IMG/VR virus record: IMGVR_UViG_3300032117_000020
Reading direction: 5' to 3' (one strand)
Origin: a virus
Length of the DNA: 64,000 bases
The notes beneath the pieces were generated by a model that was given only the letters and a program-made list of their open reading frames with translations, had not been told where the DNA came from and made no database searches. Each line of letters begins with the position of its first letter. The first letter of the stretch is position 1. This document shows, piece after piece, positions 1 to 64,000 of the stretch. The position numbers and the translations under genes are program-made.

Positions 1-156
1 TTTAAAATATTCATTATTAACTGCAATTCATCCCCACCCACAAGCGGATGGGGAATTCTTGCAGGATAACTATAAAAATGCCCCAATGGTCGCACAGTCT
101 ATGATCAATGTCCAATTGCACTGTGGGTGAAATGAAATGAGACCAGAAAAGGTGGA

Positions 157-663
157 GTGTTGGGTATGATTATTCAGAAATTTTTTGAAATGCTTGCAGA
201 ACGACCTTCGTATCATCAAATTGAGAGTATGATGCATAAGGCTCGCACTACATATAATCAGATCTTATTTATTAAGAATAAAAAATCTGCATATTATTTG
301 ATGAATTTGGCAATTTCTGATAATAAAAATAGAATTTCGGAATTGTTGAAGGATGACGAGATTTTTCGCACACATGCTTTAAACTATCATTCAGTATACA
401 GCAAAAAATATTTTCGTGCAATTGATTATTATTTTTATGAAAATGAGCATGGAAATAATGTTTGGCGAGAACCAGAAATTGGCGACTACCTAAAATTCCG
501 ATCCAACTATAAAGATAAAAATTTAGCAGGCAAAAGATGTAAATTGATTAAATCGGTTCATCATAAATCTGAAGCAGAAAATCTCATGCAATGCACTGTG
601 GAGTTTGGTGGAAAGATAATTGTGTGTGAATTTGGAGATGTGAGGCAGATCAACAAGAGATAA
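157..663 (+). CDS. hypothetical protein (168 aa)
   Basis: ORF track; + strand, co-oriented with neighbours; no recognisable motif. Confidence 0.5.
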   Translation: MLGMIIQKFFEMLAERPSYHQIESMMHKARTTYNQILFIKNKKSAYYLMNLAISDNKNRISELLKDDEIFRTHALNYHSVYSKKYFRAIDYYFYENEHGNNVWREPEIGDYLKFRSNYKDKNLAGKRCKLIKSVHHKSEAENLMQCTVEFGGKIIVCEFGDVRQINKR

Positions 664-766
664 TTTGAATTTTTGAGAAAAAATTTCCCGATTTAAAGAC
701 ATATTCGCGAAGCTCATGACATATTTGCGAAGCAAATGGTCTGATTAAGGATCAATTATCGCAGAT

Positions 767-798
767 AATTTCCCGATAAAAATAATTTCCATAATATC
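767..798 (+). promoter_or_regulatory. conserved promoter-like motif (AATTTCCCGATAAAAATAATTTCCATAATA) preceded by TTATC..GATAA hairpin
   Basis: one of ~28 near-identical motifs directly upstream of start codons; ATG at 804. Confidence 0.55.
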
Positions 799-803
799 CA
801 TGT

Positions 804-1046
804 ATGATCAACATTAATTTTGATGATGAATTTTTTCAGAAATATTCTAAAACATTCATCGATCATCGAAATATTTTGAAATGTGGTGAGGCAGATAAAA
901 TTTGCTACGCGACCATTACACAGGCTAAGAAACATCGGAAAGAATTTGAGCGAAAATACGGTAAATACTATAAAGTTTATGAATGTGAGAAATGCGGATT
1001 TTGGCACCTTTCTACAGTAGATGACAAATTTAAAAGGAACAAATAA
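804..1046 (+). CDS. small protein with C-terminal Cys-x2-Cys zinc-ribbon-like motif (YECEKCGFWHL)
   Basis: ORF track; promoter motif 5 nt upstream. Confidence 0.5.
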   Translation: MININFDDEFFQKYSKTFIDHRNILKCGEADKICYATITQAKKHRKEFERKYGKYYKVYECEKCGFWHLSTVDDKFKRNK

Positions 1047-1049
1047 ATA

Positions 1050-1424
1050 ATGAAAAATTTAATTAAGGCAATTTTATACTATATTGGTGGGCTTTCAGTA
1101 TTGTTTGGAATTTTGTTTGTTGTGGACTACCTAGAGAGTCACCCTCTGCACATCACACAAAGTGCTTCTATGATTCTCGTTTGTACCGCAATTTCAATCT
1201 ATTTTGGTCGGGTCTTCTGCACTGAAACCACCGTTAAAATTGGCATTTTGGCATTTATCATACTAGAAACGATTTTTCTTTTGGCGGATTATATAATTTT
1301 TTTCGCGCCGCTATTGGTATTAATGTATATTGGAAATATGCTTTTAGTTGCCAGTTTTGTGATATTGCCAATATATCTAATAAAATTCAATTTAGATTTA
1401 AAAAATAATAAACCCAAACTATGA
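1050..1424 (+). CDS. multi-pass membrane protein
   Basis: ORF track; long hydrophobic stretches throughout. Confidence 0.55.
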   Translation: MKNLIKAILYYIGGLSVLFGILFVVDYLESHPLHITQSASMILVCTAISIYFGRVFCTETTVKIGILAFIILETIFLLADYIIFFAPLLVLMYIGNMLLVASFVILPIYLIKFNLDLKNNKPKL

Positions 1425-1705
1425 AAAATATGTTCGACAGAATACAAGATTATATTACGATGCAAAATCAAGAGCATGATTCCAGAGAAGAATTATATGA
1501 ACTTCAGTTTCCAGATTTAGATAAATATTATTTATTTTTTAGATCAGACAACGGCAATAGAGAAGACTGCAACACATATTATTCAGATATTGTGATTGCA
1601 AAAAATCGTAGGGAAGCGGTAGAAAAATACATGAACTATGCCAATATCAATCAAGAAGAATTTGACCTAATGTACACATTTGAACGACATGATGCAATAT
1701 CATGA
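1421..1705 (+). CDS. small acidic protein, paralogue of 40177..40446 and 40476..40700 (shared YYLFF..DNG...IAK..EAVE motif)
   Basis: ORF track; ATGA overlap with upstream gene; paralogy seen by eye. Confidence 0.5.
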   Translation: MKNMFDRIQDYITMQNQEHDSREELYELQFPDLDKYYLFFRSDNGNREDCNTYYSDIVIAKNRREAVEKYMNYANINQEEFDLMYTFERHDAIS

Positions 1706-2246
1706 ATCACACATGATACAATCTCGCACACTATTAAAGGAGACAACACAAAAAACAATGCTAAGCACAATTAAGAAATGGTTTCGAAAGAAGCCAAGCG
1801 TAAATTCACAAAGCCCAATGCGAGGCTGGGGCCGAGACACCACATACACCGACACACCACACCGAGCAAGAATTACTTCGCCCATGTATAAGGGATATCA
1901 TTATCTTGGCGGCTCGTGGTACACACCTGACAATATCCTCATTACAAACATGAATCTTATTGATGATCTCACGGATCTTTTATATGATTCATCTAATTAC
2001 ACAACGGCATTGTATCATGATTCTTCGTTGTCTGATGTAGGCATATATTCTGATTTTCAAATGCCAATTATTGATTCTAATGCCGTTGTAGAATCTTCAA
2101 ATACAGGTTTTGATATTGGTCAGCAAAATTTTCAGGATAATTCTGGCGACATTAATGTTGGATTTTCTGGATATTTTGATCCGCCATCATCTGTCGATTC
2201 TGGAAGTAGCAGTTTTGATTCTGGAAGTTCAAGCAGCGATTTTTAA
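1680..2246 (+). CDS. hypothetical protein with Ser/Asp-rich low-complexity C-terminus
   Basis: ORF track; start uncertain (in-frame ATG also at 1713). Confidence 0.4.
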   Translation: MNDMMQYHESHMIQSRTLLKETTQKTMLSTIKKWFRKKPSVNSQSPMRGWGRDTTYTDTPHRARITSPMYKGYHYLGGSWYTPDNILITNMNLIDDLTDLLYDSSNYTTALYHDSSLSDVGIYSDFQMPIIDSNAVVESSNTGFDIGQQNFQDNSGDINVGFSGYFDPPSSVDSGSSSFDSGSSSSDF

Positions 2247-2255
2247 ACCCATCAA

Positions 2256-2432
2256 ATGATTATTTTATATTTAAAGTTATTGCTTTTGATTATTGTGGTT
2301 ACGGTGATCGCCGGAGCGCTAGTGTCTTTTTTCTATAAATCCGACAACAAGAATAAACAAAATCGCCATGTCATTGGCGAGCCACACACAGAAGATCGAG
2401 ATTATAATGATAGATCATATGAGGATTGTTAA
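2256..2432 (+). CDS. small hydrophobic membrane protein (58 aa)
   Basis: manually read ORF below track threshold; strongly hydrophobic N-terminus. Confidence 0.3.
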   Translation: MIILYLKLLLLIIVVTVIAGALVSFFYKSDNKNKQNRHVIGEPHTEDRDYNDRSYEDC

Positions 2433-2614
2433 TATATGTGGAATTTAATTGTAGATATAATTTTAAAAACGATTTTAGTTTTGTTTGGTTTATTTTTTGT
2501 CTTTATGGCAATCGTATTGCTTTCAGATCAATCCGGAGCGGACTCGTAGGCGCTGAGCCCCATACAAATATCGGAGAATGGAACGACAGGGCATACGAAG
2601 ATTAAACTAAAAAA

Positions 2615-3223
2615 ATGAACATTACCAAATCACATATTAAACAATCAATCGCTGTGGGATTGAGAAAAGGTGTATACAGCAAAGAGGCATCAATGCTGTA
2701 TAGCGCCCTTAATCCTTTATTTTTCAACATTGATCCTAAAATCTCTGAAATAGGAGATATTTATGTTGAAAATCTTGCAGAAGCAGCATTTATTGCGCTT
2801 CAAAACAACGAAGACCCCGTAATAGCAATGAAGGCAGCCTCGCTAGATAGAATTGAGATCAAAGATGCACCTCTAACCCTCACACCAGAAAACCAAGGTT
2901 TAAAATGTTTAAAAAGTATGTTGCCATTATTTGAAAATTCGGTACATAAAATTGATCTTGATAAAGATGGCATTTATAATTTTTATGATTATGACATCAA
3001 GAATGATTGGGAGCTGCGAGGATATGTGGGTAAATCAGAAATGTGGATTGCAGTTGCTGTATTGCTAAAGCTTGCTGAAGAAATTCCTGAGGTAAAAGAA
3101 AAATTTGCGCCATATCTTGTGTCAGATATCCCCACACTATGTAATGCGCTATACAATGCATCGTTAAATATGCAAGATGATGACTGGGTTTCATTATGGA
3201 GCTGGATTGAATATGCAGCCTGA
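2615..3223 (+). CDS. hypothetical protein (202 aa)
   Basis: ORF track. Confidence 0.55.
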   Translation: MNITKSHIKQSIAVGLRKGVYSKEASMLYSALNPLFFNIDPKISEIGDIYVENLAEAAFIALQNNEDPVIAMKAASLDRIEIKDAPLTLTPENQGLKCLKSMLPLFENSVHKIDLDKDGIYNFYDYDIKNDWELRGYVGKSEMWIAVAVLLKLAEEIPEVKEKFAPYLVSDIPTLCNALYNASLNMQDDDWVSLWSWIEYAA

Positions 3224-3443
3224 TTACATTGAGATAGCCAAAAATGCAGGCATTTATATCAATATCAAACATCCGATTGCAAAACTTTCAAGGCAAGGCA
3301 AGGATAATGTTCATCCATCTGCATTTGATAGTCTTGCTAATTTTTATCAGATCAACATCACAAAAGAATTAAAGAAATATGATATTGAATGGAGTATTGA
3401 AGAAGGCAGAAAAGTGATATCAGCATATCTATTTGGAGAATAA
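3213..3443 (+). CDS. hypothetical protein (start refined to ATG 3213, overlapping upstream stop)
   Basis: ORF track 3177..3443; in-frame ATG at 3213 overlaps stop of upstream gene. Confidence 0.4.
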   Translation: MQPDYIEIAKNAGIYINIKHPIAKLSRQGKDNVHPSAFDSLANFYQINITKELKKYDIEWSIEEGRKVISAYLFGE

Positions 3444-3447
3444 ATAA

Positions 3448-3681
3448 ATGAAATATTATCAGAAAATTAAGAAAGGCGAGTTTGGCATTGATGTGCTGTA
3501 TACCAAAGATGATTCTGAGGATCTTTATATCATTAGAGATGTGAGAGAAAAATCCGTTCGACAGCTTCTTGGACCAGATTATGATTATCTATATTCTCGC
3601 AATATCACAAAATATGGTTTTGAGTATTGTGTAAAGATGAATGACAGTCACTATAGAATTTTAAAAGATGAATGCCAATGA
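3448..3681 (+). CDS. hypothetical protein (77 aa)
   Basis: ORF track. Confidence 0.5.
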   Translation: MKYYQKIKKGEFGIDVLYTKDDSEDLYIIRDVREKSVRQLLGPDYDYLYSRNITKYGFEYCVKMNDSHYRILKDECQ

Positions 3682-3883
3682 ATTTAAAATAGGCGATATT
3701 GTGATATATCAAGGATTTAATGAGCGTGTAATAGGCACAGTTTATGATGTTCTTGACGACGAACATATTAGAGTGAATCCAATATGCTCTAAATTTCGAC
3801 TATATATAGATATCTCATACCATAGTAAATGGTTTCAACATTATGTGCCCAAAAATATTCCACAATACTTTAAAGAATTATGA
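3668..3883 (+). CDS. KIGD/PEYF mini-protein family member 1 (array A)
   Basis: N-term NEFKIGDIV, C-term PQYFKEL; tandem array with ATGA overlaps. Confidence 0.6.
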   Translation: MNANEFKIGDIVIYQGFNERVIGTVYDVLDDEHIRVNPICSKFRLYIDISYHSKWFQHYVPKNIPQYFKEL

Positions 3884-4116
3884 ATAGATTTAAGATAGGA
3901 GATATGGTAGTTTTAAGGGCTGAAGAAAAATCATCTCCGGAAGTGGTTATTGCTGGCAAAGTAACTAAACTTTTAGATCGAGGTGAATTTAATATGAAAG
4001 TAATGTATTTGGTCGCACCAAAATATTTGGATGATGAAGTCTGCAATCCTGGCACCAGATGGCGCGAAGGTGGATTTAGATTAATGATTTTTTGTCCAGA
4101 ATATATGAAACAATAA
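3880..4116 (+). CDS. KIGD/PEYF mini-protein family member 2 (array A)
   Basis: N-term RFKIGDMV, C-term CPEYMKQ; ATGA overlap. Confidence 0.6.
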   Translation: MNRFKIGDMVVLRAEEKSSPEVVIAGKVTKLLDRGEFNMKVMYLVAPKYLDDEVCNPGTRWREGGFRLMIFCPEYMKQ

Positions 4117-4125
4117 AATAAAGCA

Positions 4126-4338
4126 ATGAAAGAATTTAAAATAGGAGAAATATTGTATGTGGACTATAAAAAAGAAGCGCGTTTAATATGTGAGGTCGTA
4201 GATGTCAATGATATTGGATGCGTAAAAATTACCACAGTTTCTGGCAACATAGAATATGATAAAGAAAAATATTGGCCGTCATATGTCTTTAATAGATATA
4301 GTAAGAAAAACATTCCACAATATTTTAATGAATTATGA
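4126..4338 (+). CDS. KIGD/PEYF mini-protein family member 3 (array A)
   Basis: N-term EFKIGEIL, C-term IPQYFNEL. Confidence 0.6.
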   Translation: MKEFKIGEILYVDYKKEARLICEVVDVNDIGCVKITTVSGNIEYDKEKYWPSYVFNRYSKKNIPQYFNEL

Positions 4339-4535
4339 GAAAATTTAAGATTGGAGATATAGTGACATACAGCCAGACTGGTCATCACATAATTGGCATG
4401 GTTATAGATGTCAATATATATAACGACTGCTCAATTAAAATTATTCGTTCTAATCTTGGGCACATCGGCACAACTTCTTGCTCATCTAAATATTTATCAT
4501 TTCTTCATATTCCACAATATTTTAATGAATTATGA
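4335..4535 (+). CDS. KIGD/PEYF mini-protein family member 4 (array A)
   Basis: N-term KFKIGDIV, C-term IPQYFNEL; ATGA overlap. Confidence 0.6.
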   Translation: MRKFKIGDIVTYSQTGHHIIGMVIDVNIYNDCSIKIIRSNLGHIGTTSCSSKYLSFLHIPQYFNEL

Positions 4536-4750
4536 GAAAATTTAAGATTGGAGATATAGTGAAGTATAGGGGTTTTCTATGTGGAAACTATGCAGTTGGT
4601 TATGTAAGAGAATTTTGCCCAGATAATCTAAAATTCAAAATGGATATACTTTACAGCAATATTAATTATATTGACAGTACCGTGGCATTGCCAATATCAA
4701 AAACTAGTTCACCCACGCTAATATGCCCAGAATACTTTAAAGAATTATGA
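4532..4750 (+). CDS. KIGD/PEYF mini-protein family member 5 (array A)
   Basis: N-term KFKIGDIV, C-term CPEYFKEL; ATGA overlap. Confidence 0.6.
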   Translation: MRKFKIGDIVKYRGFLCGNYAVGYVREFCPDNLKFKMDILYSNINYIDSTVALPISKTSSPTLICPEYFKEL

Positions 4751-4977
4751 ATAAATTTAAAATTGGAGATATTGTTGTGAGAAACAATTATCAAAACACA
4801 AATTACAGAGTTATCGGAGAAGTTATAGATCGACCACTGCACATGTTATCTATGAAAACATTTTTCATGAGAGTTATTTCTTCATGCAACACACATGCCA
4901 CGGATGGAGAGTATAGCGAATGTTATTATGATTTATATCATAATAAATGCCCTGAATATCTTAAAATTTCACAATAA
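4747..4977 (+). CDS. KIGD/PEYF mini-protein family member 6 (array A)
   Basis: N-term KFKIGDIV, C-term CPEYLKISQ; ATGA overlap. Confidence 0.6.
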   Translation: MNKFKIGDIVVRNNYQNTNYRVIGEVIDRPLHMLSMKTFFMRVISSCNTHATDGEYSECYYDLYHNKCPEYLKISQ

Positions 4978-5037
4978 GCTCAATTTTTGAGAAAAATTTT
5001 CCGATTTAGGGATCAATTATCTTCCTTAAGGCTTGAT

Positions 5038-5067
5038 AATTTCCCGATAAAAATAAAAATCATAATG
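5038..5067 (+). promoter_or_regulatory. conserved promoter-like motif with upstream hairpin module (CAATTATCTTCCTTAAGGCTTGATAAT)
   Basis: motif AATTTCCCGATAAAAATAAAAATCATAATGA; ATG at 5072; same composite element recurs at 55804..55858. Confidence 0.55.
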
Positions 5068-5071
5068 AGAT

Positions 5072-5245
5072 ATGAAAGAATTTCATATTATCACCATCAA
5101 TAAATTCAATGAATATCTAGTCACTGAGGCAATTGATTGCTCACTGTATGAAGCAGCACTATTATGGAGAAATAAAGATTGTCATATTGTACATGCTTTT
5201 CCTATTACGGAAGCGCAATATGAGGAATGGCATAAAAATGATTGA
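5072..5245 (+). CDS. small hypothetical protein (57 aa)
   Basis: manually read ORF immediately after promoter motif; below ORF-track length cutoff. Confidence 0.4.
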   Translation: MKEFHIITINKFNEYLVTEAIDCSLYEAALLWRNKDCHIVHAFPITEAQYEEWHKND

Positions 5246-5558
5246 AAAATACAGCAAAGATAATGTTATCATGTTTGAGATAGGTGATGAATTTTTTATT
5301 CTCGATAAAAAGAAGCAATATTTTCTAGATTTTTATATCGAATTTTTCACGGCGCTGAAGGATCATTCAATTTCGTATGAAATCAGAAATCCTAGTAAAT
5401 ATGACCTAATTGATTTTAATGAAAGTCGTGTATCTGCATCCATTTCTCATATAGGAATCCGTGCAGAATATTATAGTGGCAATCGATATATTGACAAAGA
5501 CTATAATATCGCAGATTTTATCAAATTTTTGAAGAGAAGAAAGAAGCAGTATGAATAA
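5238..5558 (+). CDS. hypothetical protein (track ORF 5133..5558; start refined to ATG 5238)
   Basis: in-frame ATG at 5238 overlaps upstream stop (ATGATTGA). Confidence 0.45.
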   Translation: MIEKYSKDNVIMFEIGDEFFILDKKKQYFLDFYIEFFTALKDHSISYEIRNPSKYDLIDFNESRVSASISHIGIRAEYYSGNRYIDKDYNIADFIKFLKRRKKQYE

Positions 5559-5811
5559 ATATGTGCTGAAATATTATATGAGCAACAACTGCACATATTG
5601 TGACGCTAAATATGTGGGGATTATTGCAAATTCCAAGAATGAGATCAATGATAATATCCTAGAAAAATGGCAAAAATGGAGAGAATCAGAAGCATCATCA
5701 GAGCAAAATATTTTTGGTCACATCATTGATTTGAATGATTTATTTTGTGAGTATAAAATTGATTTTGAAATCTATGATCTAGACGAATTGTTTGAAGAAT
5801 TGTTGCCTTAA
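5551..5811 (+). CDS. hypothetical protein (86 aa)
   Basis: ORF track; 8-nt overlap with upstream gene. Confidence 0.5.
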   Translation: MNKYVLKYYMSNNCTYCDAKYVGIIANSKNEINDNILEKWQKWRESEASSEQNIFGHIIDLNDLFCEYKIDFEIYDLDELFEELLP

Positions 5812-5813
5812 AA

Positions 5814-5843
5814 AATTTCTCAATTAAATTAATTTCCATAATA
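5814..5843 (+). promoter_or_regulatory. conserved promoter-like motif (variant TTTCTCAATTAAATTAATTTCCATAATA)
   Basis: ATG at 5848. Confidence 0.5.
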
Positions 5844-5847
5844 GTGT

Positions 5848-6453
5848 ATGCAAACTTTTCTGCCATTTCCAGATTTTAAACGATCATTTGAGTCACTAGA
5901 CAAAAGCCGGTGTCAAAAACAAATTATTGAGGCATCACAGCTTCTCGATACATTATTCAACATCCCCACCATCGCAGGAACGCCAAGACAAGGCTTTTTA
6001 AATCATCCTGCATTAAATATGTGGAGAAATAATGCGGGGAGTTTGGTTGATTATTTTGAAACTGGAATTGAAGAATGCGAACGTAGATCTATCAAAACTG
6101 TTTATTGCAGAAACAAACTCTCCACCTATAGATCATTGTCAACCGACTCCAGCACTCCATCTTGGCTTGGAGACCCGATGATTCATGAGAGCCATCAATC
6201 TAGACTTCTTCAAAAACCATATGAATCTGCTTTAAACGATCAGAAAAATTATGAAAGATTGGTTGATTGGTATCGAAACCAAAATTTTGAAGCGATTAGC
6301 CTCAGTAATCTTTTTGATATGGACTATCAATGGCCTGTGATGAGTGGCAATAATTATGCTCTTCAAACTAAAATTTCGAAGGATAGACAAAAAATTAAAA
6401 AGAATTTGGTAGAGAGTTTTGGATTGAATCCATATTTGAAGGAGAAATTATGA
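5848..6453 (+). CDS. hypothetical protein (201 aa)
   Basis: ORF track; promoter motif upstream. Confidence 0.55.
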   Translation: MQTFLPFPDFKRSFESLDKSRCQKQIIEASQLLDTLFNIPTIAGTPRQGFLNHPALNMWRNNAGSLVDYFETGIEECERRSIKTVYCRNKLSTYRSLSTDSSTPSWLGDPMIHESHQSRLLQKPYESALNDQKNYERLVDWYRNQNFEAISLSNLFDMDYQWPVMSGNNYALQTKISKDRQKIKKNLVESFGLNPYLKEKL

Positions 6454-6707
6454 TTAAATTTTTAATGTTTGGGTGTTTTTCCACATTCTCTTTTGAGGCA
6501 GAGTCAAAACAGGGTGTATATGATGAATTAGAGAGTTTAGCAGATCAAATGATCAGTGATAGAGATTCTTTTGAATTTTATGGTCATCAAATGCACTGCG
6601 ATGATGTGTTTGAATGGAATGAAAATGAGGAAAAATATGTGCCAGATATCAAACTGTACAGTTTAGATGAATTTTACAGCACATATCTGCCAGGAAATAA
6701 TAGATGA
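6450..6707 (+). CDS. hypothetical acidic protein (85 aa)
   Basis: ORF track; ATGA overlap. Confidence 0.5.
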   Translation: MIKFLMFGCFSTFSFEAESKQGVYDELESLADQMISDRDSFEFYGHQMHCDDVFEWNENEEKYVPDIKLYSLDEFYSTYLPGNNR

Positions 6708-7189
6708 AAAAGCCCATTAAAACCACCAAACTGCCCAATCTTGAAACGTTTAAGTTTGAATATATGTTGTCGCATTACATCAACATCGACACACCGCAAA
6801 AAGAATTTTTCTGTAGAGACTTCAAAACTTTTCTAATTTTTGCGCACCTACAGGCAAAGGATATGATGAATCATTTAGATGTGCGTGTGGAAGATTTATG
6901 CACCATGTGCGAAATTGCGATTGATATATCAGATAATTTAAATATTCTAACTTTTGGGCGCTATCCATGTGATAAAGACGGCTATTTCCATTTGCTGCAA
7001 TGTGATGATGATGCAGACCCAGTAGATCATGGAAAGATTTTTGTCGGTCATTTAATTCCAAAAGACGCCACATGGTCTTTATATAATATTGAGCCATATA
7101 TGTTTAACGGAACAATACCAAACCAGCGTAGATTCACATATGATCCAGGAATCAATTTTGATTTCAAAATGTATAATTTTAAAAAATAA
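6704..7189 (+). CDS. hypothetical protein (161 aa)
   Basis: ORF track; ATGA overlap. Confidence 0.5.
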   Translation: MKKPIKTTKLPNLETFKFEYMLSHYINIDTPQKEFFCRDFKTFLIFAHLQAKDMMNHLDVRVEDLCTMCEIAIDISDNLNILTFGRYPCDKDGYFHLLQCDDDADPVDHGKIFVGHLIPKDATWSLYNIEPYMFNGTIPNQRRFTYDPGINFDFKMYNFKK

Positions 7190-7219
7190 AATTTCCCAAC
7201 AAAAATAAAACCTATAATA
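7189..7219 (+). promoter_or_regulatory. conserved promoter-like motif
   Basis: AAATTTCCCAACAAAAATAAAACCTATAATA; ATG at 7224. Confidence 0.55.
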
Positions 7220-7223
7220 ACAC

Positions 7224-9329
7224 ATGATTCAAAAACAGACAACTATCAACACAACTTCGTCGGGCATTGATGTGCAGAAGGCATTTGGTATGAATTCTGA
7301 CGATATGCCTCATATCTTTAAGATTCTAAGAAATAACATCTACTCCAATAAGCCGCTGGCTGTTCTTAGGGAATATTTTTGCAATATGATCGATGCCCAT
7401 GTCATGGTCGATCAAGTTGATATTCCAGGAGAAATCACATTTCCTTCTGCTTTTGATCTGAATCTTAAGTTTAGGGATTTTGGACCTGGATTGTCTGAAC
7501 AAGATGTTTATGATATCTTTACCAAATATGGCGCATCCACCAAGCGTAATAATTCAAGCACAATGGGCTGTCTTGGTATCGGTTCTAAATCAGCATTTTG
7601 TATGACCAATAATTTTACAGTTGTGAGTTATTATGGTGGATTTAAAACAACCTATCTTTGCCATCTTGATCAAACTGGTCTTGGTCTTTGCTCTAAACTT
7701 GAACAGCAGATGTCTAGCGCCCCAAATGGCGTAGAAATTATTGTGCCAGTAAAGCACAATGAGATAAATTCTTTTGTGGAAGAGGCTAAGAAACTTTTCG
7801 TTTGGTCTAAAGTCAAGCCAGTTATCTATGGCAATGAAGAACTGGCAAATTATGTGAGGGGATTTAAACTTGATGTTGTGAGAAGCAGCAGTAATTGGCG
7901 ACTTTATAATATTCCATGTTCATATTTAAACTATGGACACAACTATTTAAACTATGAAATTATCTGTTTAATGGGCAATATTCCATATCCTATCAATCTT
8001 CAGCATTTTGATCGATATAATCCTAAGCATGCATTCTTCATGAAAAGTGGTGTAGGTCTGGTCATTGAAGTAGAACTGGGCGCTGTGAGTTTCAGCGCAA
8101 ACCGAGAAACGCTTGAATATGACAAAGACACTGTGGCTTATCTTCATAAATGCCTTGAAAATGTGTATGATGAAATTGAGGCTGAATTCAATAAGGCCCT
8201 TGCCCAAGCCCCCACATACTGGGATGCACTCATCAGATACGGTGAATATTCACAATATTTTGGAGCAATTAAACCCACATATAAAGGGAATGTGATTTCA
8301 AATGATTCATATGTCATTGAAAATGAGCAGTCAAAAAAAGCCGATGGTGGAAGTTTTTGGTCAGACATGGTTCGTTGCTATAATTACACCAATAGATACA
8401 GTGATATCAAAAAAGGCTCTATTCGACCAGAGAGACAGGCTTATATTTGCCCATCCAAAAAGCCAGTATTGTTTATGAACAAGGGAGACTTCCCCGAATC
8501 CACACTAAGAGATCGATTCTTTTATTATTGCGAAGCCAATAACATTGATCCGCGCAACACAGGCTGTACAATTATCACTATTACAGATGATACAAAAAGA
8601 GCAGAGTTTCTTGCAAGACCAGAACTTGATGGTACAAATTTTATTGATATGGCAGATATCATTGTGCCACCTAAAATTAGAAAAAAGCCTATCTACAAGA
8701 CTGTTGATAAGAGCAAGATTCAAATTCTTAAATACAATGGCTCCACACTATATCCCTACAGCAATTGCTGGGATGAGGCGAAGGTGGATAAAACTGACAA
8801 GATTATCTATGTGAGGATTGAAAAGTATGCGCCTATGTCGGATAAAATTGGCGATTTCAACAATAAACTTGGACAATATAAGTATCACTTTAAAGATGAT
8901 ATCGTGGTCTATGGCGTTAAAAAGGATGTAAAGGTGCCTAGTCATTGGGTAGAATACAGCGATTATATCAAAGAAAAGATCCAATTGAAAATTAAATCAT
9001 CTGAATTCAAAAAATATCATCAGGCAAAGAAGTTTTTCTCTGACCATATTAATGTAGATGAATTCAAGCCAGAAAAGCTAGATTCGGGATTGTTTAAGAA
9101 TTATGTGCTGAAGTGCGCAGAAATGTTGGTTCATCTAAACACAGCAAAGGTCACTGAATTCAACAGTTATGAAAGAGTGGCAAACCTTTTTAAAATTCCT
9201 GTGAACGACACATATCCCACATCCAGAGCGCTTTATTTAGAAAAAATTCTCAATAGATACCCGCTTCTTAAATTCTTAAGAACTTGGGTGGTAGAGGACG
9301 TTACGGAATATATTAATTATATCGATTAA
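7224..9329 (+). CDS. Hsp90/HtpG-like GHKL ATPase (701 aa)
   Basis: N-terminal YSNKplaVLRE..NmiDA resembles the Hsp90 YSNKEIFLRELISNASDA motif; FRDFGPGL and GCLGIGSKSAF match Bergerat-fold G1/G2 boxes. Confidence 0.6.
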   Translation: MIQKQTTINTTSSGIDVQKAFGMNSDDMPHIFKILRNNIYSNKPLAVLREYFCNMIDAHVMVDQVDIPGEITFPSAFDLNLKFRDFGPGLSEQDVYDIFTKYGASTKRNNSSTMGCLGIGSKSAFCMTNNFTVVSYYGGFKTTYLCHLDQTGLGLCSKLEQQMSSAPNGVEIIVPVKHNEINSFVEEAKKLFVWSKVKPVIYGNEELANYVRGFKLDVVRSSSNWRLYNIPCSYLNYGHNYLNYEIICLMGNIPYPINLQHFDRYNPKHAFFMKSGVGLVIEVELGAVSFSANRETLEYDKDTVAYLHKCLENVYDEIEAEFNKALAQAPTYWDALIRYGEYSQYFGAIKPTYKGNVISNDSYVIENEQSKKADGGSFWSDMVRCYNYTNRYSDIKKGSIRPERQAYICPSKKPVLFMNKGDFPESTLRDRFFYYCEANNIDPRNTGCTIITITDDTKRAEFLARPELDGTNFIDMADIIVPPKIRKKPIYKTVDKSKIQILKYNGSTLYPYSNCWDEAKVDKTDKIIYVRIEKYAPMSDKIGDFNNKLGQYKYHFKDDIVVYGVKKDVKVPSHWVEYSDYIKEKIQLKIKSSEFKKYHQAKKFFSDHINVDEFKPEKLDSGLFKNYVLKCAEMLVHLNTAKVTEFNSYERVANLFKIPVNDTYPTSRALYLEKILNRYPLLKFLRTWVVEDVTEYINYID

Positions 9330-9346
9330 TTAATATCAAAATCAGA

Positions 9347-9376
9347 AATTCTCAATTAAAATAAAAAGTATAATAT
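9347..9376 (+). promoter_or_regulatory. conserved promoter-like motif (variant AAATTCTCAATTAAAATAAAAAGTATAATA)
   Basis: ATG at 9384. Confidence 0.5.
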
Positions 9377-9383
9377 ATCAACT

Positions 9384-10724
9384 ATGAAAACATATCAACC
9401 AAAAGCAAAAATTTTCAGCATCAGTGATAAAAACGAGGGTTTTATCACGGTCACATGGCCTGGATTATCAAAGACTGTGAGGTCAGATGATCCGCAATGG
9501 GAAAACTCCGTAAATGCGTTTAAATCAGAAAATTGGGAGGCACTTTATTATGCCATGAATCCTATTGAAACTCTGAATAAACTCTCCTACGGCAATATCA
9601 CCTACACCGATGGCGCACTGTATTACAAGGATCGTGTGGTAAATCACTCTCTTTACGAGCGAGTTCGACAGAATCTTAAAAACGGTTTTAGCGTGACATC
9701 AATGCTCGCATTCCTGGACAATCTTTATCAGAATCCATCTTTCAACAGCATTAGTCAATTGTATGCGTTTTTGGAGCAGCGGAATATTCCTATCACAGAT
9801 GATGGATGTTTTCTTGCATACAAGGCTGTAAGGTCCGACTACTACGATAAGTATTCCGGCACGATTCTTAACACTGTGGGCAAGATTGTGGAGATGGATC
9901 GAAGTCAGATTGATGACAACCCTTCGGCGTATTGCAGTTATGGTCTGCATGTGGGCGGACTTGACTATGTGAAGTGGTATGGCAATTTATCTGATGATAG
10001 AGTGATGATCGTAAAGGTGAATCCAAAGGATGCTGTAAGTGTGCCGTCAGATCACAGTTTCCAGAAGCTTCGAGTTTGCAGATATGAGGTTGTGGATGAA
10101 TATACAGCACCGTTAGAGGGCAATGTTTATAAGGCATCCTTAAACTCTGTTACAGATATGTCGGGCTCAGTATGTGATGAGGATTCATGGTGCGGTGGCT
10201 CCTGCACATGCTACGATGCAGATGATTCAGACATGTTTGATTTTGATGATCTGGATTATGATTTTTATCATGATTTTCAAAACAACAGTGGCTGGGTTTT
10301 AAGGGTTAAATATGATTCTGAATCCAAAACGCTGATTCTTGAGCATGATGAGCACAATACTGGCGCTCTTGAATACTATGGTCATCTCAATGTGCCAAAG
10401 CGAGTTGTAGAAAGTTTCGTATCAGCATACCGCCCAGGCGAGTACTATCATCGATATATCATGAATAAGTATGAGAAATTCGATGTGGGAAATGTTGATG
10501 ATTCAACAAATGAGAATGAAAATGATGAACTTGAAACCTATGATTTTTCAAGCGTCAGTTCATGGATCAGCCATGCCATCTATAATCATTACACTCAGGA
10601 ACTTGAAGTTGTACTGAAGAACGGCACATCATATCTTCATGAGTACGTAATTGATGCGGAGTGGGATGACTTCAAAAATGCAGACAGCCCAGGTACATTC
10701 TACAATGAAGTGCTGAAGGCTTAA
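9384..10724 (+). CDS. hypothetical protein with acidic Cys/Asp-rich central segment (446 aa)
   Basis: ORF track; promoter motif upstream; followed by strong hairpin. Confidence 0.55.
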   Translation: MKTYQPKAKIFSISDKNEGFITVTWPGLSKTVRSDDPQWENSVNAFKSENWEALYYAMNPIETLNKLSYGNITYTDGALYYKDRVVNHSLYERVRQNLKNGFSVTSMLAFLDNLYQNPSFNSISQLYAFLEQRNIPITDDGCFLAYKAVRSDYYDKYSGTILNTVGKIVEMDRSQIDDNPSAYCSYGLHVGGLDYVKWYGNLSDDRVMIVKVNPKDAVSVPSDHSFQKLRVCRYEVVDEYTAPLEGNVYKASLNSVTDMSGSVCDEDSWCGGSCTCYDADDSDMFDFDDLDYDFYHDFQNNSGWVLRVKYDSESKTLILEHDEHNTGALEYYGHLNVPKRVVESFVSAYRPGEYYHRYIMNKYEKFDVGNVDDSTNENENDELETYDFSSVSSWISHAIYNHYTQELEVVLKNGTSYLHEYVIDAEWDDFKNADSPGTFYNEVLKA

Positions 10725-10727
10725 AGA

Positions 10728-10754
10728 ATATAGGGGGCGAATTGCCCCCTATAT
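10728..10754 (+). terminator. intrinsic-terminator-like hairpin (ATATAGGGGGCgaattGCCCCCTATAT)
   Basis: 10-bp GC-rich stem immediately after stop of 9384..10724. Confidence 0.6.
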
Positions 10755-10783
10755 TCCACAATCATGGGTTCAAATTTAGAAGA

Positions 10784-10814
10784 AATTTACCCAATAAAAA
10801 TAAAAAACATAATA
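10784..10814 (+). promoter_or_regulatory. conserved promoter-like motif with ~225-nt non-coding stretch downstream
   Basis: AAATTTACCCAATAAAAATAAAAAACATAATA; next gene starts only at 11040. Confidence 0.5.
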
Positions 10815-11039
10815 ACCTGTTATAAAAAATTACACATTCACTGTATAATATAGTGTGCTCTCTGAAAAGAAGAGCAACAAATCAAAGAATTTTGCGGCCA
10901 TATTGAATCTTCCTTCTAAAAAATTGGATATTAACTAGATTCATTGCTTTCCGCAGATAAAATTTTGGCCATGGAGCTGCTTCCTTCTCTTTTATCCATA
11001 CTAAAACCAGCAACTCCCCTTTCCAATTAATAAACAAAT
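10815..11039 (+). other. long leader or ncRNA candidate downstream of promoter motif
   Basis: no ORF >20 aa; GCGG..ATTGAATC / GATTCATT..CCGC long-range complementarity. Confidence 0.3.
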
Positions 11040-13103
11040 ATGAAAAACAATAGAATCTATCTACAGCGACGAAACAAAGTACAATTCATTTCTGACAACA
11101 GTCCTTCACCGATTTCAAATCGAATGGTGTCCTCTATTCTCAAAAATATTGAAGGCCTGGGCTATACTTTTTCTCAAAATTTAATTGCTGCTCTTCAGGG
11201 TTCATCTGCTACAGCGGTTGAAGCATTGTACAATGATATTTTTCCAATTCTGAAGGAATTCAAGAATGTGGGCAATAAATTCCGACCCATGTATCAGAAT
11301 TTTCCTCAAGAAGTGATGGAAAAGAGCGATGCAGAACTCTATCTAAACGCGATTGTTCATTATCTTACCGATGGTTTATTGATGCCTGTGAGTGAGAAAA
11401 AAGAGCGATTTCCTCTTTTAGATAATGTGAATCTTGCGGTTATCGATTTAGGATCTGAATCAGATTTTGAAAATCTCTTCACACAGATTGCATCATCTAA
11501 TACTTCATTGTCAATTCAAGATAAAGAAGATTTAGGCTGGTTTATTAAAAATTACGGCAACGATATTGACAGCCTATTGCCATCCAATATTCCTCAAAAA
11601 GAAAATCTTTGCTATATTGCAAATCTGTTTCTGCTCTATACTGATCATGCAGATGCGTTTGTGGGCAAATACATTAAATCCGCCACAGATGTGCTGAGAT
11701 TAGCTGTTGCCATGAGTGGTGGCGATGTGAGCCTGGCGAAGTCCACCAAATTCCGTAAATTCTCAAGATCAGAGAGGCGATTTCTTGTGAGTCTTTTGAA
11801 GGGCGATATCACTGATGACCTTATTCGATGGAAGGGTCAGTGGAAGAGGCTCGCGCATCAGCTTCATATTGGGGAATTTTCTAAAAAATATCCTGATATT
11901 GTGAAAGCGTTTAATGTGATTCGGAACGATGAATCTCACCTAACATTCAATGGCAAGATTGAATCAGACATTAAGCATGGCAATCTTTCAAGTGCTGTGA
12001 GGAATCTGAAAAAGCGCCCAGGCGATTTTGCGAGAAGACTTGATCATCTTCTTCGATTGTCTGGCGATCCTCAAGAGATCGTAGGGGAATTTTCTGATTC
12101 AGCATCCAGTGTCAGCACACCTGTGTTATTGCAGGTCATGAATCATTTTTCGCATAGAAATTCGAGCGATTATCGTTATTTCATGCCAAAAGGCAATATC
12201 TCAAAAATTAAGGCTGTACCGAATAATCTTCCATCACTTTCAAATACTGTGTGTAATGATGTGGCATCAGTTTGCCGAAGATCACTGATGAATAAATTTG
12301 AAAATCTTCCTGATCTTGGTAAAGTCTATGTGGATAGCAAACTGTCCAACTACATCGTGCCTTTTAGTCAGAGGTCGGCATCTAAATCCCTGCGCACCCT
12401 CACACGAGGTAGCAGGCTATCGTTTGATGCATCTACTTTAAGATTTTTTATCTGGTGGAAAAATGGCGATTATCGTACTGATATTGATCTTTCTGCGGTA
12501 ATGCTTGATGAAAATTATGTAAACGGAACTGTGGCGTTTTATTGTTTGAAGGGCTCCGGTTTCACTCATAGTGGCGATATTGTGGATGCGCCAAATGGCG
12601 CATCGGAGTTCATTGACATTGACATCGACACAGTAAAGAAAAATGGCACAAGATATGTGGCTATGATGGTAAATTCCTATACCAAGCAGCCATACTGTGA
12701 TCTACCAGAGTGTTTTGTGGGATTCATGCCTCGGCAACATCCTAACTCTGGAGAAATTTATGACCCTAAGACTGTTTTTAATAGAATTGATCTGGCATCT
12801 GATTCTAAACAGGTCATGCCAATGGTTATTGATCTACAGGAGAATAAAGTTATTTGGTGTGATTTAAGCATTTCAAACAATAATGGATGGACCAACACAG
12901 TCGCTACGAATGAGAAATCAATCAATATGATGGTGAAGTCAATTTTGGAGATGCATAAGCCAAATCTATATGATCTTCTGGAAATGCATGCGATGTCGCA
13001 CGGCACATTGGTGGATGATAAAAATGATGCTGATGTGGTTTGGGACGAGGAATCAGGTATTCAATTTGAAACTGAGAGAATCGCTTCTGAATTTTTGGCG
13101 TAG
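11040..13103 (+). CDS. large protein with C-terminal TerD-like domain (687 aa)
   Basis: C-term DIDLSAVMLDEN...AFYCL...HSGD...EFIDIDIDTV...YVAMMVNSY aligns with TerD consensus DLDASAxLLD...HSGD...IDL..V...IVF.V.IY. Confidence 0.6.
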   Translation: MKNNRIYLQRRNKVQFISDNSPSPISNRMVSSILKNIEGLGYTFSQNLIAALQGSSATAVEALYNDIFPILKEFKNVGNKFRPMYQNFPQEVMEKSDAELYLNAIVHYLTDGLLMPVSEKKERFPLLDNVNLAVIDLGSESDFENLFTQIASSNTSLSIQDKEDLGWFIKNYGNDIDSLLPSNIPQKENLCYIANLFLLYTDHADAFVGKYIKSATDVLRLAVAMSGGDVSLAKSTKFRKFSRSERRFLVSLLKGDITDDLIRWKGQWKRLAHQLHIGEFSKKYPDIVKAFNVIRNDESHLTFNGKIESDIKHGNLSSAVRNLKKRPGDFARRLDHLLRLSGDPQEIVGEFSDSASSVSTPVLLQVMNHFSHRNSSDYRYFMPKGNISKIKAVPNNLPSLSNTVCNDVASVCRRSLMNKFENLPDLGKVYVDSKLSNYIVPFSQRSASKSLRTLTRGSRLSFDASTLRFFIWWKNGDYRTDIDLSAVMLDENYVNGTVAFYCLKGSGFTHSGDIVDAPNGASEFIDIDIDTVKKNGTRYVAMMVNSYTKQPYCDLPECFVGFMPRQHPNSGEIYDPKTVFNRIDLASDSKQVMPMVIDLQENKVIWCDLSISNNNGWTNTVATNEKSINMMVKSILEMHKPNLYDLLEMHAMSHGTLVDDKNDADVVWDEESGIQFETERIASEFLA

Positions 13104-13133
13104 GTTGATTCAAATCTTGAAAAAATTTTCATA

Positions 13134-13163
13134 ATTTCCCGATAAAACTAAAAACCATAATAA
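13134..13163 (+). promoter_or_regulatory. conserved promoter-like motif
   Basis: AATTTCCCGATAAAACTAAAAACCATAATA. Confidence 0.5.
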
Positions 13164-13178
13164 GTGCATATTCATGAA

Positions 13179-13622
13179 ATGAATAACACGGAATCACATA
13201 TGGCATCAAAAAGTATATTGAACTATGCTGTAAAGCAGGCAATTCTAAATCCGCATGAGTCTAAGTTATGCGCTGTATTATATAAAGGTGGGTCTATTAT
13301 TCGATCATCTTTCAATACATCGCAGCACATTGGATATCGTGCGGATGTTTTTGAATTTGCACCTACCAGACATGCAGAGCAGTCGGTGCTGCATAATGTG
13401 CCAAGAGATATTCTTTCTTCCTGTAGCATTCTTGTGGTGCGAGTAAATAGAAAGAATGAGATTGTGAGCGGAAAACCATGTAAAGCCTGCCTACAGGCTA
13501 TTCAGAAGTCTGGGATATCCAAACTTGAGTTTTCCAATTATCTTGGAGAGATTGAAAAAGTGAATGCACAGCTTATTGATGTTGACAGATGGAAGAAGGA
13601 AATATCGCCTGTGAATTTATGA
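13179..13622 (+). CDS. CMP/dCMP-type zinc-dependent deaminase
   Basis: HAE...PCKAC zinc-binding signature (H-A-E and P-C-x-x-C); start could also be GTG 13164. Confidence 0.6.
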   Translation: MNNTESHMASKSILNYAVKQAILNPHESKLCAVLYKGGSIIRSSFNTSQHIGYRADVFEFAPTRHAEQSVLHNVPRDILSSCSILVVRVNRKNEIVSGKPCKACLQAIQKSGISKLEFSNYLGEIEKVNAQLIDVDRWKKEISPVNL

Positions 13623-13837
13623 AATATAAGGTTGGAAATAAAGTTAAGTTGAAAGGGCCTCGTTATTGGGACAACAAAGATCGGAACCTCAATAGTAAAA
13701 TCGGTCAAATTGTTGATATCACCCGTTTCAATTATTATGTCAAAATTGTAGGTTCATCGGATATCGCCGTTGTTGATGATGAGTGGATCAGCCATCAAAT
13801 TATCATCAACTGTCCGGAATATTTTAATGAAATATAA
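13619..13837 (+). CDS. KIGD/PEYF mini-protein family member (array B)
   Basis: MKYKVGNKV... INCPEYFNEI; ATGA overlap with deaminase stop. Confidence 0.55.
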   Translation: MKYKVGNKVKLKGPRYWDNKDRNLNSKIGQIVDITRFNYYVKIVGSSDIAVVDDEWISHQIIINCPEYFNEI

Positions 13838-14060
13838 AATTGGTGATCAAATTAAATTAAAACAAAATTTTAATAATCCTTTTTGGAAGAATAAAATTTG
13901 GCCATTTCATGGTCAGATTGCTACAATTATTGATATCGTAGATAATGAATATTATGGCATTATTTATAAAAATAAAACTTATGGCGAGATTAGTGACGAT
14001 TGGATCGTAGATAGAGATAATATAAAGTGTCCAGAATATATGAAATTGGAGAAATTGTAA
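13827..14060 (+). CDS. KIGD/PEYF mini-protein family member (array B)
   Basis: MKYKIGDQI... IKCPEYMKLEKL; ATGA overlap. Confidence 0.55.
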   Translation: MKYKIGDQIKLKQNFNNPFWKNKIWPFHGQIATIIDIVDNEYYGIIYKNKTYGEISDDWIVDRDNIKCPEYMKLEKL

Positions 14061-14242
14061 GAGATTTACGGTTTAAAAATCAATATGTGGAGATTATTGA
14101 ATATTCACCACCTGCTGGGCATTCGCCAGGATACTATCGAGTTAAATCACTCGTCACTGGCGCAAAAAGAATAAATAAACCCACAGAATTAAAGCCAATA
14201 ATCATCAAACCAGATTATTTTTCAGAATTAATTTTACAATAA
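14027..14242 (+). CDS. KIGD/PEYF mini-protein family member (array B, GTG start)
   Basis: SRIYEIGEIV... KPDYFSEL; no in-frame ATG, GTG start. Confidence 0.45.
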   Translation: MSRIYEIGEIVRDLRFKNQYVEIIEYSPPAGHSPGYYRVKSLVTGAKRINKPTELKPIIIKPDYFSELILQ

Positions 14243-14289
14243 ACTCAAATTTTTTCAAGATTTTCCTGACAAAGGTTCAAATCTCTATG

Positions 14290-14322
14290 AAATTTTCCCA
14301 GTAAAAACAATAACCATAATAA
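14290..14322 (+). promoter_or_regulatory. conserved promoter-like motif with upstream TTCAAATCTCTATGAAA hairpin
   Basis: AATTTTCCCAGTAAAAACAATAACCATAATA; ATG 14326. Confidence 0.5.
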
Positions 14323-14325
14323 ATC

Positions 14326-14574
14326 ATGAAAGCAAAAATTCTATTAACAATCTTTCTAGTTCTAGTGGTTGGCGCAGTCCATTTTTATTTGGTGCCCACG
14401 GCATTAAATGATCTGGCAGTCAATCAAGTTAAGGATACGGTAAATTCTACCGCAGATGTGCGGGTATCAACCACAGTCCTTGACTATACTCCTTATCTCG
14501 CGCTTTTTGCGCTTCTTTTTATCTGGTGGAAGCCAGTGGCTGACGCCTTAAAAAACAAATTTAATTTCAATTAA
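14326..14574 (+). CDS. small membrane protein (82 aa, two hydrophobic segments)
   Basis: ORF track. Confidence 0.5.
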   Translation: MKAKILLTIFLVLVVGAVHFYLVPTALNDLAVNQVKDTVNSTADVRVSTTVLDYTPYLALFALLFIWWKPVADALKNKFNFN

Positions 14575-14585
14575 AAACAAAAAAT

Positions 14586-15510
14586 ATGAAAACACAAACA
14601 TTACTAATTGTTGCGGGATTGTCTGCAATTTTAATTTCTGGGTGCAAACCCGTCAATGTGCCTGATATGGTCACAATCGAGCCGTCACAAACAGCATTCC
14701 TTGTGCCGTTGGAGGGTCAAACATCAAATCAAGGATCTTTTGATTCTGAAGCATTTCTTCAAAGCGCCAAGGTCGCATCTAAAAGGATTATCATTCCAAA
14801 GCGCTGGCGTTCCACGGGACGTGGAAATGATGGAGAATACATTCCAACGATGCGAGTAATTGTTGTCGAAAGGCATCCTGTCTCAGCGCTTTGGGCAGGT
14901 CAAACGGCGATTGTGGCTGATCGGATTTTCTGTTCCTCTGGCGATAACTGCACAAATTGATTCAGAATCTGCCGCTAGATTCCTTTATCGCTATAACAAC
15001 AAACCACTGAAAGCTGTGTTGGATGAAGAAGTATTAAATCGCGCAAGATCAAAGATTGTTGAACAATCTGCACTATATCCACTTTCAGAATTGTTATCTA
15101 AGAAGCAGGATATTATGAATGCTGTGAGAAATGATGTTCTTCCTTATTTTAAAGATCGTGGTGTAACCATTACATCATTAGGTATGGCTGGTGAACTAAC
15201 ATATCTTAATCCAGAGATTCAAGCTGCAATCAACAAGAAGTTTCAAGCAGCCCAAGATCTTGAGGCTCAAAAATTTATCAATCAACAGAATCTTGAGACT
15301 CAAAGGGCCACTAATGAGCGAGTGCTGAGCAAGGCTAAGGCAGATGCGCAAGCCGCACAGATTTTAAACAACCCCAACGCACTTACTTTGAAGCGATTTG
15401 AAATGCAAAGCAAGTTCCTTGAGAAATGGGATGGTGCTCTTCCAAAAGTCTCTGGTGGATCAGGTTCTATGATCAACATAGATTCCCTAATGAGGGGTGA
15501 ATCAGGCTAG
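14586..15510 (+). CDS. SPFH/band-7 domain lipoprotein split by an apparent +1 frameshift (14586..14960 and 14860..15510)
   Basis: N-term lipoprotein signal with lipobox LISGC; second ORF has coiled AQ/EAQ-rich C-terminus typical of HflK/C-like SPFH proteins; the ORFs overlap by 100 nt in different frames. Confidence 0.5.
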
Positions 15511-15518
15511 ACACAATA

Positions 15519-15546
15519 GCCCCTTGCCAGATTTATGGCAAGGGGC
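15519..15546 (+). terminator. hairpin GCCCCTTGCCAgatttaTGGCAAGGGGC
   Basis: perfect 11-bp stem just after SPFH stop, followed by T-rich run. Confidence 0.6.
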
Positions 15547-15556
15547 TAAATATATT

Positions 15557-16132
15557 ATGAAACTACAAGATAATAACAAAATTTGGTTTACATCTGATTT
15601 ACACGGGCACCACAAGAATATAATTAGGTATTCGTCTCGCCCATTTACTAATGTGGAGGAAATGAATCAAGCGTTAATACAAAATCATAATGATTTAGTG
15701 AAAGATGATGATATTGTGTTTAATCTTGGAGATTTTGTTTTTGGACCAGTGAAATTATGGGAAGAATACAGAAATCAACTTAATGGTCGTCATTATTTAA
15801 TCAAAGGCAATCATGATAAGCTACAAGACAATCAAATTAAATACCTTTTTGATGGTATTTATGATTATTTAAAAATCAGCGTTAAAGACGAGACAGCCGA
15901 AGGTGGCTGGCAAAAAATTATTCTTAGCCATTACGCTTTTAGAGTATGGGACGGCTCACATCATGGTAGTATTATGCTTTATGGGCACAGTCATGGATCA
16001 CTTCCTGATGATCCAAATTCAAGATCTTTTGATGTAGGCGTAGACTGTCATAATTATAAGCCGATATCTTATGCGCAGGTAAAAAATATTATCTCACAAA
16101 AGAATTTTGTGCCTGTTGATCATCATAGATAA
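15557..16132 (+). CDS. calcineurin-like metallophosphoesterase
   Basis: motifs SDLHGH, LGDF, KGNHD (D-x-H / GD / GNH-D); start placed after the hairpin (track ORF starts 15497). Confidence 0.65.
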   Translation: MKLQDNNKIWFTSDLHGHHKNIIRYSSRPFTNVEEMNQALIQNHNDLVKDDDIVFNLGDFVFGPVKLWEEYRNQLNGRHYLIKGNHDKLQDNQIKYLFDGIYDYLKISVKDETAEGGWQKIILSHYAFRVWDGSHHGSIMLYGHSHGSLPDDPNSRSFDVGVDCHNYKPISYAQVKNIISQKNFVPVDHHR

Positions 16133-16167
16133 TAGGTTTATCCTCCAATAATCTCTAATATATATAG

Positions 16168-19100
16168 GTGTGGTATCGTTTCGCAGGCAAAGCAGATATA
16201 TTGAAAATTCTGAACAATGATGATGCTTTGTATCAGAAAGTAAAGAATGCGGTAAGAGATATACCACCTCAAAAACAATCAAAATATGAATATGTGGTGG
16301 CGAAATTCATAGATCAATCGCCAGAAAATCTCTACCATTATATTAATAAATTGTTTGAACTGCATGATAAATATCATTTTCCACTTGATGTGGGAAACAA
16401 GCAGATTATATTTAACAAGGCTCTTGTAAACGATTGGTTTTCTTTTGAGCAAAAAGTTGATGAACTTCTTGGCAAAAAACAATTTGAAAAATCTCAAAAA
16501 ACGAAACCACAAATTTCATTTGAAGAGCCTGAAATCAATCGAAAAAATGTGGTTGAAATATTCCCAATAAACAGCCCACAGGATGGAATGAAATTTAATG
16601 CTGTGCTACCATGGCAAACCTCATCGCCCTGGTGTATCACATCGATCAGAAATAACCAATATTATCGCTACCGCCTTGATCAAAAGGCTACTTTTTATAT
16701 TGTTATTGATCATACACGTCCTATTACAGACAAATGGTATGCTGTAGCACTGGATCATCTTCCGCATGGCTATTTTCTCACAGATTTACAGAATGGTTCA
16801 GAATATGGTGCAGATCAGTATCTTAAAGAACTTATTCAGCATATGAAAGAAAATGGTGATGAAAGAGATATTTATTCCCTCACGCCACATAAACCCTTTA
16901 CACAAGAAGAAGAAAACGAAAATCGTATTTTGGGTGAAGAGTTAAATTATAATGAATTTTTAAATTTAGACAAATCTGGAATTGAAGATGCACAGCTTAA
17001 ATACATTATCCGAGGCCATATTTTAGATTATGATCAGTTTAGACTTATATTAAACGCGCCGAAATTATTAAAGGCATACCTTACCACAGGCACTCCAAAA
17101 CCATCGAATCAAATTGAAAGTCTCAATCATAATGCCCGAGCAACTTATGAAAGAGAAATAGATAAAAAGATTGAATCATCCAAGCAGATGGGGCAATTAA
17201 ATGTCTTGTATCAACAAACCAATTATAACGAAGATTTTGTGAAAAAGGTTATAGAAGCCGGAGGCGACGTTTCAAAAGGGCTTGTTGCACTTAAAAATAT
17301 GGGAAAAGTAGAGTTCTCATATCTTGAAACACTCATTAGCAATGGGAAATTAGATGCGAATAAAGCGGTGCCATATCTAAAGTCCCCAAAACCCGAGCAA
17401 TTAAAATGGCTGTCTGATAAGGGCGCAGATCCTAATAATTATTATGCATATAGTTGGGCAAAAAATCTTGGATTTGTGAAATGGGCCATTGAAACTTATG
17501 GGGATGTAAAGCTGACACCTGACCAGATTGAATTATTTGCTGATAATTTGGATCAAGTGAAGCATTTTATTCAATGTGGCTTTGATCGTTCACAGATTAT
17601 TAGCAATACATCAAATTATGATGTAAAAGATTATTGCATCGACACAATATCAGATCCAAAAACAGCCACGAAGTGCCTCCATGCGCTGAGGTGTCGCACA
17701 CATGAAACTAAAAAATTAATCGAAAAAGGTGCGGATATCAACACCGCTCTAGAAGTTAATTGCCGAGAAGCCTGCGTTGATACATTGAAGATGATTATCA
17801 ATGATTATAATGTAGATCTTTCAAAAGATTTATTTGTTAGCGAAAAATTACAGCCAGCAAATAAATCATTGGCAATAAAATTTGCCAATGATAAAGATTT
17901 TATTCCATTTTTACTAAGTAAAGGACTAGACCCTTTACTGGTATTGGGCAACAGCAGCGATACAGGTGTCATAGCATCGTTGAACATAGACCCCAATATA
18001 ATTTTAAACAAATTAATTAAAATCGGTGGTTCCGACAAATATGCCCAGTTTTTGCTCGACAAAGGTGCTGACCCCACAGGTGTCTTGGGCCTTTTGCCCA
18101 CATACACCCATGACCTTGAATTGGTTAAAAATATTATTGAAAAGGGTGCTGATCCAAATAAATGCCTTCAATACATTAATAAAAATCCCGAGCTTTTGAG
18201 ATTATGTGTGGAAAAAGGAGCAGGTTTGAATAATGCGGCTCCATATGCTATAAATGATGTTGATTTTAAATGGCTGTTGGATAAGGGCGCTTATCCGGAC
18301 AATATTTTGGGCCAATCAAATATCAACAGAAATGTGATATTTATGTGCGTGGAGAAGGGTGGCAATCCTTCCCAGGCGCTAAAAGCCTACATAGAGTTGG
18401 ATAATCAAAATACAAACGATTTTAAAGAGCTGGCGGATCTTATCGATAACCCAGATGTTATTTTAGAATGTCTAAATCGTACATTTAGGCTCACTAGAGA
18501 AAATAAATTTGAACTTGTTAAATGGGTGATAGATCATAAAAATGGTGATGTTCATCGCCCATCATTTTTAAATATGATCTGCGGCAGAGAAGAAGTTTTG
18601 GTTTTGGCTATAAATAATGGACTAGAGCCTAATATCGCATTGAAATCTTTTAAGAATACCATACAAAATCTTTCCACAGTTGAACTTTTGCTAAATAAGG
18701 GTGTGGATTTTAGTGTGCCTGAAAACCTTAAAAACATAAAATTTGGTGACAGCGATATGATGGTTTATCTGTTTGAGCATGGCGTAAATGCTACGGCTCT
18801 TTTGCCGCTCGTAAATACAGATGATATGGTTATGTACCTTTTAAACAATGGCGCTGACCCCAATGAAACCTTAAAATATCTTCGTGGTCGCACCTACTTT
18901 TTTAAAGGAGATTTGAGCCAATTGGTTAAAGATTGCGTGGAGAGAGGCGCTGAGCCAAACAACGCAAATGGTATGATTTTTCAGGACAATGCTCTCATTA
19001 AATGGCTTTTAGAAAGAGGCGCAGATATTAATCTTATAGCCGATCAGGCCGCCTGGGACCCGCAGTTTTTTAGATTCATGCTGGAAAAAGGCGCAAAGCC

Positions 19101-20034
19101 TCACATATTGAATGATACTATGCCAAGCGATGCAAGAGATCCGCAATTTTTAAAGATGTTGGTTGATAAAGGGCTCCCAGTACATAACGTTGCATATAAT
19201 CATGCCATGGCGCACCCAATGATGATCGACTGGTTTTTAGACAGGTCAGACGACAAATCCTACAGCACTTCCGGCGTGATTGTAGAAGATCTTCTTGGCA
19301 CAGATTCTTATGTCAGTGAACCAAACTGTCAAATGTTTTCTAAAATCTCTCCTAAAACTGCGTATAGATTATACAAATTGCAGCGATCTTTCTATGAGTG
19401 GCGTGATTTTATGAATGCATCCATCACCTGCATAGATAAACAATATGGAGAAAAATGGAGGCTTGGATTTGTGAAACTTTTGGTGGAAGATGGCAAAATT
19501 GATCCAAAGATGATATCATTTTTTGCCACAAATCAGAGAGAATATAGTGTTCTAGATTATTTATTGTCTAAAGGCGCAGGCATAGATCAGGTGCTCTCAG
19601 AGTCTTATTATGACCTTGATGTGATTAAGTATCTTCTAGGTAAACAGTACATTGATGCAGATCAAGCGCTCGAATATGCGTTAAAACATGGTGATCATTA
19701 TGAAAATAGTGGTTTATTGTTGGATCTGATAGATATGGGCGTGGATGAACATGCTCTTCTTAAGGGAGCAAGGGCTTCTAAATCAGTTTTGGAGAAACTT
19801 TTACGGAAAGGAGCAAACCCAAATGAGTTGCTTAAAAGAGTGTTGCCATATATAAGCAAACTTCCAAAAGAAGATCAAGATGAATCTGTAGCGTGTTTAA
19901 TTACACATGGTGCGAATCTTGACACCATACTTCAATATCAGCCCATAGACAAAGATGTGCGAAAATCTTTTGAAGAATTTAAAAAGCATAAAGAAAGCAT
20001 TCAGAAAAAAATAGATATGCTACCAGGTCAATGA
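16168..20034 (+). CDS. giant ankyrin-repeat protein (1288 aa)
   Basis: >15 repeats of ~33 aa with KGADPN/ L..G.DPN signature; GTG start. Confidence 0.6.
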   Translation: MWYRFAGKADILKILNNDDALYQKVKNAVRDIPPQKQSKYEYVVAKFIDQSPENLYHYINKLFELHDKYHFPLDVGNKQIIFNKALVNDWFSFEQKVDELLGKKQFEKSQKTKPQISFEEPEINRKNVVEIFPINSPQDGMKFNAVLPWQTSSPWCITSIRNNQYYRYRLDQKATFYIVIDHTRPITDKWYAVALDHLPHGYFLTDLQNGSEYGADQYLKELIQHMKENGDERDIYSLTPHKPFTQEEENENRILGEELNYNEFLNLDKSGIEDAQLKYIIRGHILDYDQFRLILNAPKLLKAYLTTGTPKPSNQIESLNHNARATYEREIDKKIESSKQMGQLNVLYQQTNYNEDFVKKVIEAGGDVSKGLVALKNMGKVEFSYLETLISNGKLDANKAVPYLKSPKPEQLKWLSDKGADPNNYYAYSWAKNLGFVKWAIETYGDVKLTPDQIELFADNLDQVKHFIQCGFDRSQIISNTSNYDVKDYCIDTISDPKTATKCLHALRCRTHETKKLIEKGADINTALEVNCREACVDTLKMIINDYNVDLSKDLFVSEKLQPANKSLAIKFANDKDFIPFLLSKGLDPLLVLGNSSDTGVIASLNIDPNIILNKLIKIGGSDKYAQFLLDKGADPTGVLGLLPTYTHDLELVKNIIEKGADPNKCLQYINKNPELLRLCVEKGAGLNNAAPYAINDVDFKWLLDKGAYPDNILGQSNINRNVIFMCVEKGGNPSQALKAYIELDNQNTNDFKELADLIDNPDVILECLNRTFRLTRENKFELVKWVIDHKNGDVHRPSFLNMICGREEVLVLAINNGLEPNIALKSFKNTIQNLSTVELLLNKGVDFSVPENLKNIKFGDSDMMVYLFEHGVNATALLPLVNTDDMVMYLLNNGADPNETLKYLRGRTYFFKGDLSQLVKDCVERGAEPNNANGMIFQDNALIKWLLERGADINLIADQAAWDPQFFRFMLEKGAKPHILNDTMPSDARDPQFLKMLVDKGLPVHNVAYNHAMAHPMMIDWFLDRSDDKSYSTSGVIVEDLLGTDSYVSEPNCQMFSKISPKTAYRLYKLQRSFYEWRDFMNASITCIDKQYGEKWRLGFVKLLVEDGKIDPKMISFFATNQREYSVLDYLLSKGAGIDQVLSESYYDLDVIKYLLGKQYIDADQALEYALKHGDHYENSGLLLDLIDMGVDEHALLKGARASKSVLEKLLRKGANPNELLKRVLPYISKLPKEDQDESVACLITHGANLDTILQYQPIDKDVRKSFEEFKKHKESIQKKIDMLPGQ

Positions 20035-20065
20035 ATCTAAGTCATAGAATATATTATTGATGAGA

Positions 20066-20097
20066 ATTTTTTCCCATTAAAATCAAAAAACATAATA
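20066..20097 (+). promoter_or_regulatory. conserved promoter-like motif
   Basis: AATTTTTTCCCATTAAAATCAAAAAACATAATA. Confidence 0.5.
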
Positions 20098-20128
20098 AAA
20101 AAGCAAGCGCAATTTGCGGAGCAACCTT

Positions 20129-21403
20129 ATGATCAAAAATGCAAAATATATCTATGTAGATGCAGTCAATAATAACAACAAATTCTGGAATATTGAAATT
20201 GATGCCAGTCATACCGTGACTACCTTCTGGGGTCGTGTTGGTGATGAGGGACAATCAAAATCCTTTCCTCATAACTCCGACTATGCTGCAGAAGCGTTCT
20301 TCAATAAGAAATGTCGAGAGAAGGAAAATAAGGGATACACAGTTCAGCGAACCATCAACAACGGCGCATCCGGTCCCACAGTGAAGGTTGTGGAGAGCCA
20401 TAATCTTGAGAATATTGCAAAATCTCAGATTCAAACCAACTCGCCAGAATTGGGTAAGCTGATTTCATATCTCGCCAAAGCAAACGCTCATAGTATTTTG
20501 TCCCAAACATCCATGCAATATAATGATGCCACAGGACTTTTCTCTACGCCATTGGGCATTGTGGATCAAGAGGCAATTGATGAAGCAAGAACATTGCTAT
20601 TAAAGATTAGTGATATGGTGCAGGCTAAAGATTATCGCGAAGATCGATTTATGCCTGTGCTGAGCAATTATCTAAGAATTATTCCTCAAGATATTGGAAG
20701 AAAGCGTCCAAATCCTGAACTATTGTACCCAGATCTTGAGTCAGTGCAGAGGCAGAATAATGTACTGGATTCTCTTGAGGCATCGCTTCAGGTGGCCCTG
20801 TCACCTAAAAATGATGGTGATAACCATACTACTGAGAAAGTTTTTGACGTGAAACTCCACACCGTGGAAGATCTTGGAATTATTGATAGGATTCGCAACA
20901 GCCATTACTCCACAAGGCAGCGCATGCATGCCACCTATAATCTTGATGTGAAAAAGATTTATGAGATTGAAATCGGCAGCATGAAGCGAGCATATGAGGA
21001 AAAGGGCAAAACACTAGGAAATATTTTTGAATTGTTTCATGGTAGCAGAATTTCCAATATTTTAAGTATTCTTCATAAGGGCCTTATGGTTCCACCATCA
21101 AATGCAGGTCATGTATGCGGAAGAAATTTTGGAAACTACACATATTTCGCAAATCAATCCACCAAAAGTCTCAACTATTCATATGGATATTGGGACAACA
21201 AGGCCAAGGACAACAATTGTTTCTTGTTTATTGCTGATGTGGCGCTGGGCAACTATTATGTGCCCGGATACAGCCAACAGGTAATTCCAAATGGATATGA
21301 CTCCTTTTGGGCTAAGGCTGGAAGATCTGGCGTACAAAATGATGAGATTGTGGTAAGAAATACATTTCAGGCTAATCTTAAGTATTTGGTTGAATTTGCC
21401 TAA
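20129..21403 (+). CDS. poly(ADP-ribose) polymerase homologue (WGR domain + PARP catalytic domain)
   Basis: N-term KFWNIEID...WGRVGDEG...KGYT = WGR; C-term LFHGSRISNILSILHKGL, GNYTYFAN, FLFIADVALGN, NDEIVVRNTFQANLKYLVEF match the PARP1 H-Y-E catalytic signature almost residue for residue. Confidence 0.8.
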   Translation: MIKNAKYIYVDAVNNNNKFWNIEIDASHTVTTFWGRVGDEGQSKSFPHNSDYAAEAFFNKKCREKENKGYTVQRTINNGASGPTVKVVESHNLENIAKSQIQTNSPELGKLISYLAKANAHSILSQTSMQYNDATGLFSTPLGIVDQEAIDEARTLLLKISDMVQAKDYREDRFMPVLSNYLRIIPQDIGRKRPNPELLYPDLESVQRQNNVLDSLEASLQVALSPKNDGDNHTTEKVFDVKLHTVEDLGIIDRIRNSHYSTRQRMHATYNLDVKKIYEIEIGSMKRAYEEKGKTLGNIFELFHGSRISNILSILHKGLMVPPSNAGHVCGRNFGNYTYFANQSTKSLNYSYGYWDNKAKDNNCFLFIADVALGNYYVPGYSQQVIPNGYDSFWAKAGRSGVQNDEIVVRNTFQANLKYLVEFA

Positions 21404-21417
21404 ATTTATTGAATAAG

Positions 21418-21447
21418 ATTTTCTCAACAAAAATAAAAAATATAATA
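21418..21447 (+). promoter_or_regulatory. conserved promoter-like motif
   Basis: TTTTCTCAACAAAAATAAAAAATATAATA; ATG 21454. Confidence 0.5.
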
Positions 21448-21453
21448 ACAATT

Positions 21454-21861
21454 ATGAACACACGCAACTCAAACACACTCACTCAATTTTTGATGAATAA
21501 TGGCTTTAACTTCACAAGTGATGAAGACGGTTTAAAAGTTTATTCTAAAGCGCATAATAATTTAAGCCTGATTGTTACAATTAAAGACACAGGCGTTGTA
21601 GAATTCATAGCCACTGATGAAACTGAGAACGAGGATGTTATTTATTGCTACTCAAATTATTATGACAATAATGATTTTAATGATTTTATGGATTTCCTCA
21701 AACGTCATGTAAATCCAACGAAGCGCACTTACACACTCGCATTAACCTTTGATTCATATTATGATGAAAAAGAGATTAAAGAAATTGGCATCGATGATTT
21801 GAGAGACGTGATAGAAGAAAACATCTATCTAGATAATCTAACTATGAATCTCATACAATAA
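21454..21861 (+). CDS. hypothetical acidic protein (track ORF 21409..; start refined to ATG 21454 after promoter)
   Basis: ORF track; promoter spacing. Confidence 0.5.
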   Translation: MNTRNSNTLTQFLMNNGFNFTSDEDGLKVYSKAHNNLSLIVTIKDTGVVEFIATDETENEDVIYCYSNYYDNNDFNDFMDFLKRHVNPTKRTYTLALTFDSYYDEKEIKEIGIDDLRDVIEENIYLDNLTMNLIQ

Positions 21862-21886
21862 CAACAATAAAGGAAACAACAATAAT

Positions 21887-22495
21887 ATGAACACACTAAT
21901 TGAAACAATTCTTCAACAGCTTATCACCAATAAGCAAACATTCACAGCATATGATGTCACATTGGCATTGAGATATCAGGGGCATTGGGCCTTCAACAAC
22001 AATGTAAAGGATATCGTACATACCTTGATGCTTGATGAGGCGCAGTATAACCGTGTAAGCAAAAATTTTGGTATGAACAGTGCCTGGCTTTATTTCCATG
22101 AAGATAATGACCCAGAGAATTATGATCAGAACCTTCTACAGAGTTCACTGAAAACTGGGAATTTTGCGACTCAAACTCCCGCGCCAGCGACTCCAAAGAC
22201 CTTTCCATTTACTGTAAATTCAGAACTTAAAATTCGACTCAGCACAGAATTTTGCGAAGAACTTGGTGTGTGCCCTGGTCATCAGGTAAAGATGACCGCA
22301 ATTGATTCATATAAGGTCGCAATTGAGGCATATGATGATAATGGTGTAAGTTCAATGGATGAGCGCCTTTATACTTCTGATCAATACAACAATGTGAAAA
22401 TTAAGATGGATTATTTCTTTAAGAATGTGAAATCAGGCGATGTTGTAGAGTTTGAACTTAAAAACAACTACACAGCAATCGGTACGCTTCTTTAG
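21887..22495 (+). CDS. hypothetical protein (202 aa)
   Basis: ORF track. Confidence 0.55.
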   Translation: MNTLIETILQQLITNKQTFTAYDVTLALRYQGHWAFNNNVKDIVHTLMLDEAQYNRVSKNFGMNSAWLYFHEDNDPENYDQNLLQSSLKTGNFATQTPAPATPKTFPFTVNSELKIRLSTEFCEELGVCPGHQVKMTAIDSYKVAIEAYDDNGVSSMDERLYTSDQYNNVKIKMDYFFKNVKSGDVVEFELKNNYTAIGTLL

Positions 22496-22525
22496 AAATT
22501 TCCCATTAAAAATAAAAATCATAAT
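22496..22525 (+). promoter_or_regulatory. conserved promoter-like motif
   Basis: AAATTTCCCATTAAAAATAAAAATCATAATG; ATG 22531. Confidence 0.5.
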
Positions 22526-22530
22526 GTATT

Positions 22531-22809
22531 ATGATTACTCTACAGGACTTAAAAACAGCAAACAATAAAAATGGAGACAATTACTTTGACTCCAATACTC
22601 TACGATTCTTCAACTCTACTATCAGTGAAATTAAGGGAGAAAAAGGAAAATTCGCCTATTTCATTGAGACAATTCACTATAATTCTCGCCCTACTCATAA
22701 AATAAGAAAGTTTGTGTGGGTAGGTGAGAATAAGGGCAGGGTTGAGAAAAAGACCTATGGAACCTATAAAACCATGAATGGCGCAATAAAAGGGCTGAAT
22801 AGGATTTAA
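22531..22809 (+). CDS. hypothetical protein (92 aa)
   Basis: ORF track. Confidence 0.5.
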   Translation: MITLQDLKTANNKNGDNYFDSNTLRFFNSTISEIKGEKGKFAYFIETIHYNSRPTHKIRKFVWVGENKGRVEKKTYGTYKTMNGAIKGLNRI

Positions 22810-23036
22810 TGACTATAGACATCTATGACATAAAAGTTGGTCAAATGGCTTGCATTACCGACTGTGAAGATAAAACATGGATTGGCACACTGGTTAAGGG
22901 AGTTTCGGCAAATCTTTTCATGGTTGTTAAGTCCAGAGACAAGTACATCATAAAAGGAAACGTCTATAAGGCGGTCAAAAGAATTGCTGTAATTGGGCAA
23001 TTAATTACAATAAATTGTCCAGAATATATGAAATGA
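22809..23036 (+). CDS. KIGD/PEYF mini-protein family member (array C)
   Basis: IKVGQMA... INCPEYMK. Confidence 0.55.
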   Translation: MTIDIYDIKVGQMACITDCEDKTWIGTLVKGVSANLFMVVKSRDKYIIKGNVYKAVKRIAVIGQLITINCPEYMK

Positions 23037-23260
23037 CAAACAAAGACATAAAGATAGGTCAAACGGTTAAAATTATCGGTAATTGCGGTGAAGGATGGAT
23101 GGGCACAATTGCTCAAAAAGCCAATTATGATGTATATGTCATAATTAAAAGTCCGCTAAGACCAGAAGATGTGGGTAAAGCGTTCCATTCGCAGGTTTCT
23201 TTGCTAAGATTAGTGACCGAAAATTGTCCAGAATATTTTAATGAGCTACAAAATAAATGA
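23033..23260 (+). CDS. KIGD/PEYF mini-protein family member (array C; start refined to ATG 23033)
   Basis: MTNKDIKIGQTV... ENCPEYFNEL; ATGA overlap. Confidence 0.55.
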   Translation: MTNKDIKIGQTVKIIGNCGEGWMGTIAQKANYDVYVIIKSPLRPEDVGKAFHSQVSLLRLVTENCPEYFNELQNK

Positions 23261-23523
23261 TACCGACAGAAGTAGAAGTAGAAAACACACATATCAAAGC
23301 AAGTCAATGGGTGAAGAGAGGCAATATGATTGTGCAAAGATCGGCACTTGACTGCACTGATCCAGATTCATACTGGTGCCTGTGGTACGCAAGATTTAAA
23401 GAAATTCTTCCAGAAGATCTTCAAATAAAAATATTTGGATATACGCTCTGTCCCAGCAGAACACAAGAAATTTTAAATAGGCTGCAAAAAATCAAACATC
23501 AGCCAATTTATATGAGAAAATAA
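23257..23523 (+). CDS. hypothetical protein (88 aa)
   Basis: ORF track; ATGA overlap. Confidence 0.45.
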   Translation: MIPTEVEVENTHIKASQWVKRGNMIVQRSALDCTDPDSYWCLWYARFKEILPEDLQIKIFGYTLCPSRTQEILNRLQKIKHQPIYMRK

Positions 23524-23544
23524 AAGAGGAAAATAATAAATAAA

Positions 23545-23889
23545 ATGATACCATTGTTAAACGAATATTTTACAGCATTTTCAAATAAAGATTTGGATAA
23601 GCTTTCAGATCTGTTTCATGACTCCGTGACACTAAGAGATTGGAACATTCCGCTTACTAAAGGCAAGGATGCTGTGCTGAAGGCAAATCAAGAAATTTTC
23701 GACAGTGTAATGACTTTACACGTCAGCCAGCTTGCTGTTTATGAATGTTCATATAATCCTGGATCTTATGCTGTAAATATTTTTATTGATGTTGTGGACA
23801 ATGGCGTTCAACACAGCGCTATCCAGGTGATTGATCTTATTGATATTAAAGATGGCAAAATTTTTAGAATTGAGGCATATAAAATTTGA
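23545..23889 (+). CDS. NTF2/SnoaL-like fold protein (tentative)
   Basis: length and hydrophobic pattern (LSDLFHDSVTLRDW...) resemble SnoaL-like domains; weak. Confidence 0.4.
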   Translation: MIPLLNEYFTAFSNKDLDKLSDLFHDSVTLRDWNIPLTKGKDAVLKANQEIFDSVMTLHVSQLAVYECSYNPGSYAVNIFIDVVDNGVQHSAIQVIDLIDIKDGKIFRIEAYKI

Positions 23890-24043
23890 TTATAATTTCT
23901 AAAATGTCAAGTAAAATTTTGTTGGATTATCTAGACTCCGATCTGGAATATGTGTGTAGCCAAAAACATGAAAATTGTGCCGATTGTAAAGATGGTATAT
24001 GCAGTCTGGCGGTTACATTGGAATTGGAAGATAGAGGATTGTT

Positions 24044-24232
24044 GTGAGAAAATTGTTGTGTAAAATAGGAATTCATGAATTTATTTGGCTGGATAAAAAT
24101 TCCATGATGCGTTTTTATCATCGAAACAGCAACGGCGGATTGCTGGAGTGCAAATATTGCACAAAGCGCTACACTGAATATAATTTCAACAAGATTAAAA
24201 ATCTAAATATGAATGAGTTTAAGTTTAATTAG
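24044..24232 (+). CDS. small Cys-containing protein, paralogue of 43843..44028 (MRKxLCKIGIH motif)
   Basis: shared N-terminal MRKLLCKIGIHEF / MRKFLCRIGIHKY. Confidence 0.45.
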   Translation: MRKLLCKIGIHEFIWLDKNSMMRFYHRNSNGGLLECKYCTKRYTEYNFNKIKNLNMNEFKFN

Positions 24233-24293
24233 AGAATTATTTTTTATAATTTGGTCCTTTAACTTCTATAGTGTCATTATGGAAGTTGATCCT

Positions 24294-24321
24294 CAATTGC
24301 CGTAATAAGTTACGGCAATTG
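24294..24321. terminator. bidirectional hairpin CAATTGCCGTAAtaaGTTACGGCAATTG between convergent genes
   Basis: perfect 12-bp inverted repeat between + gene 24044..24232 and - gene 24310..24984. Confidence 0.55.
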
Positions 24322-24984
24322 ATCTACTAAACTTACCATATATTTTCTTCGTGGCATTACAGGCACCGCAAATGCTGTTGTGACATACATTAAAAGATTT
24401 TCTGCTGCCAAATTAAAGGTTGCAGGGCCATTGTCTGCATAAATCTGAAACATCCGATCATTCCATTGAACTGCAAGCGATATGTTGAAAACATTTTGTG
24501 AAGTAATAGATGACCACCCAAATAAACTTGTAGCGCCACCCACAAACGGAGGACCTGTATAAGGAATACTACCGGCGTCTATTGCACCAACATTATATAC
24601 AGAATTTATTATGGGTCCAGTATATACATATCCATTATAAGAACCATTGATTGCTACAGCACATACGTTAGATAAAAATCCGCTGTCAATATCAGTGGGC
24701 TGGCCAATGCCATTTCCAGTTTGATAAAAAAATAAACCGGTAATTTTTTGATTTGTGGGAATAAGGGGTCCCGTGGGAGCAGTGGCAATCAGCAATGTGC
24801 TCCAACCCGTTCTTCCTGGGTTTTGAGGAATTGTAGCAATTGTTCCATTCCCACCAGGCACCAACCAATAAGATGGATTGGACCAATCGCCAAAAACCCC
24901 TACAGTTTGATTATTTAAATTTGAACCACCTGGCGCGGTAGATCCTGTTGTTACAGTTGTAAATCCATATTGATAAATTGGCAT
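24310..24984 (-). CDS. Gly/Thr/Asn/Pro-rich protein (224 aa), possible structural or fibre-like protein
   Basis: ORF track; isolated minus-strand gene; composition dominated by G, T, N, P, S. Confidence 0.5.
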   Translation of the reverse strand: MPIYQYGFTTVTTGSTAPGGSNLNNQTVGVFGDWSNPSYWLVPGGNGTIATIPQNPGRTGWSTLLIATAPTGPLIPTNQKITGLFFYQTGNGIGQPTDIDSGFLSNVCAVAINGSYNGYVYTGPIINSVYNVGAIDAGSIPYTGPPFVGGATSLFGWSSITSQNVFNISLAVQWNDRMFQIYADNGPATFNLAAENLLMYVTTAFAVPVMPRRKYMVSLVDQLP

Positions 24985-25008
24985 TGCTTAATATATATTT
25001 ATACAAAA

Positions 25009-25239
25009 ATGGAAGAATTACCTTTAAAAATTGGAGATTATTGCCGATATTTCCAGGGAGTCAGATATGTAAGAGGTAAAATTTTAGATCACAAATCTGG
25101 CTGTTTTTATGTTAAATTTAATAAAGATATTTGGAAAAGTCTTCCTGGAAAGATGGAGGCATGGATTTATGCAGATGAGGTTGAGCCAATTATGCATGTG
25201 AAATGTCCAGAATATATGAAAGAATATGAACTACGATAG
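25009..25239 (+). CDS. KIGD/PEYF mini-protein family member (array D; start refined to ATG 25009)
   Basis: MEELPLKIGDYC... VKCPEYMKEYELR. Confidence 0.5.
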   Translation: MEELPLKIGDYCRYFQGVRYVRGKILDHKSGCFYVKFNKDIWKSLPGKMEAWIYADEVEPIMHVKCPEYMKEYELR

Positions 25240-25453
25240 AAAAGAAGTCACATCAGTATATACGATCTATTATCTAAATGATAAAATCCATCGCACTGAT
25301 GGTCCTGCTACTATTTATGAAGATAGAACCATGGAATATTATATTGATGATGTGCAATATTCAAAAAAAGAATACTATAGAATTATAAAACCACCTAAAT
25401 GTCCTGAATATATGAAATTTCCCAATAAAAATAAAAGAGATAATATTACATGA
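25226..25453 (+). CDS. family-related mini-protein with CPEYMK C-terminus but divergent N-terminus
   Basis: ...PPKCPEYMKF; lacks KIGD. Confidence 0.45.
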   Translation: MNYDRKEVTSVYTIYYLNDKIHRTDGPATIYEDRTMEYYIDDVQYSKKEYYRIIKPPKCPEYMKFPNKNKRDNIT

Positions 25454-25584
25454 CACAACAAAAAATGACCTGTCCGGACTGTGGCAAGATTTTAGATGAA
25501 TACAGCAGTGCATATTGCGATGAATGTACAGATTATTTTTGTCTAGAATGTTACGACGACCGACACAGTGAGCATGACGATTAA
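25450..25584 (+). CDS. 44-aa Cys/His zinc-finger mini-protein (B-box-like)
   Basis: manually read ORF MTCPDCGKILDEYSSAYCDECTDYFCLECYDDRHSEHDD; ATGA-style coupling to neighbours. Confidence 0.35.
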   Translation: MTQQKMTCPDCGKILDEYSSAYCDECTDYFCLECYDDRHSEHDD

Positions 25585-25586
25585 TT

Positions 25587-26333
25587 ATGAACAATACTCA
25601 AACAATTGACCAATCAACAATCAATAAAATCACAGCATTGATGAATCTCAAAGATCATCGCGGTGCTACTGAAAATGAAGCTGCGAATGCCTCCGCCCAT
25701 GTGATGCGACTTCTCGCCAAATATAATCTTGATATCACTGAGTTTGATAAAATTGCAAATCCGGTGGAAAATATTGATCAGGAAAGAATTCCAAATGAAC
25801 AACGGTCAATGCCTGTATGGAAGACAAATCTTCTTCAGGCCATTGCCAAGGCTCATTTTTGTCAGATTTATCTTTCACATGGATATCGTGAGACATGCCA
25901 TGTCCTGGTAGGCAAGCCCACTAATGTGAGTGCGGTGAAGATTGTATATGGATTCCTGTCCGATGTCGTAGAGACTGAAGCAAAGGAAGCACTCAAACAC
26001 TATAAAGGATTTGAGCATGGAAAGAAATATCTCAATGCATTTCGGCTTGGAATGGCTTCTAGAATTGCAGAACGGCTTAAACAGGAAATGAATCTTATTC
26101 AACAAGATCATGTGAAAGCGATTGGCGAATCTGATAGCAAAAGTATTGTGGTAAAGAATATCTATGATGAGGCACAAAAGGAAATTAAAGAATATTACGC
26201 CACTGTGGGAATTAAACTTCGTGCATCGTCTTATTCTGGTGTTGTGGGATCGGGCGCGGGGTTCAGTAAAGGATATGAGGCAGCGGGAAATGTGCCACTT
26301 CATTCATCGCCATCATTGAAGCAGAGGAATTAA
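25587..26333 (+). CDS. DUF2786-like phage protein (tentative)
   Basis: N-term KITALMNL...ATENEAANASAHVMRLLAKYNLD resembles the DUF2786 signature. Confidence 0.5.
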   Translation: MNNTQTIDQSTINKITALMNLKDHRGATENEAANASAHVMRLLAKYNLDITEFDKIANPVENIDQERIPNEQRSMPVWKTNLLQAIAKAHFCQIYLSHGYRETCHVLVGKPTNVSAVKIVYGFLSDVVETEAKEALKHYKGFEHGKKYLNAFRLGMASRIAERLKQEMNLIQQDHVKAIGESDSKSIVVKNIYDEAQKEIKEYYATVGIKLRASSYSGVVGSGAGFSKGYEAAGNVPLHSSPSLKQRN

Positions 26334-26334
26334 A

Positions 26335-26562
26335 ATGGACACAGATGATCGATTTCTATATGATGTCATTGAAACTGATGGTGGCGACTACACTAAGATA
26401 ATTGGCGAATATCTCACGGATTCGGATGTCGATTTCGCCCTAAAACATAGGCAACGCTGGCGATTTAATGGTGGTAAAGAACCAAAAGGCAATATTATTA
26501 TCAAAAAATATAGATTAGAATTAATTGATGAAGATTATTCATTTGATTCGATTTGGTTATGA
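26335..26562 (+). CDS. hypothetical protein (75 aa)
   Basis: ORF track. Confidence 0.45.
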   Translation: MDTDDRFLYDVIETDGGDYTKIIGEYLTDSDVDFALKHRQRWRFNGGKEPKGNIIIKKYRLELIDEDYSFDSIWL

Positions 26563-26569
26563 TTAAATT

Positions 26570-27040
26570 ATGTACATTTCTAAAAAAGACAAAGAATTCT
26601 ATAACTATGAAAAGATTGCCTTAGCCACTATTGTGGGAATGCAGGATTCAGATGATTATCTAGGCGAAGATGGATGCAAAGATTTAATGAGTAGAATTTC
26701 TAAGGCATTTAATATTCCATGTCCGACGTTTAAACTTACAAGAAAAGATTCTGGATTTTGCTACTACAAAAAATTAGAGCATGCAATTTACTATAATCCC
26801 TATTGGGGGCTCACCACACCAACGACATTGCATGAAATGGCACATGCCGTAATCGGTTGTAAAAATGTCTCTGAGGACAGTCATGGTCCATATTTCGTGA
26901 GAGAATGGATGGATATTGTGGCGCGAATGTATGATATGAATGTGGAATTATTTGAGCAATTGGCAGATAAGAGAAACATTGAGTATAAGAAAAGAAATAT
27001 ATTTATTACAGAAAATGAATATCGACCAAAATATGGATAA
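26570..27040 (+). CDS. putative HExxH zinc metallopeptidase (SprT/WLM-like)
   Basis: TTLHEMAHAVIG motif. Confidence 0.5.
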   Translation: MYISKKDKEFYNYEKIALATIVGMQDSDDYLGEDGCKDLMSRISKAFNIPCPTFKLTRKDSGFCYYKKLEHAIYYNPYWGLTTPTTLHEMAHAVIGCKNVSEDSHGPYFVREWMDIVARMYDMNVELFEQLADKRNIEYKKRNIFITENEYRPKYG

Positions 27041-27045
27041 GATTT

Positions 27046-27417
27046 ATGAGAATTAGTACAGTAGAAATTAGAAAATATATTGCCGATGACGGCGCAGTCT
27101 TTTATAATGAAGAAGACTGCGAAAAATATGAGAAGATTGTTTGGAATTACTACTTGGTTACCGCAGGCCCGGATCTCACAGAAGGTCGCGGATATTATAA
27201 GAGCCATCTGATTAAAGTGGCTGGCTATAAAGATATTGCATTGTGCAAAGTTCAGGATTGGTGCTTTAAAACTTATGGATCGCCGCTTGCATATGTACAG
27301 GGGGTGAGCGAAATTCCAAACTGGATAATCAGCGAAACAACGCCATTGCTGTATCAGCGAGGCACTTCTACATCTGTTGGAGATTATCGCTATGAGTCTA
27401 CTCAAATAACTTTATGA
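27046..27417 (+). CDS. hypothetical protein (123 aa)
   Basis: ORF track. Confidence 0.5.
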   Translation: MRISTVEIRKYIADDGAVFYNEEDCEKYEKIVWNYYLVTAGPDLTEGRGYYKSHLIKVAGYKDIALCKVQDWCFKTYGSPLAYVQGVSEIPNWIISETTPLLYQRGTSTSVGDYRYESTQITL

Positions 27418-28346
27418 CTTTAAATTCTTTTTTCTGCGGAATAGGTGGCATGGATAAGGGCTTTCATAATGAGGGCTTTTCTACCATATATGCCAATGAA
27501 TTCAGCAAAAATATTGCAGAATCTTTTAAAGCAAATTTTCCTGATACTATTCTCGATACTAGGTCAATTTCAAAAATTCCTCTATCTGATATTCCAAATT
27601 CTGATGGTATTCTTGGCGGTTTTCCATGTCAGAGCTACAGCGCCGCAGGCGCTAAGAGAGGTATAGAAGATCCAAGAGGAAAATTGTTTTATGATTATCT
27701 AAAAATTATTGAGCATATTAAGCCAAAATTTGTGGTTTCTGAGAATGTGAAAGGGCTATTATCTCCTAGAAATTCTGACACTTTTTCTATGATGCTAAAA
27801 TCTATTGAAAATATTGGATATAATGTGTCGTACCGGCTAATTAACTGTGCGGATTATGGCATTGCTCAAGAAAGAGAACGAGTGATTATTGTGGCGTATA
27901 GGAATGATTTAAATAAGACTTTCATTTTTCCAGAGCCAATGAATGAAAGAAAAAACTTGAGAGATGTAATGGGGGATTTAGAAAACCTTGAATTTAATGT
28001 GAATAATCATGAATATATTGATGATGGATATTCGCCAATATTTATGTCGAGGCAGCGTGTGAGGGGTTGGAACGAGCCATCTTTCACTATTCTTGCATCA
28101 AGCAGATTTATTCCATTCCACCCATCATCTCCAAAGATGATCAAACACGGCGATAACTTTGAATTCGCGCCAGGAAATTATCGCAGACTCACTGTGAGAG
28201 AATGTGCCAGAATTCAATCCTTTCCAGATAATTATAAGATTGTTTACAAAAATATTAGAGATGGTTATAAAATGATAGGAAATGCTGTGCCACCAATTCT
28301 GGCTCAGATTATCGCAAGGAAAATTAAAGAAGATTTTTCCCGATAA
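27414..28346 (+). CDS. dcm: C5-cytosine DNA methyltransferase
   Basis: motif I FCGIGG, motif IV GFPCQSYS, ENV, QERER, GNAVPP all present in canonical order. Confidence 0.85.
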   Translation: MTLNSFFCGIGGMDKGFHNEGFSTIYANEFSKNIAESFKANFPDTILDTRSISKIPLSDIPNSDGILGGFPCQSYSAAGAKRGIEDPRGKLFYDYLKIIEHIKPKFVVSENVKGLLSPRNSDTFSMMLKSIENIGYNVSYRLINCADYGIAQERERVIIVAYRNDLNKTFIFPEPMNERKNLRDVMGDLENLEFNVNNHEYIDDGYSPIFMSRQRVRGWNEPSFTILASSRFIPFHPSSPKMIKHGDNFEFAPGNYRRLTVRECARIQSFPDNYKIVYKNIRDGYKMIGNAVPPILAQIIARKIKEDFSR

Positions 28347-28363
28347 AAATAAAAACTATAATA
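28334..28363 (+). promoter_or_regulatory. conserved promoter-like motif overlapping the last codons of the methyltransferase
   Basis: GATTTTTCCCGATAAAAATAAAAACTATAATA; encodes ...EDFSR*; ATG 28368. Confidence 0.5.
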
Positions 28364-28367
28364 GTGT

Positions 28368-29207
28368 ATGAAAAATCAAGAAATTATCTACAAAACTGTT
28401 GTAGGAAGTCGCTCTCATGGTCTACATGTAGAGGGGATTTCAGACTTTGATTATCGCTATATTTTTAAACCATCATTAAAAAGCATTCTTTCTCCTTTTA
28501 AAAATCAGGAAAGAAAAATTGAGAATAAAAATGATGAAGATGTGGAATCATGGTCTATTGCTTCATTTTGTGAACATTTATGCAAAGGCAACCCCACAAT
28601 GTATGAGGTTATCAAAAGCCCATTATATGATAAAAATCTTGAACATTCAGAACAGATTCGTAAAATGATGCCGTTATCTTTGGACTCAAGAAAAATTCTG
28701 ATGGCTCATGCTGGTTATATTGAGGCGCAATTGAAGCGCTATTTGAGAAAGGCCAGTCATGATTTTAAAGATTATCAATATAAAATGTATTATGATCCCA
28801 ACATGCCACTTCTGGGCATTCCAAAATATGAGATGAAACAATATACCGGATATTCTCAGTTAGAAATTGATGGAGTCTGGGAATTAAATCATCTCCGTAG
28901 GGTGCCGAAAAGCTGCTGTGCTGGATATCGAATTTTCAGTCAATGCATGCAGCTCCTTGAGACAGGCGATTTCTGTCCTGTAATCAGCGATTATTCTCCA
29001 GAACTTCATGATGAATTGATGGAGATTAAACTGATGGACCCATCAACCATTACATGCGGATTCATTCAAACACATCTTGATGAACTTGAGCAAAAAATTA
29101 AAGATCTTCATAAATTTTTTGATAGCCTTCCAGAAAGCAAAAGGAATATGAAACCCAACATCTCAAAAATTGAAGACATTTTATGTGAAATCTATGGAAT
29201 TAGTTAA
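28368..29207 (+). CDS. Pol-beta superfamily nucleotidyltransferase (279 aa)
   Basis: VVGSRSHGLHVEGISDFDYRYIF = hG[GS]x9-13 D x D motif. Confidence 0.55.
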   Translation: MKNQEIIYKTVVGSRSHGLHVEGISDFDYRYIFKPSLKSILSPFKNQERKIENKNDEDVESWSIASFCEHLCKGNPTMYEVIKSPLYDKNLEHSEQIRKMMPLSLDSRKILMAHAGYIEAQLKRYLRKASHDFKDYQYKMYYDPNMPLLGIPKYEMKQYTGYSQLEIDGVWELNHLRRVPKSCCAGYRIFSQCMQLLETGDFCPVISDYSPELHDELMEIKLMDPSTITCGFIQTHLDELEQKIKDLHKFFDSLPESKRNMKPNISKIEDILCEIYGIS

Positions 29208-29568
29208 AAGATTTAATGCAAATGCTGTAATTGAGCCAAATGGCAAAATTCATCGAACAGCCTGTATGGGGCATCATAGTGTGCTCTGTGATGTTGCCAA
29301 CTATCAGGATTATGTAAGCAAACAATTCGACAATGGCAAAAGGGCAGACGGTCATGAATGGCAGGACTCTATGATTAATGATCGTCATTATATGATGGTT
29401 TGTGGCATTGAGTACTTTGTGGATACGGTGTATAGAGTTGTTTGCAGCAATACACCTACTCCACAGAGTGTGGAGTCATTATATAAAATCATTCAAGAAT
29501 CTCATGAATATGGTGACCTTACCACCTATCGACAGCTTTTAGAAATCTACAATCAATTATTAAAATAA
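29170..29568 (+). CDS. hypothetical protein (132 aa)
   Basis: ORF track; start uncertain. Confidence 0.4.
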   Translation: MKTFYVKSMELVKRFNANAVIEPNGKIHRTACMGHHSVLCDVANYQDYVSKQFDNGKRADGHEWQDSMINDRHYMMVCGIEYFVDTVYRVVCSNTPTPQSVESLYKIIQESHEYGDLTTYRQLLEIYNQLLK

Positions 29569-29571
29569 TCA

Positions 29572-30114
29572 ATGAAACAATTACTAATTTTACCAATTCA
29601 CTCATCTGCTGATATTATCACTAATTCCAGCAGTGAACTTTTTGTCTGTAATACTCAAAAAACCGAGCAGGATATTCGAGAGATGCTTGGATTATTGGCA
29701 CAGGTCACAGGAGATCATGGTGTGGGGAATATCAGGGTCTTACAGGGCGTCGATGGTTTTACACAGGTTTTAAATGATCTTGATGATTATCTAGATCAAT
29801 ATAGTGTGAATGAATTGCTCAGCAAATTTATAGGAGATAATGTTGTTGACAAAGCCGGTGGATATCCAAAATTTAACTACATCCGCGATTACAACAAACC
29901 AAAAGATATGGATTGGGAAGTTTATTATCGAATACAAGTCACCAAACTTCAATTTGCAATTGAAGAGATTGTGAATTGGATTAAAGATAATAATCTAGAA
30001 AATCATTTTGGCACCATCACATTGATTGAAAGCGAATCAGACAATTCGATTCCATATGAATTGTTTGATATTCTAGAATCTCAATTAAATGGCGTGAGGT
30101 ACCATCTTGGATAA
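29572..30114 (+). CDS. hypothetical protein, paralogue of next gene (shared IITNSSSELF motif)
   Basis: ORF track; paralogy by eye. Confidence 0.5.
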   Translation: MKQLLILPIHSSADIITNSSSELFVCNTQKTEQDIREMLGLLAQVTGDHGVGNIRVLQGVDGFTQVLNDLDDYLDQYSVNELLSKFIGDNVVDKAGGYPKFNYIRDYNKPKDMDWEVYYRIQVTKLQFAIEEIVNWIKDNNLENHFGTITLIESESDNSIPYELFDILESQLNGVRYHLG

Positions 30115-30619
30115 TAAAAATCAAAATCGAAGCTATGCCATTAAGTTTCATTCATTTGCTGGGATTATCACTAACTCCAGCAGTGAACTGTTTATGGTTA
30201 CCAACTCCAAGACTGAGGCTGAGATTATTGATGTGATCTGCAATCTCTATAAATCAACAGAGGCAGAGCCTGATGATATCAACATCACACTCATTGCTGA
30301 TGTGAGTCAGATGATTGATTTAGCATTAGCGGCAGGGATTAGTGTGGCAAAAAAATTGTTTAAAATCATTGATGTTGAGTGCGATGTTGAACCTGTGGAG
30401 ATTAGACCCGCAGTCTCAGGCTGGACTGCACTTAATAATGCCTATGAACTTCAAGACAGCATCAATCTTGATACACTGAAGGTTTTCATATCAGATAATG
30501 AAAAAGAGATTCAGGATAAATTTATGCCTTTTCTATATGTGAGGGCATGGTGTCAGGATTCAGAGGATTTTGGCAATATTGTGAGAGATCTTAATGGAAT
30601 TGAATTAGGAGGTTTTTAA
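30107..30619 (+). CDS. hypothetical protein, paralogue of previous gene
   Basis: GIITNSSSELFMV. Confidence 0.5.
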   Translation: MDNKNQNRSYAIKFHSFAGIITNSSSELFMVTNSKTEAEIIDVICNLYKSTEAEPDDINITLIADVSQMIDLALAAGISVAKKLFKIIDVECDVEPVEIRPAVSGWTALNNAYELQDSINLDTLKVFISDNEKEIQDKFMPFLYVRAWCQDSEDFGNIVRDLNGIELGGF

Positions 30620-30620
30620 A

Positions 30621-31484
30621 ATGCTTAGGCAAAGAAGATTTGAAGAAGAAAATTATCATGCGATTTTTAATAATGGCAAAACATTGAGATTTGCCATTGA
30701 TCCATCTAAACCAATTTTACCATTGAGATATCCTGAGATTGAGGATTGGGCCATAAATACAATCTGCCTAGCGAATTGCTCGTGGTGCTATGTATCTGCA
30801 TTAAAAACTGGAATTAACTTTGATAATGTAGTGGAAAAAATTCAAGATTATTTCGGAATTATAAGTTTAAACCATAGACCTACACAAATCGCGATAGGGG
30901 GCGCTGGTGAGCCAACAATGCACCCAGATTTTCCAGAGATTTTAAAAACCACATATGACCTCCAAATAATGCCAAACTATACCACCAATGCCATGCATTT
31001 ATCAGATAGGGTTGTGGATGCAACTATAAAATATTCAGGCGGAGCGGCTATTTCATGTCATCCTCATTTGAAAAAGGTATGGACAAAAGGCATTAATATT
31101 CTCACCGAGGCAGGCATCAATACATGTCTACATATTATTCTTGGTGAACCAGGTTCTAACGATGAATTTTGGCGAATTTATGATTCCACTAAAAATATTC
31201 ATTATTATGTGGTGCTGCCATATCAGGCTGCGGGCAGAGCAAAAAAAATTGATGCGGAAAAGGAATGGGATTTATTCTTTAAAGAGGCATTGATTCGGAA
31301 ACCTGATGATGTGAGTTTCGGTGCATTGTTTTATGATTATTTTCTAAGAAATAGAGACATCATGGCAAAGCTTAATGTGAGCATATATGAGCCAGAGGTG
31401 CTTTCGGGATACCGTATTTTTGATGATTCTTATAAACTGCTTAGAAAATCAAGCTATGACCTATCACCAAAATTTAATGATTAA
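30621..31484 (+). CDS. radical SAM enzyme
   Basis: CLANCSWCY = C-x3-C-x2-C cluster; downstream IAIGGAGEPTMHPDF glycine-rich SAM-binding motif. Confidence 0.65.
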   Translation: MLRQRRFEEENYHAIFNNGKTLRFAIDPSKPILPLRYPEIEDWAINTICLANCSWCYVSALKTGINFDNVVEKIQDYFGIISLNHRPTQIAIGGAGEPTMHPDFPEILKTTYDLQIMPNYTTNAMHLSDRVVDATIKYSGGAAISCHPHLKKVWTKGINILTEAGINTCLHIILGEPGSNDEFWRIYDSTKNIHYYVVLPYQAAGRAKKIDAEKEWDLFFKEALIRKPDDVSFGALFYDYFLRNRDIMAKLNVSIYEPEVLSGYRIFDDSYKLLRKSSYDLSPKFND

Positions 31485-31489
31485 ACATT

Positions 31490-31714
31490 ATGAGCAATTT
31501 TCAAGTAGGAGACAAAGTATATTTTTTAAGTTCATATGAATTTAATATAGGCGAAGTGAATGTGATCAATTCCGAATACATATTTGTAAAACTTTTAGAT
31601 CCGTTGTCATCAATTTACTATCCGTACCGTGATACAATAGCATTTGATATTAATAATAATAATCATAGACTAAGATTAGTAAGAAAATCCCCAGAATATT
31701 TTAAAGAACTATGA
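31490..31714 (+). CDS. KIGD/PEYF mini-protein family member (array E)
   Basis: MSNFQVGDKV... KSPEYFKEL. Confidence 0.55.
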   Translation: MSNFQVGDKVYFLSSYEFNIGEVNVINSEYIFVKLLDPLSSIYYPYRDTIAFDINNNNHRLRLVRKSPEYFKEL

Positions 31715-31965
31715 GCAATTTTAAATTTAAAGTAGGAGATTATGTGAAGTGGCGAGGCTTGTTGTCACAATATAGTGGCGTGATTGAGAATCTTTATACC
31801 ACATCCGCCACTGTGAGAATGGATTTTAGTTCACATAAACTGCTTAAGAAAGATACAGGATTTGATCTTGAAGGTAAATTATTTAGTATTGAATATTATA
31901 AGCTTACACATGTCATAAATTGTCCGGAGTATTTCAATGAAATCAATGAAAGCCAAAGATATTAA
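31711..31965 (+). CDS. KIGD/PEYF mini-protein family member (array E)
   Basis: MSNFKFKVGDYV... INCPEYFNEI + short read-through extension. Confidence 0.55.
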   Translation: MSNFKFKVGDYVKWRGLLSQYSGVIENLYTTSATVRMDFSSHKLLKKDTGFDLEGKLFSIEYYKLTHVINCPEYFNEINESQRY

Positions 31966-32158
31966 AAATCATAAGATCGTGAGAATAACCAGGGCCAATA
32001 ATTATAAATGGAACAATACCATTTTAAAAAGATGTGATTCACATTTAATTGTGATCAAATCGCCACTTGGCCATAAAAACCATGAATTCGCGATTGAATC
32101 ACTGTTTGACACTGATTTTAGATATTTTATAGAAAAACCGGAGTATATGAAAGAATGA
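31937..32158 (+). CDS. KIGD/PEYF family-related mini-protein (array E)
   Basis: C-term EKPEYMKE; divergent N-terminus. Confidence 0.45.
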   Translation: MKSMKAKDIKNHKIVRITRANNYKWNNTILKRCDSHLIVIKSPLGHKNHEFAIESLFDTDFRYFIEKPEYMKE

Positions 32159-32370
32159 AATTTAAAGTTGGAGATTTAGTGGCAATAAGATCATCGGATA
32201 GATTTAAAGCCCTCGTAGGATTGGTTGAGAACATATATAAGACAGGTTATTATAGTATTTCATTTAGCAATCAAGAACAAGACATCGACAACGGTGCCTG
32301 GGGATTTCATTTTTCTGAAATCCGCAAAGTCTGTGTAAAGCCGGAATATTTTGATGATAATTGTAATTAA
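32155..32370 (+). CDS. KIGD/PEYF mini-protein family member (array E)
   Basis: MKFKVGDLV... VKPEYFDD. Confidence 0.55.
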   Translation: MKFKVGDLVAIRSSDRFKALVGLVENIYKTGYYSISFSNQEQDIDNGAWGFHFSEIRKVCVKPEYFDDNCN

Positions 32371-32575
32371 AAAGTTTGAAATTGGAGATAAAGTAAAATA
32401 TGGCTATGGAGCGAAGTCGTGTTTGGGCGGGCAAATACATCAATTTTTTGGCAATATAGCGATAATTAGACTTTTTCCAGAATCCTCAAAAACACTAGAT
32501 TTAGAATTTGCTGAAGTGCATATGAAAGATCTTTATCACTTAATGGATTGTCCGAATTATTTTTATGAATCTTAA
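32354..32575 (+). CDS. KIGD/PEYF mini-protein family member (array E)
   Basis: KKFEIGDKV... MDCPNYFYES. Confidence 0.5.
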   Translation: MIIVIKKFEIGDKVKYGYGAKSCLGGQIHQFFGNIAIIRLFPESSKTLDLEFAEVHMKDLYHLMDCPNYFYES

Positions 32576-32604
32576 AATTAATGATTTAAAAATAAAGGTC
32601 TGAG

Positions 32605-32634
32605 ATTTTCCCGATAAAAATAATTTGCATAATA
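32605..32634 (+). promoter_or_regulatory. conserved promoter-like motif
   Basis: GATTTTCCCGATAAAAATAATTTGCATAATA; ATG 32640. Confidence 0.5.
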
Positions 32635-32639
32635 TCCAT

Positions 32640-33053
32640 ATGAAAAGAAAACTAGAAAAAAACTTGTCTGAGGCGCTGAGTCTGTCTAGAAAATTAGGCA
32701 TGAGCGCACTTTCTGATGATCAAAAATTGTTGGTGAGAGAACATAGAAATAAAGTTAGTCGTGCCTGGAGAAGCGCCGAAAAAGGTAAAAATATTCTCAA
32801 AAGATATCAGCAAAGTGAGATAGGCAGGACTGCCTATAAAAGGGCGAATAAAAAGCGTTTTGAACAGAATAAAGAAAAAGTATATGAATACTTAGCTAAG
32901 TATCGTGATACTCCAGAGCGAAGATTAATTGCGGCGCAAAGAAGCAAGGAATGGCGATTGAAGCAGGAAGCAATTAAGAAAGGTTATTATGATATTCTCT
33001 ATGATAATGAATTTTTTTCAGAAAATGAAACAAATATGGAACATACGCAGTAA
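32640..33053 (+). CDS. basic Lys/Arg-rich protein (start refined from 32625)
   Basis: ORF track; promoter spacing. Confidence 0.45.
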   Translation: MKRKLEKNLSEALSLSRKLGMSALSDDQKLLVREHRNKVSRAWRSAEKGKNILKRYQQSEIGRTAYKRANKKRFEQNKEKVYEYLAKYRDTPERRLIAAQRSKEWRLKQEAIKKGYYDILYDNEFFSENETNMEHTQ

Positions 33054-33100
33054 CAATAAATATAGGTCAATGGCGATCAAAATAAAATAGGAGATCAAAA

Positions 33101-33286
33101 ATGACTAAATATGAATTAATGGCGGAAGCCATGGGAATATATGAGCAAATTCATAATTCCAACATCAAAATATCAAACTCTAAGAATGTAATGCTTTGTA
33201 GAAGGCTTCATTTAATTGAAGAAGAATTGGGCGAAGAGCTCAACTATAATATCTGCAAAGATTATTTTCGAGTTTCAATGAAGTAG
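33101..33286 (+). CDS. hypothetical protein (61 aa)
   Basis: ORF track; AGGAG-like sequence upstream. Confidence 0.4.
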   Translation: MTKYELMAEAMGIYEQIHNSNIKISNSKNVMLCRRLHLIEEELGEELNYNICKDYFRVSMK

Positions 33287-33300
33287 AAATAGGAGAATGT

Positions 33301-33528
33301 ATGAGAATTAATCAACCAATTATTGGCAACAAAAATCGTAATTCTAAATCAAATTGTTTGCATAATAACTGCACACAATGTCACGGCACAGGTGTAAAAA
33401 AGAACGGTCAGCCATGCCATCATATGATTAGCTGCCCCTGTGATATTTGCTCCCCCTGGAACTATGATTCACAGATTATCTACACGAATAAAGCGCCTGT
33501 GAAGTGGCGATTTCCTGATCGATACTAA
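33301..33528 (+). CDS. Cys/His-rich zinc-finger mini-protein
   Basis: CLHNNCTQCHGTG...CHHMISCPCDIC. Confidence 0.45.
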   Translation: MRINQPIIGNKNRNSKSNCLHNNCTQCHGTGVKKNGQPCHHMISCPCDICSPWNYDSQIIYTNKAPVKWRFPDRY

Positions 33529-33530
33529 AT

Positions 33531-33728
33531 ATGGATTCGCCATTGCTGAAAACGGGCTCATATGTGTGGGTTATTAGTATCAATCAAAGAGGCAAATTAA
33601 TTTTTTTATCTGATGATGGTGTTATATGCGCTGTGCAGCTTAAGGCATTCACATACCACTGTTGTAACTGGGATGTAAAAACAATCATTCCTATAAATAT
33701 GCCAAAATACATGAAAGAACCAAAATGA
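33531..33728 (+). CDS. KIGD/PEYF family-related mini-protein (array F)
   Basis: C-term NMPKYMKE. Confidence 0.45.
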   Translation: MDSPLLKTGSYVWVISINQRGKLIFLSDDGVICAVQLKAFTYHCCNWDVKTIIPINMPKYMKEPK

Positions 33729-34120
33729 AAATTGGAGATAAGGTCAGAGTTAGGACCGGAAAGACAATCAGGATAGGTATGTTAAAAGCAATTTTGTCCG
33801 GAAATCTAAAATATAATTATGTGGTAAAGATTGACGATTCTTCAAAATCATTTATATTTGGAGCACATGAAATAAAAAAAACTCATAGATTATCCAGAAT
33901 ACATGAAAGAATTATGAAAGAATTAAAAATTGGAGATAGAGCGAGAGTTGTTGGTTACCACTGGTTTTGCAGAGTTGGCATTATCACAGATATTGATAGG
34001 ACTAAAATGCCATCTGACTATTGGCTAAAACTTGATAAATCTCCACATGAACATAATTTTGGCCTGTGGGAACTTAAAAAATTAATGAATTGTCCAGAAT
34101 ATTTTAAAGAATTAAAATGA
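33725..34120 (+). CDS. tandem fusion of two KIGD/PEYF units (131 aa)
   Basis: MKIGDKVRV... then internal ...RIHERIMKELKIGDRARV... NCPEYFKELK; stop codon between units apparently lost. Confidence 0.55.
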   Translation: MKIGDKVRVRTGKTIRIGMLKAILSGNLKYNYVVKIDDSSKSFIFGAHEIKKTHRLSRIHERIMKELKIGDRARVVGYHWFCRVGIITDIDRTKMPSDYWLKLDKSPHEHNFGLWELKKLMNCPEYFKELK

Positions 34121-34314
34121 AAATTGGAGACAAAGTCAGAGTTAGGACACGCGCTTTTAAAAAATACGGTCCTGGCGTATTGGTGAATCTTTTGACCGAT
34201 GGCAGTGTACATGATCATGTGGTAAAATTTGGGAAATCATCAAATCGATACGCATTTACGGCAAATGAACTTAAAAAATTAATGAATTGCCCAGAATATA
34301 TGAGAGAATTATGA
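34117..34314 (+). CDS. KIGD/PEYF mini-protein family member (array F)
   Basis: MKIGDKVRVRT... MNCPEYMREL; ATGA overlaps. Confidence 0.55.
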   Translation: MKIGDKVRVRTRAFKKYGPGVLVNLLTDGSVHDHVVKFGKSSNRYAFTANELKKLMNCPEYMREL

Positions 34315-34418
34315 ATTTTAAAATTGGAGACAAAGTCATATCCCTCATTAAAGATATTGAGTTCTACGGCAGAGATGCCATCATAGAAGATGTGAATAGT
34401 TGTATCTCCGATAGAAAA
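34311..34418 (+). pseudogene. KIGD/PEYF family member truncated by IS607-like insertion
   Basis: MNFKIGDKVISL... reading frame runs into antisense of tnpB; no PEYF C-terminus. Confidence 0.45.
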
Positions 34419-35714
34419 TCATTCTACCATCGAATCTTTTTTGACACGGGGAACTATATATTCCCCGGAAGAATCTCTAAAACCATCTTTGTTCCAATAG
34501 AAACCTTTCCGGTTAATCTTTTCTTCTCTCACCCATTTGGGGACGAACGGTAGTTCGTCTTCTAACATATTGAGGGAGGCATTCCCGTCTGAGTCCATAC
34601 GATTTCCGCATTTCTTACAGACAAACATCTTTCCTTTCCTGTTAGATTTTTGAGTCCATCCACACTGTGGTGCAGAGCACCTCTGGGAACGAAAAAAGTT
34701 CGGTATGTTCACGATAGAGAAACCTTCTTTCTCGGAAACCGAATCTAATTTCTGATTTATCAGAGTATATGTGAATCTGTTTAGCTGCTTTGACTGAGTT
34801 TTGCCTTTTCTCATTTGGAAAAGACCTTCAAGATTAAGCACTGAAATTTCTGAGAAATTTAATTGGTTGATGCTCCAATTTACTATATTTTCTCTATGAG
34901 TCTGAGCTCTTTGGAAGCCTTTGCTTCCGTATTTTCTTCTATTTAAAATGTCTATAACTGAATATAGATTATGACCATGATTGTTTTTTATGGTTGTTTG
35001 ACCGTCTGACATCGTCAATACTGTTGTAAGTCCCTGATCTGCTCCGACCTTAATTCCCTCTTCTGGTTTTTTCTTAGGTACATCAGGTAATGTAAAACTT
35101 AAACTTATATAGTTGTGTCCGATTCTTATTGAATTCATTATCTGACCGCTGTTTTCAAATTCCTGATATTTCTTATGCTTTTTAAACGGAATTCTTATTG
35201 GCAGCTGATCTTTAAATAATCTTAACTGAATGAAACCGTCAAAATACGAATCTTCTTCTTCTGTTTCCTGAATATCAAAAAATCTATTGTCAATCTGAGG
35301 TTCGATAATGTCAAAGTCAGGCATGGAGATAGAAGATTGATCAATTATTTTCTGAAGATATCGGCATGCTTCACCTTTTTTCATTATTGTTTTCAACACA
35401 TGCTTCTGTCTTCGATATTTAGTTGTACATGACCGGATAATTGATGATGCCTGAGTTCCAGCTGCCTGCAGCTGTCTTTGAGTGAAGACGCCATAGTCAA
35501 ACTTTTTTAAATATTCATTGTCTAAGTTGGAATCCAATTTATAGTTGAATTTTTTAGAATTGAATTTAGAATTGTCAGAGTTTGTATAGGTATTTTTCCA
35601 AATATCATTAACAATCTCTCTTACTGTATTGGAATATTCTGCACGATAATTTGCTAGAAAATCCAGTTTATAATTGTTTGCATATTTGGTTGTTATTTTA
35701 ACTGACCGAATCAT
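34419..35714 (-). CDS. tnpB: TnpB (OrfB) RuvC-like nuclease with intact D-E-D triad and C-terminal zinc finger
   Basis: GADQGLTTV (RuvC-I), LNLEGL (RuvC-II), CKKCGNRMDSDGNASLNM (Zn finger + RuvC-III). Confidence 0.8.
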   Translation of the reverse strand: MIRSVKITTKYANNYKLDFLANYRAEYSNTVREIVNDIWKNTYTNSDNSKFNSKKFNYKLDSNLDNEYLKKFDYGVFTQRQLQAAGTQASSIIRSCTTKYRRQKHVLKTIMKKGEACRYLQKIIDQSSISMPDFDIIEPQIDNRFFDIQETEEEDSYFDGFIQLRLFKDQLPIRIPFKKHKKYQEFENSGQIMNSIRIGHNYISLSFTLPDVPKKKPEEGIKVGADQGLTTVLTMSDGQTTIKNNHGHNLYSVIDILNRRKYGSKGFQRAQTHRENIVNWSINQLNFSEISVLNLEGLFQMRKGKTQSKQLNRFTYTLINQKLDSVSEKEGFSIVNIPNFFRSQRCSAPQCGWTQKSNRKGKMFVCKKCGNRMDSDGNASLNMLEDELPFVPKWVREEKINRKGFYWNKDGFRDSSGEYIVPRVKKDSMVE

Positions 35715-36261
35715 TTTTAAGCTCCTTTATCAGTTGCTCAGTTTTTCTTTTAGACCTTCTCTGTCCATAAATTTTTTCACAAAATGATGTGATAATTGAG
35801 GTAAAATCCTGAATCAGATCATCTTTCTTGTTTTCTGATTCATTGATAACAACAATCTCTCCATTAAATAAAGTTTTAATATATTCAAAACCAAATCTAG
35901 TTAAACGATCTTTATGTTCTACAACAATTCTGGTAACATTTTTATCTTTAAGTATTTTTTGTAGTTTAGGTCTTGAATCATTTATTCCTGACCCACACTC
36001 TTTAATTGTTTCATTGATTGTCCATCCTTTAGCGATACAGAAATTCGATATCCTATCTGCCTGAGATTCTAAATTTGATTTATTTTCAGAGCTGCTGACT
36101 CTAGCATATATTACATTATATTCTTTCTTTTTTAAATCATTTGGAACAATTATGGCTCCCGATGGGAGCCTATATGCCTCTGGCAATTTACCAGACTTGT
36201 ACATGGACCAAGCAGATCTATAAGTAATTCCTTGTGTTTTTGCCCAATCCGTTAACTTCAT
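35698..36261 (-). CDS. tnpA: IS607-type serine recombinase TnpA (MerR-like HTH + resolvase domain)
   Basis: MKLTDWAKTQGITYRSAWSMYKSGKLP N-terminus; YARVSSSENKSNLESQ catalytic-serine motif. Confidence 0.85.
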   Translation of the reverse strand: MKLTDWAKTQGITYRSAWSMYKSGKLPEAYRLPSGAIIVPNDLKKKEYNVIYARVSSSENKSNLESQADRISNFCIAKGWTINETIKECGSGINDSRPKLQKILKDKNVTRIVVEHKDRLTRFGFEYIKTLFNGEIVVINESENKKDDLIQDFTSIITSFCEKIYGQRRSKRKTEQLIKELKNDSVS

Positions 36262-36403
36262 ATATTAATGTTATACAAAGTTTTTATGCTCACCTTCTAT
36301 TATTTGATACTTTTTTCTATTATTCTTATAAAGGTATTAAATACTTGAAAAAGTCAATAAGATGGAGGAGCTGAGAAAGAAGATAAAAAATTTTGATGAA
36401 TTC

Positions 36404-36658
36404 TTAATCAGCAAATGCATGCTGTTTTTTGAAGTTGAAGGGTTTTGCTGATAATGTAACGGTAGGCACAAATACCTGATCCATTTCAACCAAAGACGAG
36501 GGTGTGGTCCCAACCCGTGGCACCACATATGCTTGGGTTAAGAAATCTTTAAAATACGATGCCAAATCTCCTTTTTCAAGTGTATCTTCTTTCAGAAGAT
36601 AATAGCCGATTTTTCGATATGGTTTACATGCATTAACACATGGAAAATTTTTGCTCAT
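36404..36658 (-). CDS. hypothetical protein (84 aa), uncertain
   Basis: ORF track only. Confidence 0.25.
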   Translation of the reverse strand: MSKNFPCVNACKPYRKIGYYLLKEDTLEKGDLASYFKDFLTQAYVVPRVGTTPSSLVEMDQVFVPTVTLSAKPFNFKKQHAFAD

Positions 36659-36710
36659 AATATATTTGTACAGGAAATTAAAACCCTAAAATCACAGTAA
36701 ATAAGAATAT

Positions 36711-37685
36711 ATGGATCTTTATGAAATTTTAGAAATACCGAAAACTGCAAATGATGATGAAATTAAAAAGGCTTATAGAAATTTAGCCAAAAAATATCAT
36801 CCAGATATCAATAAAGACAGCGATGCTGAAACTAAATTTAAGCAGGTCAATGAAGCATATGAGGTGTTGAGTGATCCAGAAAAAAAATCCAATTATGATC
36901 GCTTCGGCAGCGCCGATCCTCATCAACAAATGAGCAATCCATTTGGAGATTTTAATTTTGGCTTTCCATTCAACATGGACAACATGTTCAGTGATTTTTT
37001 TCAGCAATCTTCTTCCTCTAGTTCGCAGCAAAATACAAACGAGCATATCACCCTCACATTATCTCCTAAAGATTATCTACAGGGCACCACTCATACAATA
37101 CATTATACCAAGAAAATGTACTGTGATAAATGCAATGGCGAAGGCGGATTTAATGCGGTGCTCTGCAATGCCTGCCAGGGTGCAGGTGTGCGGTTGAATA
37201 CTGTGCAAAATGGCATATTTATTATGCACCAAACATCTCCATGCAATGCATGTATAGGGAAGGGCAAAATATTTAGTGAGAAATGCGATAGATGCGAAAA
37301 TGGATTAAGGCATATTGATGCAAACTATGATTTGATTGTGGATGCAAATCTGCCGATTCTCACCACATTGCAAGTGAGGAATGCCGGTCATCAGGAACAT
37401 AAGAATCTTCCACCAGGAAACCTCATTATCAGCCTTGGAATCGATACATCTCAGAATCTTGAAATTGATAGAAATGGCACAGCCTATATCACTCAGCAGA
37501 TTACCATAGGAGATTGGTACAATGGAGCAACAATCAATATCAATCGATTTGATGTGGAGGAATTGCCTTATAGCCTCGCAGATTTGAAGAGAAGCGATGA
37601 CTCTATAACTTTTAAGAATAAAGGATTTAAAAATCAGAATAATTATCAGGGGGATTGTGTGGTGAGGTTTAGGGTTGTGAGGTAG
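36711..37685 (+). CDS. dnaJ: DnaJ-like co-chaperone (J domain, G/F region, four CxxCxGxG zinc-finger repeats)
   Basis: [10 protein letters not shown]...[14 protein letters not shown] (HPD motif); [32 protein letters not shown]. Confidence 0.8.
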
Positions 37686-38481
37686 GAATTTTGGTTTTTC
37701 CTGGTGCAAGGGGGCCTATATGGTCATAAGACATATGTGGTTCTAAACTAGGTTTTTTATCATAAATCCTCGTTATATTTTCTTTCCAATGAAGTGGACG
37801 CATATTGGTGTAGCGAAAACATTCTTTTTGTTGCGCTGGATCAGTTAAATCAAATTGAAAACATGGTTTAATGTGGTCAATATGCCAACCCCTAAATCCA
37901 TGATTTTCCCATGTCATCCAGGGCTCAAATTGCGATTCGATATGTTGTTTTAAAAATTCAATACTGCATCCTATAAGGTTCAAAGATTTTTCATATTTTA
38001 GCCCTTTCTGAGCCTTAAGCGCTCGATTAATCCTGCTTCTTAGGGCTGTTTTTAATTTATATTGAATATCGGTTTTTTGCCTCTGTTTCATGATTTCAGT
38101 TCTTCTTTCTCTATAGTTTTTATCATATTCTTTTTTCTTTTCTGCAAGAATCTCTTTATTCTTTCTTTTATATTCTCGATTATTTTCAATCTGTTTTTCT
38201 CTATTTTTATAGTAATACTTTAAACTTTGTTGTTGGCATTTTTCCAAATTTTTGTAATAATCTTTTCTATCTTTTTCTCTATGATATTCCAGATTATTTA
38301 ATCTTTTCTGCCGATTTCGTTCTAATATTTGTTCTTTGTTGTTTTCACTATATATTTTCCGCGCCTCTTTATTGCAGGTAACGCACCAATCACAAAGCCC
38401 GTCTTTTCTTGCTTTATTTTTTGTAAATTCCTTGATGTTTTTGTTTAATTTACATCTTGAACAATATTTTAAATTATCCAT
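37669..38481 (-). CDS. HNH endonuclease with N-terminal zinc finger and Lys/Arg/Glu/Tyr-rich repeat region
   Basis: C-term [10 protein letters not shown]...N..PLHWKEN; N-term CSRCK...CDWCVTC; likely homing endonuclease. Confidence 0.6.
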
Positions 38482-38503
38482 CTGTAATTTTATACAGAAT
38501 TAG

Positions 38504-38532
38504 AAATTCCCAATAAAAATAAAAAGTATAAT
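38504..38532 (+). promoter_or_regulatory. conserved promoter-like motif
   Basis: AAATTCCCAATAAAAATAAAAAGTATAATA; ATG 38553 (21-nt leader). Confidence 0.5.
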
Positions 38533-38552
38533 AAGACAAAGGAAACAAAACT

Positions 38553-40058
38553 ATGAAAAATTTTATTCGAACACCGCTCGCCATTACAGATGCCTACAAG
38601 TTGTCTCATTGGGGCATGTACCCAGAGGGCACCACAGGCATCTATTCTAATTTTACTCCACGTCGTTCACGGCTTCCTGGCGTTGACAAGTTTATGTTTT
38701 TTGGAATGCAATATTTTCTACAAAATTTGAATGACCAATTTAATAATAACTTTTTCAATCTAAGCGAGGATGAGGCTGTTGCAAATTATGACTCATTTCA
38801 CACAGAGTTTTTTGGATCTCCTTCTGATTTTAATAACAATCAAGTGAGGAGCCTCCATCAACTAGGATATCTCCCAATTCGTATCAAAGCCCTCCCAGAA
38901 GGAAGTGTGGTTAATCATAACACGCCTGTCACAACCCTTATGTCTACTGATGATAATCTGTTTTGGTTTACACAATGGATCGAAACCTGGATGTCGGATA
39001 GTGTTTGGAAGACATGTACATCAGCCACCACTGCTTTATATTATCGTAAAATTGTTGAAAAGTATAATAAGTTAACCTCTGATATTGATTGGATTGTAGA
39101 TTTTCAGTGTCATGGATTTGAAATGCGTGGTATGTCTGGTCTCGAAGATGCAATGCAATGCGCAGCCGCACACTGTGTTTTATTTAAGGGTGAAGACACC
39201 TTGCCTGTTATTGAATGGGTAAAGAATTATTATCCTGGTGATAATGGATTGATCGCTACATCAGTCCCGGCAAGCGAGCATGCCGTGGCGACGGCCTACC
39301 TTCCAGAAGATACCAACGACACGATGGCTTCAGACCGTGCGTATGTTAAGCGTATTCTTGATCTCTATCCATCCGGTATTGTGTCCATGGTAAGTGACAC
39401 TTACAATTTTTGGGACCTTGTTACTGTGATTCTTCCAGAGTTTAAAAATCAGATTATAGCGCGAGATGGAAAACTTGTAATTAGACCTGATAGTTCTCCT
39501 AAGACGCCGGTTGAAATGATTATTGGTGATAGTGAGGCTCCTGATGGATCTCCTGAAAATAAAGGATTAGTACAATGTTTGTACGAAATTTTTGGAGGCA
39601 CTGTAAACAGCAAGGGATATATTGATCTTGACTCTCATATCTCTGCCATTTACGGAGATTCTATACAGAGGGAGTATGCTGAGGCTATCTTGGAGGGCCT
39701 CATGAAGAAAGGCTTTTCTTCAAATAACATAATTTTCGGCGTGGGGAGCTTTAGCTATCAATATTCCACGCGGGACTCGCACAGCATCGCTATTAAATGC
39801 ACTGCTGTTGCCTCTGGCTATGGATCAGACAAGCGCTGGAAGGCTGTTTTTAAAGACCCTAAGACAGATAATTCAGGCAAGAAATCTGCGAAAGGATTTT
39901 TGAGAATGGATTTGGTCGATGGAGAATATGTCTTTACGCAGGACGTGTCGTTAGAAGAAGAGCAAGGCGGTGCATTGGAAACTGTTTACGAGAACGGCAA
40001 AATTATGAGGATGCAGAGTTTCGCAGATGTGCGAGCAGTTGCTAAAAAATTCCTCTAA
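38553..40058 (+). CDS. nicotinamide phosphoribosyltransferase-family enzyme (NadV/NAMPT or NARP1 Namat-like)
   Basis: TDAYKLSHWGMYPEGTT N-terminus and overall length match the NAMPT family. Confidence 0.85.
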   Translation: MKNFIRTPLAITDAYKLSHWGMYPEGTTGIYSNFTPRRSRLPGVDKFMFFGMQYFLQNLNDQFNNNFFNLSEDEAVANYDSFHTEFFGSPSDFNNNQVRSLHQLGYLPIRIKALPEGSVVNHNTPVTTLMSTDDNLFWFTQWIETWMSDSVWKTCTSATTALYYRKIVEKYNKLTSDIDWIVDFQCHGFEMRGMSGLEDAMQCAAAHCVLFKGEDTLPVIEWVKNYYPGDNGLIATSVPASEHAVATAYLPEDTNDTMASDRAYVKRILDLYPSGIVSMVSDTYNFWDLVTVILPEFKNQIIARDGKLVIRPDSSPKTPVEMIIGDSEAPDGSPENKGLVQCLYEIFGGTVNSKGYIDLDSHISAIYGDSIQREYAEAILEGLMKKGFSSNNIIFGVGSFSYQYSTRDSHSIAIKCTAVASGYGSDKRWKAVFKDPKTDNSGKKSAKGFLRMDLVDGEYVFTQDVSLEEEQGGALETVYENGKIMRMQSFADVRAVAKKFL

Positions 40059-40062
40059 GATA

Positions 40063-40086
40063 GTTATATCTCGCTAGGGATATAAC
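40063..40086 (+). terminator. hairpin GTTATATCtcgctaggGATATAAC after NAMPT gene
   Basis: 8-bp stem directly after stop codon. Confidence 0.5.
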
Positions 40087-40176
40087 CTTTACAATCCCCG
40101 CAACTAACAAACTTGGCGCGAAGGCGCAAACGATATTGAAACCATCACAATCTCCGCGTCAAGTTACTCAACAACA

Positions 40177-40446
40177 ATGGACAATACCAACAACAACACA
40201 ATTAACTTCGACAACTATAAACTCTATATTATCAGCAATGATGGACCCAGTAGAGAGGCATGCAGTGTTTTTTACGCGCAATATATCATTGCTAAAAGCA
40301 AGAAAGAAGCGGTGGAATCAGCCCTGGATGACGCGGAATATGACCCTGCCACAGATTCATTTAATTATATTGGCAATGATCCAAATATGAATAGTTATTA
40401 TGATGAATATTTTGTGATTGAAGAAAATCCAGTTTTAGTTCATTAA
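40177..40446 (+). CDS. small acidic protein, paralogue family with 1421..1705 and 40476..40700
   Basis: YKLYIISNDG...IIAKSKKEAVESAL..AEYD. Confidence 0.5.
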   Translation: MDNTNNNTINFDNYKLYIISNDGPSREACSVFYAQYIIAKSKKEAVESALDDAEYDPATDSFNYIGNDPNMNSYYDEYFVIEENPVLVH

Positions 40447-40472
40447 ATCTCCCAATAAAAATAAAAACATTT
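40446..40472 (+). promoter_or_regulatory. conserved promoter-like motif (truncated -10 variant)
   Basis: AATCTCCCAATAAAAATAAAAACATTTACA; ATG 40476. Confidence 0.45.
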
Positions 40473-40475
40473 ACA

Positions 40476-40700
40476 ATGAACCACAATAAATTCTATATTA
40501 TCAGCAAAGATTGCCCGAATAGTTTAGTTCGGGCCAAATTCGCAATGGCTAAAAACCTTAAAGAGGCTGTGGAAGCCGTTTTGAAGGATGCGGAATATGA
40601 TGAAAATGCAAATAAATTCATCAACATCGGCAATGATCCTGATAAGGATGAGTATTACGATGAATGGATTATTGTAGAAGATGAACTGAGTGTGGCTTAA
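40476..40700 (+). CDS. small acidic protein, paralogue of 40177..40446
   Basis: NKFYIISKDCP...KNLKEAVEAVLKDAEYDE. Confidence 0.5.
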   Translation: MNHNKFYIISKDCPNSLVRAKFAMAKNLKEAVEAVLKDAEYDENANKFINIGNDPDKDEYYDEWIIVEDELSVA

Positions 40701-40709
40701 CAACATAAT

Positions 40710-41141
40710 ATGAAAACACCAGAAATTAAGAAAATTATCACACAATATATCGTTAACAGTAGAGATTCATATAAGCCACCTGAAGGCTGGAATTATTATC
40801 CGGTAACTCATACACTGCATGATGAATATGGCTCTGACTATACTCATGACGGCACTAAGCCTGCTGATTGGAAAAGACGAAGCAAATTGTCTGTAAATGG
40901 ATCTGATTATCGTTTATTTGAATCTGTTCCTTTTAAATTTGACAAAATGGGCGATTATATTTTGGTCGTCGAGGCAGATGATATGATTCAAGAAATCAAA
41001 TGGGTGACAGAAAAAGAAGCACTTGAGTTTGGTTTTGTGATTCAAGACTGGCTTGGAGGCAGCACTAAAATGATAGGTGGTCAAATTTATGAGTCCTGGC
41101 TTGATGGATCATGGGAGCTAAAAAACTATGTTAACAATTAA
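40710..41141 (+). CDS. hypothetical protein (143 aa)
   Basis: ORF track. Confidence 0.5.
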   Translation: MKTPEIKKIITQYIVNSRDSYKPPEGWNYYPVTHTLHDEYGSDYTHDGTKPADWKRRSKLSVNGSDYRLFESVPFKFDKMGDYILVVEADDMIQEIKWVTEKEALEFGFVIQDWLGGSTKMIGGQIYESWLDGSWELKNYVNN

Positions 41142-41994
41142 AGACAAACACAACAATATTCTTCACTGGGAAAAGAATTCTTTCCCTGATGGTCAGATGC
41201 AGTTTAAAATGCTGGAATCAGAAGCAAGAAAGGCAATGAAAATTCTTGCATCGATTCCCGATTCTGTGTCGTTGGATTTATTTCTTCAAGCAATTTACAC
41301 ATTAAAGAAATATAATCTTCAGGATGTGCGGATCAATTATCTCTATGGCGCGAGGTCTGATAAGGATAAGGCAGGAGAATGTGCGGTGGCGAATGTGGCG
41401 GATTATGTTCAGAGATTGATTGATGGTGTGAGCGATACTACATTATTCATTCACAACAATTCCAATAATGCAAAAAAATTATCTTCCCCCACAATCTCTG
41501 TACTTGCGCCTCATTGCAAACTTCCTGATTCCATTCATAGTGATTATTCATTGAATTACCCAGACTTCAATATTAATACCTTAAGGAATTATGATATGAT
41601 TGTGTTTCCTGATGAATCGGCATACGAAAGATTCGCGCATTTAATTCCTGAGGGAGGAATGTTTGATGTATGCGAAAAACATCGCGATCAGGTCTCTGGA
41701 GATATTATCAGTCATAAAATTCCAGAATTGCCAGAGAATGTTGGTAAAATATTGTTAATTGATGATCTATGCGATTTCGGAAATTCTTTCACAAATGTTG
41801 GAAAGAGTGTACCGAGTTCTGTAAAGGCGGATTTATTTATATTTCATGGTGTTTTCACAGGAAACGCAATCCCGAGACTGCTCGCCTATTATGAAAAAAT
41901 TATTGTCACAAATTCTCTATCGGCACCTGAAGATCAAAAATCCTCATTATCAGCAGAAGATCAAGAAAGAGTACAAATTCTAAATGTATGGTAA
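41128..41994 (+). CDS. ribose-phosphate pyrophosphokinase (Prs)-family enzyme; candidate ADP-ribose pyrophosphokinase (Adps) of a NARP1-like pathway
   Basis: FPDGQ, INYLYGARSDK (cf. PYFGYARQDRK), VFPDESAYERFAHL, ILLIDDLCDFGNSF (PRPP-binding loop), HGVFTGNAIPRL. Confidence 0.75.
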   Translation: MLTIKDKHNNILHWEKNSFPDGQMQFKMLESEARKAMKILASIPDSVSLDLFLQAIYTLKKYNLQDVRINYLYGARSDKDKAGECAVANVADYVQRLIDGVSDTTLFIHNNSNNAKKLSSPTISVLAPHCKLPDSIHSDYSLNYPDFNINTLRNYDMIVFPDESAYERFAHLIPEGGMFDVCEKHRDQVSGDIISHKIPELPENVGKILLIDDLCDFGNSFTNVGKSVPSSVKADLFIFHGVFTGNAIPRLLAYYEKIIVTNSLSAPEDQKSSLSAEDQERVQILNVW

Positions 41995-42009
41995 GATAAA
42001 AATCTTACC
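41990..42009 (+). terminator. hairpin GGTAAGATaaaaATCTTACC spanning the Prs stop codon
   Basis: 8-bp stem. Confidence 0.45.
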
Positions 42010-42118
42010 CCATTTTCCACACACGCACGTAGCTCGTGCCACTGCCGAAGCAACGACTCCAATAGCAGTGATCCGGAAGCAGGGAGTCCGCCATCGTAAA
42101 CCGGTAAATCATTGTAGC

Positions 42119-42182
42119 GAATAATTGTGTGGAATCATTTTTCTTAAAAAAATAATTGTGTGGAATCATTTTTCTTAAAACA
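42119..42182. repeat. tandem direct repeat, 2 x ~32 bp (ATAATTGTGTGGAATCATTTTTCTTAAAA)
   Basis: two adjacent near-identical copies in intergenic region. Confidence 0.7.
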
Positions 42183-42190
42183 ATTATGTA

Positions 42191-42221
42191 AAATTTCCCA
42201 ACTAAAACAAAAACAATAATA
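42191..42221 (+). promoter_or_regulatory. conserved promoter-like motif
   Basis: AAATTTCCCAACTAAAACAAAAACAATAATA; ATG 42226. Confidence 0.5.
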
Positions 42222-42225
42222 CATT

Positions 42226-42465
42226 ATGACAAAATATCTAGCTTACTTCTCAGCCCCTGAATGCAATGGCGGCATGCCCACATTCTATCCATTTTTTGAT
42301 AATCTTGATGATGCAAAACAATTCTGCGAGAATCATTTGAAAGATGATTTGGCAGAAAATATTCCTGGCGAAAGTATTGATGAATGGGTTAAAGATGACT
42401 ATTCACCTAACACTTTAATTCTTGGGGACTGGGGCTACTGCATCACCAAATTGGAGATTAATTAA
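42226..42465 (+). CDS. hypothetical protein (79 aa)
   Basis: ORF track. Confidence 0.5.
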   Translation: MTKYLAYFSAPECNGGMPTFYPFFDNLDDAKQFCENHLKDDLAENIPGESIDEWVKDDYSPNTLILGDWGYCITKLEIN

Positions 42466-42468
42466 AAT

Positions 42469-43575
42469 ATGGGTTGCTTTAATGTAGCATGTAATTTGAC
42501 CGGCGTTTCGATGTATTCGGACAAAGCGCTCTGGGTGCCCTTGATCTATTCAAATGAAAACAGCAAACCATCTTATGGCGGAAATCACTTTATCTATCCA
42601 ATTGCTGTTTTCACACCAATCGCATGTCCTGTATTCGGAAATGTGGATAGCTATGGTCGGCTTGAAAATATTGTTCGCACACCCAATGTAGAGGCAATTG
42701 AAAAGTATTTTAATGCGAATATTGATGATATTATTGATAATCCTAGTCATTTTAACATTGATGGACTAAATAATTCTTCATTATCTGGCACATTCATTCA
42801 TCATGATGCTTTTGAATGGAGTAAGAAAAATCTTTTTGATGATTCTGGATCGAATATCACCAATATTCTAGATTCTGATATGAAGCCAGAAATTTTGAAT
42901 ATCTGCGGATTTAATTTTGTGGAAAAAGACTATCAAAAGAACCGATATAATCAGCTATATACCTCTGAAAGATATCCGGGTGTTGAATGGTGGAGTGACG
43001 GCACTTGGGGAAATTTCGGCGATGACTCTGTTTCAGTGTTTAATCCTGTAGATTTTTTCAAAGTGCTTAAGCAACTCACAGGAATCGACCCCGATCCCGA
43101 TACTTTAGGGTTACTAGAAAATACTTGGTCTACATTGTTCCATTTGCGGGCTCAAATCGCCAAGGTAAATAAAGACTGTGAACTATATAAATCTATGAAG
43201 GATCTATCTACCAAGTTAGATCTGGAAGAATTGGATGTTAATTTTGATCTATCCGCTTATGATCGACAGAATCTCTATGGTTTCTGTAAAAATGAAGGTG
43301 CGAGATGGGAGGCTAAGGATATTGTGGATAAGATTTACGGACATGATTTAGACCTTTATGCGGAGGATCTAGCGAATTTGATTCATTTAAATATCGCACT
43401 GTATGTGAATAATCGTTTTTGGAGCCCTCAGGTCAATGGCTATCAGCTTGGATCATTATATCAGGAAAAGGCTATGGCTCAGTGGATTATTGATCGTGCG
43501 GATAAAGAATTAAAGGCAATTCAGGATGAGGAAGAGGAGTTTGAGAACGGTTGTGGAGATGAAACCAGATTATGA
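42469..43575 (+). CDS. hypothetical protein (368 aa)
   Basis: ORF track. Confidence 0.55.
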   Translation: MGCFNVACNLTGVSMYSDKALWVPLIYSNENSKPSYGGNHFIYPIAVFTPIACPVFGNVDSYGRLENIVRTPNVEAIEKYFNANIDDIIDNPSHFNIDGLNNSSLSGTFIHHDAFEWSKKNLFDDSGSNITNILDSDMKPEILNICGFNFVEKDYQKNRYNQLYTSERYPGVEWWSDGTWGNFGDDSVSVFNPVDFFKVLKQLTGIDPDPDTLGLLENTWSTLFHLRAQIAKVNKDCELYKSMKDLSTKLDLEELDVNFDLSAYDRQNLYGFCKNEGARWEAKDIVDKIYGHDLDLYAEDLANLIHLNIALYVNNRFWSPQVNGYQLGSLYQEKAMAQWIIDRADKELKAIQDEEEEFENGCGDETRL

Positions 43576-43841
43576 ATGATAATGATGTTCAAGTCTTTAC
43601 TGGCGATGAGATTCACTTTACCGACGGCACAGTTTGGTCTTGCACATTTTTGTCAAGATTTGAAGGCGTGGTTGTGTTTGTGGCTTGTGCATTTAAGGAT
43701 ATTCCACAATATTGTGTCAGAGATTTTTTCCCAGATGATGTGAAGCCGTTGATTTTAGATGCCATTAAAGGTGGCGCGAAAATTTTGAAAGGTGTGGGGA
43801 TTGCAAAAAATAAAAATAGGCGCGGAAAAAAGAATGAATAA
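43572..43841 (+). CDS. hypothetical protein (89 aa)
   Basis: ORF track; ATGA overlap. Confidence 0.45.
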   Translation: MNDNDVQVFTGDEIHFTDGTVWSCTFLSRFEGVVVFVACAFKDIPQYCVRDFFPDDVKPLILDAIKGGAKILKGVGIAKNKNRRGKKNE

Positions 43842-43842
43842 T

Positions 43843-44028
43843 ATGAGAAAATTTTTATGTAGAATAGGAATCCATAAATACGAAAAATGGGGAGAACCCG
43901 AATATTATTCAATAAGACATCATTATGATGGCCCAGGCACCTATACCCACACATCAAATCATTATATTCAAGATCGATACTGCGAATTATGTGGATGCTA
44001 CAACACTCGAAAAAGGAGAATGAAATAA
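43843..44028 (+). CDS. small Cys-containing protein, paralogue of 24044..24232
   Basis: MRKFLCRIGIHKYEKW...CELCGC; start refined from 43792. Confidence 0.45.
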   Translation: MRKFLCRIGIHKYEKWGEPEYYSIRHHYDGPGTYTHTSNHYIQDRYCELCGCYNTRKRRMK

Positions 44029-44030
44029 TA

Positions 44031-44225
44031 ATGAAAACCTTAACGTTTATTTATAAAGTTAACAATATTGAAAAACGATATGATAGAGAGATAGTGAGTG
44101 TATTTGTGAATAATGTGCAGATGATCAGTTTCGGCGAAGAAGGCAATCTTTCAAAAAATGAAGAGAATGCTGATCAATTTATCAAACTGTTAAATGATGC
44201 ATGGTCACTGTGTTGGTTTGAATGA
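44031..44225 (+). CDS. hypothetical protein (start refined from 43989)
   Basis: ORF track. Confidence 0.4.
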   Translation: MKTLTFIYKVNNIEKRYDREIVSVFVNNVQMISFGEEGNLSKNEENADQFIKLLNDAWSLCWFE

Positions 44226-44244
44226 GTTTTTAGAGGTTAAATAA

Positions 44245-44763
44245 ATGGACAATTATGTGGTTAAAGGCTATGATGTGTATGTTCAATTCTTTTTTAATGA
44301 ACAGAATGAATTTAATCAAGGATATGATGTTGCTCATAAATATATCTATGATAATTTGAATAAAGTGATACAGCGTCATGAATATATGAAGGATCTTTTT
44401 CAAAAGAGAGAGAATGATTCAGACCTACAAATGATTGATCAACAAATGATTGATCATTATGATTTTAAGATTGCACTATGGAAAAATGTGCTGAGTAATT
44501 CCAGTCTTCTAGAAAGAGAAGATCATTATGAATTGTCTATGAAATTCATTGATGATGTATTTAAAGATGATCCTGATGAATCCAGGGAAAATAATGACGG
44601 CTACGCAATTGAGTATATTTTTGATGAATTAAGAAGCATAGGCATGCATGCTTTAATGACAAGCAGACTCTATGAGGAAAAAGATTATCAATTAATTAAA
44701 GCCCAGGCGGACTATTGGTTTTTAAAGGCAGATAATTTTAGAATTGTGGCGATTCCTGAGTAA
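44245..44763 (+). CDS. hypothetical protein (172 aa)
   Basis: ORF track. Confidence 0.5.
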   Translation: MDNYVVKGYDVYVQFFFNEQNEFNQGYDVAHKYIYDNLNKVIQRHEYMKDLFQKRENDSDLQMIDQQMIDHYDFKIALWKNVLSNSSLLEREDHYELSMKFIDDVFKDDPDESRENNDGYAIEYIFDELRSIGMHALMTSRLYEEKDYQLIKAQADYWFLKADNFRIVAIPE

Positions 44764-44776
44764 TGAAGGAGATAAA

Positions 44777-45145
44777 ATGAATATAAATATTGTGTTATGG
44801 GCGCGGGCGCTGGCATCTATTGTGTCGGTGGCTCTTGGAATTTATGTCGCAACGACTAAGAATAAATCAAAATCGGCTGAGCCGATTGCCGACCATGAAT
44901 TAGACACCACATTATATCTATGGGCTGTGCAGAATTCAGGAAGCAACCTTATTTGGGATGCCGGTTCATCTAAATTCTTTGCAGAAAAGGTAGAAAATCA
45001 TAATGGATATTTATGTGCTATCACCAACAACGAGGTAATCCATAGTTTCGCGCCAGGATCATACCTTGGAGATTCAAGAATTGGCGGACCATTTACCACT
45101 GAAAATCAAGTGAAGGAAATATTAAAAATTATCAAAGATCTATGA
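44777..45145 (+). CDS. membrane-anchored hypothetical protein; preceded by AAGGAG Shine-Dalgarno-like sequence
   Basis: start refined to ATG 44777, 8 nt after AAGGAG; N-terminal TM helix. Confidence 0.45.
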   Translation: MNINIVLWARALASIVSVALGIYVATTKNKSKSAEPIADHELDTTLYLWAVQNSGSNLIWDAGSSKFFAEKVENHNGYLCAITNNEVIHSFAPGSYLGDSRIGGPFTTENQVKEILKIIKDL

Positions 45146-45513
45146 ACAATATAAATTTAAAAGAAAAACCATCATGGCTAGAATTGCCAGAATCTGAAAA
45201 ATTATCTCATACTTATTGGGTATGTTATGGCACAAGCATCAATTTAGAAACTACGCCTCGTGAGAGTAGGTGCTTTATCATCTTTCATTCTAAAGAAGAG
45301 ACCGAGGCTGATGCGTGTTGCAAATGTGAAAATTGGATCTGGGATAAAAAACCAGCCCAACCTACAACATTAAAAGAAACTATGTTTGATGCTAGGAGCA
45401 AAGGTCTTTTAGGTGTGAAAGTTAAAGGATATGTAGATGGAAAATGGGCAATTCTCAAGTTTTATCCTGCTGATGTGCCATTGCCATTGAGTGAGTTAGA
45501 TAATGAAATTTAA
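45142..45513 (+). CDS. hypothetical protein (123 aa)
   Basis: ORF track; ATGA overlap. Confidence 0.5.
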   Translation: MNNINLKEKPSWLELPESEKLSHTYWVCYGTSINLETTPRESRCFIIFHSKEETEADACCKCENWIWDKKPAQPTTLKETMFDARSKGLLGVKVKGYVDGKWAILKFYPADVPLPLSELDNEI

Positions 45514-45859
45514 ATCAGAAGAAATAGCAAAAATTATTCATTCAGCCACCTGCAATCTGAATAGAATGGATGGATCAAAGGTGGAAAATTGGGAAAATCT
45601 TACTGAATTTCAGCGAGAAAATGCAAAAAACGCTGTAAAAAAGATTTATTCAGAGCCATCCCGCACACCGGAGGCGCTGCATAATTTATGGATGGAGCCT
45701 CTTATTAAAGATGGCTGGACCTGCGGAGAATATGATCATACCTCTAAAACGCATCCATCAATTTTGCCTTTTGAAGAGCTCAGCGATACTGAGGTGCTAA
45801 AGGATTATATTTGGTATCATCTCACAGAGGCTTTTAGGAATTATTATGATGGAGAGTGA
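45503..45859 (+). CDS. hypothetical protein (118 aa)
   Basis: ORF track. Confidence 0.5.
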   Translation: MKFKSEEIAKIIHSATCNLNRMDGSKVENWENLTEFQRENAKNAVKKIYSEPSRTPEALHNLWMEPLIKDGWTCGEYDHTSKTHPSILPFEELSDTEVLKDYIWYHLTEAFRNYYDGE

Positions 45860-45940
45860 AAAATTGCAGAAACAGAATACGAAATTGTTGATATTTTAAA
45901 ATCGATTCCAGATATTGGCGAACTTGGTGCCTATGAGGCC

Positions 45941-46357
45941 TTGAATGCGAAATTCGAAAGAATGCAGAAAGAATCTTATAAAAATGGATACAATGATTCT
46001 AAGAAGAAATTATTGAGCAGCTATAATAAATTTAAGCTGTTTTTAGATCGGATTGGATCTTATATTGTTCGCATGATGATTGCTCTTGCATGCATGTTGC
46101 CGGTGGCATACCTCATCTGGCTGCAGATTCATAGAGGTGATTTAGAATTTAGCGAAATGAGAGCTTGCAACAGTGGCGATTTTGATGGATGCATGAAGGG
46201 ATTTGTTCGTGTTACGGAATGTGAGAGAAGTGTGACAGAACCTTATCGCGCAATGGCGTATGAAGAAGCTTATCAGCATGCCACCGGTAAAACATTATTC
46301 TTGAATCAGGATTTTAAAAATGGAATGCTGATGGAATTAAGCAGATCACAGAGATAA
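45941..46357 (+). CDS. membrane protein (138 aa)
   Basis: ORF track; hydrophobic segment. Confidence 0.5.
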   Translation: MNAKFERMQKESYKNGYNDSKKKLLSSYNKFKLFLDRIGSYIVRMMIALACMLPVAYLIWLQIHRGDLEFSEMRACNSGDFDGCMKGFVRVTECERSVTEPYRAMAYEEAYQHATGKTLFLNQDFKNGMLMELSRSQR

Positions 46358-46393
46358 GAAACATATTTCATAACGTGTGAGTATTATAATTGT

Positions 46394-47077
46394 ATGTTTA
46401 AAACGCTACTTAGTTTAATATTTCTCGTCATGATTTCAGCCATGTCAATGGCTCAATACACCCTAACGGCCAATCCGATTGGTCCATATGCTGGAAGTTC
46501 GATAACTGTGTCTCAGGTTACCGATGGCTCTCAATACAATGCAACCAGCCCATACACCACAATATATCGCCCAACAGTTGCACTCGTCAATACATCTTCA
46601 ACATTTTCTGGATCTTTTTCAAATGCAAAATGGATCACATTTAATGGATCAAGTGGACCTCTTGGTCGTGGAACTGTAAATTTTTATCCATCCGTGGTGC
46701 TAACTCTCACATATTTGGGGACAGTTGCTCCGCCAAGTCGAATTCAATTGGTTCTTTCTAATCGTACCGGCCATGAATCAGTGTCTCTTAGTAGCAGCAA
46801 CCCCGATGATATTGTTGAAGAAGTAATGACTGGCATTGGCGTGGCAAATACCCCAGGCCTCTCCACAATTGATGGTAGCGCAAGCAACACTCCTTTTACA
46901 GCTGTAGCCCAGGGAAGCTACACCTATTCAGGCGGATACTATTATCAGAGCTATACGGCGACTGTTCCATTGCTCATAATGGAGGGATTTAATGAAATTA
47001 GCAGTGGTGCTACAGGCAATATTTTGATGAGTCAATCTTATAGCGGTCTCACAACTTCATTATTGAACTGGAATTAA
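46394..47077 (+). CDS. secreted Ser/Thr-rich protein with N-terminal signal peptide
   Basis: MFKTLLSLIFLVMISAMSMAQ signal-like N-terminus; S/T/G-rich. Confidence 0.55.
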   Translation: MFKTLLSLIFLVMISAMSMAQYTLTANPIGPYAGSSITVSQVTDGSQYNATSPYTTIYRPTVALVNTSSTFSGSFSNAKWITFNGSSGPLGRGTVNFYPSVVLTLTYLGTVAPPSRIQLVLSNRTGHESVSLSSSNPDDIVEEVMTGIGVANTPGLSTIDGSASNTPFTAVAQGSYTYSGGYYYQSYTATVPLLIMEGFNEISSGATGNILMSQSYSGLTTSLLNWN

Positions 47078-47093
47078 AAAATCAAATCAATAA

Positions 47094-47648
47094 TCAATGG
47101 TCATTATTTAAATGACTTTGATTATATTCTTGATCGTTCATTTGGCTATGCAGGTTTTCTGCATAGCCTGTTGGATTAAATGAGGGACTGTGCATTGCCA
47201 TGCTGCTTCCCAATTCTCTTTTTTCTATCTCTTGATTCAATAAATCTAAAATCGGAGATTTATCCATTGGATTTTTAGTGCGATGCTTAATTGTTTCAGA
47301 TATCAATTGAGGATCGCTCAGTTTGCTTATCCATTGCCGGATTTTCAAGTTATAATTATTGGACTTTGATGTTGTGCGCTCTTTAATTTCATTTTGAATG
47401 CAGATAAGTTCTGCTTGAGATGATGGATATGTTTGATGATGATGCAGCATATCCTTTAATTCTTTATCTGATTTGGATTTTAATCCTTCTACATAGCTTG
47501 CATCAATATCATTTGCCAGCACATCATTTAAATAATCTGGATCAAATGCCAATTTTCGCATTATTCCTGATATGATATTTGCTTCTTTCCACAGGCTGAT
47601 TTCATCAAGATTGTTGGCAAGATCGCAAAGCGCCGATAAAAGATTCAT
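47094..47648 (-). CDS. hypothetical protein on minus strand (184 aa)
   Basis: ORF track; convergent with 46394..47077. Confidence 0.45.
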   Translation of the reverse strand: MNLLSALCDLANNLDEISLWKEANIISGIMRKLAFDPDYLNDVLANDIDASYVEGLKSKSDKELKDMLHHHQTYPSSQAELICIQNEIKERTTSKSNNYNLKIRQWISKLSDPQLISETIKHRTKNPMDKSPILDLLNQEIEKRELGSSMAMHSPSFNPTGYAENLHSQMNDQEYNQSHLNNDH

Positions 47649-47696
47649 TAATATATTGTTCTGAATTTAAAATGGCTGTTCCTAAATTTTGATTTA

Positions 47697-47727
47697 AAAT
47701 TTCCCATTAAAAATAAAAAGGATAATA
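47697..47727 (+). promoter_or_regulatory. conserved promoter-like motif (near-consensus copy)
   Basis: AAAATTTCCCATTAAAAATAAAAAGGATAATA; ATG 47732. Confidence 0.55.
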
Positions 47728-47731
47728 AACC

Positions 47732-48304
47732 ATGAAACTATATAATCTCACAAATGCATATGATAAAACCCGTCAGGAAAAATTTCATGACTGGTCGTGT
47801 GAAGAGCATGCAAAATCTAACTCTAGATACTCTGATTATCCTTATAAGTTGCATCTTGATGCTGTGATGAATGTTGCCAAGCAGTATCTATATCTAATTG
47901 AAAAAGAAGATGAAAAGTTTTTTGTGCTGTGCAGTTGTGACGGGCACGATTTAGTCGAGGATCTTGGTGTAGGTTACTACAATAAAATTGTAAATCACGA
48001 ACTTTTCAAAGATAATGATGGCAAGAAAATTGCTGATATCATCTACAATGTGACCAATGAATTAGGTAAAAATCGCAAAGAACGCTCTGAAAAAACTTAT
48101 CCTAAAATTGCATCATGTAGGCTCTCTACTTTTGTGAAACTATGTGATAGGATTGCAAACGCAAAATTTTCATATTATATCAATGATGAAAAAGGTATGT
48201 ACGCCAAATATCAGGCGGAACATCCTGATTTTTATAAGGCGCTGCATAATCCAAATCATGGATTTGATGATATGTGGAAAGAGGTCAACAGATTGTTGCT
48301 GTGA
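47732..48304 (+). CDS. putative HD-domain phosphohydrolase
   Basis: KLHLD...CDGHDLVED (H...HD) pattern; tentative. Confidence 0.45.
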   Translation: MKLYNLTNAYDKTRQEKFHDWSCEEHAKSNSRYSDYPYKLHLDAVMNVAKQYLYLIEKEDEKFFVLCSCDGHDLVEDLGVGYYNKIVNHELFKDNDGKKIADIIYNVTNELGKNRKERSEKTYPKIASCRLSTFVKLCDRIANAKFSYYINDEKGMYAKYQAEHPDFYKALHNPNHGFDDMWKEVNRLLL

Positions 48305-48307
48305 ATT

Positions 48308-48514
48308 ATGCATCATCCTCTTAGAATTATTTTTATAATGCTCATTGTGGCTGTAATTATATGTTCTGTGGTTCTTTGTCTCATGGCCGGAGAAATACTC
48401 AGACCTAAACGCAAACCATACTTTGTTTTAGAGTCTGTGTATGATACTTTGAGATTTTCATTGGCAGGAATTATAGGAATAGTTTGCTATAAAATTTTTC
48501 TCTGGATTTCTTGA
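48308..48514 (+). CDS. small membrane protein (68 aa)
   Basis: ORF track; two hydrophobic segments. Confidence 0.45.
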   Translation: MHHPLRIIFIMLIVAVIICSVVLCLMAGEILRPKRKPYFVLESVYDTLRFSLAGIIGIVCYKIFLWIS

Positions 48515-48546
48515 GAAATTTCTCATTAAAAATATTTTAGATAATA
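48515..48546 (+). promoter_or_regulatory. conserved promoter-like motif (variant)
   Basis: GAAATTTCTCATTAAAAATATTTTAGATAATA; ATG 48551. Confidence 0.45.
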
Positions 48547-48550
48547 ACTC

Positions 48551-48808
48551 ATGAGCAAAAATTCCTGGTCAGAAAATCCACCTACAATTCCTGGAGATTA
48601 TTGGTTTGCCTATAAATATGGAGATGATGCCGGTACTGTCGAATATAGGCAGGTGGATAAAGATTATACCGGCAAACTTTGTGTTTATACTAAACGAAAA
48701 GAGGAGTTCTGGGGGCCAGACCCAATATATACGGCATTGTATGATACTGGTTGGTGGATGAAAGCCGAATTGCCAGAATTTCCGTTTAAATTAATGGAGA
48801 AAGAATAA
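48551..48808 (+). CDS. hypothetical protein (85 aa)
   Basis: ORF track. Confidence 0.5.
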   Translation: MSKNSWSENPPTIPGDYWFAYKYGDDAGTVEYRQVDKDYTGKLCVYTKRKEEFWGPDPIYTALYDTGWWMKAELPEFPFKLMEKE

Positions 48809-48826
48809 ATTAATGGAGAAAGAATA
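48787..48826. repeat. 20-bp tandem duplication (TTAATGGAGAAAGAATAAAT x2)
   Basis: direct repeat spanning the stop of 48551..48808. Confidence 0.6.
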
Positions 48827-48926
48827 AATTAATGAAAACTTATGAATATGGAAAAACTGGCTGGAGTGTGGCATTTGCATTTAATAATGGCCAATCTGTT
48901 ATGATGCAGAGAGAGGTAAAAAATAA

Positions 48927-49169
48927 ATGATCTATTTGTATTGTATTTTAGGAGCCCTTGCATGGCTTGGCTCAGGATTTTATGGCGTTTGGCTCGCGGA
49001 ATGCGATATGAGAAAAGAATATGGAAATCATAAGTCTTATTTTAAAGTCGGCGAGAGCATCTTGCTTACATCGATGGGCCCTATCATATTGATTGCTTCG
49101 TTGTGTATATGTTCAGATATTTTTTCTAGACCTATGTTTAAACCAAAATCTAAAGGAAAAAATGAATAA
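48927..49169 (+). CDS. small membrane protein (80 aa)
   Basis: ORF track. Confidence 0.45.
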   Translation: MIYLYCILGALAWLGSGFYGVWLAECDMRKEYGNHKSYFKVGESILLTSMGPIILIASLCICSDIFSRPMFKPKSKGKNE

Positions 49170-49344
49170 TGCCTTAGGAATTTTGTTATGGATTATATCA
49201 GGAATTCTTTCAAATATATTGATCGATAAATATAGCTATGAAAAAACACCAATTGGAACCTACATAATGATTTCACCAATCTGTGGTCCGGTTATGTTTA
49301 TCGTGGCGCTTTGTGTGATGGCAGGAGCAAGAATCAACAAATGA
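49162..49344 (+). CDS. small membrane protein (start refined from 49093)
   Basis: ATGA overlap; hydrophobic. Confidence 0.45.
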   Translation: MNNALGILLWIISGILSNILIDKYSYEKTPIGTYIMISPICGPVMFIVALCVMAGARINK

Positions 49345-49356
49345 AGGACTTTAAGT

Positions 49357-49554
49357 ATGACATTGAGAAATGCTAAAAAGTTAAAAATTGGAGATGAGGT
49401 TAAAATTAAAGGCGATAATGAAATTTATAGGATCGCGCCAGATAGTTTTTTAACTATTTATATGAGAGCTGTGTGTAAGTGTTTTTATCTTTATCGAAAG
49501 CGTGATGGCAAACTAATGAATTCAAATTATTTGCATGGAGAATTAGAAAAATGA
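49357..49554 (+). CDS. hypothetical protein (65 aa)
   Basis: ORF track. Confidence 0.45.
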   Translation: MTLRNAKKLKIGDEVKIKGDNEIYRIAPDSFLTIYMRAVCKCFYLYRKRDGKLMNSNYLHGELEK

Positions 49555-49763
49555 GTTACTGTGTGCCTAGAAGAGCTGGTGGATATTCTGTTGATCAGCA
49601 TGAATTTGAACATTTTTATGACGAGGTAGATGAGGAATATTTTCCAGTCCATGTGTATATGGATGATGATGAAGATGTTATTGAATCTAAAAAGTGCCAT
49701 AGGGCCAAAAAAACTTATGTGAAAAGTATCTGTAAACATTGTGGAGAAATTTTAGAAAGATAA
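49551..49763 (+). CDS. acidic protein with C-terminal CxxC...CxxC zinc ribbon
   Basis: KKCHRAKKTYVKSICKHCGE. Confidence 0.45.
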   Translation: MSYCVPRRAGGYSVDQHEFEHFYDEVDEEYFPVHVYMDDDEDVIESKKCHRAKKTYVKSICKHCGEILER

Positions 49764-49792
49764 AATTCCCAACAAAAATAAAAAGTATAATA
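49764..49792 (+). promoter_or_regulatory. conserved promoter-like motif
   Basis: AAAATTCCCAACAAAAATAAAAAGTATAATA; ATG 49797. Confidence 0.5.
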
Positions 49793-49796
49793 GTGT

Positions 49797-50438
49797 ATGA
49801 AGATTTTACAAGAGATAGAAGTCCCAGATTTTGATTCTACTAAGTGGGAGTATGTGCCGTTCGTGGATGGTCAAGTTGCCGAGGTGGGTTGGAAATATTG
49901 TGTTGCTGGCAGTAAGGACTGGACGACAACAGACTTCTCTTACATAATGAGCCCGACTTTCCACTACCTACGCCCTATCCCTCAACCAGAGCCAATAGAG
50001 CCTGAAGATGGGTATGAGATGGTGCCTTATGATCCAAAAGCAATCATACAAGAGGATTGGCTTGTTTGGAATGACTACTTTAATCATTGGCAACCAACAG
50101 CAGCAGAAGGTGATCCAATGGATGCTTTTGACGATCTGCAATACTGCCGTCCCATCTCCAAGCCTTCCCTGCCTCCTGTACCGGAAGGGTATGAGGTTGT
50201 GGAAGGCCCAACTGCAATAAGCGAAAAAGATTGGAAGTTTTGTACTATGGGTGGCGGATGGGGTCCTGTCCTCACGGCTGGATGGAGAGTTCCTGGCGAC
50301 GAGTTTGAGGCAGGCGGACGGCTCGCCCGCCCAATGCCCACACAGAGCCAAAAAGTCATCGACTACGCCCAATTATGTGGCTATTCAGTATTGGCAAATG
50401 AGAATGGGGTACTGGTGTTGAGGGAAGGGGAAAAGTGA
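49797..50438 (+). CDS. hypothetical protein with internal EGYE(M/V)V...EDW repeats, encoded in GC-rich island
   Basis: ORF track; local GC clearly higher than flanks. Confidence 0.55.
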   Translation: MKILQEIEVPDFDSTKWEYVPFVDGQVAEVGWKYCVAGSKDWTTTDFSYIMSPTFHYLRPIPQPEPIEPEDGYEMVPYDPKAIIQEDWLVWNDYFNHWQPTAAEGDPMDAFDDLQYCRPISKPSLPPVPEGYEVVEGPTAISEKDWKFCTMGGGWGPVLTAGWRVPGDEFEAGGRLARPMPTQSQKVIDYAQLCGYSVLANENGVLVLREGEK

Positions 50439-50806
50439 GCGAATACAAGGCCGTCAAGAATTATGTGCATAATGAGTTGAATCTAACTCGTGCAGACATC
50501 AAGGAAATTTTGCACGAAGTCGTGCGAGAAGAGGTTCAAAAGATGAAGTTTGGATCGCTTGGATACGACCTGGAAGATTTCATTGCCAATATTATTATTG
50601 AGCGCTGCGGCTTTAAAGAGCGATATTCAGGACAGTATTTCGTGGAGCTCAAGAATAAAGTTGAAAAGGCTGTGGAACGAACCATTGACGCTTATATTGT
50701 AGCGACAGCCAAAAAACAACTTCGCTTCTCGGTGAACGTTGAAACAGAGAAAAAGAAATATACAGATCAAAAAGAGGTAATGAATAATGGAAGAGCAAGA
50801 AATTGA
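50435..50806 (+). CDS. hypothetical protein (GC-rich island)
   Basis: ORF track; GTGA overlap. Confidence 0.5.
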   Translation: MSEYKAVKNYVHNELNLTRADIKEILHEVVREEVQKMKFGSLGYDLEDFIANIIIERCGFKERYSGQYFVELKNKVEKAVERTIDAYIVATAKKQLRFSVNVETEKKKYTDQKEVMNNGRARN

Positions 50807-50885
50807 GATTGTGTCGCAGGTTGAGAATTGACCTTTTTGTGGGGCCGGGGGTAAAGAACTAATTATTATTGGGATCAAAAATTGG

Positions 50886-51368
50886 ATGGTTGATAATGAT
50901 GGAATAGAAGACCCGTACATTCCACTTCAAGGCGACCTGACCGCTACCGACTGGCAGATAATGATGGAAGACTATGAACCGATTGAGTATAGTGAATGGG
51001 AACTTAATGTGCGAAGTCAATTCACTGAGTATATGAAATCAAGCCATTGCACCGAATACGAACCCGAGGAAATTTACGAAGAATATCCCGAATTTCATGG
51101 GCGCATAGCAGAACTGTTTTGCGCATGGAGGGCAGGCGCAAATCTCCTAACTCCTCCCAAAACTACCTCCCTTACATTTAATGAGGCGCTGGAGGCAATG
51201 ATGGCTAATCCAGGTGTGAAGTGGACCTGCAGCGTTCTTAACGGAAAATCAGTTAGATTTTTACATGGTCTCTTCTGGGAACATGACGGTGTTGATGTGT
51301 CTAAGTTTCGATTATTTGGCGATGTGGTTTGCGCTACCGAATGGCATGTAGCGGAGGAAGAGAAGTGA
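50886..51368 (+). CDS. hypothetical protein (GC-rich island)
   Basis: ORF track. Confidence 0.5.
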   Translation: MVDNDGIEDPYIPLQGDLTATDWQIMMEDYEPIEYSEWELNVRSQFTEYMKSSHCTEYEPEEIYEEYPEFHGRIAELFCAWRAGANLLTPPKTTSLTFNEALEAMMANPGVKWTCSVLNGKSVRFLHGLFWEHDGVDVSKFRLFGDVVCATEWHVAEEEK

Positions 51369-51544
51369 TTAGAAGAATCGTTGCGCTCGTTATTCTTCAT
51401 GCCCTTCTGAGTAATCCCGAGCGGCATAAATATATTTCGAAGCTTTCTGAAGAAGGCAAGTATTCCAATCGCGAACTGACGGAAAAGAATATCAACAAGG
51501 CGTACATCATGGCAGATCAATTTTTGGAGGATAAATGGAAGTGA
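51365..51544 (+). CDS. small protein (GTG start; track ORF 51329..51544)
   Basis: GTGA overlap with upstream stop. Confidence 0.35.
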   Translation: MIRRIVALVILHALLSNPERHKYISKLSEEGKYSNRELTEKNINKAYIMADQFLEDKWK

Positions 51545-51635
51545 ACTCAAAACAAATGAGAGAGGCGTTTGAGGAGTCCATGCGTAAGCAAGGGCGGCCC
51601 GTTAACTTGATGCAGTATGAGACGGGATTATTAAA

Positions 51636-51818
51636 ATGAAACTATCTCAACAACAATCAGACAATATTAAAAAAATAATCAATTCATTGATTTGTGTGGC
51701 TATAGGAATTTTTGCATTATATGCATATGGATATAATAGGAACACAGTACCTGAAATTCCTGGCTATCATATGGTTCATAATGGTGACAATTTAATTTAT
51801 ATTAAGGATAAAAAATGA
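51636..51818 (+). CDS. small membrane protein (60 aa)
   Basis: ORF track; ATGA overlaps on both sides. Confidence 0.45.
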   Translation: MKLSQQQSDNIKKIINSLICVAIGIFALYAYGYNRNTVPEIPGYHMVHNGDNLIYIKDKK

Positions 51819-52153
51819 ATAATAATATTAAAGTTTGGATTTCTGGCATCGACTACCCATATGATGGCTGGACTCTCACAGGAATTTGGTCAACGAAAGA
51901 ATTAGCGACGGAATGCGCCACCACACCAGTTAACGGTCATTCATGGACTCCTGACACAGAGCGAGAAAACGAATGGATTGCAGATTCCGATTATAATACT
52001 GATCGCAACAGCAGCATGGTTGCATTTATCCAAGAATTCACGTTGGATCAAGTGAGCGCCACGTTTCAAACTAAACTTAACTTTGAGTCAAAATATAGAG
52101 AATATCTTGAAGATATGTATGGAGAGAAAAATAAAGACAATGGAGAAAATTAA
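51815..52153 (+). CDS. hypothetical protein (112 aa)
   Basis: ORF track. Confidence 0.5.
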   Translation: MNNNIKVWISGIDYPYDGWTLTGIWSTKELATECATTPVNGHSWTPDTERENEWIADSDYNTDRNSSMVAFIQEFTLDQVSATFQTKLNFESKYREYLEDMYGEKNKDNGEN

Positions 52154-52457
52154 AGCATTTCCTTTAAGTTACAGCATTAAAAATCCGGATGTTGATGATG
52201 ATTATGGTTTTAATATTACCGTAGAATATCGTGGCTCTAATTCATGGGCTGTCATGAAAGGAAACCATCACTGTATCAGCAAAACTCTTCGTACTCGATA
52301 TGAACGACATTCATCAAATCGCACTGATTACTTTAAGAAAATCTATCGATTTCCATTAGATGAAGCAATTGAAATTGGAATCCGCGCCCAGAATAAACTT
52401 GATAGAGAAAGAAAAGAATTGGAAAAAAGATGGAAAGAGCAACAGGACAAACAATGA
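52140..52457 (+). CDS. hypothetical protein (start refined from 52083 to ATG 52140)
   Basis: ORF track. Confidence 0.45.
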   Translation: MEKIKAFPLSYSIKNPDVDDDYGFNITVEYRGSNSWAVMKGNHHCISKTLRTRYERHSSNRTDYFKKIYRFPLDEAIEIGIRAQNKLDRERKELEKRWKEQQDKQ

Positions 52458-52684
52458 AATACACAATTCTCAACACAAATCATGAATTCTCCAACTACAC
52501 AGGCTTATGCAATTGTGGAGAAGTTTTACTTTATAAACCAAAGTCAATTAAAGATATTAAAGATAATCTTTATGATTTGGTGCTGATTGGCACGACCTGG
52601 AATAAGTTGAAGTATTGCATGTATAAAACAGAATGGCTAATTGATTGTGATTGCCTTTTTGCACACTACACGGATTTAGTGTAG
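52454..52684 (+). CDS. hypothetical Cys-containing protein (start refined to ATG 52454)
   Basis: ATGA overlap. Confidence 0.45.
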   Translation: MKYTILNTNHEFSNYTGLCNCGEVLLYKPKSIKDIKDNLYDLVLIGTTWNKLKYCMYKTEWLIDCDCLFAHYTDLV

Positions 52685-52727
52685 ATAAATTTCTCGATAA
52701 AAACTTAAATTTCTTTAAAATTTCATA

Positions 52728-52757
52728 AATTCTCAATAAAAATAAAAAAGATAATGA
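52728..52757 (+). promoter_or_regulatory. conserved promoter-like motif with upstream TTAAATTTCTTTAAAATTT hairpin and partial motif copy
   Basis: AAATTCTCAATAAAAATAAAAAAGATAATG; ATG 52761. Confidence 0.5.
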
Positions 52758-52760
52758 AGT

Positions 52761-53072
52761 ATGAAAATTGAGACAGTGGCGGAAAATTGGTTTGAAATCA
52801 TTTCTTCTATCAGGGGGCTGAAAGCCCAGAACGGCATTAAAACTTCTTTGCCCTATATAGTAATGGATGTCACGCCAGAAAAAATTGATGAATTATGTTT
52901 ATTTGATAAATCATTGATAGATATGATGAAATATATGTGTAAAGTTGATGAAATTGTTTTTCGTGACAGCACTGAAAAACCACATATTTATTTCACTTTT
53001 TCATCTTATAAAAATTTTCATGATAAATCCAAATGGGTAGATTATGGAGATGATGTGATTGTGGCAGATTAA
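52761..53072 (+). CDS. hypothetical protein (103 aa)
   Basis: ORF track. Confidence 0.5.
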   Translation: MKIETVAENWFEIISSIRGLKAQNGIKTSLPYIVMDVTPEKIDELCLFDKSLIDMMKYMCKVDEIVFRDSTEKPHIYFTFSSYKNFHDKSKWVDYGDDVIVAD

Positions 53073-53109
53073 ATAAATTTTCCCAATAAAGGGATCAATT
53101 ATCTACGAT

Positions 53110-53139
53110 AATTTCCCAATAAAAATAAAAAGGATAATC
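53110..53139 (+). promoter_or_regulatory. conserved promoter-like motif preceded by partial motif copy and TTATC..GATAA hairpin
   Basis: TAATTTCCCAATAAAAATAAAAAGGATAATC; ATG 53144. Confidence 0.5.
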
Positions 53140-53143
53140 AATT

Positions 53144-53314
53144 ATGAAAAAAAATATGAATTTATTTGAATTGTTTGGAAAGCATAAAGAGGGCTCCATA
53201 TATCGATTTGATGTGTCGATTGACCAGTTAAATGAATGTGGCGCAAACGGCTGGAACTTTGCCTACACCACAAATAATGGTCACACGGTTGTGATGGTAA
53301 GAGAAACACAATGA
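53144..53314 (+). CDS. small hypothetical protein (56 aa)
   Basis: manually read ORF directly after promoter; ATGA overlap with next gene. Confidence 0.4.
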   Translation: MKKNMNLFELFGKHKEGSIYRFDVSIDQLNECGANGWNFAYTTNNGHTVVMVRETQ

Positions 53315-53547
53315 ACAACATTTTAATCTATAGCGTAGGAGATTGGGCCGCGCTTTTCGTAAACGGTGAGATGGTGGGGCAAGATCATAATTTTTATCCA
53401 GAAGATATTGCTGAATTCTGCCCTATTGAACCTATCATTACAGAATATGCATCTACATCATCCGCAGCAAAATTTGCAGCGGCATATGGCAGATTTCCCA
53501 CTGGATTGAGCTATGAAGAAATTAAAGAATTGAAGTTGGAGGATTAA
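53311..53547 (+). CDS. hypothetical protein (78 aa)
   Basis: ORF track. Confidence 0.5.
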   Translation: MNNILIYSVGDWAALFVNGEMVGQDHNFYPEDIAEFCPIEPIITEYASTSSAAKFAAAYGRFPTGLSYEEIKELKLED

Positions 53548-53549
53548 AA

Positions 53550-54125
53550 ATGAATTTGAATAAAATGCTGTCATCAAAACTTGTGGTTGATGAATTTACA
53601 AAATATTTTGGAATGAATGTGGATGAGCAAGAGGCATATAAACGATCAATTAAAGATCGTGAACAGCACTATCATAACCTCCTGAATTATTTAGATAATG
53701 AGCAATTTGTAAAAAACTCAGCTGGCAGCTATTATGCCACCTACAACAAAAATATTGATATCGGCGTCACGTCTCTTCAAATACATGTGATACCGGAAAC
53801 ATTATTAGTTCAGGTTAGAGATGGCAACGAAGGGCGTTGGGCTGACGATTATGAGGGTATTCCTATTTTTCAATATAACTGCTATTTTGAAAACGAAGAA
53901 TATGTGCTAAATGTGTTGCAGAATCTAACTTTTTGTCATAAAAAAATGACAGTGGGTACAATTAAAAATGAAGAACACCAAAAAGAATTCATAGAAATTT
54001 ATACTGGTCCGATTGATATTGATAGGGATTCAATCCAGTATAAATGGATCGTGGCAAATGAGGTTTTTTATGGCGAAGATTTTTTACAATTTACAAATAG
54101 GATTGATATAGAGGAGGTTGTTTAA
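53550..54125 (+). CDS. hypothetical protein (191 aa)
   Basis: ORF track; GGAT-rich sequence upstream. Confidence 0.5.
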   Translation: MNLNKMLSSKLVVDEFTKYFGMNVDEQEAYKRSIKDREQHYHNLLNYLDNEQFVKNSAGSYYATYNKNIDIGVTSLQIHVIPETLLVQVRDGNEGRWADDYEGIPIFQYNCYFENEEYVLNVLQNLTFCHKKMTVGTIKNEEHQKEFIEIYTGPIDIDRDSIQYKWIVANEVFYGEDFLQFTNRIDIEEVV

Positions 54126-54126
54126 T

Positions 54127-54897
54127 ATGGATAGCTATAATCGACAAAACGAAATTTTTCATGCATTTATGTTATACTTTAATACAGATCCGTCCACACA
54201 AAGTGAAATTCAAAAATCTATTGAGCAAAGAGCATCCAATACTCAAAAATTAATTGATTATTTGGAGAATAATGCATATGATCATCTTCCATATGAAGAA
54301 AATACTACAGGTCATACAAAAAATGACTATATGAAAAGATTTAATTATCCATTTAATTATCCCAAATATGCACTTTTTGATGACAATGTAGAAGAAGATT
54401 TAAATGATATTCACCCAGAGGCTTTTAGAAAGGGATTGATAAATGTATTTGTGAATGCCGAATCTTTAATGATGGGATTAGATGGAAGGGGAATGTTTAA
54501 ACCTGGAAGCCGTGGTCTTTTAAATACACGATATCAGAGATTTGAAAATGCCGATAAGTTAATCAACGCTCTGGAGAGTATTGAATTTAAAGAATATAAT
54601 GTTAAATTTACGGCAAAAGACCCTAAGTATGTGGTGGAGGGATTTCCCACAGAGAAAAAGGGCGTAATAGTGAGTTTTAATCATCAGGAAAAAGATAACG
54701 CATATTATTGGAGTATCTTTGATATTGTTTCTGATATTTCAAAGCAGACTAAAAATTATATAGATCCGCATAGTTATCCGACTGCTCTTTTAGTGCAAGA
54801 TCCTGAAAATAGGAAAAATGGCATAGGCTATAATAAGTGGATCTATCAAACTACATTCCATGATAAATTTGAAATGATTTTAGAAGAGGTAGAATAA
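54127..54897 (+). CDS. hypothetical protein (start refined from 54118)
   Basis: ORF track. Confidence 0.5.
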   Translation: MDSYNRQNEIFHAFMLYFNTDPSTQSEIQKSIEQRASNTQKLIDYLENNAYDHLPYEENTTGHTKNDYMKRFNYPFNYPKYALFDDNVEEDLNDIHPEAFRKGLINVFVNAESLMMGLDGRGMFKPGSRGLLNTRYQRFENADKLINALESIEFKEYNVKFTAKDPKYVVEGFPTEKKGVIVSFNHQEKDNAYYWSIFDIVSDISKQTKNYIDPHSYPTALLVQDPENRKNGIGYNKWIYQTTFHDKFEMILEEVE

Positions 54898-55113
54898 ATG
54901 GCATCAAAAAATATTTATATAATTGAAAAGGCACTTCCACAATATCCATATAAATCTTATTGTATGGAAGATATGTCTTTAAACACTGACATCGATTATG
55001 CGCACACATTTAATGATCTTATTGAAATGAGCAAATATTTCGATAAACATAACCTATATCACAGCAAAGATATTACGATTGAGAGGGCAAGAACTTATAT
55101 TAGAAAAATTTAA
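54898..55113 (+). CDS. hypothetical protein (71 aa)
   Basis: ORF track; ATGG overlap. Confidence 0.45.
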   Translation: MASKNIYIIEKALPQYPYKSYCMEDMSLNTDIDYAHTFNDLIEMSKYFDKHNLYHSKDITIERARTYIRKI

Positions 55114-55205
55114 AAAAATAGCCAAGATATATATTGTTTATTTTGGCTGCTTTCTTAGTTTAGTGATCGTATTGAAAATTTTGGACTGTATTTGGAGGTT
55201 AAAAA

Positions 55206-55373
55206 ATGGATAATAACAAATGGCCAGCAATTGCATTTATTGCATTTATTGTTGTGGTTTTCGGTGTACCAATGGTTGGTAATGTGCTAGAATGTAACAG
55301 AAATCATGAGCTGCAAATGAAGGAACTGGATTTAAAGATTCTTCAGGCACAAGCTTTATATAGAGAAAAATGA
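55206..55373 (+). CDS. small membrane protein (55 aa) with GGAGG Shine-Dalgarno 9 nt upstream
   Basis: manually read; TM segment AIAFIAFIVVVFGVPMVG; ATGA overlap with 55370 gene. Confidence 0.45.
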   Translation: MDNNKWPAIAFIAFIVVVFGVPMVGNVLECNRNHELQMKELDLKILQAQALYREK

Positions 55374-55561
55374 TTAATATTTTACCATATGAAGCAACGT
55401 CTCTCACTATTATTGCACAAAATTCCACAGGTTGGACAAAAGAAGATATATCAGAACTTTGCCAAAGTCATGATGCATTAAAAATTGCCTATTGTATGGC
55501 GGGAATTCAATGTTGTGCTAGAAAAGAATTGAGAGATATTGCCGTAGAATTAAAAAATTAG
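55370..55561 (+). CDS. hypothetical protein (63 aa)
   Basis: ORF track. Confidence 0.45.
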   Translation: MINILPYEATSLTIIAQNSTGWTKEDISELCQSHDALKIAYCMAGIQCCARKELRDIAVELKN

Positions 55562-55567
55562 ACCAAG

Positions 55568-55590
55568 TTCCAATAAAATAAAAGGAAAAT
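55568..55590 (+). promoter_or_regulatory. promoter-like motif variant (TTCCAATAAAATAAAAGGAAAAT) upstream of a non-coding region
   Basis: matches core of the conserved motif; no ORF follows for ~270 nt. Confidence 0.4.
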
Positions 55591-55599
55591 CGCGCACAT

Positions 55600-55785
55600 C
55601 TATGCACTGCCTTCGCGAGAGGTACAAGACCGCTGTAAAGAGCATATTAAATGACTAAATGAAAACAAACAATTGAGGATCGCGCAATCTGATAAAGTTT
55701 ATAATTAATTTAGCACCAATAATTTGAATATAGCAGATGGTTTGGTTTGTAGTTTATATCGGTTCGAATCCGTGGCAGTGCGCCA
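55600..55785 (+). ncRNA. candidate tRNA-like / structured ncRNA ending in GGTTCGAATCC T-loop motif and CCA
   Basis: 3' end ...ATCGGTTCGAATCCGTGGCAGTGCG-CCA; 5' GCACTGC (55604-55610) is perfectly complementary to GCAGTGC (55775-55781), forming an acceptor-like stem across ~165 nt; not a canonical cloverleaf. Confidence 0.3.
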
Positions 55786-55827
55786 ATTTTTATAATTTCA
55801 AAATCAATTATCTTCCTTAAGGTTTGA

Positions 55828-55858
55828 TAATTTCCCGATAAAAATAATTCCTATAATA
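55828..55858 (+). promoter_or_regulatory. conserved promoter-like motif with upstream hairpin module (CAATTATCTTCCTTAAGGTTTGATAAT)
   Basis: TAATTTCCCGATAAAAATAATTCCTATAATA; ATG 55863. Confidence 0.55.
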
Positions 55859-55862
55859 ATAT

Positions 55863-56438
55863 ATGACTTTTTTAGGAATTGATTTAGAACTATCGGGACT
55901 TCATGAGGACTCCTGCATCCTCACACTCTATATGTGCGTGTTGGATAAAAACTTTAAAATCTGTGATGAACTTTCTATGGATTTAAAGCCAGAACCCGTC
56001 AATGGAAGATCACAGTATTTGGTGGAGCCGGAGGCAATGAAAATCAACGGTATTGATCTATTATCTCATGATGAGCTTGCAATCACCTACAAGCAATCTA
56101 AAACAATTATTTATCAATGGATTGAAAAAATGAATGCCAAATATGGTCATCTCACACCATTTGGAAACAATATTCAAGGGGATATTGATAAAATATGCAA
56201 ATTCACTATCGCCAAAGAATCTTGGCAAAATCATGTAAACAGAACCGTGATAGAACTCACATCGCTTGGGGCATCGCTTAAATCTCTCGGAAAATTGCCA
56301 CTGGATCAATCATTGTCCATTGAAAATATGGCAATCTATTTTGGCAAGAAAGTTGATAGGCAAAGGCTTCATACCGCAAATTATGATGTGGAACTGGGCG
56401 CATATATTCTAAAGAATTATTTGGAGATGATGAATTAA
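55863..56438 (+). CDS. DEDDh 3'-5' exonuclease (oligoribonuclease/RNase T-like)
   Basis: FLGIDLELSGL (exo I, D-x-E), HTANYDV (exo III, H..D). Confidence 0.7.
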   Translation: MTFLGIDLELSGLHEDSCILTLYMCVLDKNFKICDELSMDLKPEPVNGRSQYLVEPEAMKINGIDLLSHDELAITYKQSKTIIYQWIEKMNAKYGHLTPFGNNIQGDIDKICKFTIAKESWQNHVNRTVIELTSLGASLKSLGKLPLDQSLSIENMAIYFGKKVDRQRLHTANYDVELGAYILKNYLEMMN

Positions 56439-56452
56439 ATTAAAAGAAAATT

Positions 56453-56632
56453 ATGATCACACTTATTATTGTTATTATACTCTGGATTGCTTGTGGATTG
56501 ACCTCAAGATATCTTCAGAAAATCTATCTGCCTAATTCAAATGACGAAGGCATCACACTGGCGGACGACATTACAATGGGTCCATTCGCATTTTTAATCG
56601 TATTGTTTGCAATTATCGACAGGGAAAATTAA
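56453..56632 (+). CDS. small membrane protein (59 aa)
   Basis: manually read ORF; MITLIIVIILWIACGL TM helix. Confidence 0.4.
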   Translation: MITLIIVIILWIACGLTSRYLQKIYLPNSNDEGITLADDITMGPFAFLIVLFAIIDREN

Positions 56633-56663
56633 TTTTTTCTCATCTAAATTAAAATCTATAATA
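56631..56663 (+). promoter_or_regulatory. conserved promoter-like motif (variant)
   Basis: AATTTTTTCTCATCTAAATTAAAATCTATAATA; ATG 56668. Confidence 0.45.
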
Positions 56664-56667
56664 AATC

Positions 56668-56958
56668 ATGAATATGAATATTTATCTTTCTGCCTGTTTG
56701 ATTTTGCTAGTTGTAATGCATGTGGTATTTATGCGCATTGCTGTGAGAAAAACAGACCTTGACTGGGCTGTATTTGCAAAACTCGCTTATTGGGCGTATG
56801 TGGCGCTGGTTGCGCTGAATCTTAACCATTTTAACAATAATTACGCCGTAGGTGTTGTTGTAGGATTATTGATTTGGATCTATTGCGATATGCAAAACAC
56901 TATTTATGATATTGAAGATGTGATTTATGATGCTCAACAGAAGGAGAAAAATCTATGA
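56668..56958 (+). CDS. membrane protein (96 aa)
   Basis: ORF track; hydrophobic. Confidence 0.5.
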   Translation: MNMNIYLSACLILLVVMHVVFMRIAVRKTDLDWAVFAKLAYWAYVALVALNLNHFNNNYAVGVVVGLLIWIYCDMQNTIYDIEDVIYDAQQKEKNL

Positions 56959-57269
56959 AACAATTGACATTAGATTTGGCAAGCGATCTTCCGATTGGAA
57001 AATCAAGATTCGCACCGCGCACTGTCTATGATTTTTATATTGATATTGATGGAAAGGAATATGATCTTGGATTACTTTGGTCAATTATGGAAGATGAAGA
57101 TGAGTATGACCTTCGCGATACTGAAATCGGAGAAATGTTGCTGAAACTTGATGTGTTTGAGTGCCTGAACACTGCTCTTTCTTCTCCAGAGCCAGGTCCA
57201 AATTTTGAAAAATTCAAACAAATTATTGATGATCAAATGGAGAGTATGCGTTTAGCTATTAAAGACTAA
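56955..57269 (+). CDS. hypothetical acidic protein (104 aa)
   Basis: ORF track; ATGA overlap. Confidence 0.5.
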   Translation: MKQLTLDLASDLPIGKSRFAPRTVYDFYIDIDGKEYDLGLLWSIMEDEDEYDLRDTEIGEMLLKLDVFECLNTALSSPEPGPNFEKFKQIIDDQMESMRLAIKD

Positions 57270-57270
57270 A

Positions 57271-57765
57271 ATGATGACTTCTGACCAATTTTTAAATCTA
57301 GTAAGATTATCTTTCTGTGTTGTGGGTATGTTTTCCACAGTTTTTGGATTGATGTGGCTTTTTCAAAATCGCGATACCAACACATACAGACTTTCTCTGA
57401 AATGTATGGAAAGGTTTCGATTGGCTCTGGTCGATGCCACAGAGAACAAAAGATATTACATTATGCCTATTTATAAAAATCAAAATTATGCACTTATCGG
57501 CTATACTTTGGCAGAAATTATTGTTAAACCCATATTTTATAGTAGTTTCCGCGATGGTAATGTCAAATATTATTCTGAGGAAGACTCTTGGACAATATCA
57601 ATTAAAGATGCTTTGAAATGTGGATTTTTAAATGTTGATGATGTGGTTATTGAGAATAAGCATAAACCCATGAAAATTATTGAACAATCTGAATATGATT
57701 CATTGATTGCCATTAAAAAAGAGTATGATTCTGCAATGTCAGAAATAATTTCTCCATTAAATTAA
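57271..57765 (+). CDS. hypothetical protein with N-terminal TM segment (164 aa)
   Basis: ORF track. Confidence 0.5.
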   Translation: MMTSDQFLNLVRLSFCVVGMFSTVFGLMWLFQNRDTNTYRLSLKCMERFRLALVDATENKRYYIMPIYKNQNYALIGYTLAEIIVKPIFYSSFRDGNVKYYSEEDSWTISIKDALKCGFLNVDDVVIENKHKPMKIIEQSEYDSLIAIKKEYDSAMSEIISPLN

Positions 57766-57780
57766 TTTTCATAATAAATC

Positions 57781-58221
57781 ATGATTTTCAATATTTTGAG
57801 AGGAATTTTCAGCATCATTGGTGTACTGGCCGTTGCTTTATTTTTGATGATTTGTTTCAATGATTTTCTAAGCAATCTTGATGTAGGAATTGATTGGACA
57901 GCCACATCAACTATTGAAGATTCAGAAGAGCGTGAATTTTTGGGCACGTTTGATGATGTCAGAAATGTACCTGTGTTGAGAGGTGAAATTTTCTTAAATA
58001 ATGGTAAAAATTATTTTTGGATGGCGAATCTGGAAATTAAACTCTCTGGACTTTCTGAAGTTCTGGCGCTGATTAAGAAATATGATAGTTTGAGCGACAA
58101 TGAAATTCAAGAAAAACTTGAACATAAATTGAGATTTGCTTTAGAAGAATCTGAAAAAGATGCTTATAATCTAAATTATGTGCTGAACTGTGGGCATAAT
58201 TACAAAGATGCATGGAGATAA
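57781..58221 (+). CDS. hypothetical protein with N-terminal TM segment (146 aa)
   Basis: ORF track; degenerate promoter motif upstream. Confidence 0.5.
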   Translation: MIFNILRGIFSIIGVLAVALFLMICFNDFLSNLDVGIDWTATSTIEDSEEREFLGTFDDVRNVPVLRGEIFLNNGKNYFWMANLEIKLSGLSEVLALIKKYDSLSDNEIQEKLEHKLRFALEESEKDAYNLNYVLNCGHNYKDAWR

Positions 58222-58224
58222 ACA

Positions 58225-58614
58225 ATGGTTAAAAAAGAAGATCTTATTAAAGAAATTTTGGAGTCATGTGTGCCAGATTGGATTTATGATCTAAATCCTG
58301 GTGATAAAATACTACATTGGCCATATCAGGGCTCATGGACTCCACCCGGCACGAGGCAGTGGTATGTGGTAAAATTTATTTGCGTGAGTGGAAAGAAAAT
58401 CTGGTATCAAAGTCCAAGGCATCTTGACACAGGAGCGGAATTTTCATATGAACTCTGGTCAGATAGAGTCGCGCCATTTTCAAACTTTGATTCTTTTGAA
58501 GAATATCTATGGAAGAAAAGAGAAGAATTTATTGATTGTATGGAAGATTGGAATTTATCGGAAGAAGAAAGAAAGAGATACGAGGATATTCAAAACAAGG
58601 ATAATAAAGTATGA
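58225..58614 (+). CDS. hypothetical protein (129 aa)
   Basis: ORF track. Confidence 0.5.
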   Translation: MVKKEDLIKEILESCVPDWIYDLNPGDKILHWPYQGSWTPPGTRQWYVVKFICVSGKKIWYQSPRHLDTGAEFSYELWSDRVAPFSNFDSFEEYLWKKREEFIDCMEDWNLSEEERKRYEDIQNKDNKV

Positions 58615-59390
58615 ATTTTGAACTCAATACAAACATTTCGCCTGATCAGAAACTATATAAAATATTGGTGAATGGAAAATCATGTCATGGCGGAGATATG
58701 CTGTGGTCATTGCCAACGGCAAATGGACCAGGAAATTGGCATGCCATTGAAGATAATCCTCAGTTATGCATAAAGGGTTTTCATTTAACTCAGAATGTGT
58801 TAGAATGGTATAAAAAAGGTTGTGATGTCTATGAGGCCGAGATTGCCGAATATGCCTCTTTAACAAAATATGATGCAAATGATCATAAAATTGCCGTAAA
58901 TAAATGCAGATTGGTGAGAAAATTGTCTGATGCCGAACTTAATGATTTAGGGATTGTGAGGGCAGGATTTTTCAGAGATGTTCTGCGCGATCAAACAGTC
59001 ATTTTAGATGGTGGCACTATTTTTAATTGTTATGGCACAGTGAAATTGATGTATGATGGAGTTATTGAGCGCTTTGTGAGCAATGCCCACATCAACCTAA
59101 TGTATGGTGGTGTTATCAATATTTTCTATAATGGTGTTGTTGATGGATGTTATGGTGGTACAATTGACCTTATGTATCAGGGGTTTTTTCGTGTTATGCG
59201 AGGTGGAATTATTAAGCGACTAGTAGGAGGAACTATAAATGCGGTTAGAAATGCTACAATTGAAGAGATGGATGGCAATTATGCCACAGCAATTGTGTAC
59301 GAAGGCGACCTACCACCTTCGGTGAAGGGTGCTGCTGTGGTGATTGATAGGCGAAAATTCCGAGCCCCAGAGATAATCTTGGGTGATTAA
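58611..59390 (+). CDS. protein with C-terminal short Gly-rich repeats (MYGGVINIFYNGVVDGCYGGTIDLMYQGFF...), beta-helix-like
   Basis: ORF track; ~12-residue repeats visible by eye. Confidence 0.5.
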   Translation: MNFELNTNISPDQKLYKILVNGKSCHGGDMLWSLPTANGPGNWHAIEDNPQLCIKGFHLTQNVLEWYKKGCDVYEAEIAEYASLTKYDANDHKIAVNKCRLVRKLSDAELNDLGIVRAGFFRDVLRDQTVILDGGTIFNCYGTVKLMYDGVIERFVSNAHINLMYGGVINIFYNGVVDGCYGGTIDLMYQGFFRVMRGGIIKRLVGGTINAVRNATIEEMDGNYATAIVYEGDLPPSVKGAAVVIDRRKFRAPEIILGD

Positions 59391-59417
59391 TTTCTCAATA
59401 AAGTTCAAATTTCTTTG

Positions 59418-59449
59418 AAATTTTCCCAACAAAAATAAAAAGGATAATA
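59418..59449 (+). promoter_or_regulatory. conserved promoter-like motif with upstream GTTCAAATTTCTTTGAAAT hairpin and partial motif copy
   Basis: AAATTTTCCCAACAAAAATAAAAAGGATAATA; ATG 59455. Confidence 0.55.
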
Positions 59450-59454
59450 CAAAT

Positions 59455-59931
59455 ATGAACACTACAATTTATGACGAAAGAGTGCCAAAGGGTGTGATAG
59501 ATATTGTGGGCGATGTTCCGTGTGAATATATTCTCCACTATAACACAGTACATTGGCGAAATTCGGTTTTTCTTGATGAACGAAAACCGAAGTTAAAATC
59601 AGAGATTTGGAAAACAGAATATATGTCAGACAACTTTGAAGCCACATATTTAATAATGAATCAAATCAAAAACGATCCAAATTTTATTTCTGCGAGTATC
59701 GATGGAAATTGCATCAACGTTAAATACAAATATGTTCCTACGAAATTAGATATGGCAAAGTATGAGCTAGCACTCTCGCAGTACAATGATGCTGCGGAAA
59801 AGTTTAAAAAACTCACCAAATTCATTGTTGGTTGGAGTAATAGTCCTGAGAATTTGGATTATGAAGCAAAATATTTTGAATTGAAAGCAAAATACGACAG
59901 TATTACAAAAACGCTAAAGGATTTGAAATAG
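59455..59931 (+). CDS. hypothetical protein (158 aa)
   Basis: ORF track. Confidence 0.5.
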   Translation: MNTTIYDERVPKGVIDIVGDVPCEYILHYNTVHWRNSVFLDERKPKLKSEIWKTEYMSDNFEATYLIMNQIKNDPNFISASIDGNCINVKYKYVPTKLDMAKYELALSQYNDAAEKFKKLTKFIVGWSNSPENLDYEAKYFELKAKYDSITKTLKDLK

Positions 59932-59933
59932 AG

Positions 59934-60101
59934 ATGTTGGTAAAAGAATTAATTGATGAACTGAGCAAATATCCTCAAGATATGAATGTGGCAATTGTTG
60001 ACCAGGTGGGCTTAGTAGATATCCTAAAAATTATTCAAGATTTTAATCATAGAAATAATACACCATATGTTATGTTGCATCGCGATAAAGAATTGGATTA
60101 A
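59934..60101 (+). CDS. small hypothetical protein (55 aa)
   Basis: manually read ORF, 2 nt after upstream stop. Confidence 0.3.
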   Translation: MLVKELIDELSKYPQDMNVAIVDQVGLVDILKIIQDFNHRNNTPYVMLHRDKELD

Positions 60102-60244
60102 TGCAATGAAAAATGAGAAAAAGAAAAGAAAGTTGGCATTGAAAGAAGCGAGAAAACATCCACTCATAATGTTTGAAGGTATTTATCCAGGTGCCACTAA
60201 CTCTAAAAACAAATTTAAAAAGCATCCATATTAATGGAGATACA

Positions 60245-60553
60245 ATGACAGAAGAAAATTTTATTTATGAAGTAGTTGAGCGCTGGAAGGTTTTTGATCA
60301 GGAGGCAGAATCCAAAGATCTTGTAGACGATGATTATGTGGCAAAATACCAATCGCTGGTTGTCGAACTTCAGACATTGCTTGTGGATTTTGACAACAAT
60401 CAAATTTGGAAAATGTACAATGATGCTGCCATTCCTGATGACTATGATGGGTGCCATTCTGATGAGGGCTCACTTACTTATGCAGTTTTAACTAAAGAAA
60501 TGGAAGATCGCTTAAAGAAATGTGGATTTTTATCACAGGAAATTTCCCAATAA
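60245..60553 (+). CDS. hypothetical acidic protein (track ORF 60173..60553; ATG 60245 preferred)
   Basis: track start is TTG; first ATG at 60245. Confidence 0.45.
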   Translation: MTEENFIYEVVERWKVFDQEAESKDLVDDDYVAKYQSLVVELQTLLVDFDNNQIWKMYNDAAIPDDYDGCHSDEGSLTYAVLTKEMEDRLKKCGFLSQEISQ

Positions 60554-60569
60554 ACATAATTTCCATAAT
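60540..60569 (+). promoter_or_regulatory. conserved promoter-like motif overlapping last codons of upstream CDS
   Basis: GAAATTTCCCAATAAACATAATTTCCATAATA encodes ...EISQ*; ATG 60575. Confidence 0.5.
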
Positions 60570-60574
60570 AACAC

Positions 60575-60805
60575 ATGAATTTAAAAGAATATCTGGATGA
60601 TCTTTTCGGAATTGATTGTTTTGAAATTAATGAAAGAGAGGTTTTTGATGATGAATTTTATGCTGTGATTTTCGACAGCAGAAATTCATTTGATACTTTT
60701 CTAGAATCTCTTGAACTCAATCTGCACCTAAAACAGTACATTATTGATATTGGATATTCAGATTGTGTGGTACATATAGAAAAGAATTTTAAAGGAGAGC
60801 TATGA
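60575..60805 (+). CDS. hypothetical protein (76 aa)
   Basis: ORF track. Confidence 0.5.
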   Translation: MNLKEYLDDLFGIDCFEINEREVFDDEFYAVIFDSRNSFDTFLESLELNLHLKQYIIDIGYSDCVVHIEKNFKGEL

Positions 60806-61158
60806 ACATTACACTAAAGCCAGGCGAAACACTTGCGATCTCGGCATCTCAAACCGCATCTCAAAAAGAAGATTATCGAGAGTATATGAACGTGGATGGT
60901 GAAAAAATCTATGTTGCTAATTATTGTAGGAGACTCATTTCTTCGACCAATAGGACCTGGCGACCTCTTTCATATGAGGAAGCAACCTATAACACCAGCG
61001 TAGAGATTAATCTAGAAGAAGATGTTTGGCTTGGCCAAATCAACATCAAAGAATGTGCGATCATGTTCATGGTGGATTTAGATCGATGGGGATGCACAGA
61101 ATTCGTGCCAGATGACTTTGTGAAGGATTATCTTAAATCAAAAAACGCCTGGAAATAA
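60802..61158 (+). CDS. hypothetical protein (118 aa)
   Basis: ORF track; ATGA overlap. Confidence 0.5.
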   Translation: MNITLKPGETLAISASQTASQKEDYREYMNVDGEKIYVANYCRRLISSTNRTWRPLSYEEATYNTSVEINLEEDVWLGQINIKECAIMFMVDLDRWGCTEFVPDDFVKDYLKSKNAWK

Positions 61159-61185
61159 TTTCCCAATTCAGGGCTCAAATCTTTC

Positions 61186-61217
61186 AGATTTTCCCAATAA
61201 AGATAATTTCTATAATA
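61186..61217 (+). promoter_or_regulatory. conserved promoter-like motif with upstream AAATCTTTCAGATTT hairpin and partial motif copy
   Basis: AGATTTTCCCAATAAAGATAATTTCTATAATA; ATG 61222. Confidence 0.5.
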
Positions 61218-61221
61218 ACAT

Positions 61222-62010
61222 ATGCAGATTATCAGCAAATTTAAAGATTATTACGATTCTTCACAGCAATATGGATTTGATTCAGATTTGCTGTTTATTC
61301 GCAACACCGAGGAATATAAGCCAAGCACTGATTTAAATAAAGAAATTCATAAACTTGATGACCTTTATAGCCGGTATAGGGGCGCGGATATTAATCTTTT
61401 GTTTTTCTGCGGAAGGGCTTATCCTATCGTGAATATTCCAACACGCAGCTCAGAATTTCATGATGCATCAATTTTCGGTGCCAAGCCACTCTACGGCACG
61501 GTTCAGGATTATATTGATTATGTGAAAGAAGAAATGAATTCTCATAAATCTACTGCTGAGTACAAGAAGTGGGCTCTCAATACATTTTTTAATGGAGATG
61601 AAAAAGACTCATGGTATAAAAAGTTTAATTCAACAGAAAAAGGAATGCTGGCGTATGCTACACATTTGCTCAATGTAAAAGTTGATAGTTCTGTTTTTAT
61701 TGAGGTTGATGCACCATATTTTTATGTAAGAATTCCCCGTTATGGACCATATCAGATCACTAAAAATCCAAAATTAAGTGATTACTCATTCTTCAAATAT
61801 ATGGACTCCTTCACATGTTATCAGGAAATTCGAATGTATCTTGGAAATATTTTGACCAAAACCGACATGATGCCTATCACCACAGGTGGCGATAAGGTAA
61901 TTGCTCAGCAGAAAGGTTTTGATGAGATGTCTTTCAGGACAATGCCTCCTGGAAAAAAGAAAGAACATAGAAAAGTCAATCGCGCAAGGAAGAAAAATGT
62001 CCAGGTATAG
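61222..62010 (+). CDS. hypothetical protein (262 aa)
   Basis: ORF track. Confidence 0.55.
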   Translation: MQIISKFKDYYDSSQQYGFDSDLLFIRNTEEYKPSTDLNKEIHKLDDLYSRYRGADINLLFFCGRAYPIVNIPTRSSEFHDASIFGAKPLYGTVQDYIDYVKEEMNSHKSTAEYKKWALNTFFNGDEKDSWYKKFNSTEKGMLAYATHLLNVKVDSSVFIEVDAPYFYVRIPRYGPYQITKNPKLSDYSFFKYMDSFTCYQEIRMYLGNILTKTDMMPITTGGDKVIAQQKGFDEMSFRTMPPGKKKEHRKVNRARKKNVQV

Positions 62011-62722
62011 TCCAAAATCTAAACATAAAAAGAAAATTCTTCATAATGATAATGGAGGTTTTTTATATCGTGTGGAAAAGATTGGCAATGCAAAAAGAGA
62101 TTTGATTAATTCTGAATGCAGCGAATGTGCCAAGATCAAGCACGAAAATTCTCGAAGAGAATTATTGAGAACAGAGTTCACAAAAGGTTATCGTCAAAGA
62201 ATAAAGGCAGGCAATTTTGAAAGAATTCCAGAAAATCTAATGCCTTTGCCTCTATGTAGAGAGCATCAACACTCCATTAAACGAAGATTCGGCTCGGGCA
62301 TCACCCGAAGACAATGGAAAAATAATCGAAAAGCAATTAAAGATCATCAATATAATAAAAATATGGACATTTATAACTTAACAGAAGCATTGATTAGTTC
62401 GGTTGATGCCACAACAGCATATAATGCTGAGGAATGGCAGAAGAAAAAAGATATTTGCCCATTATCAGAGCATTGTTTTGCTGTGGCATATGTGGTTAAG
62501 GAAATTTTAGGTGGTCAGATTGTTTGCGGAATTATCAACGGTGAAAGACATGCCTGGAATCAACTAGAGGACGGAGAATATATTGACCTCACATCTAAGC
62601 AGTTTGGCGGTGACGGACTACATCCAATCAAAGGCACAACATCCAAGCCTTGGAAAACACCAAAAAATGTGAATAAACGTTTTACTATTTTGTTAGAAAG
62701 AGTAAAGGAGAAATTAAAATAG
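61997..62722 (+). CDS. hypothetical basic protein (start refined from 61901 to ATG 61997)
   Basis: ORF track; 14-nt overlap with upstream gene. Confidence 0.5.
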   Translation: MSRYSPKSKHKKKILHNDNGGFLYRVEKIGNAKRDLINSECSECAKIKHENSRRELLRTEFTKGYRQRIKAGNFERIPENLMPLPLCREHQHSIKRRFGSGITRRQWKNNRKAIKDHQYNKNMDIYNLTEALISSVDATTAYNAEEWQKKKDICPLSEHCFAVAYVVKEILGGQIVCGIINGERHAWNQLEDGEYIDLTSKQFGGDGLHPIKGTTSKPWKTPKNVNKRFTILLERVKEKLK

Positions 62723-62727
62723 AAATT

Positions 62728-63264
62728 ATGAAAATTTATAGATTCGAAAACAAATATCATTTTGGCCCATTTTTTTCGCACTTTACTGAGCCATATCCAA
62801 CGAAAGATCTACCCGCCTCAGATGATCTATTTGATTATGATGCAAACATATCATACAGAAATAAGTTTGGAAGATCTGCTCCTCCATCAAACTATCATGT
62901 TTTTGGATGCACAGATAAAAATCAGCTTATTCAAGATTTTAAGGATCACTTAGATATTCTTAGCGATAGCGACTTTAGAATTTCAGAATATGAAACCGAT
63001 GACTTTGCATATGTAGATGGTGTTGTGTGTTTTGATGCCGTAAGATCAAAATTAATTCATCAATATGATGTTTATGGAAATATGTTAAATTCAATGATAG
63101 CAAATTTTGATGAATTCATAGAGTTCAGTTCATATTTTGCTCAAGATATGCTATATTTTCTGGACTATCATAATTTTAAGATGTACGGTGTAGATGGAAC
63201 AAATTATGAAATTATCAACGCCACATCAAAATATGAAATTGTGGAGCAAGGTTTTTTGGCGTAG
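62728..63264 (+). CDS. hypothetical protein (178 aa)
   Basis: ORF track. Confidence 0.5.
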   Translation: MKIYRFENKYHFGPFFSHFTEPYPTKDLPASDDLFDYDANISYRNKFGRSAPPSNYHVFGCTDKNQLIQDFKDHLDILSDSDFRISEYETDDFAYVDGVVCFDAVRSKLIHQYDVYGNMLNSMIANFDEFIEFSSYFAQDMLYFLDYHNFKMYGVDGTNYEIINATSKYEIVEQGFLA

Positions 63265-63306
63265 TTTAAGTCTTTTCAAGATTTTTTTAATAAGTTCAAT
63301 TTTAAG

Positions 63307-63337
63307 AAATTTTCCCAATAAAAATAAAAAGGATAAT
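63307..63337 (+). promoter_or_regulatory. conserved promoter-like motif (consensus copy)
   Basis: GAAATTTTCCCAATAAAAATAAAAAGGATAATA; ATG 63343. Confidence 0.55.
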
Positions 63338-63342
63338 AGATC

Positions 63343-63687
63343 ATGACACCACAAACAGTATTTAACAAAGTTGTGAGGCACTGCCTCAAGCAGAATAAAA
63401 AGGCTATGAAGGCTGACGAATATGGTTATAAAAAATGCCAATATCATGCTCCAGATGGCACTAAGTGCGCCGTGGGATGTCTAATCAGCAAGGCGAATTA
63501 TCGACCAAGTATGGAAGATGAACCGATTAAAACAATTATTCAAAGAGATTTGATGCCTAAGCATCTTATCGCTCATGCAGAACTATTAGATAGCCTACAA
63601 AATGTGCATGATTGTATGGAGGTAGAGGCCTGGTATTATGGTTTTCAGAATGTTGCTGATAAATTTGATTTGAAAATGCCGGTATAA
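63343..63687 (+). CDS. hypothetical protein (114 aa)
   Basis: ORF track. Confidence 0.5.
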   Translation: MTPQTVFNKVVRHCLKQNKKAMKADEYGYKKCQYHAPDGTKCAVGCLISKANYRPSMEDEPIKTIIQRDLMPKHLIAHAELLDSLQNVHDCMEVEAWYYGFQNVADKFDLKMPV

Positions 63688-63693
63688 ATAATT

Positions 63694-64000
63694 ATGATTA
63701 CATTTAAGAAAGGTGATTTGTTTGTAAGTGGTGCAGCCACTATTGTGAATGCTGTGAATTGTGTGGGAGTGATGGGCGGAGGAATCGCCGCTGAATTCCG
63801 AAAGAGATATCCAGATATGTATAATGATTATCGAAAGATCTGCAATAACAATTTACTTCATCCAGGCGATCTTCATATTTGGTTTGAAGATGATTTTCCT
63901 GTGATTATCAACTTCCCCACAAAGGATGAGGTTGTGAGAGATTCGCTTCTAGAGTATATTGAACTAGGACTTCCGAATCTCGCAGAAACTATTATTGAGT
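63694..64000 (+). CDS. macro domain protein (ADP-ribose binding / hydrolase), 3' end beyond window
   Basis: N-term FKKGDLF...ATIVNAVNCVGVMGGGIAAEF matches macro domain N-x6-GGGV signature; ORF continues past window edge. Confidence 0.65.
   Translation, partial: MITFKKGDLFVSGAATIVNAVNCVGVMGGGIAAEFRKRYPDMYNDYRKICNNNLLHPGDLHIWFEDDFPVIINFPTKDEVVRDSLLEYIELGLPNLAETIIE

Follow-up and report, generated by a model that had tools for sequence, protein, structure and literature searches.

Closest described systems

The closest known fold to the mini-proteins described here is that of the SH3-like small beta-barrels, which include PsaE/NdhS, the KOW domains of uL24, NusG and Spt5, Tudor domains, and YorP of B. 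subtilis SPbeta. Known families of such barrels lack the constant C-terminal tail that is a feature of the present family, and we know of no SH3-like barrel family with more than 100 paralogues in a virus. Large gene families of eukaryotic viruses, such as the ASFV MGF, the amplified K3L of poxviruses and the ankyrin and BTB families of giant viruses, are generally linked to host interaction. Like the genes studied here, they form tandem, dispersed arrays of diverged paralogues in accessory regions. However, they belong to viruses that infect eukaryotes and are monocistronic, and their gene accordions consist of near-identical, recent copies, unlike those of this phage.

Among phages, the internal proteins of T4 are highly diverse save for a short conserved capsid-targeting sequence, and one of them, IPI*, blocks a restriction system (PMC3012670). 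The present family resembles these proteins (IPI, IPII, IPIII and the polymorphic IP locus) in that a constant address label is attached to a variable body. In T4 the label is N-terminal, cleaved and targeted to the prohead core, whereas here it is C-terminal and the bodies have one fold. The present family also has a copy number higher by one to two orders of magnitude, and its genes lie in accessory operons. No T4-type N-terminal targeting sequence with a prohead-protease site was found in the family, whose conserved N-terminus forms the barrel's opening strand and turn. T4 gp43, gp55 and gp33 have in common interchangeable C-terminal clamp-binding peptides that are hydrophobic and acidic (PMC2988020). 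The tail of the present family is likewise hydrophobic and acidic and also ends proteins with unrelated N-domains, but its sequence differs and the window (the whole 64-kb stretch of DNA that was analysed) showed no clamp or clamp-binding proteins.

In the hyperplastic regions of T4-type phages, accessory ORFs are reshuffled by homologous recombination at conserved patches (PeSL), for which less than 50 bp suffices (PMC2839356). The present arrays resemble this arrangement in that junctions identical over 54 nt flank variable cores and that the gene order is permuted in a sister phage. However, PeSL consist of an intergenic promoter and stem-loop, whereas the patch here is coding (the tail and the head of the next gene) and leaves no intergenic space. 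In array 1, the promoter and terminator of a PeSL were not found; the genes overlap by 4 nt, and the promoter-like motif of this phage lies outside the arrays.

The arrays and their setting

The window derives from an uncultured lake phage that is distantly T4-like and covers an accessory, non-structural region, with genes that include rIIA, rIIB, a PARP-like gene, NAMPT and DnaJ. For one backbone protein, cultured relatives are at most 39% identical and no relative was found in IMG/VR. Six arrays of mini-protein genes lie at the coordinates originally predicted, all on the + strand, and together hold 23 domain copies (6, 3, 2, 2, 5 and 5 in arrays 1 to 6). The arrays are usually located at the far end of operons, and these operons carry a promoter-like motif that is common to rIIA and NAMPT. 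This motif, TCCC-N3-AAANATAA-N5-ATAAT, occurs directly 3′ of array 1 (5042–5066, + strand), with equivalents on the same strand after arrays 2, 4 and 5 (14296, 25420 and 32609, respectively). Its 21 copies are all on the + strand, and none is expected by chance.

Array 1 begins with copies A (3668–3883, 71 aa, tail IPQYFKEL), B (3880–4116, 78 aa, CPEYMKQ), C (4126–4338, 70 aa, IPQYFNEL) and D (4335–4535, 66 aa, IPQYFNEL), each identified as an ORF with a profile match. These are followed by copy E (4532–4750, 72 aa, CPEYFKEL), which served as the input for AF2 model 1, and by the last copy, F (4747–4977, 76 aa, CPEYLKISQ), which keeps P-E-Y without a coupled gene downstream. Array 2 is made up of copies at 13619–13837 (72 aa, CPEYFNEI), 13827–14060 (77 aa, CPEYMKLEKL) and 14027–14242 (71 aa, GTG start, KPDYFSELILQ), and array 3 of two 75-aa copies at 22809–23036 (CPEYMK) and 23033–23260 (CPEYFNELQNK). 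In array 4, a copy at 25009–25239 (76 aa, CPEYMKEYELR) precedes a protein at 25226–25453 that ends in the tail CPEYMK and has an N-domain with HRTDGPA-type repeats; its final residues are encoded within the promoter-like motif at 25420–25444. The prediction that every member has both the FKIGD N-terminal motif and the tail holds broadly and fails for the N-domain of this protein.

The first copy of array 5 (31490–31714, 74 aa, SPEYFKEL) lies directly 3′ of a radical-SAM gene (30621–31484). It is followed by copies at 31711–31965 (84 aa, CPEYFNEINESQRY), 31937–32158 (73 aa, KPEYMKE, product P0005), where the N motif is degenerate, 32155–32370 (71 aa, KPEYFDDNCN) and 32354–32575 (73 aa, CPNYFYES). 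Array 6 starts with a copy at 33531–33728 (65 aa, MPKYMKEPK), after which copies 2 and 3 are fused into one 131-aa ORF (33725–34120; copy 3 at 33914–34120, tail CPEYFKELK). The fusion is due to a single additional A within the A8 run 33874–33881, through which copy 2 leaves its ...KKLIDYPEYMKEL frame and enters copy 3, and the identical fused product (P0004) was found on two contigs. Copy 4 (34117–34314, 65 aa, CPEYMREL) was the input for AF2 model 2. Copy 5 remains as a 5′ fragment (34311–34396, MNFKIGDKV...), the remainder having been lost to insertion of an IS607-like element on the − strand (34396–36344; TnpB at 34419–35714, serine recombinase at 35698–36261). The end of this array had been placed at 34418, but the intact genes stop short of that position and the last copy is cut at ~34396. 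The right end of the element lies at or past 36344; the element is 91% identical at the nucleotide level to L011 1–1948, which occupies a different site in the sister phage. A few members of the family are frameshifted or truncated.

Consecutive genes had been described as joined throughout by 4-nt stop/start overlaps of the GAATTATGA type. Such overlaps occur in 10 of the 14 family junctions, the other four having overlaps of 14–29 nt or a 9-nt gap. The 4-nt overlap is also present in 14 of 101 non-family junctions and is therefore enriched in the family without being exclusive to it. Two further readings of the junctions were considered. A −1 frameshift polyprotein was rejected on the basis of array 1, where the downstream frame stops 3–6 nt before the ATG and TTT-AAA, as read from the sequence, is out of register for a slippery heptamer. 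Stalling of the nascent peptide at the stop codon is unlikely, given that array-terminal copies, which no coupled gene follows, keep the motif at a distance of 5–16 codons from the stop.

A large and undescribed family

The arrays are real protein-coding genes of one lineage-specific, very large family. A profile built from array 1 alone finds the other arrays, with all of its top-scoring matches on the + strand, and a 20-member profile gives 22 domain matches on the + strand of the window and none on the − strand. The tail pattern P-x-Y-[FMLIY], at most 20 residues from the stop, occurs in 21 + strand ORFs, as compared with 0.83 ± 0.91 (maximum 4) in 100 simulated sequences. At a G+C content of 30–35%, the calculated chance of ~70 stop-free codons is ~0.004 per ORF. 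Over array 1, the window matches ten independent assemblies at 100% identity, and this array is therefore not an assembly artefact.

The original prediction of at least 22 copies captured a real family but understated its size. In addition to the 23 copies in the window, further members were found on contigs assigned to the lineage through shared samples, the promoter motif and the family itself, which may belong to a co-occurring relative instead of the same genome, bringing the total to 102 distinct sequences. No pair among these is at least 70% identical, and one 15-kb stretch holds ~42 members. To our knowledge, phage genomes are thought to be too economised for large paralogous families, the known cases having a handful of copies. 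Against that view stands a single family that accounts for ~20% of the genes and 7.5% of the DNA of the window and of which 102 individually maintained members were found in the lineage.

The family is undescribed, as had been suspected when it was not recognised from its sequence. No Pfam family reaches its threshold, PHROGs gave no match, and cultured phages yielded none by blastn or tblastn. Only chance matches were obtained from IMG/VR (four, inside large unrelated proteins) and from bacterial genomes (seven), and a word-index search of proteins found none beyond those of the window itself. Neither the tail sequence nor a phage family of comparable scale was found in a literature search.

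Conserved termini and variable cores

The proteins are ~65–85 aa in length, most of them ~70 aa. The first hairpin has the consensus [FY]-K-[IV]-G-D-x-V, and the C-terminal tail follows [IML]-x-C-P-E-Y-[FM]-[KN]-E-[LI]. The Pro and Tyr of the tail are present in all 93 tails, whereas its Cys occurs in 54% and I, L or M at position −3 in 62%. The Gly of the N motif is found in all 86 N motifs, which were extracted with that Gly as the anchor. In array-terminal copies, P-x-Y-hydrophobic is kept and K-E-L is lost. An LxCxE (Rb-pocket) or KDEL-type motif was rejected on account of the frequencies at Cys and −3, the invariant Pro and Tyr, neither of which LxCxE needs, and the origin of the sequence from a phage genome.

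Among residues conserved between the two phages, 46% of those in the N motif are encoded by different codons, as compared with 33% for the tail and 43–50% for backbone genes. Every conserved column shows synonymous variants, and only the Leu codon TTA is forced, owing to the TTATGA overlap, which accounts for the use of TTA in 13 of 15 K-E-L leucines. Synonymous turnover in the motifs equals that in backbone genes, and therefore selection acts on the amino acids; this shows that the N motif and the tail are conserved as protein and not as DNA. A DNA-level element (a promoter, recombination site or RNA) was rejected as the main cause of conservation because of this turnover and because the tail is not at a constant distance from the next start, which means that a fixed DNA element is absent. 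Rfam gave no match, and array 1 (3000–5400) holds 16 sigma-70-type sites, 15.2 being expected, and no terminator-like sites. The K-E-L end of the tail may owe part of its sequence to the start of the next gene, which overlaps it.

The tail is a separable module and also ends proteins with unrelated N-domains. These comprise proteins of the HRxDGPA-repeat type (at 25226 in the window and as two diverged copies on L037), GYRIV-type proteins (L044) and a 111-aa protein (L021 206–541). Recombination at junctions could be an alternative origin of these combinations, though the retention of the tail in the diverged HRxDGPA paralogues of L037 argues for selection. The 111-aa protein was also considered as a gp33-like clamp-binding coactivator and rejected as such for want of PHROG support. 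It adjoins an AAA ATPase that is not recognisably a clamp loader, and it has no gp33 match.

An SH3- or KOW-like fold had been suggested for the family, and such a barrel in the N-terminal part is supported by structure prediction and profile matches. AF2 models five strands with a pLDDT of 79.4 that falls to ~62 in the tail, in agreement with the strongly bent antiparallel barrel of ~55–65 residues that characterises SH3-like small beta-barrels. Profile matches were obtained to uL24, KapB, PsaE and the KOW domain of NusG, and multi-repeat proteins that match the N-domain have Pfam matches to a mix of SH3-like families. Membership of the KOW family itself (PF00467) was not supported, none of 20 members matching it even at E-values up to 5. 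The signal on the KOW side is a weak profile match to the N-terminus of uL24 alone (E = 0.002 over 34 residues).

The proposed combination of conserved termini with diversified cores is upheld both by core similarity and by the regional identity of orthologues. The latter reaches 66% for the N motif and 61% for the tail, as compared with 41% for the middle and 32% for the C-terminal half, such that the poorly conserved second half of the barrel is the region that differs most between orthologues. Pairwise similarity does extend beyond the termini, with 32 pairs of cores scoring at least 25 bits and none in the shuffled control, but it is weak, and only 17–29% of held-out cores are detectable. 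Because core similarity is weak, a variable binding surface and relaxed constraint are not distinguishable.

Old, reshuffled copies and their coding junctions

Each copy of array 1 has one orthologue in the sister phage, at 37–46% identity as compared with 56–86% for backbone proteins. On L021, the orthologues of copies B to F lie at 9753–10004 (37%), 9550–9756 (40%), 10001–10207 (43%), 10421–10639 (46%) and 10200–10424 (45%). That of copy A is probably at 9342–9557 (37%), an assignment that is marginal, as a different copy of the window reaches 38% against the same gene. The window has the gene order A B C D E F, for which the sister phage has A C B D F E. The copies diverge approximately three times faster than the backbone, and synonymous sites are saturated since the orthologues are only 37–46% identical.

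The idea of a gene accordion, with recent amplification of copies, is not borne out. Near-identical copies and copy-number variation were both absent: both phages carry six copies of the gene in this position, and ten assemblies show no polymorphism of copy number or sequence in array 1. One-to-one orthology in a permuted order, the lack of any pair at 70% identity or above and the lack of polymorphism therefore show that the copies are old duplicates, which are kept intact, diverge fast and have been reshuffled. Apart from its junctions, array 1 has no long near-identical repeats. One junction (4312–4365, + strand), which spans the tail, the stop/start overlap and the N motif, is identical over 54 nt to the junction at 4509–4562, and the junctions as a family are 61 nt long with 70–95% identity. 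Junctions with up to 54 identical nucleotides supply a substrate for recombination. Diversity-generating retroelements were rejected as the source of variation, as no two cores are similar enough for a template/variable pair of ~90% identity; no reverse transcriptase was found in the subset of window ORFs scanned.

Putative function and alternatives

The leading, tentative reading is that the family represents variable binders that would reach one common partner through the constant tail. Its genomic setting makes a putative effector, anti-defence or adaptor role plausible. The copies would then form a set of accessory, non-structural proteins for host takeover or anti-defence, in which the variable barrel surface of each copy would engage a different target. 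The tail would be a short docking peptide acting in trans, bringing all copies, as well as a few unrelated small proteins that bear it, to the same partner. This partner may be a phage or host hub, for instance a protease, chaperone, clamp-like platform or modifying enzyme; PDZ, TPR, protease and clamp genes were not found within the window. Alternatively, the tail might cap the fold structurally instead of serving as a docking peptide, its AF2 confidence being only ~62.

If the tail is a docking or sorting peptide, it would provide a handle for peptide pull-down of a new phage–host hub, and the family would offer a natural collection of small binders built on a scaffold of 60 residues as well as a clear case of coding junctions serving as recombination linkers in cassette shuffling. 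A more far-reaching version, in which the tail is a universal plug, appears doubtful. It holds that more than 100 interchangeable binders, mostly SH3-like barrels with a few other folds, are plugged into a single hub by a C-terminal peptide of 8–10 residues and that recombination at junctions makes new combinations. If true, phages would have an equivalent of the multigene arsenals that giant viruses use in host interaction, built from variable bodies with a constant label and larger than anything described for a phage.

Other explanations differ mainly in what they make of the tail. As a virion sorting signal, it would mark internal or ejected proteins, which would serve as anti-defence cargo co-injected with the DNA. 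That very diverse small proteins, including other folds, have one short constant peptide in common fits such a signal, and in many tails hydrophobic-x-E precedes L, a sequence that we take to resemble T4 prohead-protease sites loosely. However, the T4 signal is N-terminal and cleaved off, the arrays sit in rIIA, rIIB and NAMPT-type operons behind one common promoter motif and not among head genes, structural genes were not found near the arrays, and more than 100 cargo species would have to compete for capsid space; sorting to the virion is thus unlikely. Self-assembly, in which the barrel of one copy binds the tail of another in trans to form mixed chains or a scaffold, draws on the first hairpin and the tail being better conserved than any other part of the protein. 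Short peptides that contain Pro or are aromatic are typical ligands of SH3-like and Tudor-like barrels, and coupled co-translation would give neighbouring copies a similar stoichiometry. Yet variants of the hairpin and the tail, judged by eye, do not co-vary, and there is no evident reason for a scaffold to keep more than 100 different cores, leaving self-assembly distinctly unlikely. Still less should be expected of the tail as a recognition or modification site for an enzyme, with the family as RiPP-like or otherwise modified substrates of the radical-SAM protein or the PARP-like ADP-ribosyltransferase, a reading that is very improbable. RiPPs do include families of many precursors that combine constant recognition parts with variable parts, Cys, Glu and Tyr are close together within the tail, and in both phages a five-copy array lies directly 3′ of the radical-SAM gene, which is 83% conserved between them. 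This gene, though, neighbours only one of the six arrays, and no radical-SAM gene was called in the stretch read beside the large arrays of L039 and L041. Its 287-aa product leaves little room for a SPASM domain and matches only the generic core (PF04055), scoring 15–29 bits against NCBIfam peptide maturases with cut-offs of 180–650. Moreover, Cys is present in just over half of the tails, and the substrates would be folded barrels as opposed to linear peptides.

The proteins themselves would matter little if the junctions were kept for translation re-initiation and recombination, the copies being dispensable filler with neutral birth and death at operon ends. Much of the junction architecture agrees with this explanation, since no Shine-Dalgarno sequences were seen upstream of the genes of this phage, the next ATG follows the Pro codon of the tail by 13–23 nt in nearly all junctions, ATGA overlaps prevail, two junctions are identical over 54 nt, and the K-E-L leucine is mostly TTA through the TTATGA overlap. 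The location of arrays at operon ends, the frameshifted or truncated copies and the weak similarity of cores point the same way. It is nevertheless improbable, considering that the motifs turn over synonymously on a par with backbone genes, that terminal copies keep P-x-Y-hydrophobic without a coupled gene downstream, that more than 100 ORFs of ~70 codons remain open, that the sister phage retains one-to-one orthologues and that the spacing from tail to next start varies.

Apart from the function of the family, gene expression in this phage seems to start at leaderless operon heads and to continue through stop/start coupling. This combination bears on how translation occurs without Shine-Dalgarno sites.

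Array Structure and Copy Number

The tailed mini-proteins form a genuine and undescribed family that is unusually large for a phage. Tandem plus-strand open reading frames (ORFs) of 65 to 84 codons with the described termini are present at all six loci of the original prediction (3668-4977, 13619-14242, 22809-23260, 25009-25453, 31490-32575, and 33531-34418; arrays 1 to 6), and the 23 domain copies counted in the window (6, 3, 2, 2, 5, and 5) accord with the minimum of 22 expected. A profile built from array 1 only recovers the other arrays, with all top-scoring matches on the plus strand, and a 20-member profile scanned over the window gives 22 domain matches on the plus strand and none on the minus strand. 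P-x-Y-[FMLIY] within 20 residues of the stop occurs in 21 plus-strand ORFs vs. 0.83 (maximum 4) in 100 simulated sequences; pooled over every family locus, the motif is seen 146 times on the coding strand vs. 3 times on the opposite one. In addition, array 1 is found at 100% identity in 10 independent assemblies from other samples.

Some genes depart from the initial description. The gene at 25226-25453, taken to carry both termini, has the tail but a different N-domain, and array 6 does not continue as intact genes to 34418, as its last copy is interrupted at ~34396 by an IS607-like element. The proposed stop/start overlap between consecutive copies is an exact ATGA at 10 of 14 family junctions; the remainder overlap by 14-29 nt or lie 9 nt apart. 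Since it also occurs at 14 of 101 non-family junctions in the window, the overlap is a genome-wide habit that the family uses heavily. In array 6, an extra A in the A8 run at 33874-33881 places copy 2 out of frame and joins it to copy 3, producing a 131-aa, two-domain plus-strand ORF (33725-34120). The run could represent a fixed mutation or a transcriptional slippage site giving both forms. Two contigs carry the protein record P0004, a 113-aa product of this fused ORF whose call begins at an internal Met.

Protein Anatomy and Fold

Family members are real small proteins that share a common fold and carry variable bodies. When pooled, the N motif reads [FY]-K-[IV]-G-D-x-V, with D in 85% and V in 76% of 86 motifs (G, in 86 of 86, was the anchor for extraction), and the pooled tail is [IML]-[NKD]-C-P-E-Y-[FM]-[KN]-E-[LI]-end, in which P and Y are invariant (100%), E reaches 82%, and C 54% over 93 tails. 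The SH3/KOW-like character first suspected is upheld for the SH3-like barrel class but not for KOW, as profiles do not place the family there. The AlphaFold2 (AF2) model of 34117-34314 (pLDDT 79.4) has five strands and a tail of lower confidence, an earlier model of 4532-4750 being poorer (pLDDT 73.5, three strands), and a profile search of PDB sequences returned weak but consistent matches to uL24, KapB, PsaE, and NusG KOW. Once both termini are removed, 32 core pairs score at least 25 bits vs. none in a shuffled control, and, with the 99th percentile of shuffles as cutoff, a cross-validated core profile detects 17-29% of the cores held out. Similarity thus extends beyond the termini, though it is weak.

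Residues 1-45 resemble a widespread FKVGDxVxV-type repeat. Hundreds of long proteins are built from many such repeats and do not have the family tail. These proteins (records P0008-P0150), from metagenomes and one eukaryotic transcriptome, carry up to 30 tandem SH3-like repeats and belong to no clear Pfam family.

Conservation of the Motifs and Separability of the Tail

Codon usage shows that both motifs are conserved as protein rather than DNA and that the constant C-terminal peptide is under protein-level constraint. Several synonymous codons occur at every conserved column, roughly at genome usage; the exception is the K-E-L leucine, encoded by TTA owing to the TTATGA overlap. Between the window and a sister phage (contig loci L011 and L021), 46% of conserved residues in the N motif and 33% in the tail use different codons, with 43-50% recoded in five backbone genes taken for comparison. 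Array-final copies retain P-x-Y-hydrophobic and lose K-E-L, so K-E-L is partly set by the overlapping next start, whereas x-P-x-Y-hydrophobic is not.

The tail also closes small proteins with other N-domains and is therefore a separable module. Among others, these include three diverged HRxDGPA-repeat proteins (window 25226-25453 and two in contig L037), two GYRIV-type proteins (contig L044), and a 111-aa protein (L021 206-541).

Genomic Setting and Expression Signals

The genome is that of an uncultured phage, only distantly T4-like, and the window is an accessory, non-structural region. Its rIIA (7224-9329; PHROG E 8.5e-93) and rIIB (9384-10724) share at most 28% identity with cultured phages. 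The rIIB homolog has a KTSC domain at its C-terminus (Pfam E 9.4e-19, two stretches), as does that of the sister phage. Other genes encode a denV-like glycosylase, an SPFH protein, a C5 methylase, an RlaP-like nucleotidyltransferase, and a SprT-like protein; searches of the window for tRNAs and Rfam families found none. At 16168-21403, a 1288-aa ankyrin-repeat protein precedes a 429-aa PARP-like one that combines WGR, PARP regulatory, and catalytic domains, a eukaryote-style architecture in a phage. Genes for NAMPT and PRPP synthetase, an NAD salvage pair, neighbor that of a co-chaperone at 36711-41994, a full-length DnaJ with J, zinc-finger, and C-terminal domains; the sister phage keeps all three at 66-86% identity. 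A 287-aa radical-SAM protein with only the generic core (30621-31484; L011 3020-3883) is 83% identical between the phages.

No Shine-Dalgarno sequences precede the window genes. The motif TCCC-N3-AAANATAA-N5-ATAAT occurs 21 times between 771 and 63337 (e.g., 5042-5066, 7194-7218, 14296-14320, 22501-22525, 28338-28362, 32609-32633, and 38508-38532), all on the plus strand with none expected by chance, and is also found in the sister phage and other family contigs. In most copies it ends 5 nt ahead of an ATG, which suggests leaderless operon heads; it looks like a phage-specific promoter, with downstream genes dependent on stop/start coupling. Arrays 1, 2, 4, and 5 terminate just ahead of the next motif and thus lie at the far ends of operons. 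The family genes have an accessory operon setting with apparently coupled translation. In the gene at 25226-25453, the extension FPNKNKRDNIT past CPEYMK (25403-25453) is a translated promoter-like motif (25420-25444).

Evolution Against the Sister Phage

The family is an old birth-and-death family whose copies have been kept individually and reshuffled. Identity between the two phages is 56-86% for backbone proteins, and the six array 1 copies (A 3668-3883, B 3880-4116, C 4126-4338, D 4335-4535, E 4532-4750, and F 4747-4977) pair one-to-one with six sister-phage copies at 37-46%, which corresponds to a roughly three-fold faster divergence as estimated from -ln(identity). Reciprocal best matches are clear for five of the six pairs; copy A is a marginal case, its partner being matched slightly better by another window copy. 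The order A B C D E F in the window is A C B D F E in the sister phage. Orthologues are 66% identical over the N motif and 61% over the tail vs. 41% in the middle and 32% in the C-half, in line with the predicted conserved termini and diversified cores. The gene accordion also suggested is contradicted, in the sense of a recent amplification, by these one-to-one orthologues and by the absence of any pair at 70% identity among 102 non-redundant sequences.

Arrays 5 and 6 hold five copies each in the window vs. five and three in the sister phage, with blurred orthology, and frameshifts or truncations, often via IS elements, affect a few copies. Two adjacent array 1 junctions share 54 identical nt while the cores they flank are 31-38% identical, pointing to gene conversion or unequal crossing-over that seems restricted to the junctions.

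Possible Function

The structure and evolution of the family are well supported; its function is inferred. In the leading reading, given somewhat less than an even chance, the members are variable binders whose tail docks in trans to one partner. Each variable barrel would bind a different target, the constant tail would gather all members at that partner, and the few unrelated tailed proteins would be carried to it as well; no candidate partner was found within the window. Two T4-type precedents make this reading reasonable. The T4 internal proteins are diverse defence proteins with only a short targeting sequence in common (PMC3012670), and gp43, gp55, and gp33 each dock on the sliding clamp through a hydrophobic and acidic C-terminal peptide that can be swapped among them (PMC2988020).

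The tail could instead be a virion-sorting signal, which is unlikely: the internal proteins follow the same logic as the family, but their defining N-terminal signal is missing from it. It is equally unlikely that conservation is a by-product of junction mechanics acting on neutral proteins, a proposal that has the shared 54 nt and the overlap-set K-E-L on its side and the recoded conserved residues against it. Self-assembly of members, tail to barrel, is less likely still. That the tail is a substrate tag for the radical-SAM or PARP-like enzyme is highly improbable, even with the radical-SAM gene immediately upstream of the five-copy array in both phages.

PeSL shuffling (PMC2839356) resembles the family in its conserved linkers and permuted order, but PeSL linkers are promoter and stem-loop cassettes, whereas those of the family are coding junctions. 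Giant-virus multigene families are comparable in scale, whereas the present family occupies a polycistronic phage genome.

Distribution and Mobile Elements

Searches with the family matched no family in Pfam or PHROGs and found no relatives in the IMG/VR, bacterial genomes, or cultured phages searched. Metagenome contigs, scanned for the coding pattern of the tail, yielded 25 loci. With all loci pooled, there are 127 domain matches and the 102 non-redundant sequences, a family far larger than originally seen. Thirteen of the 25 loci come from the window's own sample series and are packed with additional members; L039 and L041, joined via L043, together have ~42 copies, which surround a TnpB gene over 15.2 kb. 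The extra contigs share the promoter-like motif with the window without overlapping it; their source is the same phage or a close relative that occurs alongside it. A second series (ENA GROS21) supplied the sister phage with its syntenic arrays. Contigs L001-L010 and L039-L047 are mostly short, and several terminate within a family array or next to one. Short-read assemblies may be fragmented partly by the repeated junctions, so metagenome copy numbers are probably underestimates.

The IS607-like element of array 6 (TnpB and serine recombinase; minus strand) spans ~34396 to at least 36344. Its nucleotide identity to L011 1-1948, the copy that the sister phage carries at a different site, is 91%, compared with only 67-78% for the backbone of that phage; thus, the element moved recently. 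Further TnpB elements lie at L021 10838-12427, L039 2357-3511, and L017 5090-6151, and TnpB elements of the IS607 and IS200/IS605 types are repeatedly located within or adjoining family arrays.

Follow-up and report, generated by a model that had tools for sequence, protein, structure and literature searches.

A minimal WGR-HD-ART PARP encoded by an uncultured T4-like freshwater phage and a frequently linked gene for a predicted DNA-binding protein

In teaching, poly(ADP-ribosyl)ation generally figures as a DNA-damage signal of eukaryotes. Two bacterial enzymes of this type have been characterised, HaPARP from Herpetosiphon aurantiacus and CdPARP from Clostridioides difficile CD160; both are described as DNA-dependent polymerases of poly(ADP-ribose) that undergo auto-PARylation with NAD+ and activated DNA and show sensitivity to PARP inhibitors (PMC5966428, PMC4245714). 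The cataloguing of phage PARPs goes back to 2005-2014, with entries in several surveys (PMC1266365, PMC4245714, PMC7824862, PMC9503650), and our literature searches for experimental studies of phage PARPs returned surveys only and no assayed enzyme. The GenBank phages FBKp34, 05F01, XacN1 and Xoo-sp13 already carry a PARP annotation, and that of Klebsiella phage vB_KpM_FBKp34 gp111 lists the same three domains that we describe below. The phages with annotated PARPs infect Klebsiella (FBKp34), Xanthomonas (the jumbo phages XacN1 and Xoo-sp13), Stenotrophomonas (CM1, RAS14), Aeromonas (Aeh1) and Cellulophaga (phi4:1). Here we analyse a PARP gene located on a 64,000-nucleotide stretch of viral DNA (IMG/VR record IMGVR_UViG_3300032117_000020), called the window in the following; the features discussed are collected in Table 1.

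The length of 424 amino acids is also given by public gene calls on three further contigs encoding the same protein. An alternative TTG start at position 20114 is possible but lacks a ribosome-binding site. The protein matches phrog_23333 in the PHROG collection (E 2.1e-53), and Pfam found no domain in it beyond WGR, PARP_reg and PARP. A first-pass annotation of the sequence had proposed a virus-encoded PARP with a WGR domain, and this assignment stands: the PARP and WGR profiles were both recovered in the HMM search, all three Pfam domains score above their curated cut-offs, the AF2 model (pLDDT 85.7) matches PARP1 and PARP2, and the peptide strings quoted in that annotation are all present in the translation.

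Table 1. Positions of the PARP gene, its domains and catalytic codons, and of further genes in the window
Feature	Position	Strand	Details and basis
Divergent ankyrin-like repeat protein (Ank), 1,288 aa	16168..20034	+	immediately upstream of PARP; summed Pfam Ank E about 1e-11
Ribosome-binding site GCGGAG	20116..20121	+	GGAG at 20118-20121, 7 nt before ATG (sequence)
PARP gene, 424 aa, WGR-HD-ART	20129..21403	+	ATG at 20129, stop ends at 21403 (ORF list)
WGR domain, residues 9-73	20153..20347	+	Pfam E 3.5e-16, 59.5 bits vs 22-bit cut-off
Helical (auto-inhibitory, PARP_reg/HD) domain, residues ~93-235	20405..20833	+	Pfam and model
ADP-ribosyltransferase (ART) domain, residues 241-424	20849..21400	+	Pfam, phmmer, Foldseek
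Codon CAT, H304 (PARP1 H862)	21038..21040	+	invariant in 155/155 relatives
Codon TAT, Y339 (PARP1 Y896)	21143..21145	+	invariant in 155/155 relatives
Codon GAG, E406 (PARP1 E988, catalytic Glu)	21344..21346	+	invariant in 155/155 relatives
Small ORF between PARP and partner	21454..21861	+	sister-contig gene call; 135 aa from ATG, 150 aa from upstream TTG
Conserved PARP-associated partner, 202 aa	21887..22495	+	predicted N-terminal winged helix and C-terminal MraZ/AbrB-like domain
Namat/NAMPT-like gene	38553-40058	+	Pfam NAPRTase and NAMPT_N; phrog_448 E 3.5e-170; NCBIfam PRK09198 466 bits
Adps/Prs-like gene	41128-41994	+	phrog_619 E 2.3e-25; 41 bits vs 296-bit NCBIfam Prs cut-off

All three domains retain characteristic residues of human PARP1. 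In the AF2 model the WGR region forms strands in residues 3-47 and a helix in 51-67, and W34-G35-R36 (20228-20236, plus strand) align with W589/G590/R591 of PARP1; G35 and R36 are invariant in two alignments (A1, A2), and among 155 relatives the glycine is found in all and the arginine in 152. The Pfam PARP_reg match covers residues 139-235 (E 8.9e-8, 32.7 bits against a cut-off of 26.8), and the modelled HD helices, spanning residues 93-224, superpose on the HD of PARP1 and PARP2. Here L142, L213, L216 and D214 align with L698, L765, L768 and D766 of PARP1, and the core leucines are conserved. The Pfam PARP catalytic match extends over residues 254-377 (E 7e-26, 91.4 bits, cut-off 26.7), and the C-terminal strand of the ART domain can be aligned with PARP4 and tankyrase as far as residue 423. 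The H-Y-E triad claimed by the first-pass annotation was confirmed in a proper alignment, in which the catalytic glutamate is present together with the histidine and the tyrosine. The remaining NAD+-site residues G305, K346, S347 and Y350 (PARP1 G863, K903, S904 and Y907) are likewise intact, and none of the 155 prokaryote and phage relatives in the alignment departs from the active-site H, G, Y, K, Y and E.

The window PARP shares domain order and fold with the WGR-HD-CAT core of human PARP1, PARP2 and PARP3. Searching PDB sequences with phmmer, residues 10-385 matched the WGR-HD-CAT part of human PARP1 (E 1.2e-20) and PARP2 (E 5e-17), and with Foldseek the model superposed on DNA-bound PARP1/PARP2 (4dqy_C, 4opx_C, 7aeo_A, 6x0l_P) with E values of 1e-22 to 1e-24 and TM scores of up to 0.68; for the WGR-HD-CAT part of PARP1 the values are E about 1e-24 and TM 0.65-0.68, the upper one being reached with DNA-bound PARP1. 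The C-terminal match to PARP1 is nevertheless not "almost residue for residue", as had been stated, since overall identity to human PARP1 is only ~22-23% and a loop in front of the catalytic glutamate is about 29 residues shorter: the stretch from the ALGN motif to this glutamate, counted from the sequences, comprises 30 residues here against 59 in PARP1. The phmmer alignment to PARP1 is interrupted at residues 385-405, and the position of PARP1 Y986 is taken by N404. In contrast to eukaryotic PARP1 proper, the protein opens with the WGR domain at residue 9, and the zinc fingers (Zn1-3), the BRCT domain and the rest of the N-terminal region are absent according to Pfam. The setting also differs from that of the human PARPs, being an infection in a bacterium, which has no chromatin, and an HPF1-like gene was not recognised. 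Tankyrases join ankyrin repeats and PARP in one chain and contain a SAM domain but neither WGR nor HD; the phage PARP has both WGR and HD and no SAM domain (Pfam), and the ankyrin-like repeats are found on a separate polypeptide.

The two characterised bacterial enzymes, compared via published numbering and descriptions, resemble the phage protein in several respects. HaPARP and CdPARP also do without zinc fingers and BRCT, and their H-Y-E residues have nearly the same spacing, with H322/Y359/E428 published for CdPARP (intervals of 37 and 69) and intervals of 35 and 67 in the phage protein. They differ in being bacterial rather than phage-encoded, and their hosts pair the PARP with a DUF2263-type PARG, whereas no PARG or other eraser was detectable in the window. 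Instead, in the window and in about half of the related loci the PARP is paired with a predicted winged-helix/MraZ-like protein. ADP-ribosyltransferases of the T4 Alt/ModA/ModB type, which belong to the R-S-E clade and the Alt/VIP2 fold family, were considered as well and rejected, the motif being H-Y-E and the best family PF00644 PARP. The protein is most likely, as far as residues and domains can tell, a catalytically competent PARP1/2/3-type ADP-ribosyltransferase of the prokaryote/phage clade with a minimal WGR-HD-ART architecture. The triad would permit the synthesis of poly(ADP-ribose), but is not sufficient to guarantee it: human PARP3 and PARP4 possess H-Y-E and yet are mono-transferases, and the replacement of Y986 by N404 and the shortened loop also call for caution as to polymer formation.

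Relatives of this PARP are numerous. At E<=1e-5 we found 1,251 protein clusters, of which the closest are about 430 amino acids long, 46-86% identical and encoded on phage and bacterial metagenomic contigs. Related PARPs are present on 76 IMG/VR viral contigs and in 31 species genomes of bacteria; those of Armatimonadota, Blastocatellia and Gemmataceae are 45-52% identical to the phage protein, and some close homologues lie in bacterial chromosomes without phage context. The PARPs annotated in FBKp34 (gp111), 05F01, XacN1 (BBA65562.1), Xoo-sp13, CM1, RAS14 and Aeh1 are full-length homologues with 31-35% identity over 97-100% of the length, and the Cellulophaga phage proteins (phi4:1) match the catalytic core only. 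The window PARP is about one third identical to these annotated proteins and belongs to a different, uncultured freshwater clade. In a rough neighbour-joining tree with human PARP1 set as outgroup, PARP1 has a long branch, whereas the window PARP nests among viral contigs, its nearest relatives being metagenomic contigs, including viral contigs of 378 and 441 kb (L010, L011). The tree suggests that the phage sequences may be basal. Judged by sequence, it is a member of an already catalogued, large prokaryote and phage family and not a rare eukaryote-like oddity. The earlier view that WGR-PARPs are essentially eukaryotic and rare in phage-like genomes finds no support in the face of these clusters, contigs, genomes and GenBank annotations, and the eukaryotic donor that it implied is at odds with the tree.

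The source of the DNA is a T4-like freshwater phage: the window contains rIIA and rIIB, PHROG matches and small ORFs densely packed on one strand. The PARP gene is located in the early/accessory region, where early-type accessory genes surround it and rIIA and rIIB lie upstream. A megablast of the 20 kb around it against GenBank phages gave no match, so that no close sequenced relative of this phage is present there. The promoter and terminator scan of the region from 15.4 to 24.4 kb was uninformative, with fewer promoter-like sites than in shuffled sequence and none between the Ank gene and PARP; gene spacing suggests co-transcription around PARP. In the large protein encoded upstream no single repeat passes the Pfam threshold, and designed ankyrin proteins in the PDB match it with E 4e-4. 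The order Ank, PARP, small ORF, partner is kept on two related contigs (L005 and L006, PARP 64% identical) and at no other locus. A tankyrase acting in trans, with the giant Ank protein as target recruiter, was considered and set aside because the pairing is confined to a single phage lineage and the ankyrin signal of the repeats is weak.

The first-pass annotation had also listed genes of NAD+ and ADP-ribose metabolism in the same window. The NAMPT-like and the Prs-like genes were recovered with Pfam and PHROG, whereas the macro domain was not. The two genes are located 1 kb apart and 17 kb from PARP and look, from their profile matches, like a NARP1-like pair for rebuilding NAD+, any functional link to PARP being conjectural; a RyR-domain gene is also found in the window. 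Pfam, run on the called ORFs of at least 70 amino acids as concatenated pseudo-proteins (a few short or overlapping ones omitted), detected no macro, PARG, ARH or NADAR domain in the 64 kb, a six-frame scan showed no macro motif, and HMMs built from macro-like, NADAR, nicotinamidase-like, ligase and Nudix clusters of other PARP loci had no match in the window. A complete reversible PAR system, consisting of PARP and eraser, was accordingly not detected in the window, which is only part of the phage genome. The picture is different elsewhere. In other phage loci the neighbours of PARP include ATP-dependent and NAD-dependent DNA ligases, NADAR and a DarG-like macro domain, and in six of them a T4 Rnl1-type RNA ligase lies directly upstream. 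It may simply be that large phages cluster their accessory genes and that the ligases and erasers lie near PARP for this reason.

What seems to be newly seen here is a conserved partner gene tied to PARP loci. We compared the neighbourhoods of 77 non-redundant loci (64 viral and 13 bacterial clusters) and found a gene for a protein of about 200 amino acids beside PARP in 41 of them, always on the same strand, downstream in 40 and within 100 bp in 17; reciprocal look-ups returned the pairing in all three cases. The small ORF that separates the two genes in the window has no Pfam or PHROG match, and conservation of it was seen in a single other contig, that of the closest related phage (L005). 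For the partner we found neither a name nor a Pfam family, no model exists for it in PADLOC, and the literature searched does not mention it. Its predicted fold suggests that it is apparently a DNA-binding protein. HMM scans of the PARP loci of FBKp34, 05F01, Xoo-sp13, XacN1 and RAS14, and of LR756500, revealed no partner near PARP, tblastn with two partner sequences found nothing in cultured phages, and no cultured carrier of the pair was found. Since about half of the loci, among them those of all cultured phages examined, lack the partner beside PARP, it cannot be an obligatory cofactor. One Gemmataceae MAG encodes, directly upstream of a WGR-PARP, a fusion of a partner-like domain with a reverse transcriptase.

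The best explanation for the whole is that the phage encodes a WGR-HD-ART PARP carrying out break-activated ADP-ribosylation, with the partner as target, cofactor or regulator; we put its probability at about 60%. This mechanism is proposed by analogy with the homologous human PARP1-3 and the characterised bacterial enzymes HaPARP and CdPARP. As in human PARP2 and PARP3, a break in a nucleic acid would be bound by the WGR domain, this binding would lift the auto-inhibition exerted by the HD, and the ART domain would then attach ADP-ribose from NAD+, probably in chains, to PARP itself and to nearby DNA-bound proteins, the conserved partner presumably being one of them. Activation by DNA or RNA breaks is suggested by the conservation of WGR and HD and by the published data on HaPARP and CdPARP. 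DNA ends and nicks are abundant in a T4-type infection, and it is at these that PARP and partner would act, possibly to the benefit of the phage. In a more far-reaching version, which is tentative and rather doubtful, PARP and partner would form an undescribed two-gene module shared by large phages with some bacteria of soil and freshwater, and the partner would be devoted to break-triggered ADP-ribosylation as its DNA-bound acceptor, cofactor or regulator.

It might also be that the enzyme serves host takeover in the manner of T4 Alt, ModA and ModB, ADP-ribosylating, in the early phase of infection, the RNA polymerase, translation factors or defence proteins of the host; WGR would then be a general nucleic-acid tether and breaks would be irrelevant. 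Such a role was proposed for jumbo-phage PARPs by Iyer et al. (PMC7824862), and it would fit both the early-type surroundings of the gene and the lack of Alt/Mod-type transferases in the Pfam scan of called ORFs, although the window is part of a genome and Alt/Mod genes may be located elsewhere. A constitutive modifier of host proteins would, however, have no need for the W-G-R and the HD core leucines that are conserved across the 155 relatives, and the close homologues in bacterial chromosomes without phage context speak against it too; we regard this explanation as unlikely.

A further explanation takes its cue from the ligases, NADAR and DarG-like macro domains that recur in the PARP neighbourhoods of other phages. 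The enzyme could, as human PARP2, PARP3 and TRPT1 do, ADP-ribosylate terminal phosphates of DNA or RNA and thereby cap or mark the ends against host nucleases or for the control of ligation. The minimal WGR-HD-ART architecture is that of the PARP2 and PARP3 cores, and PARP-family enzymes reportedly ADP-ribosylate phosphorylated RNA ends. In such a scheme macro or NADAR enzymes of other phages would remove the cap. But ligase, NADAR and macro neighbours are all absent from the window, and both characterised bacterial homologues modify protein, namely themselves; end modification is given a small probability.

The AbrB/MazE-type domain of the partner is typical of antitoxins, and PARP and partner might form a toxin-regulator pair of the toxin-antitoxin, abortive-infection or superinfection-exclusion kind. 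On sensing foreign DNA ends, PARP would use up NAD+; its MazE/AbrB-like partner would keep it in check or autoregulate it, and the NARP1-like genes would guard the phage's own NAD+ supply. The sporadic distribution in bacteria, a PemK toxin gene adjoining one bacterial PARP gene, the reverse transcriptase fusion in the Gemmataceae MAG and the NARP1-like pair and RyR-domain gene in the window are in line with such a role in conflict. On the other hand, the PADLOC defence models match neither PARP nor partner, the sampled diversity consists mostly of lytic-type large phage contigs (64 viral against 13 bacterial clusters), and the partner gene lies downstream of PARP and is missing from half of the loci, its product exceeding typical antitoxins in length, so that we consider a toxin-regulator pair improbable. 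A recent capture from a eukaryote, where the architecture was first described and whose PARP1 is matched significantly, or a decayed inactive remnant can practically be dismissed, since prokaryote and phage proteins are 46-86% identical but human PARP1 only ~22%, the tree places the protein among viral contigs and PARP1 on a long branch, and the unbroken ORF retains all catalytic residues.

By itself, the locus is one more example of a PARP from an uncultured phage and as such not surprising. What gives it value is the comparison across loci, which shows a large and diverse phage family with a frequent link to a predicted DNA-binding protein and, in other loci, to ligases and ADP-ribose hydrolases. 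As a candidate target or cofactor of break-activated ADP-ribosylation, the partner provides a concrete handle on the role of PARP in phage infection. If the two-gene module were real, the partner would be the prokaryotic counterpart of the histone/HPF1 side of eukaryotic PARP signalling, and the variant fused to a reverse transcriptase hints at a use in defence. For studies of NAD+ warfare, it is of note that one phage combines a PARP that consumes NAD+ with a RyR-domain gene and a NARP1-like pair of the kind that rebuilds NAD+. Furthermore, the comparative picture bears on the possible descent of eukaryotic PARP signalling from a phage/bacterial conflict system.

The PARP gene of the window encodes an intact protein made up of a WGR domain, a helical regulatory domain (HD, Pfam PARP_reg) and a catalytic domain (ART) with a complete NAD+ site. 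The position of the ORF and every peptide quoted in the first-pass annotation were borne out in the translation. A GGAG is located 7 nt 5´ of the ATG, and public gene calls for the identical protein on three other contigs likewise give 424 amino acids. Pfam profiles recovered the WGR and PARP domains above the curated cut-offs, a match far beyond chance. Among PDB sequences, residues 10-385 matched the WGR-HD-CAT fragment of human PARP1 (E 1.2e-20) and PARP2 (E 5e-17), and the final strand aligned with PARP4 and tankyrases. The top PDB matches to the AlphaFold2 model (50 homologues as input, mean pLDDT 85.7) were the DNA-bound PARP1 WGR-HD-CAT chains 8g0h_D, 4opx_C and 4dqy_C (E ~1e-24, TM 0.65-0.68), with the PARP2 chains 7aeo_A and 6x0l_P also among the best.

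To map residues, the human PARP1 core was aligned by MAFFT with 155 relatives from prokaryotes and phages, and codons were checked. The catalytic glutamate is present (E406), and the catalytic-site H, G, Y, K, Y and E are identical in 155/155 relatives. The fit to PARP1 had been called almost residue for residue, which overstates an identity of ~22-23%. Two differences from PARP1 matter for polymer versus single-unit modification: N404 replaces Y986, and the loop before the glutamate is ~29 residues shorter (ALGN to Glu, counted from the sequences, is 30 residues here versus 59). The H-to-Y-to-E spacing of 35 + 67 is nearly that of H322/Y359/E428 published for CdPARP from Clostridioides difficile CD160 (PMC5966428). 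Since CdPARP makes PAR, a loop this short is normal for the family rather than defective. The window PARP is very probably an active member of its family.

Features of the window and of its PARP protein
Feature	Position	Strand	Size	Evidence or remark
rIIA	7224-9329			phrog_612 E 8.5e-93
rIIB	9384-10724			Pfam Phage_T4_rIIB on sister contig
Ankyrin-like repeat protein	16168-20034		1,288 aa	many faint repeats; directly upstream of PARP
PARP ORF	20129 (ATG) to 21403 (stop end)	+	424 aa	
WGR domain	residues 9-73			Pfam E 3.5e-16; 59.5 bits, cut-off 22
PARP_reg domain	residues 139-235			Pfam E 8.9e-8; 32.7 bits, cut-off 26.8
PARP catalytic domain	residues 254-377			Pfam E 7e-26; 91.4 bits, cut-off 26.7
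WGR motif	W34/G35/R36			PARP1 W589/G590/R591
HD residues	L142, L213, L216, D214			PARP1 L698, L765, L768, D766
Catalytic residues	H304/G305			PARP1 H862/G863
Catalytic residue	Y339			PARP1 Y896
Catalytic residues	K346/S347/Y350			PARP1 K903/S904/Y907
Catalytic residue	E406			PARP1 E988
Partner gene	21887-22495	+		
IS607-type pair	34419-36261	-	187 aa, 431 aa	serine resolvase (Pfam Resolvase E 2e-16), TnpB (Cas12f1-like_TNB E 1e-10)
NAMPT-like gene	38553-40058			real
Prs-like gene	41128-41994			real; 1 kb from NAMPT-like gene
RyR-domain protein	45503-45859		118 aa	Pfam E 1.9e-5; 3.5 kb beyond Prs-like gene

Otto et al. reportedly surveyed the PARP-like family in silico as early as 2005. The kind of PARP found here is already known, and ours is a new uncultured example. 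Perina et al. (2014, PMC4245714) listed those of Aeromonas phage Aeh1 and Cellulophaga phage phi4:1. For XacN1 and other jumbo phages, Iyer et al. (2021, PMC7824862) described PARPs and suggested polymer modification of host proteins; in their later survey (Iyer et al. 2022, PMC9503650) the PARP ("PART") family is one of the ARTs that viruses encode most often. Literature searches turned up no phage PARP that had been studied experimentally. The bacterial enzymes HaPARP (Herpetosiphon aurantiacus) and CdPARP are inhibitor-sensitive and PARylating, modify themselves given NAD+ and activated DNA, and each have a PARG paired with them (PMC5966428, PMC8120803). An Alt/Mod-like modifier acting in host takeover would be in line with the host-protein targets suggested in 2021; set beside the conservation of the WGR motif and the HD core leucines across the 155 relatives, we regard it as rather unlikely.

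We read the window as early or accessory DNA of a large uncultured myovirus, T4-like or of another type, based on rIIA and rIIB, PHROG matches and gene organisation. Its GC content is ~35%, nearly all genes lie on one strand, and a DenV-like pyrimidine-dimer glycosylase, a dCMP deaminase, a C5 DNA methyltransferase and DnaJ are encoded. Structural genes were not found in the window, and megablast with 20 kb around the PARP gene gave no match to GenBank phages; JGI freshwater-metagenome contigs carry the identical PARP protein. Unusually, the rIIB homologue is fused at its C-terminus to KTSC domains (Pfam E 9e-19, two stretches). The IS607-type pair runs against almost all other genes and has probably entered the phage genome as a mobile element; at another PARP locus, L117, a TnpB lies between PARP and the partner gene. 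At least 14 paralogous small-protein ORFs (65-131 aa, no Pfam match) are scattered over the window, for example at 3880-4116, 4532-4977, 22809-23260, 31711-32575 and 33725-34314; a K-I-G-D-like motif opens many of the proteins, and the C-terminal motif is in every case C/K-P-E/D/N-Y-F/M/L (CPEYFKEL, CPEYMK). An RlaP-like nucleotidyltransferase (an RNA-repair family), two paralogues of 170-180 aa with a common IITNSSSELF motif and without known domain, and a radical-SAM protein follow each other at 28368-31484 and may form a so far uncharacterised cassette for modification or repair. A perfect palindromic hairpin (15517-15548, 13-bp stem, 8 G-C pairs) at the junction of the SPFH/Band_7 and metallophosphatase genes is terminator-like on both strands by scan score.

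Gene neighbourhoods were compared across ~113 loci, comprising the window and other viral as well as bacterial PARP regions; flanks reached at most 10 kb on each side, and the called ORFs were clustered by BLASTP. The window shares with a sister contig, whose PARP is 64% identical, a gene order that runs from the giant ankyrin-like repeat protein through PARP and a small ORF to the partner, a member of a ~200-aa family; the repeat protein-PARP arrangement is kept in the sister contigs L005 and L006. Such a giant repeat protein is unusual for a phage early region, and it weakly matches the PADLOC candidate model PDC-M72A (E 1.6e-7). Genes that recur near PARP elsewhere, given as raw counts without genomic background, encode a DarG-like macro domain in 14 loci, a nicotinamidase-like protein in 12, NADAR in 11, a T4 Rnl1-type RNA ligase in 10 (directly upstream in 6) and an ATP-dependent DNA ligase in 9; NAD-dependent DNA ligase and Nudix/NMNAT also recur. 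On a 153-kb phage contig (L004 10001-16116, PARP 53% identical), PARP is followed by two small ORFs, an ATP-dependent DNA ligase, the partner and an ADP-ribosylglycohydrolase (PF03747), placing writer, ligase and eraser within 6 kb. An enzyme that, like PARP2/3 or TRPT1, modifies the ends of DNA or RNA in concert with ligases and erasers is what these other loci would bring to mind; for the window it is improbable, its called ORFs (≥70 aa, minus a few short or overlapping ones) containing no Pfam macro, PARG, ARH or NADAR domain.

A motif scan and HMMs of the eraser families adjoining PARP elsewhere likewise found no macro domain or other eraser in the window. Of the context genes claimed in the first-pass annotation, the NAMPT-like and Prs-like genes stand and the macro domain does not. 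The Prs-like protein scored 41 bits against an NCBIfam Prs cut-off of 296, which fits an Adps-type enzyme, and therefore the two genes look, by sequence, like the NARP1 pair of Adps and Namat (bioRxiv 10.1101/2024.02.11.579819, PMC12774641). A 2026 preprint linked phage RyR-domain proteins to the breakdown of ADPR-based immune signals; together, the NARP1-like pair and the RyR-domain gene suggest an NAD+ counter-defence island. A functional link to the PARP, 17 kb away, is plausible since PARP consumes NAD+ and the pair would rebuild it.

Among all PARP neighbours the partner family stands out. It was present in 35 loci by BLAST clusters and in 51 by an HMM built from those. With PARPs collapsed at 70% identity it accompanied 41 of 77 clusters (34/64 viral, 7/13 bacterial), always on the PARP strand (41/41), downstream in 40/41, within 100 bp in 17/41 and within 1 kb in 30/41. 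Conversely, three members taken for their large contigs from a profile search of a large database, without regard to PARP, all had a WGR-PARP within 5 kb upstream (3/3); these contigs are probably related jumbo phages. None of 390 database relatives has a Pfam domain or name, and PADLOC has no model for the family. The conserved N-terminal ~80 residues (consensus FTAFDVT...R...H..V...Y.RT...A.LYHP..D..DY) are predicted to form a winged helix. Similarity of the C-terminal part to AbrB/MazE/MraZ is weak but consistent: the PDB profile reached AbrB at E 0.04, 7 of the 8 matches listed were AbrB/MazE-type, and two family members matched Pfam MazE_antitoxin (E 1.7e-5); the AlphaFold2 model had a pLDDT of 78.8. 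The partner is absent beside PARP in every cultured phage checked, which shows that it is not obligatory. A conflict module of toxin-antitoxin or abortive type, regulated by the partner, would suit the MazE-type similarity; with the partner lacking at about half of the loci, we consider this quite improbable. The Aravind surveys make no mention of an AbrB or MraZ-type neighbour, and PARP and partner may, tentatively, constitute an undescribed module. In a Gemmataceae MAG, a 641-aa protein (L116 18-1943) combining the partner HMM (E 1.7e-28) with RVT_1 (E 9e-20, residues 359-560) lies directly 5´ of a 557-aa WGR-PARP (2013-3686), an operon that recalls defence-associated reverse transcriptases.

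PARP relatives form 1,251 clusters at E<=1e-5 in a large protein database; the best 120 are almost all 420-440 aa with the same domains and 46-86% identity. A pattern and tblastn scan yielded 76 IMG/VR viral contigs, many of 150-550 kb, and, with one GTDB genome per species, hits of 45-52% identity in 31 genomes. Some of these hits lie on contigs of 1-6 Mb, and most of the genomes belong to Armatimonadota (Chthonomonadaceae, Armatimonadaceae, Capsulimonadales), Blastocatellia and Gemmataceae. GenBank phage homologues are full-length at 31-35% identity, several already annotated as PARP; carriers are Klebsiella FBKp34, 05F01 and KP13-16, Xanthomonas XacN1 and Xoo-sp13, and Stenotrophomonas CM1 and RAS14, and the annotation of FBKp34 gp111 names all three domains. 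Some jumbo-phage contigs have two WGR-PARP_reg-PARP paralogues ~10 kb apart (L118 3615-5114 and 13649-15061; L119 6545-8041 and 18936-20354), with an NAD-dependent DNA ligase upstream; the first copy is followed by NADAR and the partner, the second by a GNAT acetyltransferase. In a rough NJ tree, only indicative given the method, the lack of support values and pattern-biased sampling, the window PARP clusters with P0002, P0003, P0005 and P0006 (the 441-kb viral contig L011 has the same PARP as P0005); viral sequences extend across the deep part of the tree, bacterial ones form a crown cluster, and human PARP1, set as outgroup, is on a long branch. This spread and the tree place the donor lineage in the prokaryote/phage pool, and the eukaryotic origin implied earlier was not borne out, with human PARP1 at far lower identity than the closest relatives. 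Recent eukaryotic capture, or a dead enzyme despite the invariant catalytic site, is thus extremely improbable.

Judging from PARP1-3, HaPARP and CdPARP, the WGR domain would bind a nucleic-acid break, the HD would unfold, and the ART would move ADP-ribose from NAD+ onto the PARP itself and nearby proteins, probably as chains; the partner would most likely be its DNA-bound target, cofactor or regulator. We give this overall reading a probability of roughly 60%. T4-type infections abound in nicks and ends from host DNA degradation, recombination-dependent replication and packaging, and a break-activated PARP would thus be switched on during infection. In the phage context, PARP is in conserved pairing with a predicted DNA-binding protein.

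What the first reader, a model, noticed from the sequence alone, without database searches (positions are those of the whole stretch)
38553..41994. NAMPT-like + Prs-like gene pair: candidate NAD+ reconstitution pathway (NARP1-type) countering NAD+-depleting immunity
38553-40058 is a clear nicotinamide phosphoribosyltransferase-family protein. 41128-41994 is a ribose-phosphate pyrophosphokinase-family protein with a PRPP-binding loop (ILLIDDLCDFGNSF) and the YGARSDK motif. No NMN adenylyltransferase (HxGH) gene is visible in the window. That argues against the classical NadV/NatV salvage route (NARP2-like). It favours the described two-enzyme ADPR-pyrophosphokinase (Adps) plus nicotinamide-ADPR transferase (Namat) route, which rebuilds NAD+ from ADPR and nicotinamide after Thoeris, DSR or other NADase defences fire. 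Alternatively the pair may simply be NadV plus a PRPP-supplying Prs. Three small ORFs of unknown function separate them. The co-occurrence with a NAD+-consuming PARP in the same genome is unusual.
Basis: partly seen in the sequence, partly recalled or inferred. Interest (0 to 1): 0.7.

Follow-up and report, generated by a model that had tools for sequence, protein, structure and literature searches.

The report
Phage NAD+ rebuilding pathway (NARP1)
This phage carries a divergent copy of the already described two-enzyme NARP1 pathway, which rebuilds NAD+ from the fragments left by bacterial NAD+-destroying defences, so it is a new example of a known counter-defence and not a new kind of system.

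Summary
ORF 38553-40058 (+, 501 aa) is a NAMPT-family protein. ORF 41128-41994 (+, 288 aa) is a very divergent PRPP-synthetase-like protein. Three small ORFs lie between them, and no NMN adenylyltransferase, Nudix, NadR or PnuC gene is in the window.

- **Namat signatures.** The NAMPT-like protein has the published Namat motif GSXΦXΦXΦTRD as GSFSYQYSTRD. It also has the adenine-stacking Arg40 and IYGDSI. KVP40-type Nampts have GMGGGLLQxxNRD and IQGDG instead.
- **Namat placement.** It scores 375 bits against the SPβL1 Namat structure and about 190 against human or Xanthomonas Nampt. It groups with Adps-associated Namats in 100% of bootstraps.
- **Adps features.** The Prs-like protein keeps the Adps acceptor and catalytic residues and a DDLCDxGxSF PP loop. 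It separates from class I Prs in 100% of bootstraps and matches an Adps profile far better than a Prs profile.
- **Conserved neighbourhood.** In seven metagenomic relatives the same gene follows a NAMPT-family gene. In six of them a RyR-domain (RyDEP-like) gene follows, as in the window (45503-45859).

No enzymology was possible. Verdict: a new, divergent member of a known kind, of modest interest.

The parts
38553..40058 (+). Namat-type nicotinamide ADP-ribose transferase (NAMPT family), 501 aa. Core residues are D13, Y15, F189, R192, D215, H243, R311 and D313. R40 is the SCL stacking residue (PRRSR, residues 36-40). The SCH motif GSFSYQYSTRD is at residues 398-408 (nt 39744-39776).
   Evidence: Family hits. 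Best PDB match is SPbetaL1 Namat 9w5x at 375.6 bits, against about 190 bits for human and Xanthomonas Nampt. Motif table. NJ tree with 100% bootstrap. Residue positions.
40177..40446 (+). Small ORF w89 (89 aa), function unknown. It is a paralogue of w74. Homologues sit between the Namat and Adps-like genes in two related contigs.
   Evidence: 48% identity to w74, and tblastn hits at 57-59% identity in L021 5240-5464 and L026 6759-6980. The AF2 model has pLDDT 69 and no fold match below E 0.01.
40476..40700 (+). Small ORF w74 (74 aa), a tandem paralogue of w89, function unknown.
40710..41141 (+). ORF w143 (143 aa), an orphan gene of unknown function. Its end overlaps the Adps-like start by 14 nt, which suggests co-translation.
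   Evidence: Coordinates. No Pfam, PHROG or NCBIfam hit. Only one weak relative (E 5e-4) among 1.84 billion representatives. AF2 pLDDT 49.
41128..41994 (+). Divergent Adps-type ADPR pyrophosphokinase (PRPS fold), 288 aa. Counterparts of ICP1 Adps residues are F19 (F18), R76 (R87), H129 (H121), D162 (D161), K184 (K185) and D212-D213 (same numbers). The PP loop is DDLCDFGNSF (residues 212-221). A clade-specific insertion spans residues 95-120.
   Evidence: phrog_619 at 2e-25. Alignment and key-residue table. Trees. HMM and phmmer scores. hhalign and conservation across 54 clade members.
45503..45859 (+). RyR-domain protein (118 aa), RyDEP-like. It is a candidate cADPR glycosidase or sponge that would feed or shield the pathway. 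H60, W63, H84 and D101 correspond to RyDEP H75, W78, H100 and D117.
   Evidence: Pfam RyR at 8.7e-8, above the cutoff. Sequence and RyDEP sequence. Orthologues at 46-66% identity lie downstream of the Adps-like gene in 6 of 7 relatives.

Best explanation
The two genes encode a divergent NARP1 pathway. The 288-aa PRPS-like enzyme (Adps type) would transfer the beta,gamma-pyrophosphate of ATP to the free ribose of ADP-ribose, giving ADPR-PP. The 501-aa NAMPT-like enzyme (Namat type) would then displace the pyrophosphate with nicotinamide and regenerate NAD+ directly. This would let the phage replicate in hosts whose defences (Thoeris, DSR, SIR2-HerA, SEFIR and similar) cleave NAD+ into ADPR and nicotinamide. 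The nearby RyR-domain protein probably belongs to the same strategy. It would either hydrolyse Thoeris cADPR signals to ADPR, which is substrate for Adps, or sequester them. Shown here: family membership, discriminating motifs, clade placement and conserved synteny. Inferred: substrate specificity, activity and the anti-defence phenotype.
For: **Namat**
- The top PDB hit is SPbetaL1 Namat at 375.6 bits, against about 190 for bona fide Nampts.
- The published Namat-only consensus GSX-Phi-X-Phi-X-Phi-TRD (PMC12774641) is matched exactly by GSFSYQYSTRD.
- R40 aligns with the adenine-stacking R40 of SPbetaL1.
- All five NARP2-type Nampts, including the PRPP-preferring KVP40 enzyme, have GMGGGLLQxx[ND]RD and IQGDG instead.
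- The NARP2 versus Adps-associated split has 100% bootstrap, with the window on the Adps-associated side.

**Adps**
- Counterparts of ICP1 Adps F18, R87, H121, D161, K185, D212, D213 and D216 are all present. The PP loop is DD[IL]CDxGxx[ST]F like other Adps, not DDMIDTGGTL as in E. coli Prs (PMC13586617).
- These residues are invariant or nearly so across 54 clade members.
- Canonical class I Prs separate from all phage sequences, window included, at 100% bootstrap. The window clade falls outside the known Adps in only 11% of replicates.
- The window scores 95.7 bits on a known-Adps HMM and falls below reporting on a Prs HMM.
- hhalign of the window clade scores 254 against Adps and 84.5 against Prs.
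- Its best pairwise hits are all Namat-associated Adps.

**Context**
- In 7 of 7 metagenomic relatives the Adps-like gene lies 0-8 genes downstream of a NAMPT-family gene.
- The two proteins give congruent clades, each with 100% bootstrap.
- A RyR gene lies downstream in 6 of 7 relatives. One relative has a Macro gene between the two core genes, as in published NARP1-AP (preprint 10.64898/2026.01.28.702374).
- No NMNAT is in the window.
Against: - There is no biochemical or genetic test.
- The Adps-like protein is only 22-64 bits from any characterised or isolate-phage Adps in pairwise phmmer. It gets no Pfam hit. It carries a clade-specific insertion of about 25 aa, plus RSDK and PHC in place of the usual RxDR and PHS. 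Its acceptor specificity could therefore differ.
- E. coli Prs scores higher on my small Adps HMM (130 bits) than the window does (96 bits), so the argument rests on the difference between the two HMMs and not on absolute similarity.
- The trees are neighbour-joining on a small sample, and the only outgroup was bacterial class I Prs. Archaeal class III Prs, which are the best PDB hits at E 4e-4, were not included.
- Namat enzymes retain some PRPP activity in vitro (PMC12774641), so a salvage role cannot be excluded.
- Only 64 kb of the genome is visible, so an NMNAT elsewhere cannot be ruled out.
Confidence: 0.85

Rival explanations
1. Classical salvage. The NAMPT-like enzyme is a NadV that makes NMN from nicotinamide and PRPP. 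The Prs-like enzyme supplies PRPP from ribose-5-phosphate. A host enzyme, or a phage NMNAT encoded elsewhere, completes NAD+ synthesis in a NARP2-like way.
For: Both families have these ancestral activities. Namat retains about half of human Nampt's NMN-forming activity in vitro (PMC12774641). Only part of the genome is visible. Two relatives (L021, L026) carry PnuC-like and AAA_28 genes between the pair, which shows that this lineage does mix salvage components.
Against: The window protein lacks the NARP2 Nampt signatures and carries the Namat clamp. It lies on the Adps-associated side of a split with 100% bootstrap. The Prs-like protein falls far below every curated Prs threshold and groups with Namat-linked phage Adps. 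No NMNAT or Nudix gene is in the window. Osterman et al. found no phage with both pathways, and 94% of KVP40-type Nampts come with an Nmnat.
Confidence: 0.07
2. A modified NARP1. The divergent Adps-like clade, with its insertion, RSDK and PHC, pyrophosphorylates a different acceptor. Candidates are an ADPR derivative such as ADPR-1''-phosphate or 2'-phospho-ADPR, or another nucleotide-ribose. In that case the pair would rebuild NADP+ or another dinucleotide, or handle products of defences that plain NARP1 cannot.
For: The clade is a long, 100%-supported branch with a unique insertion next to the regulatory-flexible loop that contacts the ADPR adenine in ICP1 Adps (PMC13586617). The Namat partners of its closest relatives carry a 13-15 aa insertion inside the adenine-binding SCH motif, which hints at co-evolving substrate pockets in this lineage.
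Against: The window's own Namat has the canonical, uninterrupted SCH motif and R40. The ADPR-contacting residues of Adps are conserved. One relative uses a Macro (Adpp-like) gene, which implies that plain ADPR is the substrate for its Adps.
Confidence: 0.06
3. The pair serves the phage's own NAD+ economy and not counter-defence. It would recycle nicotinamide and ADP-ribose released by the phage-encoded PARP at 20114-21403.
For: An orthologous PARP (46% identity) lies 2.5 kb from the NARP1-Macro-RyR module in related contig L028. PARP activity yields nicotinamide, and after hydrolysis of the polymer it yields ADPR.
Against: NARP1 occurs in about 4% of phages, most of them without a PARP. In the window, PARP is 17 kb away. 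The conserved partner is a RyDEP-like anti-Thoeris protein. No PAR glycohydrolase or Macro gene was found in the window.
Confidence: 0.02

Closest known systems
NARP1 (Adps + Namat) of Bacillus phage SPbetaL1, Escherichia phage Bas63 and Vibrio phage ICP1 (Osterman et al., bioRxiv 10.1101/2024.02.11.579819; structures in PMC12774641 and PMC13586617)
   Same: It is a two-gene pair of a PRPS-like and a NAMPT-like enzyme within a few genes of each other. The Namat has the catalytic core, the SCH motif GSXΦXΦXΦTRD and the SCL Arg. The Adps has conserved acceptor residues, the catalytic Lys, a DDxCDxG-type PP loop, and no C-terminal Prs regulatory helices. Length is 288 aa, against 315 for E. coli Prs.
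   Different: Namat is only 40-42% identical to SPbetaL1 and ICP1 Namat. The Adps-like protein is barely detectable pairwise (22-30 bits to Bas63, SPbetaL1 and ICP1) and is invisible to Pfam. It carries an insertion of about 25 aa and has RSDK and PHC variants. Gene order is Namat then Adps, the reverse of most isolates, with three unrelated small genes between.
Microcystis phage Mvi-JY20 (PP438412) genes XAI95469 and XAI95470
   Same: It is the closest isolate phage. Namat is 51% identical, the gene order Namat then Adps-like is the same, and the Adps belongs to the same 100%-supported clade.
   Different: The genes are adjacent and overlapping in Mvi-JY20. The Adps-like protein is only 28% identical and lacks the insertion. 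That record annotates them as a generic NAMPT and a PRPP transferase.
Extended NARP1 operons: NARP1-AP with Macro/Adpp (bioRxiv 10.64898/2026.01.28.702374) and NARP1 with RyDEP in Mycobacterium phage DyoEdafos (bioRxiv 10.64898/2026.05.28.727677)
   Same: Accessory genes are inserted in or next to the NARP1 pair. The window has a RyR-domain gene 3.5 kb downstream with the RyDEP H/W/H/D residues. Relative L028 has a Macro gene between the core genes.
   Different: In the window the RyR gene is about nine genes away from the pair and not inside it. The window has no Macro domain. The genes actually inside the pair (w89, w74, w143) belong to no described family.
NARP2 / NadV-NatV of Vibrio phage KVP40
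   Same: It uses a NAMPT-family enzyme to restore NAD+ during infection.
   Different: KVP40-type Nampts prefer PRPP, have GMGGGLLQ..NRD and IQGDG signatures, and are paired with an NMNAT-Nudix gene. The window protein has none of these features and is only 30% identical.

Membership tests
Namat (NARP1 second enzyme) | NAMPT-like catalytic core: nicotinamide-stacking Tyr and Phe, Asp215, the catalytic His, and Arg306/Asp308 (SPbetaL1 numbering) | tested here: met
   The window has D13, Y15, F189, R192, D215, H243 (ASEHA) and R311/D313 in VIRPDS. One deviation is HGF in place of the usual HDF at residue 188. That position also varies in relatives (HAF in L024).
Namat (NARP1 second enzyme) | [quoted passage not shown] | tested here: met
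   GSFSYQYSTRD at residues 398-408: F at position 3, Y at position 7, Phi1 = S, Phi2 = Q, Phi3 = S. Five NARP2 Nampts show GGGLLQxx[ND]RD instead (definition from PMC12774641).
Namat (NARP1 second enzyme) | Selectivity-clamp loop that contributes an Arg, Lys or Tyr stacking residue | tested here: met
   PRRSR, with R40 aligned to SPbetaL1 R40.
Namat (NARP1 second enzyme) | Phylogenetic placement with Adps-associated enzymes and not with Nmnat-associated Nampts | tested here: met
   NJ tree of 21 sequences. The split has 100% bootstrap over 300 replicates. The PDB score ratio is 375 to 190 bits.
Namat (NARP1 second enzyme) | Preference for ADPR-PP over PRPP, producing NAD+ directly | not testable with these tools
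   Requires an enzyme assay.
Adps (NARP1 first enzyme) | PRPS-like two-domain fold with conserved acceptor and catalytic residues (ICP1 F18, R87, H121, D161, K185, D212, D213, D216) | tested here: met
   All are aligned and identical in the window and invariant or nearly so in 54 clade members. The fold itself is inferred from full-length profile alignments (phrog_619 and NCBIfam Prs models), not from a structure model.
Adps (NARP1 first enzyme) | Remodelled PP loop conserved among Adps homologues (ICP1 C215-S220; DD[IL]CDGxx[ST]F) as opposed to the Prs loop DDMIDTGGT | tested here: met
   The window has DDLCDFGNSF. The Phe at position 6 is shared with SPbetaL1 (DDLSSFGGTF).
Adps (NARP1 first enzyme) | Member of the phage Adps clade, separate from cellular Prs | tested here: inconclusive
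   It separates from five bacterial class I Prs at 100% bootstrap and is nested among known Adps in about 89% of replicates. HMM and hhalign scores favour Adps. However, the window clade is a long branch, the method was NJ, and no archaeal or class II Prs were included.
Adps (NARP1 first enzyme) | Loss of the C-terminal alpha11-alpha12 filament and regulatory module of Prs | tested here: met
   The protein ends about 27 residues earlier than E. coli Prs and aligns with the short C-termini of other Adps.
Adps (NARP1 first enzyme) | Converts ADPR + ATP to ADPR-PP and does not use ribose-5-phosphate | not testable with these tools
   Requires LC-MS assays.
NARP1 pathway | adps and namat within about ten genes of each other (criterion of Osterman et al.) | tested here: met
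   Three genes and 1,069 nt separate them. The same linkage is seen in 7 of 7 relatives.
NARP2 (Nampt + Nmnat) | An NMN adenylyltransferase, usually fused to Nudix, encoded with a KVP40-type Nampt | tested here: not met
   There is no CTP_transf_like or NUDIX Pfam hit among 70 ORFs. tblastn with three phage Nmnat proteins gave E>2. The Nampt signature is absent. This applies to the 64-kb window only.
RyDEP (RyR-domain anti-Thoeris proteins) | RyR/R12 domain with the catalytic dyad His75/Asp117 and ligand residues Trp78 and His100 | tested here: met
   Pfam RyR scores 32.7 bits, above the cutoff of 27.4. H60, W63, H84 and D101 have matching spacing against the published RyDEP sequence. These residues cannot tell whether it is a glycosidase or a sponge.

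The most novel reading that the evidence does not exclude
The divergent Adps clade and the genes wedged between namat and adps form a lineage-specific extension of NARP1. The wedged genes are the duplicated w89/w74 family, which recurs at this position in related phages, and the orphan w143, whose end overlaps the adps start. For example, they could be new accessory factors that convert or capture further NAD+-derived defence products for Adps, or that inhibit NADase effectors. This would be analogous to the Macro/Adpp and RyDEP add-ons, possibly coupled to the conserved phage PARP.
Probability: 0.15. Interest if true: 0.6.

Novelty: new member of a known kind. Interest (0 to 1): 0.33.

Why it matters
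NARP1 is a recently described, broad-spectrum way for phages to defeat NAD+-depleting immunity. This locus extends it to a lineage of large freshwater-type phages. The closest isolate is a Microcystis phage, and related contigs reach 370 kb. The Adps in this lineage is so divergent that Pfam misses it entirely and curated Prs models score it far below threshold. Current surveys based on such profiles may therefore undercount NARP1. The locus also adds to the picture of a modular NAD+ toolbox, with RyDEP-like, Macro, PnuC/NadR-like and unknown small genes swapped in and out between the two core genes. It offers natural sequence variants for testing what sets Adps and Namat specificity: an insertion near the Adps RF loop, and an insertion within the Namat clamp in relatives.

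Tried and rejected
- **Nucleotide search.** megablast of the locus against 50,697 phage records found no match.
- **Adps in the PDB.** No Adps structure is in the PDB copy. ICP1 Adps itself finds only Prs entries. A direct sequence comparison with a solved Adps was therefore impossible, and the ICP1 sequence came from its genome record and the paper's supplement.
- **Promoters and terminators.** The scan of 38300-42500 gave counts no higher than shuffled controls, so operon boundaries could not be defined.
- **Small ORFs.** They have no Pfam, PHROG or NCBIfam hit. The word-indexed search for w89 found only itself. The full HMMER search for w143 found one marginal hit. The AF2 model of w143 was unusable at pLDDT 49. 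The w89 model (pLDDT 69) had no fold match below E 0.04 in BFVD or 0.5 in the PDB. None of them is a Macro domain by Pfam.
- **Selection test.** Identical metagenomic copies carried no substitutions to test.
- **First tree attempt.** The Biopython bootstrap tree timed out, and `get_support` returned no values for the deeper clades containing the window sequence. I replaced it with my own split counting.
- **Rejected reading: housekeeping-type Prs.** Scores are 21-41 bits against cutoffs of 113-297.
- **Rejected reading: KVP40-type NadV.** The signatures and clade do not fit.
- Both structure predictions went to the small ORFs, so no model of the Adps-like protein was made.

Full report
**What is there**

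The window has about 35% G+C, and nearly all genes lie on the + strand. It looks like part of a large phage genome. It contains a TnpB/resolvase element, a C5 methylase, a DnaJ, a PARP, a radical SAM gene and many orphan genes.

ORF 38553-40058 (501 aa) is a NAMPT-family protein. It matches Pfam NAPRTase plus NAMPT_N, phrog_448 at 3.5e-170, and NCBIfam PRK09198 at 466 bits, above the cutoff of 405.

ORF 41128-41994 (288 aa) is a very divergent relative of ribose-phosphate pyrophosphokinase.
- It has no Pfam hit, even at E<=10.
- It matches phrog_619 at 2e-25 over nearly its whole length.
- It aligns with NCBIfam Prs models at 21-41 bits, against cutoffs of 113-297.

Three ORFs of 89, 74 and 143 aa fill the interval. 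The last one overlaps the start of the Prs-like gene by 14 nt. Gene callers on identical metagenomic contigs call the same five genes.

**Namat or Nampt?**

A 2026 structural paper on SPβL1 Namat (PMC12774641) defines what separates Namat from Nampt. Both share a catalytic core. Namat adds an adenine-binding selectivity clamp made of two elements:
- a loop that contributes an Arg, Lys or Tyr stacking residue (R40 in SPβL1).

The window protein reads GSFSYQYSTRD at residues 398-408 and PRRSR at residues 36-40. R40 has the same numbering as in SPβL1.

I aligned it with 12 Adps-associated enzymes from isolate phages, 3 Adps-associated enzymes from metagenomic contigs, and 5 Nmnat-associated (NARP2) Nampts. 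The NARP2 set includes the biochemically PRPP-preferring KVP40 NadV. Every Adps-associated enzyme from an isolate phage shows the clamp motif or a close variant of it, plus an IYGD[SAG]-type motif (LYGEGI in A511). The three metagenomic partners keep IYGD but carry an insertion inside the clamp motif. Every NARP2 enzyme shows GMGGGLLQxx[ND]RD, or a variant of it, plus [IL]QGDG. The window protein is of the first type.

Other evidence agrees.
- Against the PDB, the best hits are the SPβL1 Namat entries 9w5x and 9w5w at 375 bits. Human, rodent and Xanthomonas Nampts score about 190 bits.
- In a neighbour-joining tree, the split between NARP2 Nampts and Adps-associated enzymes has 100% bootstrap. 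The window protein is on the Adps-associated side.
- The catalytic residues are intact. The only oddity is Gly in place of Asp in the HDF triplet, a position that also varies in relatives.

**Adps or Prs?**

A 2026 paper on ICP1 Adps (PMC13586617) lists the relevant residues:
- acceptor-contacting residues F18, R87, F92, H121, D161, D212 and D213;
- the essential K185;
- a remodelled PP loop (C215-S220) that the paper reports as conserved across Adps homologues;
- loss of the C-terminal regulatory helices of Prs.

I took reference Adps sequences from genome records (Bas63, SPβL1, ICP1 and ten others) and from the supplement of Osterman et al.. Canonical Prs came from E. coli and four Actinobacteria.

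In the alignment, the window protein keeps every listed residue except F92, and F92 is not conserved among Adps either. Its PP loop is DDLCDFGNSF. That resembles DDICDGAASF (ICP1), DDICDGGRTF (Bas63) and DDLSSFGGTF (SPβL1), and differs from DDMIDTGGTL (E. coli Prs). It also ends where other Adps end.

Placement by tree and profile:
- Canonical Prs separate from all phage sequences, window included, in 100% of bootstraps.
- The window falls in a 100%-supported clade of metagenomic sequences plus Microcystis phage Mvi-JY20.
- That clade is placed outside the known Adps in only 11% of replicates.
- An HMM built from known Adps, with the window clade excluded, scores the window at 95.7 bits. An HMM of canonical Prs does not report it at all.
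- Profile-profile comparison gives 254 (window clade versus Adps) against 84.5 (window clade versus Prs).
- The key residues are invariant or nearly so in 54 clade members, so this is an enzyme under constraint and not a relic.

Several caveats apply. The clade is a long branch. Its pairwise similarity to characterised Adps is very low, at 22-30 bits. It has a specific insertion at residues 95-120 and RSDK and PHC variants. My outgroup lacked archaeal Prs. I therefore rate clade membership as probable, not proven.

**Context**

Seven metagenomic contigs encode relatives of the Adps-like protein at 37-64% identity. In all seven, a NAMPT-family gene lies upstream. What sits between the two genes varies:
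- nothing in L022, L027 and L029;
- three small ORFs in L024;
- a Macro-domain gene in L028;
- a block containing a PnuC-like transporter and an AAA_28 protein in L021 and L026.

A Macro gene at that position is the published NARP1-AP arrangement. There, Adpp dephosphorylates ADPR-1''-phosphate made by aRES defence.

Six of the seven contigs have a RyR-domain gene a few genes downstream. In L021 that gene is split by an inserted resolvase/TnpB element.

The window has the orthologous RyR gene at 45503-45859, 46-66% identical to those copies. Its residues H60, W63, H84 and D101 match the catalytic and ligand-binding residues H75, W78, H100 and D117 of RyDEP. RyDEP is a recently described phage glycosidase that opens Thoeris cADPR signals to ADPR and feeds NARP1. 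Some RyDEP homologues act as sponges instead, and sequence alone cannot tell which this one is.

The namat and adps trees are congruent for this lineage. Separation of the two genes has precedents. Aeromonas phage 65 has genes 368 and 375. Microbacterium phage Cece has three small genes between them. Osterman et al. accept up to ten genes.

**NMNAT**

No NMNAT, Nudix, NadR or PnuC gene was found in the window. This rests on Pfam scans of 70 ORFs, tblastn with three phage NMNAT-Nudix proteins, and motif regexes. It covers only 64 kb. Osterman et al. report that no phage carries both NARP1 and NARP2.

**The small ORFs**

w89 and w74 are tandem paralogues at 48% identity. They have homologues at the same position, between namat and adps, in L021 and L026. 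No family, fold or function could be assigned.

w143 is an orphan gene with one marginal hit in 1.84 billion representatives and an unusable structure model. These ORFs occupy what is clearly a hot spot for accessory-gene insertion in this lineage. Their role is unknown.

**PARP**

The PARP at 20114-21403 has WGR, PARP_reg and PARP domains. A 46%-identical orthologue lies 2.5 kb from the module in the 370-kb contig L028, with conserved neighbouring genes. The co-occurrence is therefore lineage-conserved and not peculiar to this genome. Phage PARPs were already noted in a survey of jumbo phages (PMC7824862). A functional link to NARP1 is speculative.

**Mechanism and verdict**

The best explanation (confidence about 0.85) is a NARP1 pathway. 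Adps converts ADPR plus ATP to ADPR-PP plus AMP. Namat converts ADPR-PP plus nicotinamide to NAD+ plus PPi. A RyDEP-like protein nearby acts on Thoeris signals.

The family assignments, discriminating motifs, clade placement and synteny are shown here. Substrate preference and anti-defence activity are inferred from characterised homologues.

The rivals are classical NadV/Prs salvage, an altered acceptor specificity of this divergent clade, and recycling of the phage PARP's own products. They are less supported but not excluded.

This is a new, divergent member of a known kind. About 4% of sequenced phages carry NARP1. Interest is modest. It comes mainly from the extreme divergence of the Adps, which standard profiles miss, and from the uncharacterised genes embedded in the module.

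Noticed in passing
window 45503-45859 (+): This 118-aa RyR-domain protein keeps the RyDEP catalytic and ligand residues as H60, W63, H84 and D101. Orthologues follow the Adps-like gene in six of seven related contigs, which suggests a conserved Namat-Adps-RyDEP module in this lineage.
   Followed up: partly
window 20114-21403 (+); L028 10453-11769: This eukaryote-type PARP (WGR + PARP_reg + catalytic domain, 429 aa) has a 46%-identical orthologue 2.5 kb from the NARP1 module in a 370-kb related contig. The flanking genes are conserved (HATPase_c_3, rIIB-KTSC, DUF2786/DUF7168).
   Followed up: partly
L021 3631-5178, L022 2519-4090, L024 5249-6784: The Namat partners of the closest Adps-like relatives carry a 13-15 aa Gly-rich insertion inside the adenine-binding SCH motif (GS..Y.G.GGGL....[IG][SG]RD). 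The window and Mvi-JY20 enzymes lack it. Its effect on substrate choice is unknown.
   Followed up: no
L021 6462-8007; L026 4403-5948; L028 6420-6956: The interval between namat and adps is a hot spot for NAD-related cargo. Two relatives have a PnuC-like NMN_transporter plus an AAA_28 (NadR-kinase-like) protein there. One relative has a Macro domain (Adpp-like, NARP1-AP). So NARP1 is combined with NARP3-like or phosphatase add-ons in this lineage.
   Followed up: partly
window 37669-38481 (-); L024 4372-5214; L026 71-973; L028 3761-4768: Homing-endonuclease-type genes sit immediately upstream of namat in most loci. They are HNH/EndoVII-like in the window, LAGLIDADG in L024 and L026, and T5orf172/MUG113 in L028. 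The module also occupies different genome positions in the window and in L028. Together these suggest the module is mobile.
   Followed up: no
window 34419-36261 (-): An IS605-type TnpB (431 aa, Cas12f1-like TNB domain) is paired with a serine resolvase (187 aa). Similar elements are common in the related contigs, and one has split the RyR gene of L021.
   Followed up: no
window 36711-37685 (+): The phage encodes a full-length DnaJ co-chaperone (J domain, CXXCXGXG zinc finger and C-terminal domain, 324 aa).
   Followed up: no
window 40177-40700 (+): Tandem duplicated small genes w89 and w74 are 48% identical. Homologues sit between namat and adps in L021 and L026. This is a recurrent NARP1-associated small-protein family with no detectable fold or family match.
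   Followed up: partly
L016 5985-6791 and 7959-8455 (Microbacterium phage Cece): An isolate phage with NARP1 also encodes a PnuC-like transporter and an adenylyltransferase within 3 kb. One phage may therefore carry NARP1 together with a NARP3-like route.
   Followed up: no
window 27414-28346, 28368-29207, 30621-31484 (+): A C5 cytosine DNA methylase (Pfam 1e-87), an RlaP-type nucleotidyltransferase and a radical SAM protein are clustered here. They may act in DNA or RNA modification or repair.
   Followed up: no
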